Source: Cycas panzhihuaensis (Eukaryota > Plantae > Cycadophyta). Taken from it: DNA of 64,000 nucleotides. The position numbers and the translations under genes were made by a program. Positions 1 through 64,000 of the stretch are shown piece after piece (the first letter of the stretch is position 1; each line of letters opens with the position of its first letter). Where the stretch lies: positions 145,583,741 to 145,647,740 of the forward strand of contig CM041465.1 in the NCBI GenBank assembly GCA_023213395.1, given 5' to 3'. The notes under the pieces were generated by a model. That model had not been told where the DNA came from. It ran no database searches and was given only the letters and a program-made list of their open reading frames with translations.

Positions 1-2600
1 GGCCAAAGCCATCCACCGAGGCTTAATGGCATTAATGAGGGTAAATTGACTCGCCCTGGAGCGTAGATATAGTTTAACAAGGAAGAAGAAAAGGTATTCT
101 AATATCCATTACCTCTTAGCCATCTTCATTTCATCTTTTTGGTCTTCTATGTTTCTTCATCTTGCGGCAAAGTAGCATTAAAAAGGGTGCATAGAGTAGA
201 GACAACGAATAGCCAAGCAAGCTACCAAAGATCATTTATGCAATCAAGGATTGAACTCTAAGCTATTACGTACTAAAATCTTGAAAGGGCGTTAGTTGAA
301 CTTGATAGAAGGGTTTTTAAAAGTTTTCAATAGTGAAAATTTTGCAAAAATTAGCTTAAGTATGCTCTGTAGAAATATACATTAGAACAATATTATAGAG
401 TAGAAAATTTTGCATAAAGAGAAGTCTCTTTAGTTTATCTCCATCCCATGCAAGGGATAAATTTGAAAATTTGCATGAATGTATGTGTCCATTACTATGT
501 CAATCTCATTAGATTGTTTGAAGGTGCTAAATTATAGTTTGGTTTGTAGGGTTTGGGAAGAGTGAGTCACCATTCCTTGAGGGTTAAGCAAGCCTCCCCG
601 GAATTATGAAAGGAATTTGGGTTGAGTGAGTCCCCTTTCCTCTGATTGGTGAGGGTTGAACTAGTCCCCTCAGGATTGAGTGAGTCCCCTCTTTGTTTAT
701 CATTATGTGCATGAGTAGTGCTCGTAGGGTATGGATCCGCAACCTCATTTTGGGTGAGAGTTGTGTGGTATAAAACACACAACCCATTGAAATAAGACCC
801 AGTGATGATACATGCAAGGTTATTGTCATACATTGTGTGGTATGTGATACGTAGGTCACACTAAGCGATAGTCCAAAGAGATTAACTCAGTAGTGAACCA
901 TGTGTGGTATGACATTCTAGATAATGTTGTATAAACTGAGTGCAGTGTAAAGTTCTAAAACAATTCAACAATGTTTTGTGGCAATTTGTGACCAAAGAAG
1001 TCATTAGGATGGGTTAAGAGCCAAGGCCTAAGTGGCTTGCCAGTACTCCAACATTCATATCACGTGCCCCAATTTCAGGGCATTTTCTTTTTTAGGAATT
1101 TGGTTGGTTGGGAAGTGAATTCGTTTCAGTAATCTGGTTGGCCCCTTTTATAGTCAAGTTTGAGTGTGTAAAAGATGTCCTAATGGTGAAATCAAATGCT
1201 AGGATACTTGTCATCTCTTCTACTGAGAATGTGATTTGAGAATCTTTAGGAAACATCGCTGACCTCTTGAACTAGCAACATATTCGGGCATATATTTTCT
1301 GTTGTGCATACTTGCATAACTTTGATTTCAGCTTCCATAGTTCAAGTTGATGTTTACTTGGTTGGCAAACTCAGGGGAGTCGGCTAAGTAGTGTCACAAC
1401 TAACCCTAGATTAAGGGGAGAGGTCGTGACAGAGGTGGCATCAAAGCTTCAAAGTGGAAGCTTGCAAAGGGATTGGTAGTGTTTCAAAATTGAAGTTTGA
1501 GTAACCAATAAGAACTTGACAGTGTACCAAACCTAGATACAAACATATTGAGTGATTATTACACAGCTTTAAGAAAAGAAAACCTCATTTAGGTGAGCAA
1601 GAAATGCCATGGGGATAGGAGGAGCATTTGATAGTGATGATGCCTGAGTAGCTCAAGAAGATCCTAGTTTTAAAACATAAACACTAAGGAGATTCCAAGA
1701 TACTGAGAAAGCTGACAAAATGACATTTCAATGGCCTTAGTAGAGACTATTTGCAAATTGCAAGAACAACTAAAGAGCTATACAGAAGACAATAAAAGGA
1801 TATGGAGAAGTCATAAGGTAATGCTCCACAACATCTAGCAAACAATTGAGCATGAGAAGACTAAGAGAGCTCATAACACCAAAAGCAATGGGAGAAGAGG
1901 CTGACCTCGAGAACCATCAATTCATGAGCACTTAAGTACAAGGAACAAGAGGAGAGCTATAAAGCACAATGAAGAGCAATACATAACAAGCACTAAATCC
2001 TCTAATGAAACCCTTAGGAGAGGAAAACAAAGAGGCAAGAAGAGTGCACTCTAGTTTGAGATGAGGAAGGTGAGGCCACCCACCTTCAATGGAGAAACTA
2101 AGAGTGAAGAAGAAGCAAAAGTATGGCTGTACAACATGGAGAAACACTTTGGATTAAATGATTAGCTCCAACGAGAAGGTAAGGATTGTTGTTTACAATT
2201 TAATAGGCAATGCATCTTTATGGTGGAAACATTACAAGAAGGTCAAAGACATTCAAGAGAGAGAGAGAGAGAGAGATGAAGTAGAGTAAGTTTGTTAAAT
2301 ACTTCAAACAAAAGTATCTTTCAAAAAAAAAGTATGACAAAAATGCAGTAACCATCCATGAGTTGAAGCAGGGAAGAATGATAATCAATCAATATGAAAG
2401 AGAGTTCATGAAGCTTCTCTAATATGCCCCATATATACAAGAAGAGAAGGTGAAGACTCATAGATTCATTGATGGATTGAATGAAAGCATCCAGAACAGG
2501 ATAAGAATTGTAAGCCTAAGACCTTGGAGGAGGCAATTCGAAAAACTAGGTATTGTGAAGAATAGTAAACAAAACCACGAGACAAGCAAGTTGGTTCAAA
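1..2600 (+). mobile_element. Degenerate Gypsy (Tekay/Del-like) LTR end, PBS relic and gag remnant
   Basis: ...GTGACA at ~1431 followed by TGGCATCAAAGC (decayed iMet PBS, 1436-1447). Stop-ridden gag-like RPPTFNGE...NLIGNASLWW...ELKQGRM...RFIDGLN...PKTLEEAI at ~2070-2550. Confidence 0.7.
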
Positions 2601-2668
2601 AGGAAAATTGTTACATAACAACATAGCACTAAGTGAAAATGGTTAAGCTAATACTTTGCTAAGAAGAC

Positions 2669-3200
2669 TTGTTGGTTAGTGTTAGCCATTAACCTTCATG
2701 TGTGGGCCACTTATGTCCGCCAATAGGAATTGACATTTTTTCCACCAATTGTATCTTGTGCGAAGGGGCCTCTCTTGCCTATTTAAGGCCCACTTATTGT
2801 AAAAGAAATTATTAAATCTTATTCTATTTTTGGTGGATGTACTTCAGTACCCCCTTTTGGTGATCTTTGTGCTCTCTTGGTGAATTGTGTTCTCTTTCCT
2901 TGTAAATCATCCTTCAAGTGATAATGAAGTGCTGCTAATTTTGCCCAATATCCATGTGCTTTGGTTTAAGTTGGAGAACAATTGGAGTAAGATCGTTCCA
3001 AGTGGTATCAGAGCCAATCTTCAGATCCAACAGGAAGCAGCAAGCTCAAAGGAAGGGAAATTTTTCCCTTGGTATATCACCTTAAACCCTTTTCTTCAGT
3101 TTTGTTCATTTGGTTCAAGTGATATCTATTCAAATTCTATCAATTTATCAAGTTGCAATCAGGTAGCACAGTTCCACCCTATCTTGCCCCATTTCCCTAG
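2669..3200 (+). mobile_element. Truncated LTR element: ~330-bp LTR plus perfect iMet PBS
   Basis: TGTTGG at ~2669 to TTCCA at 3000, then TGGTATCAGAGCC at 3003-3015; no coding region follows. Confidence 0.6.
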
Positions 3201-3956
3201 TGATTAGGTAGAGACCTTGTGCCAAGGATGTATAAACATCACAGGGATATGTCACTCTGAGCTAAGCATGCATGGCCATAAACCCATACATGACGCAAAG
3301 CGATATAACAACGCTTATACAAACTTCAGACAAAACTCAACGATGAAAGCAAGCCTCCATTTACCCTCGAGTATATCAGAGGACCCCTTTAGGTTCCCCT
3401 TTCCAACCTAGAATAGGAAATCAGTCGGCCATTTGTCCCTCTGTGGTGCACAGATTAGCGGTTAGTGCCTCGAAGTTATTTAACTTGAACACCCCTACAC
3501 GATTGTAGACCTTACAAAGACACACATTCCTCCATAAGTAATACCTTGAAATATTGGACCGAGTTATAGTAATGATAGGGAAATTTATCGTAGGGCCTGC
3601 AGAGCCGAACACTCCTTTGTTAGTGTTTGGTAAGCTCCCCCTGATCATCTTTACCACTTTCTTAATAAAAGTATTCATCACAAAAATTACACATGCGACT
3701 ACATACTTGACACTAAAATCATCTATTGATGAGACTGTTGTAACTCCTAATATAAGCCCCTGCAAGTGCTACACATCTGAAGACACATAGGTTCAACATG
3801 CAACAAGCAGTACCACCAAAGATAACAAAGCATATAAACACCTCAATTTGAATTGTAGCAAGCAATAATTGAGAACCAATCTACAAGCACCACAGTCCAA
3901 ACCTAAGTTCTGAGTTCTACACCAATTGAATCCACTCCCCATTTTCAATCCACTGA

Positions 3957-6300
3957 TGTAGCGGGCCCTTTACATAAACAATAGACAGAACCAAAATTGC
4001 CAGCAAAAAATAGAGTATTTATAGACATTCACCACCAATAATATTTATCCAGATAATAATTCTAGCAAATTTATAGTAGTACTTCCTAATATTTTCATAC
4101 ATTCATAGCAAATAGAATATAATTGCAATAGTAAACTATCATAAAACATGATTCAACAGAGATATAACATTCATTCATTGATAATAGCAGCATATGTAAA
4201 TAATAACAAAGTAATAACACCTAATACAAATATCCAACAATGTTGAACCCTCTTCGAGGCGAAAGTGACCCCCTAATAGGAATGAGGTCCTAATGGCATG
4301 AAGCCATTTTACCAATATGTAGAATTCTCCAAGATTATCTTACAAATGAGGAAGGTTCTTCTATTTCAAAAACCCAACTTGTATTTTGCCTCCAAAAAAC
4401 CGACTTCATAATAATTATTTCTGTTTCTAAAACCGACTTCAACCTTATTTTAGCAAGCCTGCAATTCCTCTCCCCTTAAAATAATACTTTGCTCTCGAAG
4501 CATTGGAGATTTCTGATACAGTCTTGATGAATTCTTCCAGCCACTACCTGCAAGATCCTGTATGTCAAAAAGATTTGGCTTGATCTTGCATCTTTCGTGG
4601 AACTTTGTTGGCAGGTGTCTTGAATTTGCTGATGTTTGTTCCTGGGGCCAAGCACATGCTATATCTTGTTCTGTATCGAGAGGATCCTAGGCCTTGTAAG
4701 GTGTCTCAGATGTCTCATCTTGGTCTTGCCTTGTGTTTGAACATTTTATTTTCAAATGGGATGGTTTATGGAAAGAGAAGTGAAGGTTTTCTAAAAAGAG
4801 TTAATCATAAGGGTCATCGATTAATGACTACTTATCGTAAAAAAGAAAAGAAGAGGTGGGATTATGAACTGAGATCAAGCATAGCTTTGAAGGCATCGGA
4901 AGAAAGGATAAATTTTGGAATCTACCTTGGATGGAGATGAGAATTTGTGTGGGTTTTGTTGGACCACAATACTTCTTGGAAAAGAAAGATGGGTGAGGGA
5001 TTAGTGATAGGCATTCTTTATGGAAAAAAAAGACTTTAATAAGGATTTAGAGATGGTATTCAGACAAACCGAGAGATTTAACAGAAAAAAATAATACTAG
5101 CAATGTGGAAGTGGATAGGATTGGGAAGGATGAGATGGAGTTCTATAGAGGGTAATCATCGCGCTAAGTGATGAAACATGATGAATGGATTGAAATGCTA
5201 GAATGTCCTGTTGAGGATGATCTATAGTGGGCCAAAGAATACGTAAATAGAGAGTTGAGCTAGGATTGCAAAGGGGAATTGGGATTTATCCTATGAAAAA
5301 AGTAGAGTTAAGGGGATAAGGATTATGGCTAATTATAGGATGGGGAAAAGACGGTTTCTCTACTAGTATTGATCTTGGGAAAGAGAGAGGACAAGTAAAA
5401 CTACCAAATGAAATATGCATGTGCAAATTAGGATTAAGAACCATGTTGAGCACCTTGTGGGTCTTGCTTAGATGTCTTACTCCCCCTGCCTCCTATATAG
5501 GCTCCTCCTCGATTTGCTCCTTGTACATTTAGTATTTTCATGTCTGCTTATCAATGACTTCATGTTGCTTTAACCTAGATTGTTTGTCATAGTGCTCAGC
5601 TTCAACCTGTGCTTTGTCTATGTTAGACTCATCTTCGAGATGCTTTGTTTTTCCCTCTTTTTTTGTCTTAGGACTTCAACCTACCCAAGTTGTAGTTCCT
5701 ATATTGAATCTTCTTAATGCTCCTACAGTGGTTCTTAGATCTCTCTATCAACGATCGATTCTTCTTCTTTTATTGTGCTCTTATCACGGCCCCAAAAGGC
5801 TAAGCTAAAATCTATTTTAAACCAACCCCAATCACAGGTGAATCTTTTTTTAGATCAATTTTTATACCATTTATAAGCTTCACCCTTCAAGTAGTTTTGA
5901 ATGCCATAGTCCTAAAATTTATATCTAGTGAAATTCCACAATGTGCTTCAACATGTTGAAGCCAATTTGTAGTTGTTATGCCTTCTCCTAGTGCAAATGG
6001 CTCAATGTCTCGAAGTTTCCATGTTATGTTCAAGTATTGTTGCAGTCACTTTGTTGTCTCTGCTGCTTTTTCCAAGTCCAACTAAATTGTCAATTTTCCC
6101 TTTTCTAACTAAAAGTTACAACTTCAAAGAGTAAAATTAGTATCATTGGCCAGTCTAAACTATCGCATATGACCACTCGTAACAATCGTCTTCGAACCAG
6201 GAATCCAATGGTTCAGACAAAATTGAAATCCAATACTTGCGCACAGTTTTGACTGGTCAACAACGAATTTTGACATTGTAAATCAATCTGAAACTCCAAA
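3957..6300 (-). mobile_element. Non-autonomous LTR element copy (3' LTR ~3957-4463 plus non-coding body); boundaries approximate
   Basis: LTR motif CCCTCTTCGAGGCGA at ~4248. Minus-strand PPT AAGGGGAGAGG at ~4467-4477. Internal blocks are homologous to 41200-42500 and 45850-47600. Confidence 0.65.
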
Positions 6301-9300
6301 TTACTGATCGCATAATGGAATATTAATGAAATCGATTGAAAAGAGATCAAATTCTTCAAAACAAAGCATCTATGAACTCGATTATGGCGTCAACATGCAA
6401 AGGCGAATAGGATGATAAAGAATATGCAATGAACTTGATTGAACAAACTGAACTTTAGAATAGCAATCCTTCAAGATGAAATTCTGACGACAATGGATAT
6501 AAATCTCTTTGACAAACAGGCAACTTGAGATAAATGACGAATAGTTCTTCATGCAATAGGGCACAAGGTTAATAGGCAACTCACAAAGTTCCACATAGAA
6601 AAAACTCAAACGACAAATCACTCAAATAGACTCAAGAAAATGACTCCTCAATACGAATGGCATGTGCTGTAATTTGTTAGCGGTTAGGTTTTGACAAAAG
6701 AATTTTATATTGAGAGATTAGATCTAGACAAATTCCTTTAACGGCATCGCTTCTCTACCCATGTATCTTGCAGAAGCATCAATTGTGTTTCCTTGGAGGT
6801 GATTCAACACAACTTGTTTGTGGATGTTATACTTGATATGACGAACAAGTATGGATTGGGTGAGTTGTGATGCTAGGATCTTAAATATACAGTGAGATTG
6901 TTCTTGAAATTAATTTTATGGACTAATATTTATGCATGTGATGTTCCTAAATAATTAGTATGCAAGAATTTTAAATTTCGGTCCACAATCTCAATTCTAT
7001 TTAGTGTTTTTCTTATTGAGGGCATATAGGATAAATGACTAGACTGAGTCTCACAGAGTGTAGAGGCAGTTGAATAATAGTTATAGGCATGAAATGAGAT
7101 CAAGACGACCTACTATTGAAGAGTGCTCCATGTTAGTAGGGAAGTGAGTGCTATTGGTTTGCATGAAGAGATCACATATTTAGGCCTTAACGCCCTACAA
7201 AGGCAATGAATAGCAAGCAATTGCAAATTGAATGAAGCTCACAAAGCAGACCCGAAGATGTCCGTGAGGAAGAATGTTGTTGAAACTAAGTAGGCACTTC
7301 AATATATTTGAATGCTGGAGGAGTAGTACAACAATTGAAGCAACAAGTAGTAGTCCACAAAAGGATGTTGGTAGGTTTAGTAAAGTCCTTGAATTCCCGA
7401 CAATATAAAATTTTTGCCGAAGTGTTGAGTTGCAAAGTGTTGTGAAGTCGAATGCTCAAGAGTGGGATGCATTGAAGGTATGTGGAATCTGTAGAAGAAA
7501 CCCACAAATTGAGATCTATAGTTGAAGATCAGAAAAGGAGTCAGCCATGAGAATGGAAACCCTTGAGTGGACGTAAATATCCAAATACAGAAAGAGGAAC
7601 CCATGAAATTATAGTGACCATGTGAAAGCCAAATACAGTCTCATAGTGGTCATGGAAGGGTTATGAGGTGTGTCCAACCCTTGTTTCCAAATTTGAATGC
7701 CACTTGATGAAGAAATGTAGCCAAATAAAGGATCACAAGATTATTGAGATGTAAAACATGTTTGGTAGCACATTGGTGGAGGAAATTGCAAATTGTAGTC
7801 TAACTAAGATGCCGTAAGAGGACGTCATTGGGGGTAAACACACCTACCGCAAAGTGTGCAAATCAAATGCCATTGACACCCATCAAGCTAGGGCAAGCGT
7901 AGATCAGATGTAACCCATGCATTGCAGATTTGAGAGTGCATTGACATGAAGACTTGCGATGAAGACTATTGAGGGGTCTTTGTTGCCCAATGACGAATTC
8001 ATCAATGCAGTCCAAAACTCGTCCGACACAAATTTGAAAATCGATACATCTCTACAAATACAATGAGAACTTTAAAAAGTGGAAAATATTTTATTTTTCT
8101 AATGTTTTAAAATATTTAATTGGATTAGAACCCATCTTGAAGTCCATCTCCAAGTCATTAGACCACAGTCACATGCATGAGCAAGCTAATGTTAACCCTA
8201 GCTCAAAAACTAATAATTTAAAATTTTTGAAAGCATGGCCAAGTTAAAAACTAAATTTTATCCTATTAAAACATGGTCATATTGCATTTTAAATATGTTT
8301 TGTTCCACATATGGTAATTATGTTTTTAACAAACAAGTACTCATGCGAGAACCCATTCAAGATAAGAATTAAATGTAATAATTGTCACATTAGTGAAGGA
8401 TTCCATTTTGCCCTTGTAATAACTGGAAAAATGCTTCAATTTGTTCCATGCATCTAATTTCATTAATTGAAATCATGCAGTGAGTTCACGCTCATGAGAT
8501 CCTATGCAAGTGGCTATAGGAATTGCAGCAAGTTTACCTAAGGTGAGCAATAGTTATGTTGTTGGACACTTGTGCTTTGCTAATGTAGACGGGTTGCAAG
8601 TGAACACCCAAAAAAGGTTGATCATTTTGTAAAGTCATAAACCAAATGTTGTGAATTCTAGCAAAGGTGAAAAGTTTTTTCTTGATAGTTGAAGGAGAAA
8701 AGAAACAAGCACAAAGAAAAGTGCACTTAAAACAATTTGGAGACAAAGACAATTAGTATGCTAATGTGATTAAACAAAGCAAAGATTAAACATTATGGGT
8801 GAGTGTTGGAGAATTATGTTTAATTTATGGTCAATCCATGATTACTGTAATTATTTAATTGATTATCTTATCTCTCAAATGTTGTGCATACATATTTTAA
8901 AGAGGTTCACACATCTTCATGTATTCTTAGAGGTTATCTTAAAGATTTTCCTATTTCATTGGACATGTATCTATAAATATGTACCTTTGCTAATGCAATA
9001 GTTGAAGGTTGATCATTCTTCCAATTTCTTTTGTATTTTGCATTGGTGCGTATTTTATTTTTCTTTATCATGGTATCATGGATTCTTCTATAATATTTTT
9101 AACATAATACCTGAGTACTTAACGTAATTTTCTAACATGGTATTATCTGTTGTATGTTTGAATCTCATCTTGCATAATGTCAAACCCAACCTTTTAACAA
9201 TAAAATGTGTGCATAAGGGTGATAGCATGTAGTTATGTGTCACCAATGAAATGATGTGATTGGTTAGATGGTCGACCCATTCATTTAACTTACTTTTACA

Positions 9301-9828
9301 TTTTCATAAAGGGAATACCCTAAGATATTCATGGGTAGACATCTTGTGGAAATATAACTATTGGTATCCATTTGACTCCTTTTGGAAATCTACTTTTCAG
9401 TTCAAATTTCTTTGAGTGCCATTTGTTGCTATTGAGAACATTTCACCTTCCCAAAGATATCTCCTTTGTCGAATTGTGTGGGTTACAACTGCCTTAATAG
9501 GGAAGTGACCTTGGATCAATCCAAAAAATTTCCATATGGGACCAAGTCACTGATCAAAGGATCACAAAAATCATATTCTTTTAGTACATAAATTAAAGAC
9601 ATCATATTTTTTTCCAGATGTGGTCGATAACCACAGCCTACAGAAAGAAGGTAACTATCCAAATTGATATGTGAATGCTAACCCGATTCAATTCAAAAGA
9701 TATCTAAATGTTGGAATGGGTCTCTATTAGTAAGGCATATTCAGATGGACATAACTATTTTGCTCTTCAATGTGATTTTTCATTTGAAGCATAACGAGAA
9801 TATAAGAATTGCAGATGCTGATTCTTCA

Positions 9829-11118
<1,290 letters not shown>

Positions 11119-12793
11119 TTACACTGGATCAATATTTCTTCCAAATATGACACAGGAGCAAAGATGAATAAATACCAAAAATGGGATGTCAATAAATAGA
11201 TAAAGCATGACCTCTATTGCCAGGTAAATCTACTAACTACTTGAAAATGTTCTGTAATGCTATTAACACAACACAAGATGCCCAAATATTTCACTAACAC
11301 TAAAATATGAGAAACTCATATCTTATTTTAAAACAAAACAGCATTTTCCCAAACAATTCAAACTGAAAAGCATGGAATTTCAAAAACGCGGTCCCACAAT
11401 CAATTCTTGGCAGTTCTTATATGGATCCCTCTCTTTCTTTTTATCCTTTGTGCTTAACCACAATGAACTAAAAATATTTTATGCTGTACACAATCAGATA
11501 AGCAGCACAACCAAGTTAATTATCTGTAGAGTAAAGAAGGAAAGAAATGCACAGCTCTGCTGTAATGGATCTTGATTCTTAATGTATTGGAATCAATGCA
11601 GAGAAAAATTTGTTTGCATGCCATATATTTTGGAAAACCAAGTGGTATCTCAACAATGGAAGGGATGATATTTGTTTTTAAAAAATGGAAAAGCTTTTTC
11701 CTTTTCATTGGATAAGTTGGGCAAAATAACTTTGCTCACTTGCACTTTGATTTAGTTAAAAACTAAGGATTCATTTTTTTCAGAAGTTACATGCTACAAG
11801 CTGAAAAAGGGCCCAGTTATTACATAAAACCATAAGAAATGAGATGGGGAAAACTTCTAACAATTTATGGGACTTGAACCCCATGCAAGTACATGCAGAA
11901 GAATCAAGAAGTACAGAAGCCATAAAAGATAGCACAATAATGGGCAAGATTTTGCCCTATAAGGCCTTCAATGGAATTGTACATACACCAAAGACACCAC
12001 CTAAGCCCTGTTCATGCCACAAAACCCTCAACAAATGTGCCCAAGTGCTTAGATGGATCCTTATGAGGGTATACAAACTTGAAGAGGAACTTGGTTTCAT
12101 TAGTTAGGAAAATAGGAAAAATACAGTTGCACGGATTTGAGGACTCCAAAGCAGATTTTTTCTAGATTTCTCAATTTCGAGGCAAATAAGTGGACTCAAA
12201 ATGATCCTTTGGTCATAAGCTTTCTTTCAAGTACAAGTTTGCTAAATTTGACTCAAGATTTTAAGAGAAATAAGCAAAAAAGGCTTTCAAACGCTAGCCG
12301 CCCCTTTGTGTTTGACTACTTTTTTCTGCCTGTTTGGAAGTCAAATCAAAAATCTGACTTCAGAATCCTATGTACGGCCTAAATACCTTTGATTTGGAAG
12401 AGTTTCATCCAAATGCGTACACCTGTACTTTTGATCGTACATTCGTACAACTGCATGGACTGAGACTGTAATAGACATTCCTTAAACTCCAACTTCAATA
12501 CTTGTCTTCATGATTGCCTCAATCTATTCCCCAAGTAAGTTAGACAAATTGATATGCATAAATTATGCAACATAGAAAAATACCATGAAGGGATTGCTAA
12601 TTGCGAAAAATGCTTGGAAATTAGTTACTGACAAGGAACTTAAACCAACTATTAATGGAACAACAAAGATTAGCTGGGAGGAGAGGGACAAGCAAGCCTT
12701 AGCCATAATCACCTTGTCCATCAGTGATTCAGTTTTGACTCATATTAGCGGACCCTCCACTTCTGTCAAAGCATGGAAAACCCTAGATACCTT

Positions 12794-12903
12794 ATACCAG
12801 CGTTAATGCACTGAATCCCATCAGAACTCTGTATTTAAGTGTGCTTGGGTTGGAGTAGCACTAGGATGGGTGACCTCTTGGGAAGTCCTAGTATTGGACC
12901 CTT
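12794..12903 (+). pseudogene. 5S rRNA-derived sequence (nt ~11-120) forming the 5' head of a LINE
   Basis: ataccagcgttaatgcactgaatcccatcagaactctgtatttaagtgtgcttgggttggagtagcactaggatgggtgacctcttgggaagtcctagtattggaccctt is colinear, with no indels, with plant 5S rRNA as recalled (roughly 85% identity by eye, many differences being C>T/G>A). The C-box region GGATGGGTGA is intact at 12864-12873; the first ~10 nt of 5S are missing. Confidence 0.93.
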
Positions 12904-13532
12904 TAATATATAAGAGAGACGGCGGCTAGGGCGAACGGAAGAAGACGGGCGACTAATACGCAGATGGGCAGCTAGTGCACAACAACGGTGGCTAGGGTTA
13001 TCACGTTGGCTTCGGCCTGGGGGAGATTCCAAGGCCCAAGACGGGGCATGGCCCCATTCGAATGAAATGCCTCTCCTTCACAGACCGGGAGAGTAGTCCG
13101 CTCAGTACGGTGGAAGGGCGACGGACGAGTAGGATCTCCTTTTCCTTTGGAGTTCTACAAACGGCTGCAGCTTGGAGGAAGCCCGTATCGGGGCGTAATG
13201 AAGTGAAACCTAGCTATTCAAAGGCGCTTTCAGGGGCGGGAAGCCAGAATAACAAGGTTTGGATTGTGGAGCCAAATCCGGATAGCAGTGTCGACGAGAT
13301 CTATGGGTGTCAGGTGAGTTCTGCCCTGTTAGATGCTTACTATATACTGTTGTGAATTTTGTTTTTAAGTATGGAGCATCCAGTTCATAAAAACCAGATT
13401 CAATCCTCTCCCCCAAGAAGCACATACCTTGATGTGCTGAAAAATGGAGGTTCATAAGAGTATTAGATAAACCTAGTTTACCAAGACAACTGCATAAAAA
13501 TACCCATACCAAAAGACTTTACTACAAAGACC

Positions 13533-14735
13533 GTGGAATATTGGGAAAACAACTTGGTCAGGAGGTTCTCAGGGCCAAGACTGAGGCTTGATATCATCAG
13601 GAAATGGACAGTCAATAAGTGGAAAACGAAGAATCTGGTGGAGGTGATAGCTATGCCCAAGGGTTGCGTGCATTTTAGGTTCGCTAACCAGGAAGATATG
13701 ATTGGCATCCTTCTAAAATCTCCCTGGATGCTTGGGAGAAAGGCAATTACTCTGGAAAAGTGGCACCCAGATTTCGACCCATCAGTTCCAACGGTTAAAC
13801 AGGCTCCAATCTGGGTCCAGATGCCAGAGTTACCTCTGCAGTTTTGGAACCTGGAAGCAGTGAGAGTGGTGTCTAGAACTGTAGGGCCATTACTAGCGAA
13901 AGGCTCAGCAACTAAGAATAGAACCCGGTTGATAAATGCCAGATTTTGTGTTCTAGCAAAACTTGACAAAAACCTCCTGGAAGAGATTAGTATTGAAACA
14001 GAGAGGTGGAATATTAACCAAAAGTTGGTTTACGAGTTGGACTGCTTTAGATGCTCTATATGTAGGTGCCTGGGGCATCTTCCTTTGAAGTGCCAAGGAG
14101 AAAATAGGGATAGGGCTGGCGAGAAGGGAGGCCCAAGCAAAGTCGTTGAGGATCCAGAGGCAGAGGTAAGCGTGAGTGATACTTTGGGGACTAAGGTAAT
14201 TGAATCTCCTCAGATAAATCAATGCATGGAGACGTCCATCCTAGTGGAGGTCGAGGAAAAGGTCCGACCTACGGGCCAGAAGGAGGGACAGCAAGGGCCA
14301 GCGGTTATGGAAGAGGATGACGGTGAAGAGAGGAGGAGTAAGGAGGCCCCGGTTGAGGTAGCTGAGATTAGTCGAGATGAGAAGATGAAGGGGATTAATT
14401 GGGATGAGGAGGACCTTCTCTCAGAGGAAGGTGAGGAGGGGGTTCCGCTCGCAGGTAAGGCAGACGTGCAACAAGGGGTAGAGGAGAGCCAGGTTGGGGC
14501 TGAAGGCAGGGCTGAGGGGGCCCTAAATGTGAGAAGGAAGCCAAAAAGGCCACCTAGTGGGGATTGTAAGTGGATAGCAAGAAGAGCACCTGATTTAGGC
14601 AGCGATAGAAAGGTTAGCAGACCGTCTAAGAAAGTGATTCGAGATAGGGAAACAGTTTCCCAAATTGACCAAGGGTATCAACGTACCCTAAAGGAAGGGG
14701 TAATTGAAGGCTCGTTTCTCAGGAGTAGAAGATGA
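13533..14735 (+). pseudogene. LINE ORF1 (DUF4283-like region plus zinc knuckle); true start probably upstream and disrupted
   Basis: WENNLVRRF...FRFANQEDM...PWMLGRKAITLEKWHPDFDP...PIWVQMPELPLQFW, knuckle CSICRCLGHLPLKC, and an acidic C-terminus typical of plant L1 ORF1. Confidence 0.88.
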
Positions 14736-14765
14736 TTCTCCAAGGCAAGCACGAGGGGCTTGGCC

Positions 14766-15840
14766 ATGAGGATATTATCATGGAATGTGAGGGGCCTGAA
14801 TGCCCCCTCTAAATAGAGAATTGTCAAGGACTTGAGATTTAGAATGGGGGGCGATATTATGATGTTGCAGGAAACGAAACTTGAGAAGGCTAAAGAAACA
14901 GAGGTGAAAAATAAGATTTGGAGGAATGGGGAGATGCTGGCAAAAGAGGGTCCTCTTGGATCAGGTGGCTTGGCGGTTCTCTGGGACACTAGAATTTCGC
15001 AAGGGATAGGTATGGTTCAAGAAGATCATTTTATGACCATATGCCTTACCTGCAGGAGAACAAATATCCAATGGCTTGCCACCAATATTTATGCTCCGAC
15101 AATGGTGGAAGGAAGAAAGACTTTATGGGACAGGATTGTGGTTGTCCACAAAGATTGGAAGGGCCCTTGGCTAGTTGCAGGGGACCTAAACGCGGCCCTA
15201 TCTCCAGGTGAAAAGAGAGGGGATCAAAAGTGTTGGTCCAGAAGCATGTCAGATCTAGGGGATTTCCTTCAGAAAGTTGGGTTGTTGGACGTCCCGCTCA
15301 GAGGGGCTAGGTACACATGCTCAAACAGGAGACTGGGGGACAATCACATCCAGATAAAGTTGGACAGGGTGTTAATAAACTACGAATGGACGAGACTCTA
15401 TGAAGACATCAAATTAGAAGCTCTCCCGAAAGTGGCTTCTGATCACTCACCTCTAATGTTGGAATTTAACACTCTAAATATCCATCGCGGGGCCCCCTTT
15501 CGGTTCGAGCTTATGTGGTTGAGGCATCCAGATCTTAGGGACAAGGTTAAGGAATGGTGGGGTATCACGGTGAAGGGGAATGCTATGTTTAGGTTCTCAA
15601 AAAATTTGAACTAGGTTAAGAAACAGATTAAAGTTTGGAACAAAGAAGTCTTCGGAAACATTTTTGAGGCCAAAGGCAAACTTCTTGAGGAACTTAGCAT
15701 GGTAGAGGGTAGGATCCAGGAGGAAGGTAGGTCCTCCATTCTGGACTAGATGGAGCGATCGACTACAAAGAACCTGGAAAATGTGTTGGCCAAAGAGGAA
15801 ATACACTGGAAACAAAAATCTAGAGCTCTCTCGCTGTCGA
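14766..15840 (+). pseudogene. LINE ORF2 5' part: AP endonuclease domain
   Basis: ATG at 14766 gives MRILSWNVRGLN, then LQETK, NIYAP, GDLN, KLDRVLIN, SDHSP, FRFELMW. Contains in-frame TAG stops and is cut at WKQKSR by the Copia insertion. Confidence 0.9.
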
Positions 15841-18800
15841 TGTTGAGGGAATGGATCTAGGGATCTAGTGCACTAACACTACACAATGGCAAATAGTGGA
15901 GACAAGCACAATGTACTCAACAAGAGAATGCTAATAACTTGAGCTCAAAGAGGAGAAGTGTAGAATATGATCACTCTCCATGTAATTTCAGCTTATATAA
16001 TGAGGATGCTCATTAGGGTTTGGAATTTGAGTTTTCCCTCCCAATGACATTCAAATGAGATTACATGAAATTACAATGAAATGAACTTTATATCATTTCA
16101 CTTAAGTGACTTAGGCATAGTCACCTTATCCTAAAGTTATAAACATAAAAGTGACTTTATCTAATACTAACTTCATGAAATGACCATGTGACATTAACAT
16201 CGTCACAATCCCCCCCTTAATGGCAGAAGGTCATTTTCCTTTATCCTATTCTAATCTATGAGGTCTTCATTATAGCCTTATTATTACATTGAGAAAAATT
16301 CTACAACCTACAAGACACTTTTGTGGCAAAACCCTCGGGGGAATAAAAACCCACGGACTTGACTTCCTATTCTATGAAGTGGCTCAGACGGCTCTTTGAG
16401 TGTAGCCAGATAGCCAAGCAGTACAAGTTGGTTTTGCAGCTTCAATTTGCTGAGTCTCCATATACCGTTTCGTCATCCCCCATGCCCTTTCAGGTTTTCA
16501 TAGGTTCTGATTTTCGAAACAAGTACAACCCAACTCCTTTCGCGCCCATGAGGGGTTTTCACGAATGGGAGAGAGCAAAGACTTACTCTAATCCTTCCGC
16601 GCCCACAAGGGGTTTTCACGAATGGGATAGAGTATGCTGGTCATGTGTAACATCTCCTTCAATCAGTTGGAGATGGAGGCCCTAAGGCCGAGCTGTTCAA
16701 ACTTCACCCTTTGCAGCGGTTTGGTGAAGATATCAGCCACTTGATCTGCTATGGGGCAGTGTTCCAATTGTATTGTGCCATCATAGACCAGTTCCCGGAT
16801 CCTGTGGACTTTTGTACTAATGTGCTTTGTACGATCATGAAAAACAAGATTCTTGGCCATGTGGATTGCTGACTGATTGTCCACATGTAAGCTCGTTGGA
16901 CCTGTCTGCGTGATATCCAAAGTATGTAATAATTTGCGAAGCCAGATCACCTCCTTGCTAGTCTCAAAAGCAGCTATGTATTCGGCTTCAGCAGTAGAAT
17001 CTGCAGTGATTTTCTGCCGCCTTGACCGCCATGAAATTGGAGTTGTTCCAAGAAATGTGATGTACCGGACGTTGTTCTTCCTGTATTTTTGTCACCGGCA
17101 AAATCCGAGTCTGTATCTTTGTAAGTCTGAAATCATTGTTGTGCTCATACAACAAACCAAGTTTGTTGGTCGTCTTTAGGTACTTCAACACTCGTATTGC
17201 TGCTTGCCAATGGTTCTGCTTTGGAGTTGTCATGTGACGGGCAAGAATGCCAACGGCATGGGCAATATCTGGCCTTGTGTTGGTAACATAATGAGGCTAC
17301 CTACAAGTTGCCGATAGAGTGTTGCATCTGCCTCTCGAATGTCTTCATCAGAAAGTTTGGCATTAGGCTCCATTGGAGTATACACTGTTCTGGCATCTTC
17401 TAATCCGAACTTGATTAGAAGATCGTTGATATGGAGAGAGATTTTTCCATTGCATTGAGTTACCTCAATTCCCAAGTAATATCTCATTAGTCCGAGGTCA
17501 GACAGTTTGAAGGATTTTGACAAGTCCATCTTTAATTTGCTGATATGCTGCTCACTATTTCCAGTTATCAGCATGTCGTCCACAAAGATCAGGAGATATG
17601 TGACTTTGCCTTTTTCTCTCTTAATAAACAAAGTTGCATCAATGTCTTGATAGTCACATACCTCATATCCAAGTTGCCTCATTTTGTTGGACAACTTGGT
17701 GAACCAAGCGCGAGGGACTTGTTTTAGGCCATATAACGACTTTTTCAGTCTACACGCTCGCTCTCCTGCTATCTCAAAGCCTTCAGTCGTGTCATGTAGA
17801 TTTCTTCTTCCAAATCTCCATTGAGAAAAGCGGTTTCACATCGAGTTGGTGGATTTTCCAACCCTGTTGAGCAGCCAAGGCCACAAGTGCTCTGATTGTG
17901 GGCCATTTGGTAGTTGGTGCGAAGACTTACGTAGTCGATGCCTTCCCTTTGGGTGAATCCTTTTGCGACCAACCTCGCCTTGTGTTTTTCAAGGGTGTCG
18001 TCGATCTGTATTTATTTTTGAACACCCATTTGCTTCGACTACCTTCCTTCCCAAAGGCGCATCAACGAGCTCCCATGTACCGTTCTTGATCAAGGATTGG
18101 TATTCCTCATTCATGGCATTTCTCCAAACCGTGTGTTTCATGACTTCTTGGTATGATAGAGGCTCGTCATTTGAAGCAAGGTGCGCTGCTGGTTCAAGCT
18201 CTATGGGAAGTGATGTTTGCTCCCTTGCTCAGTAGGCACCGCCGAGTGCGGTTTGCCTACCTCATCAGATCTCAAGTCTTTCTGCAACTGGTAGGCTTCT
18301 CGAAAACCTTTGGTTGGGAATGAGGTTTTCATTTCCACAACATCCTGGTCTTCATTTTGATCCTGAAAAGGATCATGGGAGATGTATGCTCCGAAGGTTG
18401 ATGACATTGCTGGAGAAGACATCCCTACAACTGAAGGTGGTGAAGGTGGTTCTTCTGCAACTCCTTTTCCTTTTGATGCTTGACGTGGTGATTCCTGGCT
18501 ATTCTCCCAAGATGGCGCTGGGTTGGCGCATATTGGCATAGGATCTGAGTCAAGAATAGTGTCCTCCGGGGCTCTATTGTCAGATTCCAAAATTTTGAGT
18601 ATTTCTTCAGTGTCTCCCCCCCCAAATGTTGGAATCAGACATCATATTCTCGACATCGTTGTATCTATGAGATGGTGCTTTAGAATCAAGTTGAAGTAGT
18701 TGATCCTCCGCTCTCAAAACACCACATCTCTAGTGATAATGATCTTCTTTAATGTTGGAATGAAGACCTTGTACCCTTTCTTGTTCATGGGGTACCCAAC

Positions 18801-21800
18801 AAAGATGCCCTTTAAAGCTCGCGGTTGGAGCTTATTTCTATGCTCATCAAGAATGTGAGCATAACAAGTAGAGCCAAAAATTTTGAAGTGATGGACTAGG
18901 GGTCCGGTCCCACCATCGCTCATTTGGAGACGGCCGAGCTTTGATGGACTTATGTTGTTCATGCAATAGATTGCGTGATAAATAGCTTCGCCCAAAGATA
19001 TGCAGGCACATTCTTGAAGACAAGCATAGCCCGTGCCATATTCATTATGGTTCTATTAGCCCTTTCAGCAACTCCATTCTGCTGAGGGTACCGCAATAGT
19101 TGTTTGATGCTTGATCCTCACGACACAAGAAGTCTTCGAATTCATTTGAAGTGTATTCGCCACCATTGTCGATCCGAGACACTTCATTGATATCCAATTC
19201 CTTCTCTGTGAGAGCCTTGAATGCCTTGAATACTGTGAATGCTTCATCTTTTGATTTGAGAAAGGTCACCCATACCTTTCGAGTGAAGTCATCAATAAAT
19301 GTAATATAGTACCTCTTCCCTATGAGAGAAGGGATAGGCAGAGGCCCACAGATATCTGAGTGTACTAATTCAAGAGGTTGACTGGCTTTCCATTGACTCT
19401 GGGGAAATGGTCATCGTGGGATTTGGCAATAATGCAAGCTTCACATTTGAATGGCTTAGAGGAAAATCTGAGCAGACCTGGAGTAGAATGAGAGATTTCC
19501 CTAAGCCGATCAAGTTTGACGTGCCCCATGCGAGCATGCCAAAGAACTTCTAGGGACAACTTGGAATGAGTCAATGTGACATTATATGCAAGTTCTTCCA
19601 CGACACAGATGGGGGCAACAACTTGGTATGCAGAAGAAGACAATGTGGTTCCAGTCAGTCTAAATAGCTTACCTTCAAGTTTCCCAGTCATTACCACAGA
19701 ACATGAAGACGGGTGAATAACACTAAGAACTTGATTATTAGCCGTGACACTCAGGTCGAATCCATGGAAGACAAGTGTGGATAATGACAGAAGGTTTTGT
19801 TTGAGATGGGGAATATACAAGACATCTTTTAAAGTAAAATTGGGCAGGCCTGGGAGCTTCAGGCATATAGAGCCCATGCCTTGAACAGGTTGTGTCGACT
19901 TATCGGCCATGTGTACTACTCCGGTGACCTCTGAATCAAAATCCTGAAAGAAATCCCGATGACAAGTCATGTGATGGGTAGCTCCTGTGTCCATAACCCA
20001 GTCTGATGATGATGTTGATGCAAAGATTTGCTGTCCAAGTGGTCGAGGTAGTGGCGAATCAAGGCGACAAATGGTCGTGCCACGGTGTGCCTCGATGTAC
20101 CTCTTAGGTCTAGAAGCAATAGATGAAGTGGATGCTTCCGCTTTGTTGAATACGTGCCTCAATGAGATTTGCTCTCGCAAATAAATCATCGTAACTCTCA
20201 TCAACATTGTGGGCTTGATGTTGCTGTTGTTGATGACAAGGCAATCTGCTGTAGTCAATGGGGCAATATTTTGCAAGGTGTCCTTTCCTGTTACACCTTT
20301 GACACGTGGGAGCATTGTTGTTTGGTCGTCTCGATTGACGATCTTTTGACTCTGCTTTGTTGCTAACCTTGTTGTTGCCTTTCTTTGTTGTCCTGTTGCT
20401 TTCCCCGCCTCTTCCACGACCTCTTCTTCCTCCGTGAAGATTGACCTTGTTGTTTGGTGCAAGATACTTCCTCGTCCATGTCGCCTTCAAAAGGCATTAG
20501 AGTTGAATCGAAAGTGGGAAGCTAGTAGTGAAGGTCTTGTCATGTTCAATAAACTTCTCGCCTAATGCTTGAAGTTGAGGGTCTTGATGTGCGGATGATG
20601 AAGATTTCCTAGCGAGGTTCTTATAATCGTGAACATGCGGTCGGATTGAATTAGGAAGGCCCGAGTTATGCATTGGGTCTTAAAATCCCTATCAATGGCC
20701 TGTTTAATGGGGCGAAGAGCATTGATGGTTTCATGTGCTCGCCCTTTCTGCATTCGCATCTTATTCATCTTCAATACCATATGAACAAACTCCAAGTCTG
20801 ATCGAGTATCAAAGTTTCTTTTGAGGACTTCGAGGACCTTGAAGGCAGTGTCGTGCTGTGTGTCATCGATCAGGTTGTGCAAGGAATAATCCGTAACTAG
20901 CAAGATCCCTACTCTGATCTTCTGGTCTTCAATGATCCACTGTCGTCGTTGCGGATTATGAGCAGGAGGAGCTGGAGGTGTGCCACCACTCTGCGGTGTG
21001 GTGTCGGTTGCAGGTACTATCGGGGTTCGCTCCAAGTGGTCCAGCCAAAGTCCCTCATACTTGGCTGCGTTCTTAACTCCCATGAACCATAGATCCCAAT
21101 TCTCCTTCCCTTTTAGCATACAGTTCACATTCTGCTTGAAGTTGGTCGACATGGTGGTGTGAAAAGATGAATAAGAGTGATGTATATAAATGTGTAGGAA
21201 ACTGCACTAAGTAGAAGAAGGTGGAGTCACTGACACTTGTGACAAGTCTACCTGACGCAGCAGGGAATAATGAAGTAATGCAATGTAAGATGTGGAAGCA
21301 AAGATATCACAAATAAGTATGTGATGTAAGTGATTTAATCAAGATAAGTGAGAAGGCCTATATAGAAGCCGGCATGTGGGTGCACACAACTGATAACCAA
21401 AGTGATGTAGGATGTGTAACAAACCCAAACCTCTAACTTGTATCCAAAGTAGGTGAGGTGTCGATGCCTAAGGGGGCTTCTAGTATACGTAATTAATGGC
21501 CTTCACCCGCGATACCCGCACCGTTCCTTGGTGATGAAATCCAAGTAAACGTGGAGCAGTGTGCACGGTCCTCACCAGTTCACCAATAAGCGATATACTC
21601 TCAAGAGAAGCGTGCATGTCCCACGGCTATGACGGATATTGGCCCAATAAATTAATTATCTTGATTAAGGGTTTTCAGTTTTCCCGGATGGTTATCAGGA
21701 TAATCCCTGATTGGAGGCCGTACGTATGGCTAACTTTGTCCCTCCACCACTATCTTGGTTATGACCGGACCCAAGATGAAACTCACACCTCCCTTAGGGC

Positions 21801-23667
21801 TGGACTTGACCAACCTTGGTCTATTTCAACCAAAGGCGGTATGCGCACAAATCAAGAATGGCGGTATAAAGTCGTCGAGATGAGTTGATTTTAAGGAAAG
21901 TGCTCTTGTTCTCGAATGTCATGTAAAAATAACTGAAAACTGAATGTAAATGAATGTAAATGCTCCACTTAAGTGTTGTTGCCATGTCCAAGTGTAGTGA
22001 TGACGTGTCCACCTAGTGCCCAAATGGCACTCTATGTACCCAAGTGGCACTCAATGAAGTCTCCAAGTGCATGCAACCATTAAAATCATACACATGATGA
22101 GCCAAATCATCGGATATTGCTCCGATCCAGATGATTGGCTTTACAAAGGATTTAAGTACCTTGTTCTTTTTACAAAAGGGCCAAAATAGGCCTCTAAAAG
22201 CCACAAAGGCTATAAATGTCTTTAAAAAACCCCTTTTACATACAATAATTTTTTTTTTTTTTTTTTTAAAGAAGGGAAAAAAAAAACTAAAAATTTGAGA
22301 AATACAATGTACGCTGAAAAATCAAATTTTCAGCAAACTAAGTCTATTTGTGGGCGATCTGCACTGCCTATTGTACCGCTATATGGCACAAATTTTAAAA
22401 ATTTTTGAAAAAAATAAAAATTTTCAGATTTGCTGGCCTTCACCTGCACTTTCCAAATATACAAAAATTTTTGAAAAATCTTATCAAAAACAGGGAAAAA
22501 AACCAGTTTTAACTCGCGGCCAAAATATACTAGAAAACCTAAAAATTGTCATAACTTTTCAACGGAGCGTCGGATTCATATGAGACCTGTCCCAAATGAT
22601 AGATCGGGACGAGGAGATCCAAAAACATGTATTACAGCAGCAAAAAACTCCTCAGATTATTCTAGATCTGAGATTTTTAAATTTGGAGAATGGCTGCAAA
22701 AACAAGTTGTTTGACCCCTTTAAACTCAAAATCTCGCGTCACTCCAGTTGACAAAAGTGCTTAGGAGGCCAAGATGCACCTACTGGTGAAATTTCGTGCG
22801 ATTCTGGGCACTTTGATTTTTTTGGCCGTACCGTTGTACGAAAATCCGTACAAATTGCATCCGTCCGCATAGCTTTGATTTTATACTTTAAAATCGCTTC
22901 TAATCGATGAGAGTCACCGATTTCTTCTTCTCGCAACCTTGAAATCGACTTTTACTACAAAAGATGGCCGAAAATAGGCCAGAATGCCAGATTTGGCGCT
23001 AAGAAATATGGCCGTAAATTGCTACAGCTTGAGCAATTCCTCGTGCTCCTTTAGGCACGCAAATAGGTTGCTTTTAAGCAGCCACACTCCTTCCTCTTAT
23101 CTGCAGAAATAAAATAGTACAACAACATATAATTTTGTACTAAAAATCTACTATAAAAAGAGCTTTAAAAAATGGATTTTTTTTTAAAAAAATCTCAACG
23201 CTTCACTTCACATGAATGGTGAAGAAGAGGAGAACATAGCTTGCAATCTCCTTGCAAGTGAGTGTGGCACTAGGATCCACCCAATGGCTCTGATACCACT
23301 TGTTGAGGGAATGGATCTAGGGATCTAGTGCACTAACACTACACAATGGCAAATAGTGGACACAAGCACAATGTACTCAACAAGAGAATGCTAATAGCTT
23401 GAGCTCAAAGAGGAGAAGTGTAGAATATGATCACTCTCCATGTAATTTCAACTTATATAATGAGGATACTCATTAGGGTTTGGAATTTGAGTTTTCCCTC
23501 CCAATGACATTCAAATGAGATTACATGAAATTACAATGAAATGAACTTTATGTCATTTCACTTAAGTGACTTAGGCATAGTCACCTTATCCTAAAGTTAT
23601 AAACATAAAAGTGACTTTATCTAATTCTAACTTCATGAAATGACCATGTGACATTAACATCGTCACA
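15841..23667 (-). mobile_element. Full-length Ty1/Copia LTR retrotransposon nested in LINE ORF2
   Basis: 367-bp TG...CA LTRs at 15841-16207 and 23301-23667 with 6 substitutions. TSD GTCGA at 15836-15840 and 23668-23672. Minus-strand iMet PBS at 23287-23298 and PPT at 16208-16219. Fragmented gag (CQRCNRKGHLAKYC), protease (WVMDTGATHHM), integrase, RT (FVDD) and RNase H (ADIFTKPL) in Copia order. Confidence 0.96.
23287..23298 (-). promoter_or_regulatory. tRNA-iMet primer-binding site of the nested Copia
   Basis: TGGTATCAGAGC on the minus strand, 2 nt inside the 5' LTR. Confidence 0.9.
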
Positions 23668-23672
23668 GTCGA

Positions 23673-26600
23673 AGGGAGACAAAAACACTAAGTTCTTCCA
23701 CATGTCTACTTTGAAACACAAGTCTTGTAATAGAATAAATATTCTGCGGAGCACAGATGGGGTAAATCATGTGAAGGAAGAAGAAATCAAGGTCATAGCT
23801 GTGGAATACTTCAAAAATTTATTTGAAGAACCCGGATGCCAGGAGACGGAATTAAGAAAGAAACTCATGAGTCATATTCCAAAGCTGAAGCTCATGAGTC
23901 ATATTCCAAAGCTGATTAATGATGATCAAAATAGGAGGTCGACGGATCCCTTTACATTGGAGGAAGTGGAGAAGGCTCTTTTCAACATGGGTCAGGATAA
24001 AGCTCCTACGCCGAATGGCTTCCCGCCGAGTTCTTCCAAGAATTTTGGGACATAATCAAGGAGGATCTAAAACTAGCTCTAGATGAATTTTCTAATAAGA
24101 AAACAATTCTAAAGGAGTGGTAGGCCACTTTTGTGGTGCTAATCCCAAAGAAGGAAGGAGTGAAACCCATGGAGGACTTTAGACCAATAAGCCTTTGCAA
24201 TGCAAAATACAAAATCCTAGCGAAAGTTCTAGCAAACAGGTTAAAGGAATGCTTGCCACTTATTATATCTCCAAATCAGGATGGTTTTGTTAAAGGCAGA
24301 CAAATTTTGGATGGGATAATAGTGGTCCATGAGACAGTTCATTCGGTCTATTACAGGAAGGAAGCTGGCATGTTGGTGAAAACTGACATGTCCAAAGCTT
24401 ACGATCGGGTCGCTTGGGATTGTTTGATGGAATGCCTCCAGGCTTTTGGCTTTGATAAGGCGTGGAGGGCATGGATGTGGTGTTGTATATCCAGGCCCTC
24501 CTTCTCTATCCTGATAAATGGGATTTCAACTCCTTTCTTCCCTGGTTTTAGAGGATTAAGGCAAGGGGATCCCTTATCCCCCTACCTGTTTATCATTATG
24601 GTGGAAATATTAGGGAGGGTTGTTGAGGAGGCCAGAAGGAAAGGGTGGGTGGCTGGACTAAAACCCTCATCTGGCATTGATAATATTGTTCATCATCAAT
24701 TTGTTGATGATAATATCTTTCTAGGTAAGGCGGCCCTACGGGAAGCTAATGCCTTTAAGGCGGGGCTCCAGGCTTACGAGAGGGATCCAAACCAGAGAAT
24801 TAATCTGGAGAAGAGTTCTATTTTCTTTATCAATACCCCTGAGAGATTGCAGAGGAGGATTAGCAGGGAGATGGAGATTCCTATTAGGCATCTTCCAACC
24901 AGTTATTTGGGGATGCCTTTATTTGTGGGAAACATGAGTAAGGACCTTTGGAATTCGATGGTGGATAGGATCCAACGAAAGTTGGTTGGGTGGAAAGGTT
25001 TGCTTCTTACTCAGGCAGGCAAAATCCAGCTGGTGGCAGCCTCTCTATAGAGCATTCTGGTTTATATGATGTCTATCTTCAGGATGCCGGGTAAGATCAT
25101 TTCGATCTTAGCAGGCATTCAGAAAAGATTTCTTTGGTCTGGCACAGAGGACAAGGACAAATTCCATTTGGTTTCCTGGGACAAGGTTTGTAGGCCCAGA
25201 TGGGCAGGAGGGCTCAATATCAGAAGGTTGGGGATGTTTAACAGGGCTTTGGTGGCCAAACTTGGGTGGAGACTAGCGAAAGAGGATGGTGCCTAGTAGG
25301 GAAATATTATAGACAAAAAGTACCTGGGGGGCAGGCACTTTTTAAGAGATGAGATGGGCGAAGTTTCTGGATCCTCTATTTGGAAGGGGTTGACCCATGT
25401 GAGACCCTTTTTAAGAAATGGTATGAGATGGAAGCTGGAGAACGGGGAGAGCATCAGTTTCTGGGAGGATAAATGGTGTGGAAACTACAAATTGAAAGAT
25501 AGACCATCCATTGGTAATCTGAAGGGCATTTCTGAGGGTACTTTTGGCCTTATGGTCAAGGACTACTGGGAGGGCCCAGGCAAAGATAGAGTTTGGAGAT
25601 CCTTTGAGGAGTTACAAGGGACCCAGGAGGGGGGGAGGAAGTATTCAGATCCTTAAGAGTGAGTTGATGCACTGGTATATTCCCAAAAGGCCTATGGCTG
25701 ATACAATTATTTGGCCTCACTCTTCCTCTAGGATGTACTCTGTGAAGGAAGGTTATCATATTATTTGCATGGAGGAGGGGTTTGGCAAGGACCTGCTATT
25801 GGCTGGGGTATGGAAGTTGGGGCTTATTCCCAAGGTGGCGGTCTTTTGGTGGCTCTGTTTATAGAATAAGATATTGACAATTGATAACCTCCACAGAAAA
25901 GGCTTAGTCATGCCAAATAGATGTGTGTTGTGTAAGAGTGACGAGGAGTCGTTGGACCATATCAGTATTCACTGCACCTTCTCCAGGGGTGTTTGGGCCT
26001 TTCTCTGGTCCAACCTTGGGATTGACTGGGTGATCCCTAAGACACTGCTAGACCAATGGAGGATGTGGAAATCTCCCTTTAGGTGCAAGACGTTGAGACT
26101 GCTATGGAAACTAATTGTGCCTGTAACAGTCTAGAACATTTAGAAGGAATGTAATAGAAGAATTTTCCAAGGGAGGGAGATGGACGAACCAAGGCTCTAT
26201 GAGTTGATATGTATGCTGACAGTAGAAATGCTCAAACCCTTAGATGAGGAAATGGTCTCGAAAGGGGAGGAAGGCATCATGGATCGTTGGGGGATTAGAA
26301 GAGCTAAGATCATTGGGGCAAAAAAGGAGAAAGTGCTCTTGGCATGGCCTAGTGCAAATTGGGTTAAAGTAAATTTTGATGGGGCGTCAAAGGGCAACCC
26401 AGGTGAGGCTGGTGGGGGAGGCCTTTGTAAAAACCCAGATGGTACGATAAGATGGGCCTTTGTGGAATTTTATGGCCATCAGTCAAACCATAGTTTGGAA
26501 TTGAAGGCTATGCAGAGAGTTGTAGCTATGGTTGATGAGGATGATAGCGATAAGGTAACAATAGAAGGTGATTCTCTGAATGTGATTAGGATCCTCAAGG

Positions 26601-26836
26601 GGGAGATGGAGGTCGATTGGTACAATGTGGACATAGTGAGGGATGCTCAAGATGTGTTAAGATCCAAACAGAGCTCCCAGATTTGGCATGCGTATAGGGA
26701 GGGTAATGCAGTTGCAGACTGGCTCGCCAATTGGGCAGTTCATAATAAGAGAATGATGGTTTGGAAAGGGAATTTCCCGGAGAAGCTTCTAAGTCTAGTC
26801 AAAATGGATGTGTTAGCCCAGAGTGGGGTGAGCTAG
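23673..26836 (+). pseudogene. LINE ORF2 3' part: reverse transcriptase, zf-RVT and RNase H
   Basis: GDKNTKFFH, FRPISLCN, DMSKAYDRV, GLRQGDPLSPYLF, HQFVDD, YLGMPL, zinc finger CVLC..ESLDHISIHC, RNase H KVNFDGASKGNPG/EGDS/HAYREGNAVADWLA. Several TAG stops and frameshifts. Confidence 0.92.
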
Positions 26837-29800
26837 TTGTTAGGCCTGTTATGACGCTTTTGTGTCAGTGTGAGGGTTGAGTTATGCTAGGCCATGGGCA
26901 TGTCACGGCCATTCTGTTCCGTAGCTGAAGGGCTGCTGTTGTAAAAGGTTTAGGGACCTATCAAAACCCCTTTTAATTTTTTTACCAAATCAAAAAAAAA
27001 AAAAAGAACGAAGCTTGTATTATTTCCCTAAGAGAACAGCTTTATCGATTATATCTACGGAAGGGAGAACAAATGACTGATTTCATTACCAAGTTGATAG
27101 AAATCAAAGATTAATTAGCCTCAACTGGAGAAACTATGAAACATACCGAAATTGTCTGTTTGATACTAAACAAATTGCCAAAATCCTTCGATAATTTGAT
27201 AAATACTCTTACTGTAGGAGGACAAGCTCAAAATATTTCCTTTAATACCTTGTGTGGTCATTTGCTTCAATAGGAACAAAGGACTTGTAGACATGAAGAG
27301 GGAGAAGATGTTGAAGAAGCCTTTATCTCAAGGCTTAGAATCAGTGAAAGAGGCGGATGAAGTGGTAGAAGAAGATCATTTGAGACCAGAAGCAACAGAG
27401 GAAGATCCTTCAAAGGAAGAGGCAGATCACCTGGCACTTGAATATGCTATTAATGTGGTAGAACAGGTCACATTGCAGCAAATTATAGAATTGCAAACAG
27501 TCGCTCATGCTACTATTGTGGGAGGTACGGACATCTCTCTAGCAACTATTTCTACAAGAGGTCTGATATTTCGAAGGGGAAACGAGCCGAAGGAAACTAC
27601 AATAAAGAATAGTCAAGGGATAATGATGATGAAGAAACCGCTTTTGTTGTTGCTTTAGATTCATCTGTCCAGCACAATGATAATTGGTTTATCAATTCAA
27701 GTGCATCTAACCATATGATAGGTAGGGAGGACTAGTTGGAATCCTTGCAGCCATACATGACAAACAAAACTATGGAACTAGGCAATAATCATCCTCTAGA
27801 GATCAAAGGAAAAGGAACTATAGCAGTTCAAATTGAGAATGAAATCAAAATAATTGGAAGCATGTTGTTTGTACCTAGCATAAAGAAGAATCTCCTCTCA
27901 GTATCACAATTGAGGAAGAAAAGACTTCGTGTGATCTTTGACGAAAATGGTAAATGTTATATTCTTGATATGAAAAAAGGTGTTCAAGTTATTGCTAAAG
28001 GAATAGAAACCAACGATCTCTACAAGTTGGTTTCTACCCCTATCACTTCCTCTATAAAAGCTTTTACTATTCAAGATAATAATAATGAAATATGGCATTG
28101 TCGCTATGGGCATATTTCTAATGATAGGTTAAATTTGCTAAAAAATTCCAAGATAGTTGATGGACTGACTAGTAATCTTACAATGAATGCTTTTGCTGCA
28201 AAAGTTGCATGCTAGGAAAACATCATAGAATGTCATTTCAAGAAAGCACCTGGAAAGCAAATAAGAAACTATAATTGATTCACAGTGATATATGTGGACC
28301 TATTACACCCAACTCTGTAAATGGTGCCTAGTATTTCCTCACCTTTATAGATGATTTTACTAGAAAATCTTGGGTTTATTTTATCTTTATCAAATTTGAA
28401 GCTCTTGATTGTTTTAAGAAATTCAAAGCCCAAGTAGAACTCGAAAGTGGGCACAAAATAAAAATGTTGAGAACTGACAAAGGCAAAGAATATGTTTCAA
28501 ATGACTTTTCAAGTTTTTGCAAGGCTCATGGCATCCATAGGCAGATAACGACTTCATATACAACTCAGTCAAATGGAGTAGCGACAAGATGGCTCGGTGC
28601 ATGTTGAAGGATAGAAGTGTATCAAACATGTATTGGGTTGAAGCTATCAATATTGTTATCTATCTATCAAATAGGTATCCTACAAAGGCTCTTGACAAAG
28701 TCACTCCAAAGGAAGCCCAGACAGGTGCAAAGCCAAATGTAAGTCACTTGAGAACTTTTGGATGCACTACATATGTACATGTTCCAACTCAGAAAAGAAC
28801 AAAATTGGATGATAAAAGCATTGAATGCATTTTAGTTGGATACAATACAAAATCAAAAGCTTATCGATTATTGGCATCAAAACAAAAACATTGTATGTAA
28901 GTAGAGACATGACCTTTGATGAAGGTGTCTCAACAGACAAAGATATTGATTCTTCGTAAAAGAATATAATAGTAGAGAAAAATGTAGAATCTACTATAAG
29001 CCCTACTGAGGAAGAATCAAAAGATACAGAAGGGTCAACTTATCAAGAAGAAACAAAAGAGTCAACGTCTCAACAAGAACCAGAATAGGAAGGGTAAGAA
29101 AATATCTCAAGAATAAGGTTACCTAAATGGTACCTAAAAACAATTGAGGAATCGAAAGGAGATGTATTCAAACATAGAACAAGATCTCAAAAGCATCAAA
29201 CCTTGATTTGTACAATCGAATCTCAAAATTTTGAAGAAGCTTGTGGAAGAATAGAATGGATAGAGGCTATGGAGAAGGAAATGAAGTCCATACAACAAAA
29301 TGACAGTTGGGATCTAGTTTCACCTCCAAGTGATAAACCTATTGTAGGCTACAAATGGGTAAACAAAACAAAAGAAAAATTTGATGGGAGCATAGAGAAA
29401 CACAAGTCCTGCTTTATAGCTAAAGGATACACTCAGACAACAAGTATAGACTACGAAGAGACCTTTGCTCCAGTAGAAAAACTCATAACCATTCGCACTA
29501 TTATAGGCTTAACAGCTCAACACAATTGGAAAATTATGCAAATGGATGTAAAATGTGTATTTCTTAATGAAGAACTCAACAAAGAAGTTTATATGGAATA
29601 GTCACTTGGATACATAAGGGAAGGACAAGAGCATTTGGTTTGCAAATTAGAAAAGGCACTATATGGTCTAAAATAGGCACCCACAACCTGTTATGCCAAA
29701 TTAGACCTTCATCTGCAACAAGCAGGATTTCATAGATGTGAAGCAGACCCAAGTCTCTATGTAAAAAGGCAAAGAGATTTGATCACCATAATGGTAGTCT

Positions 29801-30192
29801 ATGTGGACGATTTGATTATCACAAGGAATGATGATCAAACCATCAGCTTGATGCAAGGACAAATAAAAAAGAAATTTGAAATGACAAACCTAGGTACACT
29901 CCACTACTATCTTCGCATAGAAATTGATCACGGAGAAAATGGGATGTTCATCTCACAATCCAAGTACGCAAAAAATCTGCTGAAAAGTTTCAACATGGAA
30001 GCATGCAATCCATGTGCCACACCAATGGAAGTGGGTTGTGTTCTAACTTCTGAAGAGAACAAACAACAGAAAGTAAATGAAACTCCTTTCAAACAACTTG
30101 TTGGGAGTTTGATTTATCTAACAACAACTAGACTTGACATTTTCTTTTCTGTTGGAGTCATTTCCAAATTTATACACAATCCATAGGTTGCA

Positions 30193-33100
30193 TGTAGCAA
30201 CCTTACAGAATTCTTCTAATAGATTTTATAGAAATAGACAAAATATCCACCAAATGCACTTGCAAAATATCCAATCAAAAGAGCAATAATACAAATCCAC
30301 TTGAATACAAGTATAAAATGGTATGAAATGAATATAAAGTAATAGATACAACGTTACCAAAAGATCCCGCAAATTACTGACGATAAAGAATCCCTCTTCA
30401 AGGCGAGGTTCCCTCCACAAAGCTCCTCAAAAGGGCCGAAAATACTGCAGTCCAAGACTTCTTCTTCGATGATAAAATGAGGTTGCAAATCCTCCTTAAA
30501 TAGGCGACCAACGGATCGCAATAGAAGTCGGCCAAAAAAGATGATATTATTCTTAATACTGCACAAATAGAAGTCGGCCAAGACTTCTCCAAAAACTGGC
30601 AGGCTAACTTTAAATGGTCATAACTTTTGATACAGATGTCAGAATTAACTTTCGTCTGGATCGTTGGAATCATCGTTCAGAGACCTTTGATTTGAATGGT
30701 CATAAGCTATATTTATGACCATATTTAGGAATGCTACAAGTCTTCCCCCCTCAAAACATGCTTTGCCCTCAAAGCATCAGTAAATTTTTGTACTGTTGTA
30801 TCCATTCTTCAGATTCCCATGTGGCTTCACTATTCTCCATTGTTTTCCATTTGATAAAGTATTCTGTAATTTCACAAGAACGCAACTTTTTGGTACGTTT
30901 CTGAAGGATACCTTCTGGTTCAACTGATAGTCCTCCTTCCTCATCTAATATTGGAAGTTACATGCGGATTGGTACCCTTTCTCCTAACTTCCTCTTAAGG
31001 CAAGAAACGTGGAATGTATTGTGTATTCGGCAATCTGGGGGAAGCTCTAATTTGTAGACTACATCTCCAATTTTAGCCAAGATTTTATAGGGTCCAAAAA
31101 ATTTTGGTTGAAGTTTATTTCTCCCTATTTGTTTTAGGCTATTCTGCTTGTAGGGTTGTAATCGCAGAAAAACCCAGTCTCCTACCTCGAATGAACGCTC
31201 CGTTCTTTGAAGATCAGCTTGTTGCTTCATTCGATTGCGAGCTAAGTTATCTTTTAAGGTATCCAGTATCTACCTTGACTGTTGGTGATACTCTTCAATT
31301 GATTGTACTTTGGATGCCTGGGTCCAATTAAGAATGGATGGCAGTTCAAATCCATATAATGCTTGAAAAGGGGACATCTTGGCAGAAGTGTGGTAAGTTG
31401 TATTGTACCACCATTCTGCTAAATGAAACCATTTGTGCCATTGGAGTGGGCTTTGAGTGGTGAAATTATGTAGATAACCCTCTATGGATTTATTTACGGC
31501 TTCTGTCTGACCGTCTGATTGCGGATGATACGCAGAACTCATATTAAGCTTCGTGCACCTTAATCGAACAATTCTTGCCAGAAATGACTGGTGAATTTGG
31601 GATCACGATTACTAACTATCACTTTTGGAAACCCATGGAGACGATATATCTCCTTGATGAATAACTCTGCTATTTGAGGAGCTTTTGTCACGCTTGAGTT
31701 CCCCTAAAATGTGCATATTTGGTTAGTCGATCCACAACAACAAAAATAGTATCCTTACCTTCTGATTTTGGCAGCCCCGTGATGAAGCCCATGGATATCT
31801 CCTCCCGTCTTTGTTTTGGAATTGGTAGAGGCTGAAGAAGACCTGGAGCTTTTACATTCTCTCCTATGTTTCTTTAGTAGTGATCACATTCTGCTACAAA
31901 CTTCTGTATTTCTTCTTTCATTCCTTTCTAGAAGAAATTTTTTCAAACTTTGTGATAAGTTTTGTCTACTCCTGTATGGCCTCCCACTGGTGACACATGG
32001 GCCTCCTCTAAGATCTTTGTTTTAATTGCCGCTGCTATAGGCACTAGCATCTTACCTTTTCGCAAGATTAAATTTCCTTGGAGAGAGTACTTGGTATTAA
32101 GTCCTTCTTTGATTTTTGCAGCGCCTTTTGAGAATGAGTGTCCTTGTCGTAACCTTTGACTAGTTCCTCCGTCCATGCTGGGCTAATTATGGTAATGGCT
32201 TTTAATGATGCTTTATCCTCTTCATGATCTTCTGCTACGAATCTTCATAATGCGTCTGCTATGATGTTCTCCTTTCCTTTCTTGTAAACTATCGAAAAGT
32301 CAAATGCTTTTAATCTGCTAACCCACTTTTGTTGTTCATCTGTTAAGGATTTTTGATTCAGGAAATATTTCAGACTGTCGTGATCAGTCTTGACGATAAA
32401 TTTATTTCCTAGCAAATATTGTCGCCACTGTTGGATGGCATGCATAATCGCTAGCATTTCTTTGTCGTATATTGGTTTGAGGCGCTCACGGCTATTAAGC
32501 TTACGACTTTCATATGCTAGCGGTCGATCTTCTTGTAGTAAAACTGCTCCCAACCCAAAACTAGAGGCGTCACATTCAATAGTGAAGGATTTTGAGAATT
32601 GTGGTAGTGCAAGGACTGGGGCCGTAGTCATAGCTGTCTTTAGTTGTTGGAATGCCGCTTCCACTAATTGATCCCATTTAAATGCCTCTTTTCTTGTCAA
32701 ATCATTAAATCTTGCGACTATATGAGCATAACCCTTGATAAATTTGCGTACGAAACCGGCGGCTCCTAAGAATCCTCGAACTCCCGTAACATTCTTAGGT
32801 GTGGGCCAATTGATAATCGCCTCGATCTTCTTTGGGTCAATTCGCACTCCTTCGGAAGATATTATATGCCCCAAATATTCTAGCTCTCTGTTTGCCCAAA
32901 TGTACATTTCTTTTTGTTCGCGAACAATTGTTGGTTTTGTAATAATTGGAGGATGATCTGTATGTGTTGGAGATGCTCCTGCCAAGAACGGCTATAGATT
33001 AGAATATCATCAAAAAAACTAGCACAAAATTTTGAATATACGGCTTGAGGATCTGGTTCATCATATTTTGAAACGTTGGGGGCATTTGTCATTAAAGGCA

Positions 33101-35799
33101 TAACCGAAATTCAAATAGCCCTTCGTGTGCGGAAAGCCGTGTTATCGTGTCTTCCTCTTTGATGCGAATCGATAGTATCCAGAGCGTAGATCAATTTTTG
33201 AGAAGAACTTTGCTCTGTGAAGTTTATCCAAAAGGTCATCGATACGAGGAATCGGGTATCTATTCTTGATCGTTAATTTATTGAGAGCCGATAATCTCCA
33301 CATATACGATATGATCCATCTTTCTTTCGTGCAATTATAATGGAGATGCAAAGGGACTACTACTTGGGACGATGATTCCTTGTTGGAGAAGATCTTGAGT
33401 GATGTGTTCAATCTCTTGTTTATGATGGAATGGGTGCCTATATGGCACGATATTGTGAGGGCGATTGAGGAACCAAATCAATCGCATGCTCATATCCATG
33501 ACTAGGAGGAAGTTCGGTGGTAGTTCCTCAAAACCTTACTATATTGGTTAATTAGTTCTTGTACCTCCATGGGAACTTCTTCCTGCGCTATCTTATAACA
33601 AGAAATCATGAGCAGTGGGATTTTTCAAGTATCTTTTCCATCTGTTGAGATGATACCAATTGTCTTTGGAGGAATGTCGGGAGCCTCTAGCTTGTACTTA
33701 CGTCCCTTTTGGTGAAAACACATAAACCGCGTCTGAAAGTTGGTAACAATATTTCCCAAGGTTTGAAGCCATTGTACTCCTAGAACCACATCAACCTGGC
33801 CAATAGGCATGGCAAACATGCAAGATGTGGTTGAGTACTCTGCACTACGTAAGCTTACTTGTTGGCAATAACCACCACAAGGCATAGTCCTACCATTTGC
33901 TATTGCCACTTGGAATATATTGAGTGGTTGTACTATGAGACCTAACTTTTCTGCAGTAGGGTGATTTATGAAATTGTGTGTACTACCACTATCTACCAAA
34001 ATGGAAACCTCCGCATTTTTTATTAACCCTCGAAATCTCAATGTTTGTGGTGTGCGCATCTCCCCAGTGATGGCTTGAAGTGATATCTGAATATTGTCTG
34101 GGTTTGTATTCAATAACTCCTCTATTTGGGCTTCGTCTTCTTAGACCAATGCTTCCTCTTCTGTAATTTCATCCATAGTTTCATCAGGGAGAGGGTCTTC
34201 CTCATTATTCATCATGAACATTTTCTTAGGAGGGCATATATGTTCCCGATTATACTTTCCTCCACAACGAAAACATGTTCCATTCTTGATGTGTTCTGCT
34301 CTTGACATTTGTTCATCTTTTTTCTCCCCCATAGGAGCACCCACTTTAGTTCCAGACTGTGTCTAGTTTGGTTTAAATTGCTGGCTAGGAGGTCTTTCAA
34401 ACTCGAGCGAAACTTTGTCTTCCTTCTCTAAATTGCTTCAATGTTCACGGCATGGCGTATGGCATCGATCAGAAGCTCACTTCCATAGTCTTTAGTCGAT
34501 GCGATATTACCTCGAGACACCGCTATGTATACTTCTACAAGTTGAGGTTCACTAATATGGGCATCCACCATACTATGCGGTGCTTGGGCTGCTTGATAAG
34601 ATTGTATCGTCTTGGCTGTTGTAACCTTGTAAGTTGGGCGAAATAATCCATTTTCGTTGTATCTTCATATTGTTGGAATAGAGACTTCTTAAAAAAAATC
34701 CAATTGTAGTGGATTGTTCCCTCATAATTTCTTTGCCACCAATGAAAAAATTGTAAGGCTTCTCCGTATAAGTGCAACGCTGCCACCACCATTTTTTCTT
34801 TATTGGTTAAAGGGGTGGTTTTGAAGTAGACCTCAATCTGCATCACCCAACTACGAATATCCCGGGATCTATCTGGGTCAAACTTTTCTAGCTGAAATTT
34901 AGTTCCCTTAAGACCGAGCCCAACCTGATCTCTTGAATATTCCCCTTCTTCTTGGCTCTGCTCCTCTTCTTTATCTCTACTTTAAAATCCAAAATCTTTT
35001 TTTGGAGCCAACAGAATATCACGAATTTCTTGTATATTCGATTTCAATTCCTTGTACTGGGTTTGCATTAGTGTAATACTACCGTCCAAATGGTCCACCC
35101 TTTTTGACACGTCCTCGATTCCCTGGGAGGCTTGGAGCACCATTTTTCCTATTGTGGTTTTTCCTGACCTTAACTCCGTTCTAGTGAAAAAAAAAATTCT
35201 TAGATGTTTCTTGCAGAGACACGCTAAATACCCACTTCGAACGAAGCTCTGATACCACTTGTAGCAACCTTACAGAATTCTTCTAATAGATTTTATAGAA
35301 ATAGACAAAATATCCACCAAATGCACTTGCAAAATATCCAATCAAGAGAGCAATAATACAAATCCACTTGAATACAAATATAAAATGGTATGAAATGAAT
35401 ATAAAGTAACAGATACAACGTTACCAAAAGATCCCGCAAATTCTTGGCGATAAAGAATCCCTCTTGAGGCGAGGTTCCCTCCACAAAGCTCCTCAAAAGG
35501 GCCGAAAATCATAGTCCAAGACTTCTTCTTCGATGATAAAATGAGGCCGCAAATCCTCCTTAAATAGGCGGCCAACGGATAGCAATAGAAGTCGGCCAAA
35601 AAAGATGATATTATTCTTAATACTGCACAAATAGAAGTCGGCCAAGACTTCTCCAAAAGCCGAGCTAACTTTAAATGGTCATAACTTTTGATACAGATGT
35701 CAGAATTAACTTTCGTCTGGATCGTTGGAATTGTCGTTCAGAGACCTTTGATTTGAATGGTCATAAGCTATATTTATGACCATATTTAGGAATGCTACA
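30193..35799 (-). mobile_element. Full-length Ty3/Gypsy chromovirus (Reina-like), 5.6 kb
   Basis: LTRs TGTAGCA...TGCTACA at 30193-30738 and 35260-35799. TSD TTGCA at 30188-30192 and 35800-35804. iMet PBS at 35246-35257 and PPT at ~30739-30752. gag, protease (LVDSGSTHNF), RT (FFDDILIYS), RNase H (CDASSFGLG), integrase (GPY/F) and a chromodomain-like EYFIKWK...EATWE at ~30790-30950. Confidence 0.94.
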
Positions 35800-36619
35800 T
35801 TGCAACATTGTACACAATCCATAGGTTGCCTATTGGAATGTTGCAAAAAGAGTCTTGAGATATATCAAAGGTACTCTTGATTTTGGACTACTCTATGCAA
35901 AGATGAATAAAGCAAAGCTGATTGGATACACTAATTTAGGCTGGGCCAAAGAATCTCTGGAAAGAAAATCTACATCTGGATACTTCTTTAGTCTTGACTG
36001 CAGTAACATCTTGGAGTAGTAAGAAATAGCTAGCAATAGCTCTCTCCTCTACAAAAGCAGAATATAAGGCTGCTATAAGTGCAACCTATGAAGCAGTTTG
36101 GTTAAAACTATTGTTAATGATCTAAATCAAGGTTGTGAAAAGGCAACAACAGTTTATTGTGACAATCAAAGTGTAATTAAACTCACCAAGAATCTAGTCT
36201 TTCATGCAAGGACCCACATATAGAGGTTCATCATCACTTTATTAGAGAAAATGTCCAAAATAAAGAAATAGAGTTACAATATTGCAACAACAACCAATAG
36301 GTCGAAGATATTTTTACAAAACCATTGCCAAAGGACAAATTTCAATATTTCAGAGACTTATTTGGAATGGAAAAAAAGGATAAAACATTAAGGGAGGGTG
36401 TTAGGATGTTAATGTTTTATCCTAAAGTTGTACTTTATGAAACCAAGAGGATTATATGGCATTGTATCCTCTTCGTATTAGTCCAACACATGTCACTCAT
36501 GATGGACACTTGTCGTCTATGTACAAATCAGTTATATAAGACTACTTGTATAAATGACGGAACATCTCTCTCATCAATCAATGAAAAATTCAATTATGTT
36601 TTTTATCAATCTCTAATCA

Positions 36620-37700
36620 TATGATGAGATGCTCCTGAATCAACAATCCATGTGTTGTCACTATTTCTGGTATGATAGGCACAAAACAATTTGTCATCAT
36701 CATTTGCAAACTAATTTGTGTGCCATCGATTGCTACCTCTAAATGCCCCCTTCCTCTATGACATCCTTGAAATCCACCTCGATTTGGTCTATGAGGGGGC
36801 TATTGTTGCTAATGTTGCTGCTATCTCTGCTATTATTGTTGAGGTTGGTGTTGCTGCTACTACAAGCCAAAATAATGCTTTCAACATTCTATTTGAATGT
36901 GACCCATTTTGCCACAATAATGACAAATAACATTCTTAGCTTTTGATGTGCCGAGATTAAGATTCCCAAACTATTTGTTAAGATTTTGTTTGGGATTGTA
37001 TTTGCCTTTGTACTTGGCAACAAATGCTCTAGGCGTGGATGCTACATCCTAACAAGAGTAGATTTGCTCCTCTTGCAATAAAAGATTTTCAAGTTGGTCG
37101 AAATTCATGGTGCCAAATGTGCCTCCTCTAGTAATTGACGAAATGAAGCCATCATACTCCTATGGCAATGCATGAATAATGCCAGTCACAAGGTCTTCAT
37201 TTGATGGCGATTTGGCCAATGTGGTCAGCTGATTGTTGATCTCTTTGATTAAAGACAAAAAAACCATCATAGGCTCAACAAACTTTACAGTAAATAACTT
37301 TACTTTTGACATAACAACACGAATATCATCTCGCCTTTCATACAAGGAAAGTAAAGTTACCCATGCATCTTTTGAAGTAGTAGCATTTACAATGCTTTGA
37401 TCAACAACATTATCAATAGTCATATGAATGAAAGCTAAAGTTATTTCATGCTTAGCTTCCCATGCAGCAAATAACACAAGATCAAGCTAGATTATGACAA
37501 TTCTATCTGTTGAAATTTTAGTGGGTATAGGGTTTTTTATTCTACTTAATACATAAGCCCAAACTTCATTCATAATAAGCAAATTCTTTGCTTGTTTCTT
37601 CCATTCTTGAAAATTATCTTGACTATTTAATTTAATATGGCTTGCATTAAGCATGTTGATAGCTACCATTATGTTTAAGTTGTTTAAAAGGATGCTCTTG
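36620..37700 (-). mobile_element. Copia gag-protease fragment
   Basis: KLNSQDNFQEWK...ATTSKDAWVTLLSLYE gag, a CHYCGKMGH knuckle, and protease WIVDSGASHH truncated at ~36620. Confidence 0.75.
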
Positions 37701-39437
37701 TAACTAAAGAAATGACTTGGAAACTCAAAGCTTTCGTTGCTTAAGTTCCACTCACAAAGACACCAACAACCCTAATCTTACAAGGAAGATCCAACAGTTG
37801 AAGAGAAGACTGTCCCTTAGTCTCGTCATTTTGACCAAGGCTTAACCTCCTAACCCTTCTCAATTTTGTCTCTTTTGAACATCTTAAAGCCCTTTGTCTA
37901 TTGGATTTCAATATCCCCTTGGGTGAAAGTCTTTTTGATGGCTCACCCGCCTTCAAAGGCCATTTTGGTGGCATTAGAAGGTCCCCTGGTTGTCAAAGAC
38001 TTAGTTACAACCTGTCATCACAACGACAACTAGGGTTCCTTTGTATTTGCACATAATATATTTGATGAAATTCTAGTCCAGTCCCTCCTCAATGGACATA
38101 GGCAACAGGACTAATGTTAATTCTGCTTTTATCCCTATGAAAGTCCACTTGTTAAGGGGCCACTCTCTAGTAGCCTAGTTAGTGGTTGGTCAACATAATT
38201 TCATCATACATCATGCATACATCATAACAACACATCATCATCATCATGCCACCATATCAATATAAATCCATAACTCAATCACAATTATGCACAAGATACA
38301 TAGTTTTTCAATGTAACTTATCATTTCATTAAGCAATATCAATATCCACTAGCTCTACATCACTTTTGGGAAACATTCCATATGTGTTCCGTACAAAACA
38401 TAACACCCAATCCAAAGTACTCAGTTGTTACACCTTTGAGACCATAATACAAACTCAATTACTCAACTCTCACACCAAAATGGTGGTTCATTGAGCAATA
38501 AATACACTATGCATGTCTTTTTAAGCAGCAATTATGACTTTTGGTCACAACCATACCTTTTAATGACAAATTACGCCTTTTCACTTAATACACATTAATT
38601 ATGCCTCTTAACACCTTTTCCTATCCACATGACCATATCACTGGGGATGACATCAACATCTCTAGAATGTATCACTTCAATCTAGGCATGCATTCCATGT
38701 GTTCCTCACTATGCATTCTACATGCATTTCAAACTATGTTGCATTTTGTTTTAGAATGCAACCTATCATGCATTCCCCAAGAGCTTTGTTTTGGCGTTTT
38801 CCACTGTTTCCTAGCATGCATTCCATCATACGTCCATTTGTTAATGCATTCCTGCATTCAAGTCAGGATAAGCATGCATTCCTATGTTTCCATTATCCAA
38901 AATCGGCCAAGTACCAAATTTTACCCCAACAACTATTAACATTAAATCCAAAACACATTAATTTTGCCACAGCAATGGGGATGCCCATTGTCACCATACC
39001 CTACACACAAACAATGGCGCACCAAATACTAATATGTCTGCCTTCAAATGGAGGCTTTTGCTATAGCAATGTGTGCATCTATCTACAATAATATTTGCCA
39101 TTTATCACCAATTATTTCCCATAGTCGCCACACAAGGTGCCAGTACATAGCTATACATCCTTTAATGACTTTGAAGCTGTGTATTATACATATCTATCCC
39201 TTCATTCCCACCCAAAACAATATTTTCCATATGTGCAAAACAATAAAAAAGTGAGCATACTTCACTTTAGAATCTGTCATTCAAACATTTTGATAAATAG
39301 TTGGCATGCATAAAAAAATGAAAAAAGTAGACTTAAAAGAATTCAAGGGTATATTGACATTTGTGGGCATATTAATTACCCTCTCTTCATCTTATAACTA
39401 ATGAAGAAGTTTATAAAATAAAGTTTCTTGTTGTTTC

Positions 39438-40878
39438 TGTTATGATCCTCCACCATATGAGGTTATTCTTATTGTAATTACCCCACATGCATAAGTCCAA
39501 CAGATGGGGCGCCTTAATAGCCCTATATATATGTATGTAATGTATGAGTTGGACCATCATTAATAGCCCTATATATATGTATGTAATCGTATTTTAGAGG
39601 CCATCATTTTAATCCATATTTTATGTATTGTTTAGCTATATTTTTTTCAGAGATAAAATTTTTAAATTTAAGGGTTTCATATCATACTTTTCTTGGTCAT
39701 TCGGACTTTGGCCACAAAACCATTGCTCCTGAGTCCTAATATTTATTTTTGTATCAAATTTGGGGGATAGCTCGCTATAGACACCCCCTAATCTCTCCTA
39801 CATGCACATTATCATGGCTATAGAAAGGCCCGTACCATCCATCTCTAATGCAGATGGTACTCTTTTTGCAAATGATTGGGTTACAGATATGCATACATAT
39901 CTAAAATCACTTAATGATAACTACCACAAAAACAAAGAGATGACTAAAGTAGCCTCATTGTATCTACAAGGAGAGGCTTACCTTTGGTTTAAGGATTGGT
40001 ATAGCAGAGTTGGTCCATTTAATACATTTTGTTGGTTAATAATAGCTATCCGTACAAAATATAATGCTTTTTGGTGGAAAGGGATGCTAAACCATGAGCA
40101 AGACAAACAAGAAGCTTGTCAAATACTTGAGAAGTATAATCATAGGGTGGGACAAGGAATTTTTCCCACTCCACAAAGTCAAGAACAAAAAAAGATGATG
40201 AGGGAGAAAATGAATGTCATGAGCAAGTAGCAGAAGTTGTTTACCACCCCACACCACTAATTGTACCCAAGGACAAGGAAGAAAAGGCATCACCAATCGT
40301 TGAAAGATAAACTAAAGTGGAACCATATTGGCATCCACATTATCAAGAGGACCTATGCAATAAAACTTATGAGGCAAGGCCCTCATCAACTACAAACACC
40401 TGGCAAGCACAACATTCGAGCTTAAGGTTTCAACATTACAGATATCTAGAGCATATCAGAAGACATCTAGGGTGTATCAAAATCGACTTGGGATGGATAG
40501 ATCCCTATTATATGCAAAACTTTCTGACGACCTTTGTAAGAGTTATCGATTGGATAATAGTAATAGGAGGTGGTCACATGTATCATTGTATCAGGATGCT
40601 TCGAGGGTGAAGCATTTTAGGGGGGAGGGCATGTTATGATCCTCCACCATATGAAGTTATTCTTATTGTAATTATCCCACATGCATAAGTCCAAGAGATG
40701 GTCAGCCTTAATAGCCCTATATATATGAATGTAATGTATGAGTGGAACCATCATTAAGTATTTGTAATCCTATGTTAAGAAATGTTCTTCGGAACTTTAC
40801 CTCTTTCTTTGTCTTTTGTCTATCATTTTATCTTCCTATTTCTCTATGTTTATTGGTTGCAGGATTAGGTTTGTAACA
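39438..40878 (+). mobile_element. 1.44-kb gag-only miniature LTR retroelement (TR-GAG/TRIM-like)
   Basis: Repeats start TGTTATGATCCTCCACCATATG at 39438 and 40632; the 3' LTR ends GTAACA at 40878. TSD GTTTC at 39433-39437 and 40879-40883. PPT AGGGGGGAGGGCA. ORF 39802-40230 has the Gypsy gag motif VASLYLQGEAYLWF; no pol. Confidence 0.82.
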
Positions 40879-41199
40879 GTTTCTTTAATTTATAAAGTTT
40901 CTCATAGACATTTTATCGAACTATTGGTGTATAACCAATAAATCAGAAAATCAACTTGCAACCATTATGTGGCATGAACAGGTGCTGTGGCATAGACTTC
41001 AAATCTTTAGGTTAGGATGCTACTAAGTGTTGTAGTCGAGTAATATTACAAAAGCCATAAAAAAGTTTCAAAAAAATTGTAGAGCAATACTGGGAAAGAA
41101 AGAATATTACATGGAACAACGAATTTCCCTTCTGCACAATGTTGCTAACATGTGAACCCATCAACAAAAGCTTCCAACAATTCCAAGATAGCTGCAGTC

Positions 41200-42500
41200 A
41201 ACACTCTGTGGCTATGCATGTTGATTTTCAGTGATTAAGATCCTGGTTAAGGGAATAGTAAATCAGTTTCCCTTCAAACAAGGGGTTTAAAAACAAGGGT
41301 AGAACTATGAAGAATCTAATGGGAAAAAACAACGTTGGTGTTATTGAAGTGTGGGAGCTCGAGATAGATAAAATGAGTTTTTATAAGGGGTATTCATTGT
41401 ACAAGGAGATGAAAGCCGATGAAGTGAGGATGGCAGGTTTAGAACATCCTACTAAGGAAAGTTCGTAAGAGGTTAAGGAACACATAAGTAGAGAATTGAA
41501 CTAGGTTTGTGAAGGGGAATTGGGTTTTGTCTTGCAAAGAACCTAGAGTTAAGGGGATTAGGAGTTTGGACAAATATGGGATAAGGGAGAGAGGGTCTCT
41601 ACAACTCTTAAGCATGGAAATGAGAGAGGACATATGAAACCACCAAATGAAATGTGCATGTGCAACATAAGGTGTATGTCAAATACCTTGTTAAATTTGC
41701 TTGATTGTATGGACTCTTCCTTGGGTTACTCAAGTTCTTCTTTATAATGACAAATGAGTCCTCCTTGCTTTGTGAAATCCTACTCTTCCTCATAGCACTG
41801 GAAGGGTCCTTGAACCTAAGTTGATTCTTCTTCATATCCCTATACAACTGCTAGAATTTCCCTATCAAGGGCCTGTTCTTTTTGTTCTTATATCAGTAGA
41901 TCTACCTACTCTAATTTGCTCATGCACCGATTGATGTTGATGTGCCTCCTCTTGATGTTCATCTTCTTTGTGATGTGCTTCTCCTTGGTATTGACTTTCT
42001 ACATCCTCTAGAAATGGGTTGTTTTGAATTTCATTGTCTTCCTCGCATTTATCAATTGCTATGCAAAATGAAACCTGAAACCACATCCATTTACTAAGTA
42101 CTCTTGGTTTGCTTGATCAATTAATAAACCAATCAAGAGCCTCTCTTGTCAAGTATTGCTGAACACACAGTCCATAAACTTCTAACTCTGTATCTGGTGA
42201 GAGTCTGCAATATTCATCAACATGTTGAAGCCATTGCATAACTTTCATGCTTCCTCTCAGAAGAAATCTTGGCTACTTTGAAATTTTCCCATTAAGCGAA
42301 AACTTTATACTACTTTTCTAGGTTCTCCATTTTTTTTGTCAACAAGAGCTACAACTTTAAGGATTAAAATTTACACCAAAGGTTGGTCAGAACTATACCA
42401 TATGATCATTCAAATCAATCGTCTCTAAACCAAGATACCAATGGTTCAGACGACATTGAAATACAATACCAGTAGCTACAGTTATGGATGAAAATGTCTA
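41200..42500 (-). mobile_element. Internal fragment of the same non-autonomous LTR family
   Basis: Shares blocks ...CACCAAATGAAATGTGCATGTGCAA... and ...CCAATGGTTCAGAC... with 5330-6240 (same strand) and 45890-46680 (opposite strand). Confidence 0.6.
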
Positions 42501-43407
42501 GTACCCCTTTTGAAAACCCAACTAAAAAAAAAAAAAAGAGAAAAATTAAAGGACTTGAGCCCTTTTTCAAAACTTAACTCTTGGTCATTTAGGGTCTTCT
42601 CATGACCTCCTACTAGCTTTAGCAGGGGTGGACTTGAAATAAAAATCAAATTTAATTAAATTAAAAAAGAAACTTTGTAAAAAATAATATATCTATAGTT
42701 TTAGAAAAAATATGATGAACTCTCCTACGCAAAGTCAACAGTGAATGAAATATCACGATTCTTGTGCTCTAGTCATGATTCTTACATCCTACAACCATCA
42801 TAATGGGCCAAACCCTCCTTTTCCTATCATGGGTGTTTCCTGTTGAGAAAAAATAATATGAACAAATGAAGCCTTATTCTCATTATCTCACACATATAAA
42901 TACATCAGGTTTACAAAAGAGGTCAAGTACATATAAGCCAATGTAGTGCAGGGCGTCTCTACTATTGCTTTTATCTCTGCATTAATGAATCTCCATCTAT
43001 GCCTAATGTTGGTGAATCTCCTCCAATTGAGTTTCTTGCCTAGTAATACTCTAGCCTATTGCAATGGAATGGCACTTCCAAGTCCTCACCTCATAGACAG
43101 ATAGCCTCCCACCCACCAATGAAAATCCATACTCTATGATTCATGGTCACCCTAAAACGATGCCACCTCTACAATTTCTACAGACTGTAGGTGCAAATAC
43201 ACCTCCCCGATTTTACAAATGTGGGTTGTTTCCTTTTCGCCCATTAGACTATGGATATCATTTACAAAACTTAGTGAAACTCCAGACATAGCTTTGACCT
43301 TCTATTCTTGACATAAACTCCATGCACCAAATCAAATATTTTGCTTGATTCAACAGCAACACGACATTAAACACAAAGGCTTCTTCAAAACCCTGGCCAC
43401 GAACGCG

Positions 43408-43818
43408 ACTCTGATACCATTGTAGTGGTGCCCATACACATGACAGATACTCCACAGAATAATAATTGAAATTGCAGTGGTAGTCAAATTATAATAGTTA
43501 TATAATAATAATATTAGATGAAACATCCAATAGTAGTAATGCCCTCTTCGAGGCGAGGGTGTCCTTCCAATTGGCACAGCATGCCCTAATGGCACTTGAC
43601 CATTAGTCCCATGTCAAATATTAAATTCTCCAAGATGCTCATAAATGAATAAGGCTCCTCTATTTATAGCCTTCCTTTTCTCTCTCTAAAACTATCCCTT
43701 AATTCTCTCTCCTAAAATACCAACTTCATATTAAATAATTCCTCCTTTATCTTCCCAAAAACTGACTTCACCTCATTTCTAAAAATATCGACTTCTTCAG
43801 AGTTTTAGGAACGTAGCA
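43408..43818 (-). mobile_element. 5' LTR plus iMet PBS of a truncated LTR element
   Basis: LTR at 43421-43818 carries CCCTCTTCGAGGCGA; ACTCTGATACCA at 43408-43419. Confidence 0.75.
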
Positions 43819-44581
43819 GAGAGCATACAATGACATCATCTTTTACCTTCAAATGCTTTGCAAAAGCTCAGCATTTGAATCTTTCCATACCGCAATGGAA
43901 CACTAGGAGATCCCAACACTATTTCCAACAATTGTTTTAATAAAAAGCTATTGACATTCCACATCCTCACCCATTCAAATCGCAACATTCATGGCCTTAA
44001 GGTTGCACACCTCACTAGCCTTCTATGGACACTCACGAAGAATAAAAAGAACCAAATATTGAGTGATTGGTCTATTTGACTGGGTTAGCATCCCTACAAT
44101 TAAACCCTCCTTGGCCTAGAGCAAATAAAATATTCTTTCCTTTCTAATTGAAATCACTTGCAATCTACAATAAAATTCAAAACAACCAAAATCTCATACA
44201 AGCACTACAACATTTCTCCCAAATGTTGGTTGAGCCCATTTATTCTCTCTCTTTTAGGTCGACCTCTAATTCTCTCTCTTAAAAACTAACTTCTACCATG
44301 TCATTTAATGCTTCTATTTATAGGATGCTTAACCCCGTTATATTCATTCATTATAAGGACTTTATCCAAGTCTATAATTTTCAACCCTAGTTGAGGTTGC
44401 ACTAGAGGACACCTCACCTTAAAGAGGGTACTTTCTGTAAAACTCAATATTTTGATATATCATTTAATATTATTTGGTTTCAAGGATTCTATTTGGTTGG
44501 TATATATTCAGTGGTTATTCTGTTTGGTGTATTACTAATAATTATTTTGTCTTAAGTAATGTTGTCATATCTAAAAATAGT

Positions 44582-47500
44582 TGTTGCATTCCTAAATTTT
44601 GAAGAAGTTGGTGAAGTCGATTTTAAAGAAGATAAAGGAAGAATTATTTAATGTATATTTATTATGAAGTTGGTATTTTTAGGAGAATAATCATTGCATT
44701 CCTAAATTATATGAGGTCAATATTTTGAGGAGAGAATTACAAATTGGATTTAGAGAGAAAAAATAAGGCTATAAATAGAGGAGCCTCATTCATTTGTAAA
44801 TCATCTTTGGAGAATTTGATATTTGTATCTAGATTAAAGGCCTAGATCCATTAGGACATTGTTGTGCCATTTTTTGGAGGAAACCCTCGCCTCGAAGAGG
44901 GCAAGATACTGTTGTTATTTTATTTGATATATAATATTTACTATGCCAAGTTTAATATTAATCTAATAGTATTAAGTGGTGTTATTATATCTAAATTACT
45001 ATGGATATCTATTGTTATTTATGATGAGATGCTTTTATAAATTATCTATAGTGTAAATGTTATTTTTTTTGTTTGTAAGTAGTGAGCATCACCAAAAGTG
45101 GTATTAGAGCTTTGTTTTGGCCTATCAAGGATCTGCATTTTTAGGAGTATAAACAAAAGAATTAAGGAAAACTAGCCACAAATTTGAGTCATCTAGACCT
45201 ATTCTATAAATTTTTAATGGTTATACTATAGGTTTTGGAGCAAAATTACGAAAATTGCAAGAAATTTAATTTCGACCTATTGTCCATCTCTATCTTTAGG
45301 GCCTAAAATCTGCTACCGTATAGTCGTAATTTTCGTTGCAGGTATCTAATTGACCTTAAATATTTTTTGATTCTATGCACTCGATGTCTACTTTCTCTTG
45401 GAAGTGGTTTTAAATCCATTGGATATTGGAGTAAAAAGCTATAAGCATTTTAATAATAGGTACTATTGCAATCCCTAAAAACCCTAATTGTGACCCACAT
45501 TAAAAGGGTCGTAACAACTGCTATAAGTATCCAAATGACCTCAATTTTTCTTTTATTTGGTGTAGCTTCAAGCATAGATTACTAAAGAAAAATAAATTTT
45601 CGATTTAAAGATCTAGTTCAAAAGTTATTGCTATTTTAGTGGAGGGTACTGCTACTGCCTTGAAATTCAAAATTTTTATCTAATTAACATGAGCCACTAT
45701 AGGAGCTACAAAGCTCCGAATCACCTCAAACTATGCCCATTAGAAACATTTTGAAGTCCTTTCCATCCTTTCCGCTCTAGAAAAAGAACCACTCAATTTG
45801 GGTTAGTGGACAAAAAGTTGTATCGTTTTTGTTTTGTTTTCAAAAAGGGGTACCTAGACATTTTCATCCATAACTTTTACTGCAGGTACAAAATTATAGA
45901 TTCGTCTAATTCATTAGAATCTTGACTCAAAGACGATCAATTTAAGTGGTCATATGGTACAATTTTGACTAATGCATGGTATAGATTTTAATCCTTGAAG
46001 TTACAATTTCTATTGACAAAGGAAAAAAAATGGAGAACTTAAAAAGATTACTGCGAAGGTTCCATTTAATAGAAAAACTCAACATGTTGAATCATATCAT
46101 AAATTCTCACCAGATACAGAACTTGATATTTATAGACCTTATATTTAGCGATTCTTGACAGGAGAAGCTCTTGATTAGTTTATTGATTGATCTAGCCATA
46201 GTAGAACAATAGTGCCCCCCGATTGATTTTGGTTCCAAGCTTCATTCCAACTAGTTGCTAAGCAATGGAAGCAAAGGCATGAGAAAATTGAAGAGGTCAA
46301 AGAAGCAAAGCAAGAAGACGAACACACAAAAGAAGAGGGAAAACAAACCATTGAACATTCAGGAATCCTTGCAAAAACATGAAGAAGAACTAGTCAGATG
46401 GAACAACATGGCAACATTGAAGACACAGAGAAGGAGCAAATGACAATTGATTATTCAATAGAAGAATCTAACAAGATACTAGTTGAGACCAAGGAATTGT
46501 TCAAGGTAGAAACTACGCAGGATGCAAAAGGAACCAAATAACCAAGTGAATGCCATAAGGTACTCAACATGGTTCTTAATCCTGTTTTGCACATGCACAT
46601 TTCATTTGGTAGTTTCATCTGTCCTCTCTCATTTCCATGCTCAATAGTGGTAAAGAAGCCCTCTCCCCTTTCTCCCATAGCTATCCAAACTTCTAAATCC
46701 CTTAACTCTAGGTTCTTCGTAGGGCAAATCCCAATCTCCCTTTACAACCCCAGTTTAATTCCCTACTTACACATTCCTTCATTCCCTAGAGACCTTCCTC
46801 AATAGGATATTCTAAACCTTCCATCCTCACTTCATCAAACTTCATCTCTTAGTACAATGATTAACGCTTATAAAAACTCATCTTGTCAATCCCGACCTCC
46901 TCCAATTCTATACCACCAACATTGTTTTTTTCCATTTAATCCTTCATATAATTCCATCCCTATTTTTAAACACCCACTAAAATCTTTATCCCATAAAGAG
47001 CATCTATCATTGATCCCACATCTATCTCTTTCCACAAAAAATTCTAGCGGTCCAACCAACACTTTAGTAATCCCAATCTCTATTTGAATCAATTTCCAAG
47101 CCTCATGTGCTTTCTATAATATATCTTTTTCATCTTGGTTTTCTATGTTTTCAAATCTATGGCTGATCATCCCTCAGAACCTCACTTCTCCCACTCCCTC
47201 TCACGCTATGCAATCTTCAATCCATGATCCTTATGAGCAATTTTTTTCTAGACTCCCAAAACTACATCATAACCTTCTGCAAAACAATTCTCAGTATTCC
47301 CATCACCTGCCATTCCATCAACCATGTCATATGAGGACAAAATGTGCAAACACAAAACAAGATCAAGGCCAAGCATCAGAGGCACCACACAAGTTGCTAG
47401 ATCACTTCAATATAGGGCAACATACAACATGTACCTAGTCCTAGGAATAAGCATCTACAAATTTAAGTCACTCACCAGCAATTTCTAATAGAAGCTGCAA

Positions 47501-48151
47501 GATTAGACCCAATTTTTATGATATATAAGATTTAGCAAGCGACAGTTGGATCCACTGGTCAAAGCTAGACTAAACAAGTTCTATACGCAACTACCTATGC
47601 TTCGAGGGCAAAGTATTTCAAAAAGAGGAGAGTTGTTACATTCCTAAATTCTAAAAAAGTTGAAATCAATTTTTAGGAAGATAAAGGAAGAATTATTTAA
47701 TGTACATTTATTATGAAGTTGGTATTTTTAGAAGAATAGTTATTGCATTCCTAAATTAGATGAAGTCTGTATTTTGAGGAGAGAGAATTAGAATTTGGGT
47801 TTAGAGAGAAAAAGTGAAGATATAAATAGAGGAGCCTCATTCATTTGTAAATTATCTTTGGAGAATTTGATATTTAGATCTGGACTAATGGCCTAAAGCC
47901 ATTAAAGCATTGTTGTGCCATTTTGGAAGGAAACCCTTGCCTCGAAGAGGGCAAGATACTACCATTATTTTATCTAATATATACTACTTATTGTGGCAAG
48001 TTTGATATTAATTTGATAGTATTATGTGGTCTATTATTATATTTGAATTAATGTGAATATATGTTGTTATTTATGATGAAATGTTGTTTTTATAAATTAT
48101 ATATGGTGTGAATGCTATATTTTCTATCTATAAGTAGTGGACATCGCCACG
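44582..48151 (+). mobile_element. ~3.6-kb non-autonomous (LARD-like) LTR element with non-coding interior
   Basis: LTRs at ~44582-45096 and 47634-48151 (TGTTGCATTCCTAAATT / TGTTACATTCCTAAATT). PBS TGGTATTAGAGC at 45099-45110 and PPT AAAAAGAGGAGAG. No recognisable gag/pol. Confidence 0.75.
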
Positions 48152-48644
48152 ATAACATAGATCAATGTTTATTTCTTTGGTTTTGGATGTAAATTCCCAT
48201 TGGAATCCCCACAAGTGGTATCCAAACCTCCTCATCAAGATCATTCATTTGTAAATTATATTTGGAGAATTTGATATTTGGATCTGGACTAATGGCCTAA
48301 AGCCATTAAAGCATTGTTGTGCCATTTTGGAAGGAAAACCTTGCCTCGAAGAGGGCAAGATACTACCATTATTTTATCTAATATATACTACTTATTGTGG
48401 CAAGTTTGATATTAATTTGATAGTATTATGTGGTCTACTATTATATTTGAATTACTGTGAATGTATGTTGTTATTTATGATGAGATGTTGTTTTTATAAA
48501 TTATCTATGGTGTGAATGCTGTATTTTCTATCTATAAGTAGTGGGCATCACCACGATAGCATAGATCAATGTTTATTTCATTGGTTTTGGATGTAAATTC
48601 CCATTGGAATCCCCACAAGTGGTATCCAAGCCTCCTGATCAAGA
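47837..48644 (+). repeat. 404-bp tandem duplication spanning an LTR end and the adjacent PBS-like site
   Basis: 47837-48240 is repeated at 48241-48644 with few differences; both copies contain CCCCACAAGTGGTATCCAA. Confidence 0.9.
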
Positions 48645-49500
48645 TTATTCAATTATGAAAGATCAAGTTTTCAACAATCAAACACCTCACTTCAGCAATA
48701 GAAACCAGATTTGTACACTCAAGAAATTCTGAATTTTTCTATCAAAAAATAGATTTCTGCACTTAGAAATCAGAGATTACTACTCAAAAATCTGATCTCT
48801 ATGATCAGAAATTCTTATTTCTACAATCAGAAGACAGATTTCTGTTGTTAAAAATCAGAAATTATTAGTCAAAATCATATTTCAGCAACTAAACAACTCT
48901 GATTTCAGCAAACAAGAAGTCAATTCCAGCAAGCAACAAGTTGATTTTGGTAGACTTTAGCAAGCTACATATAGTTTTCAGTAAAGCAATACACTGAACA
49001 CAGCAGTCTAGAAGCAAATTTAGTGGTAAGATGGTGCAAAAAAATTGCCCAAAATTTTTCCCAAGAATAGAATTGAGATCTAGTAAGACATTAATGTCTG
49101 GCAAGATGGTGAATCAATAATTAGTCGTAGCAGAGGATGTCAACAAAAAATGGATTTTTTAAATGACCAAATAATAGAAAAGAACGACCAATTATAGTAA
49201 GCAGTAAAAAAAGAATTTGAGAAATTTGCAAAACAACTAGTTGACATTAATAAGGCCTTGCAATGAAAAAGATTAAGAGATATGCCTAAGCTTGAAGACA
49301 ACAATAGAGACAAAGACAAAAAGGATAAATGTCACCACAGCAATGAGAAAGGAGATAGAAAAGTTAGACCTAGATCTGACTATGGTCTCAAGAACTCCAA
49401 ATTGTTTTTGGAGAAATTTGACCCACATAATTCAAGACATTTGAAATTGGATCATGCATATATCGAAGTTGGTCAAGTATCTACATCCCTCCAAAAGAAG
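48600..49500 (+). mobile_element. Truncated Reina-like Gypsy leader and gag start
   Basis: PBS-like TGGTATC at 48620. GLKNSKLFLEKFDPHNSR resembles GLKGTKFQLEKFDPDRSRD in the gag of the 30193-35799 element. Confidence 0.6.
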
Positions 49501-49827
49501 AGATGAGGGAGTGTAAAAATGGCACAGATACATAAGACCTTACCACCTTAAACATCCCTCTAGAAACAATAAATCTGTTTGCAAAAAAAGGGAAATAGAG
49601 AGACCCTCAATGATATGAGCTCTTTCGGAAGCAAATAGTCAACAAAATCTCCATTGCTAGACAATAAATCAAAATCCTCCCTTGGTGATCAAATAATCCA
49701 AATCCAAACTATGTTGCTGCTGACTCAAATACACAAGACTATTTGTTATATCTCTGGTTCCTAATCTAACCAAAAGTCTTTCTAAGCATTCACTGCCCCA
49801 TGACATAGAAGATTAGAAGATGAATAC

Positions 49828-49960
49828 CTGTGCTACAGCCTTCATTCAAACCTCTAGCCAAGTAGCGAGTACCGGGGTGAAGTCTACTACGTCTGGCTAT
49901 AAGAGCAACAACCACTTCTTGATGATTTGAGTCTGCAAAGTTTCTGCACTCCGCAAAACC
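49828..49960 (-). CDS. SAC9: SAC9-like phosphatase, 133-nt internal exon (presumed exon 3), absent from the ORF track
   Basis: Minus strand reads cttatggcAG|GGT TTT GCG...AGC ACA G|GTattc = GFAECRNFADSNHQEVVVALIARRSRLHPGTRYLARGLNEGCST+G, containing the SAC-domain motif ARRSRLHPGTRYLARG. Phases 0 and 1 join both neighbouring exons in frame. Confidence 0.93.
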
Positions 49961-52019
49961 CTGCCATAAGATGAAACATAAGACCTTCTGTATTGAGATT
50001 AATTATGAGAAAAGCATTTTGACTAAATTCTCACAATTCTCAATCAATATGCCCTCCAGTAGAATTAGCATCCTTGAAGGTCAAAACCAATCAAGCACAT
50101 TTCAAATTCAATAACCTGAACTCATATCTGCAACTTATTATTGCAATATCTAGCAAGTGAAAGTGACATGCTTTACAGCTGACATCTCTGGTCACAGTGC
50201 AAGTGCGCCATCCCTTCAAATTCTTTACAGCCAACATCTTGCAGAGAGGTTCATTCCCTTACTCCTTTGAGGTTTATGCAGGCCAAAACTCCAGTTAGCA
50301 AGTTGAAGTTGGGCTACGGAGACTTTAACAGTCAAGACATCTAGTTTCCAAATTTATGGCTATATGCCAAGAGTGAGGCCATTACAAACCTGTTGGGCAT
50401 CCTCACATCATCTAATAAGCTGATAGGATATGGCCCGTGCCTTGAATTCATAGATGCATATGGCGCATTGGTGTTTGTACAAAGATTAGATTTCATTCTA
50501 AATAAGCCACAGATTGGATAAGTCTGTTACATGGTTGAGATAGGTGATTATATCATTCTGGAAACACAACTAAGCCACCATATGTGAAGTAGACGCCTGC
50601 AGTAATAGCATTCAATAATCAGACCATTGGTGGGCATCGAGAGGACCTAGGTTACAAGGAATTTCATATTCAGCAAGTTAACAGTTGATTTCCAGATTAC
50701 AAGTTTCAGTTAATGCCAATAAGTGGCCTTCTTTCACTGGCAGACTAGTTTACTCTTCTACTTTCAGTATTCTATTGCATTTTTATCTCACACTGAAGGA
50801 AGGTTGTTATACCATAACACATTGAATCCATAGCCAATAAGGTATACCCATAGTCTGTTCTGGCTATGTCACCCTGCATAGGGGTATGCTGCACTAAATA
50901 CCATCCCCACAACCATATCTGGCCTCATCAGCACATGCTCCTACAAACCCTTAAATATCCTAGAAATCTTAGAACACCTAAATACACTAGTCTAATTATC
51001 TTATTTAAGATTTGATTGACCAGTGCTTCTCTCTTTTCAGACCTCATGTACGTCTAGTTCCAGACCACCTAGCGATCATACATTTATATTTTTTTTGGTA
51101 AACATATTTTTGTCATATACCTATATTCGATAAAGTTCTAACTTATCATATCTGTAGCTGTACCCAAACAGACGTGTCATGCAAATTGGCATTCTTCCTT
51201 GCATGTGTTCTCCTTTTATTAGAGCCTGTTCTTCATTTCCTGCTTTTGTTTTTTCATTTATCATGTTCACTCTCAGCAGGTCTTTCCCAATGTTAGTGAG
51301 CCTGAAGCAAGGTAAAATCCAATAGAAGTTAGAAGAGACAAGCATTACCAGACAACAGATCTCAGAGGAAATCAAAACAACAAATGATAGTGAGTGGGAA
51401 CCCAAATCAGAGGCCAGGTTTGTGGAAGGATTCTCAAGATCAAAGGAAAGGGCTGGCCGTATGAAAATGTGGAAGTATAAGCATTTTGGTTGCCATTATG
51501 TCATTTGTCACACTAACGTATTATTATGTCTACTGGGTTAGTAGGGAGTACACGTGTCAGTACTTGCATGTGAGTTTGTGACTACTTAGTTTTTATGAAG
51601 ACACTGCATTATCAATGATAAAGGTAGGTTCCTTAAACCCACTATAAAAATATTCTACATGGGAATGCCAACTATTCTAGCCTCTTTGACTCCCTCCCCT
51701 GCTCCTTTTATTGGAGCGACAAATACTTTTCATCACCACACTTGCCGATTTGCATGCCAGTTCAGGTATAAAGCAGTAATGGTATTTAACTTTTGGTAAC
51801 GCAGACTACTTGGCCTTGAGGATATTACTAAAGTATCATATCATATCACATTAATATTAATACAAAACATGTCCTAATCTGCTTTCTCTCTCAACTGCTT
51901 CTACCAGAAGTTTTCTCTTTATTATGTTGAGAATAAGCAATCTTTAAACAAGTATGTTGCAAACACACATAAATCCATTATGCTCTGAAGTTGGAACTGG
52001 AGCCCCTCGTTGGTCCCAA

Positions 52020-52566
52020 CTATGTTATTGGAAATGCCAATTTCCCTGGCATTTCCCAATTTCCAAAACACAGAAGCTCGAAAATGGCCAGAAAACATTC
52101 CCAGGCCATTTCCAGAAACAGACATTTCTGGGCTGTCTAAGGACCATTTTGTGCCCTTCTATTAAAAATATTTATTTTACTATTTTTGTACACACACATA
52201 ATTGATGTCTATATGTACACATAATATATATATATTTTATAAATGACATTTTTACACACATATGCACGCGCGAACGCACACACACATGCACGCGCGCGCA
52301 CACACACACACATATATAATTTCTTATATTATATATAATGTGTATTTTTTTCATAATAGAAATATAAATAAATAAATATATAAATGCATAACATACACAC
52401 ACACACACACACAAAAGCATACATACATGCATAAATGTATGTATATATATATATATATATATATTGGAAAACCTAATTTGATGTTTTCCAGGTTTCCAGG
52501 TTTTTTTGGAAAGTGGCATTTGTGTTTTCTGTTCCCGTTTCCATTTCCAAATTTCTAGTAACCTAG
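52020..52566. mobile_element. hAT-like MITE (547 bp) with a microsatellite core
   Basis: Imperfect TIRs CTATGTTATTGGAAAT / ATTTCTAGTAACCTAG. 8-bp TSD GGTCCCAA (52012-52019) / GGTCCCAG (52567-52574). Subterminal GGAAA/TTTCC motifs. Confidence 0.78.
52189..52464. repeat. Compound (CA)n/(CG)n/(TA)n microsatellite
   Basis: cacacacatatgcacgcgcgaacgcacacacacatgcacgcgcgcgcacacacacacacatatat plus TA runs. Confidence 0.9.
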
Positions 52567-52905
52567 GGTCCCAGCAAACACAAACTCTTATATCACACAT
52601 TCAAGTAGGGAAAACCAAACCCACAGTGTCATAAAAGCAAAAAAGAAAAGCGAGGCATCAACTCGGAGAATCCAAATAATAGCAACTTAAGGAACCAAAG
52701 ATACAACATATGACACAACATGATTTATGGCCAACACTTTGTAGAGATTTTTGTATCACTATAGGAAGCAAGAATCTTCCAATCAAATATATATCCAGCA
52801 CTCCAAAACACCATCAGCATGTTATTCATTTCCACTAAGTTCGAAAAGAATTTAATTAGAACCATAAATATGATATCAACAAGAACTCAGAGAACATAGA
52901 TAAAC

Positions 52906-53504
52906 CTGCAAAAGAATAATGCAATGCTGCAGTAATCCTATTTCCTTAAATGCTGATGACAACCAGCCATTCCAAACGAACTCCTCATCTGGATCCAAAA
53001 CTGATGCAGCACTTGGAAAAGGCCTCGTAATATCTCTGGTCTCACAAAAGTAGTGCTTCCCATCAATGTCAATGTCTGTCAAATCTTGAATATTTTTCAA
53101 TTCTCCTTTACACTGAGCCTGTGGATTCTGAAGTTGGATTTTAAACCATTGACTCTCTGTTACAGTACAAACACATCCACCCCCAGGCAATTCTGGAATT
53201 GAAACTGCTAACTTTGTAGCAACAAGGAGTACAGCAGTGCTTCCCAATGCTGCGTAGCCCAAAATAGCTCTCGCATATACAGTGTTTTTGCAAAGCCAAT
53301 GTGACCCTGCTGTCACAAACTGTAGAGCTTCTGCTTCCGAAGGAAATATGTCAAAACCCTGTCTCCCTGTGTAATCCAGTGCACCAGTTGATGGATCAAT
53401 GTATATAACTTGTGTGTCTCTTCTCGTTGATAGGCTCACTATTATGTAAAATTCACCAGATTCCAGCTCCACAATAACCACAGATGTATCCCTTGAAGTA
53501 TGAG
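52906..53504 (-). CDS. SAC9: SAC9-like phosphoinositide phosphatase, internal exon (presumed exon 2; N-terminal SAC domain)
   Basis: Translation SRDTSVVIVELESGEFYIIVSLSTRRDTQVIYIDPSTG...DIDGKHYFCETRDITRPFPS...HCIILLQ resembles the plant SAC9 N-terminus as I recall it. Acceptor ttttttgatgtAG| at 53505-53506 follows a T-rich tract; donor CAG|GT at 52904-52905. Length 599 nt (phase 1 to phase 0). Confidence 0.93.
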
Positions 53505-54189
53505 CTACATCAAAAAACCCAAAAGTTTCATTGAGTAATGACAAAAAAAAAAAAATAATCCCCCAAATAAAAACACTTGAAGTGAAAACACGTATGTCAC
53601 CAAAGACCTGAGACCAATGCAATAGAGAAAAATGAAAAAGAAACAAGAACAGGTAAACATATTATATCAAGCCTTTACTTTGCTTTGACATACAGCTAAC
53701 AGAAAAAAGGCTCTACTTGTCTTTTTCAAGCTCTAAAGAGCAGAAAATGTGTTCACAAATTTAGAATAATGGTCATTCAAAGTCAAGAAACAGCCTCCAA
53801 AATACTTGAAATCACGGGCTATTCATAAAGAGGACTCCAAAGTTCATTACTTATCCTGGACTTTCACTTGGCTACAAGGACAATGTGTCATAGAGCAGAT
53901 TTGGTATTCTGTAAGTAGAAAACAGCTGTCTTGTGGAAAAAACACACAATTTTCTCCTTAATTACTAGGGTACACAGGGGCCAGAAAATGCACCAAATGC
54001 AGCATACCAAATCTACATTTAATCCATCAAGGCACACACTAATCATGGTGGACACTCATTTCAAGAGGCAATCTCCCAAATAAACATTTGATTGGTTTTG
54101 TGCACAAGGTCTATTACCCACTATGTCAAGGGGCCTCAGTTTCGGATCATGCCAAGGTCCATCATTTTCAAGGGGATGGTGGATGAAAC

Positions 54190-54600
54190 GCACCTGCACA
54201 ATCTTTTGGAAGGAAAAGAAAGCAAAGTAGAACAAAAGACACAAAATATAGCTCTAATACCAGCAATTTGGAGAATTATATAATGTCTATAGTTAATATG
54301 TGTAAAATAATTGAAAGTACAGATTAAGTACAATTGATAAGATAATACTAGTAATACTTCCCTCTTCAAGGTGAGGTTCCTTCCAGAGAAAATGCAACCC
54401 TAATGCCAAAAATACAGCAACCAAGACTTTGGTTCTGATGAGCTAGAATGAGCCCCAATATTCCTTTATATAGGCAGGATAAAGTTTAGATAAAAGTCGG
54501 CCAAAAGGTGGAGTGTAGGTCGGCCAAAAAGGGTAGCTTAAGTCAGTCGAATCCCTATTAGAAGTTGGCCAGAATTAACAGCATCCATGACTGTTTTATT
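54190..54600 (-). mobile_element. Degenerate LTR related to the Reina-like LTRs (possible solo LTR); boundaries approximate
   Basis: CCCTCTTCAAGGTGAGGTTCC, CCAAGACTT and repeated AGTCGGCCAAAA motifs, as in 30193-30738. Confidence 0.55.
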
Positions 54601-54626
54601 AGAACAATAATAATGTTCTATCTTTT

Positions 54627-57600
54627 GTAGTTCCTAAGGTAAAGTTGAGGGTTATGTGTCCAACCCCTCTTTCATGTAGTAGCAAAACTTAGCCAACATG
54701 CATTTGGTCTTTTATGTACACATGATGTATTTATATCAGATATTTCCTCTCCTCATTCAATGAATTGAATCACTATCCTTTGCATCATTGATTGCTTTGA
54801 CATAGTATAAAAGCAAGTTGAAGGGGCTGGTGCTGAGATTGTTTAAACTTAAATCTATCAAGAAAATTTTGAGAGACAATTGACTATAAAGATTCTCAAG
54901 GAGTAAACAGTCCAGTGCAAACAAGGAAAACGCTGGTATGTCGCTGTACGGAATAGTACAGAGCCATGCAAGGTTGTAAGAAATTTTTCAAAGTGCTCAA
55001 ATTCGAACAAAATTTGGTGGAAAGATTCATTTCTTCGAGTAGATCATTCTGTCCAAAAGGGTTGACTTCAAATTTGCAGCAATTAAGCAGGAAAATAAGG
55101 TTTTTTAGTGGGCACCCATCAAACCTTTGCATAGCAAATTTCCCTCTTTTGTCTCAGTGATACCAGGTAAAACTATACTCAAACTCTTCGTCTCTTCAAT
55201 ATGGTTCTTTTGACTGCAAGATTGTAGATTTTCATCAGGTATTTGTGAGATACAAGCATTTTCCCTCTTCGAACCCTAGGACAGTCATACACTTCCAAGG
55301 CTTTTTTTGAAGAACTCAAGAAATTTTACAAAAATAATTACAAATCCGGATAGCCCCAGACATTAACTTTTTTTTGAGACTGCCTTTTCACTAATCCATA
55401 CAACTGTACTTTTTCATGCAAATCCGTACGGTTGTACGACCATATGGCCAACACATAGTCTGATCAGTGTTTCATGTTCCTGCACTTTCAAATATCAGTC
55501 TTTTCTTAAAAATGGCTCCTCATTCTATCTTTGTGAAGCAGACAAATGAAATGGACAAAATTGTAGCATTTGGAAGGTAAAAATGCAAGGATTTTTAATG
55601 ACACAGAATGCCTAGGAAATAGTGATAGGAAAAGAAACTAAGCCAACTAATGTTGCACTCATAGACAATTGGGAAAAAAGAGAGAGATTGGCCCTATCTG
55701 CAATTTTGTTGTTTGTAGGAGATACTATAATAAGCCATGTCAATTTTGTCACATCCTCATCTCAAGCGTGGAATGTTTTAACCTCATTATATAGCAAGAA
55801 AAATGAAACGCAAATCATCTCACTCATGGAGCAGCTATATAAAATTAATCTCAAAGAATGAGAGATAATAATTGATTTCACAACTAAGATTGTTGAAATC
55901 AGAAATGGCTTAGCATCTACAAGTGAAACCTTAACGGATGTCAAACTTGTTTGACTAATTATTAATAAATTGCCAAAATCATTTGAGATTATGTTGACTC
56001 TTGAAGGGTATCTTACTACACTTATGAGATACCCACCCCTTTGTCAAGGTTACACAGCGCTATAGTCTAGTTCAGGACACTGTCAACATGGTCATTCACA
56101 TACATTCCACATATATTTCACAGAATGATACACAGCAGTACGGAAATCAATACATACTCAGCAAATCATCATCACAACACCAAGAATACACCCTTTTCCA
56201 CGTAACTCTTCCTTTTATTAAGTAATCAAGTCAATTTACACAGAGGTTGGAATACATTCCTGTGCATTCCAGTGACATCTGATCCTTCATTACATATGCG
56301 TCTGTGAATGGTACTTATCATCTGATGATGCTCCAAATGGCTGTCATACGTATTGTCTCCTACACCTTTGCGTACCCGTGATAATCGGCTCTCACCCTCA
56401 AGAGTATGTCATAGAATTGAATCACTCAGCTCTCACCCTTGAGCACATGACATAGGAATGAATCACTCGGCTCTCACACTGGAATGGTCCTCAAAGCACC
56501 ATTAAATATGTCCCTTTGATGCCTTTTGGATGAAAGGTTATGACCCAAAGTCATAACCATAACTTTTTCTCACCAAGGTACCCTTTCATTAGTCATTGGT
56601 TACACCTTAACCAATGCCTTAATCCTATCTGTACGTCTGTATGTACGTCTGGCAGCTCCCCAGGCTTCCACTGGTCCCGTACTGTCATGCGTACCGCTTC
56701 CGTTCGGTTCCGTTCCGCTGCTGGTACGTATTTGTGGTACGTACCCGTTCCAGGTATGCACCTGTCATACGTACCCAAAATGCTGGTTTTTTCACTATTT
56801 CGCCTTGTGCGTACCTCCGTACGGTCTATACCTGCATTCCTTTGGTCAATACAACCTGTATTCCATCTTCCTCGAGGTTTATGTCACAATATGTCCCAAC
56901 AGATTATGGTAAATACTCTTACCATAGAAGACCACACTGCAAGCATGCCTTTTGATACATTAACAGGTCATATGCTTTAACAAGAACAAAGAAATAAATG
57001 GTGTGAGGAAGGCACAGACTTTGAGGAAGCATTTGCATCAAAGCTAACTCTGGAAGGCAGAGGAAGACCAAGGAACATGTGGAAAGGACATGGCAGAAAC
57101 ACCAGAGGATGGGCCAGATCTCCAAACAGATCAACTTTTTCACCAAAAGGACATGGAAGAGGTTCCTAGGGAGCAGAAGGAAGACTGAGAGAAACCAAAG
57201 AATGATTTCATTGTTGAAGGTATAGTCACTTGTCTAGTGAATGTAGATTTTGGAACTCACAAAATTGTTTTTATTGTGAGAGAACAGGACGCTCCTCAAA
57301 TCGTTGTCCATAGAAGTAAGTTGAAATTCAAAGAGGGTAAAGAGCAAAGGGGTACTACAACAAAGAGCAGGAAGAAGACGAGGAAGAAACTGCATTCATT
57401 ACAGCTCTTTCTATATACATCAACAATGATGAAGACTGGTACATAGATTTCGGGGCGTCAAACCATATGACCAGTAAGAAGGAATGGTTTGAAACACTAC
57501 AACCATACTTTCTCAACAAATTTGTTGAGCTTGGTGACAACCTCCCTTTGCAAATCAAAGGAAAAGGCACTGTAGTTGTTGAAATTGATGGAAAATCCAA

Positions 57601-60235
57601 AAAAATAGAGACATTTTATATGTACCTAGTTTAAAAAGAAATTTGCTATCTGTATCTCAGTTGAAGTCATATTTGTGACACAAAAAAAAATGGTACTACA
57701 ATAGCAAAAGGGATTGAAATTGGTAATCTCTATAAGTTGATTTCAACACTTGTTTTGCCTAACACTTGTGTACAATTTTTGCTACCAACAACACTGTTAA
57801 TGAAATATGGCATTCCAAGTATGGGTATATTGCAAATAGGAGATTGGAATTAGTAAAAAAATCTAATATGGTGGATGAATTACCTAACACGTCCTTTGAA
57901 TCATTTGCATGCAAAGGTTATATGATGGAAAACAATCTTTGTATTCCTTTTCAACAAAGCACATGGAAAGCACAAAAGAAATTAGAATTAATTCATACAG
58001 ATTTACGTATACTAGTAACACCAAATTTAGCAAACAATGCCAAGTATTTCTTACATTCATTGATGATTTCTCCAAAAAAACTTGGGTTTACTTTCTCTCT
58101 AGCAAATCCAAAGTTCTAGATTATTTTAAAGATTTTAAAGCACAAGTGAACTAAAAAATGAATGTAAGATCAAAATTCTTCGTTTAAACAAAGGAGGTGA
58201 ATACAATTGAAAAGAATTTTGTCTATTTTGTAAAAGGAATGGGATACAAAAACAACTGACTACTCCATATACACCTCAATCAAATAGAGTAGCCGAACAC
58301 ATGAACAAAAAAATTATGAAAATGGCAAGAAGCATGATCAGTGAAAAAGGATTGACAAAAACATACTAGGCAGAAGCAATCAACACAACAGTTTATCTTA
58401 TCAACAAAAGGCCAACTCATGCTCTCAATAAGGTACTCTTGAAGAAGCATGGTTAAGCAAAAAACCAAATGTAAGTCATCTTAAAATCTTTCGAAGCAAA
58501 GCTTATGTCCACACTCCTAATAAAAAAAGAAGAAAGTTAGATGAGAAAAGTCTAGAATGCATAATTGTTGGATACAATAGTCAATCCAAAGCATATAAAT
58601 TCATAGATCCAAAAATAAATAAGATCTATGTAAGTAAAGATGTAATCTTTGATGAACAAGAAAATCAAGAAGAAAGACGAGGATACATACGAATTGAAGG
58701 GAGTGTCTAGAAAGATCTACTGATTGAAGAAATTTTTGAAATCACTACTAAAAAAGAAGATACATTAAACAGTGAGCTTCAAGAAGATGACATCTCAGAA
58801 CAACCATTGCCAATTGAAGAAGAGCAAAATATATCAGCAGAGGAACAAAGCTCATCTTAGAGCAGCAACCATGAATCTTCAAAAAAATTACCTAAATGGT
58901 ACATTAAAACACTTGAAGATTCCAAAGGGCTTGTTTTTTATCATAGAACCAGGTCACAAAAACATCAAAGTTTATTGTGTTTAATTGAATGACAAAATTT
59001 TTCAAAAGCATGTAACCATTTGGAATGGCAGAAAGCCATGGATGAAGAAATCAAAGCCATCGAGAGAAATGAAACCTGGGAGTTAATAGATGCTGCTACA
59101 AATAAACGCATTATTGATTGCAAATGGGTCTATAAAATAAAGAAGAAATCAAATGGCTCTGTTGAAAGATATAAGGCAAGACTAGTTGCAAAAGGCTATA
59201 CTCAAACTAAAGGTATAGACTATGAACAAACGTTTTTACCAGTAGCCAAATTAATCATTGTATAAACAGTGATAGCAATAGTAGCTCAAAATAATTGGAC
59301 AATTATTAAACTTGATGCCAAAAGTGCCTTTTTAAATGGAGATCTGGCTAAAAAAGTCTACATGTAGCAACTAATGGGGTATATAAAAAGTGGTCAAGAG
59401 CATCTTGTCTACAAGTTAAAAACGGCCTTGTATGGTCTAAAACAGGCACCAAACATGGTATGCAAAATTGGATCAACATCTACAACAAATAGGCTTTCAT
59501 AGATGTGATTTTGACCCCAGTCTCTACATCAAAATAAATAAAGATAAACAAATAACTATCATTGTAATCTATGTAGATGACATGATAGTTACAGGAAATG
59601 ATCATAAAACAATTTGTCAAATCAAACATCAAATGGAGAATCTGTTTGAAATGACAAATATGGGTTTACTACATTATTATCTAAGACTTGAAGTAAGCCA
59701 ACAAAAAGGATATGTTTTCATATTCCAAACAAAATATGTGAAAAAACTTCTTCAAAAATTCAGAATAGAAGACCGCAACAGTTGTGCCACTCCAATGGAA
59801 ATAGGATACATTCTAAATACAAATGATGATGGTCAAGTTGTAGATGGAATACTATACAAACAGTTGATAGGTAGTCTTATCTATCTCACAACAACGAGAC
59901 CAGATATCTCATATTTAGTAGGAGTCGTTTCCAAGTATATGCAGCATCCAAAATTAACACACTGGAATGCTGCCAAAAGAATTTTCAGATGCATCAAAGG
60001 AACTCAGACAATGGGACTCAATTATATCCAAACCACAAACCATAAACTAATTGGGTATAGTGATTCAAATTGGGCAAGAGACAAGCAAGAACAGAAATCT
60101 ACCACAGGATACTGCTTTTCACTTGGATCTGCAATTATCTCCTACTGCAGCAAGAAAGAATCTACAGTGGCACTATCATCCACAGAAGAAGAGTACAAAG
60201 TTGTTGTAAGTGCAACATGCGAAGGTGTATGGATC
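54627..60235 (+). mobile_element. Degenerate Ty1/Copia related to the 12100-36619 element, truncated in RNase H; 5' boundary uncertain
   Basis: gag SSSQAWNVLTSLYSKKNETQIISLMEQLY, protease WYIDFGASNHM, integrase, RT (YVDD), and RNase H start YSDSNWA...ALSSTEEEY, ending abruptly at ~60235. Confidence 0.85.
55992..56901. mobile_element. 910-bp solo LTR inserted in Copia gag
   Basis: TGTTG...CAACA termini with TSD GATTA at 55987-55991 and 56902-56906. Removing it restores gag ...KSFEIMVNTLTIED. Contains ~42-bp repeats at ~56385-56480. Confidence 0.88.
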
Positions 60236-63200
60236 TCATTTTACCTTGTACACCCATTTACAATTGACAACAGGTTTATCGGGGGGTAACTCTACTAGAT
60301 CTCAAGTTTGATTTTTGGCAATGGCATCCATTTCTGTATTCATTGCTAATCTCCATTTGGCATGCTCCTTTGCTTCTTCAAAGGACTGAGGCTCTAATCT
60401 ACTGAAGAGTGCTTGATGTTGCTAACTTCTAGTTCTATGTGTAAAAACATTTCCCTTTCCTTCCTCTATTGTTTTGATTTACCATTTTGGTACTTTCTTC
60501 TCCTTTTTCGGTCCTTCAATGAAGGATTCTTCAAATGATTGTTCTCCTTCTATAAGAGGAGTGGATTCTGACTCTTCTAAATCATTTTCTGTAGTTACTC
60601 CAGATTATTCAACATGAGGTTCTTCTTGAGGCTCAATTCTTGGTACTTCTTCAATTGTTTGAACTGGAGGCTTGACCTCAGTAGGGATTTCTTCATTAAA
60701 AACAACATCCATACTTACATAGATTTTATTGGTTTTGGGATCTATGCACTAGTATCCCTTTGAGTTTTTGTTGTACCCAATCATAATGCATTCTATGCAT
60801 TTTGAGTCGAGTTTTGTCCTATTTTTATATGGTATATCGACAAAGGTTGACTCCCAAAAACTTTAAAGTTACTCACATCAAGCTTTCTTCCTGTCCATCC
60901 TTCTTCAAGGGTGATCTGTTGCAGTGTTGTGGTTGGACATCGATTTGTCAGATAGCATGTTGTACTAACTGCGTCAACCTAGTAAGTTCTTGAAATTTGT
61001 TTGCCATGAATCATGATACGTGCCATTTCCATAATGGTCCTATTTTTCGTTCTACGACGTCGTTGGACTGAAGCATATAGGGAGTTGTAAGCTACCTTTG
61101 TATACCTTTAATTTTGCAGTAGTCCAAAAATTCTTTTGAAATATATTCACCCCTATCTGATACATTTAATTTTACATCCTGACTCTAATTCTACCTCAGC
61201 CTTAAATTCTTTAAATGTATCAAATACCTCTGATTTGTTATGAAGTACACCCACACCTTCCTGGTGAAATCATCAATGAAAGTTAAAAAACATCTAGAGC
61301 CATTTATGGATAGTGGTGTTAGAGGACCACATAAATCTGTGTGTGTTAGTTCTAATTTTTATTGAGCACGCCATTCGTTGGTTCTGAAGGGAAAACGATG
61401 TTGTTTTCCAAATTGACAACCTTTGCAAACAAAATGATCTGGCAAAATAAAAGGAAGCCCATTAACTACATTATTTCTTTTCATCATTTCCAACTTATCC
61501 ATAGTGAGATGCCCACACTTCAAATGCCACACTTTATTATTATCATTAGGATTTACAAAAAAATATGCCTTTACATCCATATTAGGAGCAACAGGATTGG
61601 ACAACAGTTTATAAAGGTCATTGTACTTTACCCCTTTAGTGATGACAACACCGTCATTTTTCATGTCCAATACATAGCACATGCCCTTTTCATCAAATAT
61701 AGTTCTCAAGCTTTTGCTGCTTAGTCGAGATACTAAGAGAAGATTCATCTTTAGCCCAGATACAAGAACTACATTATCAATTTTCTTTATACTACCTTGT
61801 AAGTTAACAACAATGGTTTCTACTCCTTTAATGTTTAAAGGGTACTTATCTCCCAACTCAACTAATTTTTCTGAGGAGCAGGGTTTGATGAATTCGAACC
61901 AATCTTCCCTGCTTGTCATGTGCCATGATGTTCCAAAGTCAATGTACCACATGTCCTTGTCTTGAAGACTGGTTGACAAGGCGGCAACGAAGGTTGTTTC
62001 TTCATCCTCTTCATCTGGTTGCTCCTTACTGTAGTTTCCTGCTAGTCTCTTCCCTCTTTGAATGTGTGCGCTCTGTTGAGGACATTGGTATGGGTGGTGT
62101 CTTGGCTATCCACAATGGTAGCAAACATCAAATGCTCAACATTGACTTGAGAAGTGTCTGAGTTTACCACAGTTAAAGCATACTTGAGCATCTCTGGATG
62201 GATACATATAACCGTGTCCCCTACTTTTTGACCATCTTCCTCGTGATGGAGGTTTGGATTCTGGAGCACGTTCTCTACCTCTTAATCGACCTCGTCCTCT
62301 GGAGCCTCCTATGTTTAGTTTGGTCAGAAAGGTATCTTCCATTTCAATGATATCTTCATTCTTTTTATTTCTTTGTTCCTATCTCAACAACAGATCGGTC
62401 AGTTCATCAAGAGTCATTTCTTCAATTAAGCCAATACTGGTTATTGTATTGATGGTTACATCAAATGCCTTTGGGAATTTTCCTGCCACCATTTCTACTA
62501 CTTCCCTTTCAGAGATGGTTGCCCTGGCACATAAAAAATCATTCCAAATTGTAGTGACTTTATGAATGAAGTCAGCTATTATTTCTGTTTCTTTCATAAA
62601 TACCTTAAATAACTCCTCTTTCAAAGTTATGATCCTTGCTCTATTCTTTTGGGCATAAAGATTTTCAAAAATTTTTCATATTTGAGAGTAGGAATTTGAT
62701 TTGTTAGTATATATTAAAAGATGATCAGAAACAAACATTTTCAAAGTTATTACTCCTAGATTATTTCTTTCTTCCCAATTTTTCTTGGCATCTCCTTTAG
62801 TTTCTAGCATCTTTTCTTCACCAATGGTTAATTCCCAGGCATTTTTAGCACACAAAAGTGCTTCTATTTAATTTTCCAAATGTGATAATTGTTTCTTGTC
62901 AATTTATCTGCATCATTAACACCCAAAATGGAAGATTCCATGGTTGCACTAATGAGAATAAGAATATCAATTCAGGAACAGGTTTGAAGAGTTAGGGCCA
63001 TATGGTTATACGAATTTTTGTATAGATTTCCGTACGAAATTAAAATTGTACAGATCGAAACAAAAATTACCCCAAAATGTAGATCTCCTTAATGGGTATC
63101 CAAATCTGTAATTATTTTTCGAGTATCTTTTCTGAACTGTGTGAAAACAGGCCTTAAAGGACGAAAATACGCAACTAGGGTTTTTTGAAAAAATGCTTGA

Positions 63201-63547
63201 AATTCACCAAAATTTTCACAAAGTCCCACGAAATATTAGTATCAAAAGACTTGAAATTAATAATCGAAAAGATTAAGATTGATTTTACCTGATTCTTCTC
63301 AGGATTTTCAAACGAGCAGCACGATCTACTCTGATACCATGTTAAAAGCAGACTTATTCAATTGGTGGAGGGAAAAAATCAATGCTTTATTATGTGAGGA
63401 ATTCCTCTCTTTATAAATCAAGCTTTGTAACCATTACAAAATTAATTGTAACCAATCATGAATATTATATTTGCATTATGTACAATGAGGGGTTGATTAC
63501 ATTACCCCCTTTTTAATAATCCTAAGATAAAACATTATACTCTAACA
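60236..63547 (-). mobile_element. 3'-truncated Ty1/Copia (5' LTR, PBS, gag, protease, integrase, start of RT)
   Basis: 208-bp LTR TGTTA...TAACA at 63340-63547 and PBS at 63328-63339. Knuckle CFNCGKLRHFSSQC, protease WYIDFGTSWHM, integrase; RT is cut shortly after CKWVYKVK. Confidence 0.87.
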
Positions 63548-64000
63548 ACCTGTTCAAGCACAAATAGTAATGTTTGGTGATGATGTTACATGTGATGTGG
63601 CCAAGATTGGGAAAGCTCCCATAGCTTTGAAAATTTTAAATATTGGTCATCATATCAGCAATGTCCTATATATACTTGATATGAAACAGAACTTGCTCTT
63701 TGTTAGTCAAATTTATAAGTAGAACTTTGATGTATTCTTCAGCCAAGGCATCTACACTATTTTAGATCACTCAACAAGTCAACTAGTGGCAATTGGACAA
63801 GAGGACAATGGTCTTTACATGCTTGATGGTGTGCCACTTTCCTCTGCACAGAATCTGAACTCAAGTGCCACTGTACAGTCTACTCTTGTAAATAAAGGAA
63901 AGAAGATTGTTACAGGTGACCCACCTATTAAAATGCATGGTGAATCTTCTCACATTAAGGAGCAACCTACTCGAAAGTGTACCAAAGATCAATTATAGCA
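63548..64000 (+). mobile_element. Fragment of another Copia polyprotein (protease / GAG-pre-integrase region)
   Basis: NVLYILDMKQNLLFVSQ...AIGQEDNGLYML. Confidence 0.7.

Follow-up and report, generated by a model that had tools for sequence, protein, structure and literature searches.

In the DNA of Cycas panzhihuaensis, a segment derived from 5S rRNA and a LINE of the plant L1 type form a single inserted unit. Both are on the + strand, the 5S at 12794-12904 on the 5' side and the LINE from 12905 onward. The 5S sequence meets the LINE with its own natural 3' end, no gene flank being present, a poly(A) closes the LINE, and the gag gene of a Copia element harbours the entire unit at a single target point. 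The features of the locus are listed in Table 1, with positions given for the window, by which we mean the whole stretch of 64,000 nt that was analyzed. We hold it to be slightly better than an even bet that the unit is a chimeric retro-insertion from one retrotransposition event, in which the reverse transcriptase switched template onto a 5S transcript, and that it does not represent a heritable 5S promoter.

Table 1. Features of the 5S/LINE unit and of the Copia elements around and within it
Feature	Position	Strand	Remarks
Outer Copia gag, N-terminal part	12585-12797	+	Retrotran_gag_2, E 1.1e-14, profile 1-73 of 172; ends ...KAWKTLDTLY
Microhomology ATACCA	12794-12799	+	Common to Copia target (codons ..TTA TAC CA., gag ..L Y Q..) and 5S nt 11-16
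5S rRNA-derived segment	12794-12904	+	nt 11 to 3' end plus TTT, 111 nt, gap-free, 5'-truncated, decayed, in LINE orientation
Linker	12905-12956	+	52 nt from the 5S T-run to where leader contigs of other species start fitting; AATATATAAGAGAGA, then GC-rich
LINE 5' leader	12905-13370	+	CpG-rich to about 13320; CpG o/e 0.93, GC 0.54
LINE ORF1	13371-14735	+	DUF4283 (Pfam E 7.9e-28) and CCHC knuckle; ATG at 13371, frameshift before 13467
LINE ORF2, first part	14817-15840	+	APE at 14832-15614 (Pfam Exo_endo_phos, E 1.5e-09); contains stops
Nested Copia	15841-23667	-	7.8 kb, splits the LINE; 367-nt LTRs with 6 differences, TG..CA ends
LINE ORF2, remainder, and 3' UTR	23673-26991	+	RT at 24124-25047 (RVT_1, E 1.1e-33); RNase H-like at 26144-26833 (RVT_3, E 4.7e-15)
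Poly(A) tail, A14	26992-27005	+	Last 2-3 A possibly part of the Copia target
Outer Copia gag, resumption	27004-27267	+	Starts KNEACIISLREQLY...; Retrotran_gag_2 profile 113-161 at 27115-27267

Results

The 5S Part Is a Truncated, Decayed Copy

An Rfam scan of the 64-kb window returned a match to 5S rRNA (RF00001) at 12790-12898 on the + strand (56.2 bits with a gathering score of 38, E 4.6e-09) and no match to any other family. A permissive rescan of 12600-13600, with E values up to 1, again gave 5S and nothing else, so the leader of the LINE is not a known RNA. The edges of the 5S segment were set with Logan contigs from four runs (X1, X2, X6, and X7) of four related species, which we aligned to 12400-14200. 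Contigs of genuine 5S rDNA diverged from the window before 12794, and their unmatched letters ended in GGGTGCGATC, which are nt 1-10 of 5S; at this edge the genuine 5S has GGGTGCGATC followed directly by ATACCAGC. The same contigs diverged again after 12904, where the unmatched letters (TGCGATCTAAAAGTGC...; loose letters past 12904, TGCGATCTAAAAGTGCTTTC...) were rDNA spacer. Since the rDNA contigs left the window at both edges, the 5S part comprises 12794-12904. The bit score and these two edges confirmed the claim of an earlier note on this DNA that a gap-free 5S copy from nt 11 to the 3' end is joined to the LINE.

The T-run at the end of the segment is TTT in the window copy versus T4 in the 5S gene. 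Behind the T-run, real rDNA continues with TGCGATCTAAAAG..., whereas the window continues with AATATATAAG...; after T3 the window has AATATATAAGAGAGAC, and then the GC-rich leader follows. The comparison with the 5S rDNA spacer that the earlier note had proposed was carried out with all four runs. The spacer (T GCGATCTAAAAG... in genuine 5S contigs) was absent behind the T-run of the window, which past this point was unlike the spacer of any run. A sense 5S that ends within a Pol III terminator run and is followed by no spacer points to a join with a 5S transcript and not with a 5S gene, as is expected for a single template jump that placed the 5S 5' of the LINE.

The absence of the spacer also weakened the idea, raised in the earlier note, of a master copy located just downstream of a 5S gene. 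By such a 5' transduction, a transcript of a master LINE next to a 5S gene or 5S copy would have started in or before the 5S and carried it along. Like 5'-transduced L1s, which tend toward full length (10.1101/2025.02.02.635956), the LINE is complete, and the sequence 12905-12956, which the leader contigs of three other species do not share, could be flank of the master locus. But the sequence behind the T-run of the window is not the rDNA spacer of any of the four runs, a dispersed 5S copy with a LINE exactly at its terminator is required, and Pol III would stop at T runs. We regard 5' transduction as very unlikely.

The 5S segment has decayed into a pseudocopy, with numerous non-canonical pairs in its cmscan alignment and a CpG o/e of 0.17. 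The A-box region showed several substitutions relative to the Rfam consensus. One substitution was found in the C-box region, so that the C box cannot be called intact, as the earlier note had done. We rejected the interpretation as a functional 5S rRNA gene: besides the non-canonical pairs, nt 1-10 are missing, there is only T3, and the copy is solitary inside a Copia gag.

A contig of run X2 over 12803-12903 contained the 3' end of one 5S unit and the start of the next only ~5 nt apart (GTTTA, then GGGTGCGAT...). These head-to-tail 5S-like units of X2 are nearly spacer-free, in contrast to the normal rDNA spacer in other contigs.

A Short Linker Separates the 5S Terminator from the Leader

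The first 15 nt of the linker, AATATATAAGAGAGA, are AT/AG-rich, hold (AT)3 and (AG)3 microrepeats, and separate the T-run from the GC-rich leader. The earlier claim that the 5S is fused directly to this leader thus holds for the joint as such but not for its directness. Candidates for the origin of the 52-nt linker are the 5' end of the LINE, filler, and an old A-rich tail. The linker (12905-12956) was also present in X6 record 18, a contig of another species that is described below. A single template jump leaves the 15-52 nt from the T-run to the conserved leader unexplained, which counts against it.

The same 15-mer bears on the possibility that two elements inserted separately at this site. 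In that case, a 5S retropseudogene lacking its 5' end would have come into the gag first, its A-rich tail being the present AATATATAAGAGAGA, and a full-length LINE would later have inserted into or beside this tail. An A-rich 15-mer with such microrepeats behind the T-run is of the kind that old A-tails may become, and an old A-tail is a favoured endonuclease target. In addition, AAGAGAGACG at 12913-12922 and AAGAACGAAG at 27004-27013 are alike at 7 of 10 positions, but this likeness is not above chance (p about 0.9). Two rare events within about 15 bp would be required, and the decayed tail must differ at 6 of its 15 sites, versus a divergence of 5-15% between the neighbouring sequence and its relatives. 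No TSD as in a two-step model was found around the LINE alone. Taken together, two insertions appear improbable to us.

Judged by its composition (CpG o/e 0.93, GC 54%), the leader looks like an ordinary Pol II-type 5' UTR of a LINE. Monomer or tandem structure was looked for in the leader and not found. The CpG o/e of 0.93 applied to 12905-13320, compared with 0.17 in the 5S part, and there was no CpG at all in 13321-13532; the leader behaves like a CpG island next to strongly deaminated neighbours. An open frame of the leader at 12996-13313 ends with CAG/GTGAGT and is followed by an intron-like stretch of 56 nt (13314-13369, ...TTTTTAAG). The ATG of ORF1 (13371) lies one base past this stretch, and a splice would be out of frame with the ATG in this decayed copy.

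The LINE Is Complete in Its Parts but Interrupted

The order of the LINE is leader, ORF1, ORF2 (APE, RT, RNase H-like), 3' UTR, and poly(A), with a total of 6,269 nt. The ORF pieces, like the gag pieces, were searched separately against profiles, and the features of a plant L1-type LINE were all present (ORF1 of the DUF4283/RRM-like plus CCHC type, APE, RT, RNase H-like, and poly(A)). In an exhaustive HMMER search of Logan fragments, the closest database fragment to ORF1 was P0002, with 73% identity over the matched stretch (query residues 2-89). The N-terminus of ORF1 (MEHPV..STYLDVLKNG) parallels the N-terminus of this fragment. Clusters of the ORF1 relatives found by HMMER consisted of one contig each. 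A word-indexed protein search gave no match with ORF1 and none with the leader ORF.

This copy of the LINE is non-functional, as it contains stops, a frameshift, and the nested Copia. The latter is flanked by a perfect 5-bp TSD, GTCGA, at 15836-15840 and 23668-23672, and the reading of the LINE resumes across it (..KSRALSLS before and KGDKNTKFFH after the insertion). Its gene order on the minus strand was gag-PR-INT-RT, as read from the translated frames and not from profiles. Because this Copia lies inside the LINE, its age is a lower limit for that of the LINE insertion. The description of the LINE as a full-length L1-type element in the earlier note was correct with regard to the complete set of parts, but the element is not uninterrupted, in view of its frameshifts, its stops, and the 7.8 kb of nested Copia.

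Another LTR pair (30193-30738 and 35260-35799, 97-99% identical) lies within the pol region of the outer Copia, and the locus is consequently at least a three-level nest. Further downstream, repeats with a period of 404 nt were found at 47781-48540 (97%), with a related copy ~3 kb upstream at 44612-44980.

The Unit Was Inserted at One Point in a Copia Gag

The 5S and the LINE both lie between the two halves of one gag. A 36-aa open piece at 27004-27111 bridges the gap in the gag profile and is separated by a stop codon from the profile match at 27115-27267. The split of the gag is clean, with at most 1-2 residues gained or lost. Since the gag profile is continuous (1-73, the 36-aa piece, 113-161), all of the sequence between 12794/12800 and 27005 entered the gag at a single point. 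The earlier note had suggested that 5S and LINE arrived together in the Copia gag, outside any rDNA array, and the arrangement of the gag halves agreed with this. From the reading frame, the in-frame empty gag site would be ...TTA TAC CAA AAG AAC GAA..., and the empty site is predicted to occur as ...ACCTTATACCAAAAGAACGAAGC....

The 5' joint of the unit is a blunt join with a 6-nt microhomology. The gag frame requires TAC at 12795-12797, and at least 4 of the 6 nt of ATACCA are set by the gag reading; the two remaining nt are probably target sequence as well. Truncation of the 5S at nt 11 and the presence of ATACCA in both target and 5S argue for a single template jump, as do the continuity of the gag around the unit and the completeness of the LINE from the leader to A14. 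A TSD is lacking, which argues against it: none was found around the 5S+LINE unit, and the best match between the flanks was 5 nt (p about 0.6).

The Same Joint Is Present in a Second Species

A 472-nt contig from organism C (X6 record 18) aligned to 12814-13285 with 24 differences and without gaps (95% identity). This contig has the same 5S/leader joint and spans 91 nt of the 5S side and 381 nt of the leader side. As an independent contig, it argues against an artefactual joint. The region is repeat-rich and nested, as would suit an assembly artefact that joined a 5S-like read to the LINE, but with a contig from another species across the joint and with gag halves that fit exactly around the unit, we find such an artefact hardly credible.

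The upstream end of record 18 falls within the 5S, 20 nt from where this segment starts, rather than at the edge of the Copia. Its 3' end is overlapped by another leader contig of different sequence (record 19), which means two or more leader variants in organism C. At 13137 and 13197, the window and record 18 agree with each other, in contrast to the leader contigs of the other three runs. Record 18 keeps ancestral CpGs that were lost in the window, and vice versa. Its differences are mostly C/G-to-T/A transitions, several of them at CpG sites, on both sides, and this pattern fits an ortholog equally well. Either record 18 is orthologous to an insertion that is old, or it is a second copy whose head was inherited.

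The leader-like contigs of X1, X2, and X7 were 85-90% identical to the window and, among the contigs listed, started at 12957, 13000, 13043, or later. No contig bridging the 5S/leader joint was among those listed for these three runs. X1 record 2 fits the window only from 12957, and its 87 letters beyond this point are unlike the window. The bin depths of X2 and X7 were compatible with the same start at 12957; as all four runs consist of contigs, such depths count contigs and were not taken as copy numbers. Within the window, self-BLAST over the 64 kb revealed no second copy of the 5S, the leader, or the LINE. Metagenome scans gave 0 matches to the junction pattern and, for a conserved 21-mer of the leader, one 35-nt chance match.

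We considered whether these data reflect a small lineage of 5S-headed LINEs. Transcripts of the chimera, or of a copy like it, would have begun within the 5S or upstream of it and undergone a new round of retrotransposition, and the copies of the window and of organism C would be paralogs with an inherited head. The head need not be a Pol III promoter for this, as Pol II or read-through transcription would be enough. Such a lineage is in line with the gap-free joint of record 18 in a different species despite 24 differences, with the end of this contig inside the 5S instead of at the Copia edge, with the leader variants of organism C, and with the shared states at 13137 and 13197. The LINE was full-length at insertion, and the 5S is far more CpG-decayed than the leader, which also fits. 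On the other hand, leader pieces of X1, X2, and X7 start at 12957 or later, with no listed contig across the joint, the window has no second copy, and the transitions of record 18 suit an ortholog equally. As X6 has no recorded library type, record 18 could be a DNA family member, an ortholog, or a transcript. We consider the lineage doubtful. That the unit is a living chimera is in our view unlikely; in this case, a full-length L1-type LINE would have retrotransposed at least once more with its 5S head and would now make up a small lineage found in two or more plant species.

For a single template jump, the same joint at 95% identity in another species is a difficulty, because the head was inherited at least once if record 18 is not an ortholog. 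The CpG o/e of the 5S (0.17) versus the leader (0.93) could likewise mean that the head was already old when the copy was made. In weighing a single event against a second copy with an inherited head, we lean towards the single event.

Discussion

How the Chimera May Have Formed

In the reading that we favour, a single retrotransposition event, the LINE reverse transcriptase would have copied a full-length LINE RNA at a nick in the Copia gag. At the 5' end of this template, the enzyme would have moved on to a primary transcript of 5S, which it entered at the 3' end (5S-UUU). The end of the cDNA, which lay inside the 5S at nt 11-16, may then have joined the upstream target via ATACCA without formation of a TSD. 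Later, the chimera would have decayed and the nested Copia would have split the LINE. Both the template switch and the microhomology-mediated joining are steps that we infer from the structure of the present copy.

The 5S Is Not Supported as a Promoter Module

Pol III terminates at runs of four or more T. The sense strand of the LINE contains 27 such runs, the first at 13140, 13357, and 13362, all before ORF1. A 5S-driven Pol III transcript would therefore stop at these T runs, and a full RNA of the element could not be made in this way. Runs that Pol III cannot pass are in agreement with a single template jump. The earlier note had suggested that the 5S might be a heritable promoter module. 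In addition to the T runs, three of which precede ORF1, the mutated A-box region, the missing nt 1-10, and the Pol II-type leader speak against such a module, and the leader contigs of three species fit only from about 12957 or later. We conclude that the data lend no support to a heritable promoter function of the 5S in an autonomous family.

Relation to Known Chimeras and 5S-Containing Elements

Mammalian chimeric retro-insertions of small RNAs and L1 were reportedly described by Buzdin and colleagues. In mammals, U6, U3, 5S, and other small RNAs form chimeras with L1, for which template switching of the reverse transcriptase or RNA ligation before reverse transcription was proposed (10.1101/2025.02.02.635956). 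The unit of the window shares with U6/L1, U3/L1, and 5S/L1 chimeras a small Pol III RNA in the 5' position, a joint at its natural 3' end, a LINE with poly(A), and the organization as one unit; chimeras of the mammalian type are not expected to propagate. It differs in the plant host, the full-length LINE, the sense 5S with a kept 3' end, the lack of a TSD, and the occurrence of the joint in a second species. The 5S/L1 chimeras of the mammalian survey were mostly antisense, with a 3'-truncated 5S, the 5S start at the joint, and a mostly truncated L1 (10.1101/2025.02.02.635956), and the sense 5S and full-length LINE of the window are in this respect a point against a single template jump.

Fungal chimeras of MGL with WEIRD and other RNAs in Magnaporthe are reportedly bi- or tripartite retrocopies, ascribed to template jumps in the course of LINE reverse transcription (PMC2104539). 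They would resemble our unit as template-jump retrocopies outside mammals and differ in the partner RNA and the host. Together with the small-RNA/L1 chimeras (10.1101/2025.02.02.635956), these reported fungal LINE chimeras (PMC2104539) are precedents for a single template jump. In a limited literature search we found no plant small-RNA/LINE chimera, such chimeras being documented in mammals and one fungus. The 5S/LINE unit is most likely a plant counterpart of the small-RNA/L1 chimeras.

Two other groups of elements contain 5S sequences. The 5S-headed SINEs (SINE3/AmnSINE1, MEG, and HaSE3) likewise carry a sense 5S head 5' of a non-LTR element and have a LINE-type tail. They are short, non-coding, Pol III-transcribed, and multi-copy, whereas the unit of the window has a 6.3-kb coding body with Pol III terminators. 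We rejected the assignment to SINE3-like 5S-headed SINEs on account of this body, the 27 T runs, and the A-box substitutions. According to a 2024 review, no 5S-derived SINEs are known in plants (PMC10946416). Cassandra TRIMs are plant retroelements with 5S-derived sequence, but they have it in both LTRs of a non-autonomous LTR element, while the unit described here has one 5S, at the head of a LINE, and no LTRs. A Cassandra TRIM was rejected because the 64 kb contained a single 5S match and no LTR pair around the 5S.

Implications

A chimera of the 5S-LINE type is the postulated first step in the birth of a SINE. In small-RNA/LINE chimeras, template switches of LINE reverse transcriptases are preserved, and such chimeras are presumed to be the raw material of SINEs. 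With a Pol III transcript attached to a LINE that is complete and formerly coding, the present case would demonstrate end-to-end template jumps by L1-type enzymes of plants. A joint present in a single copy would be a well-dated curiosity within a nest of retrotransposons. A multi-copy joint would mean an autonomous 5S-headed LINE and would offer a direct test of how SINEs acquire their heads. Should the unit indeed be a living chimera, it would represent the first 5S-headed autonomous non-LTR element, a precursor of 5S-headed SINEs caught in the act.
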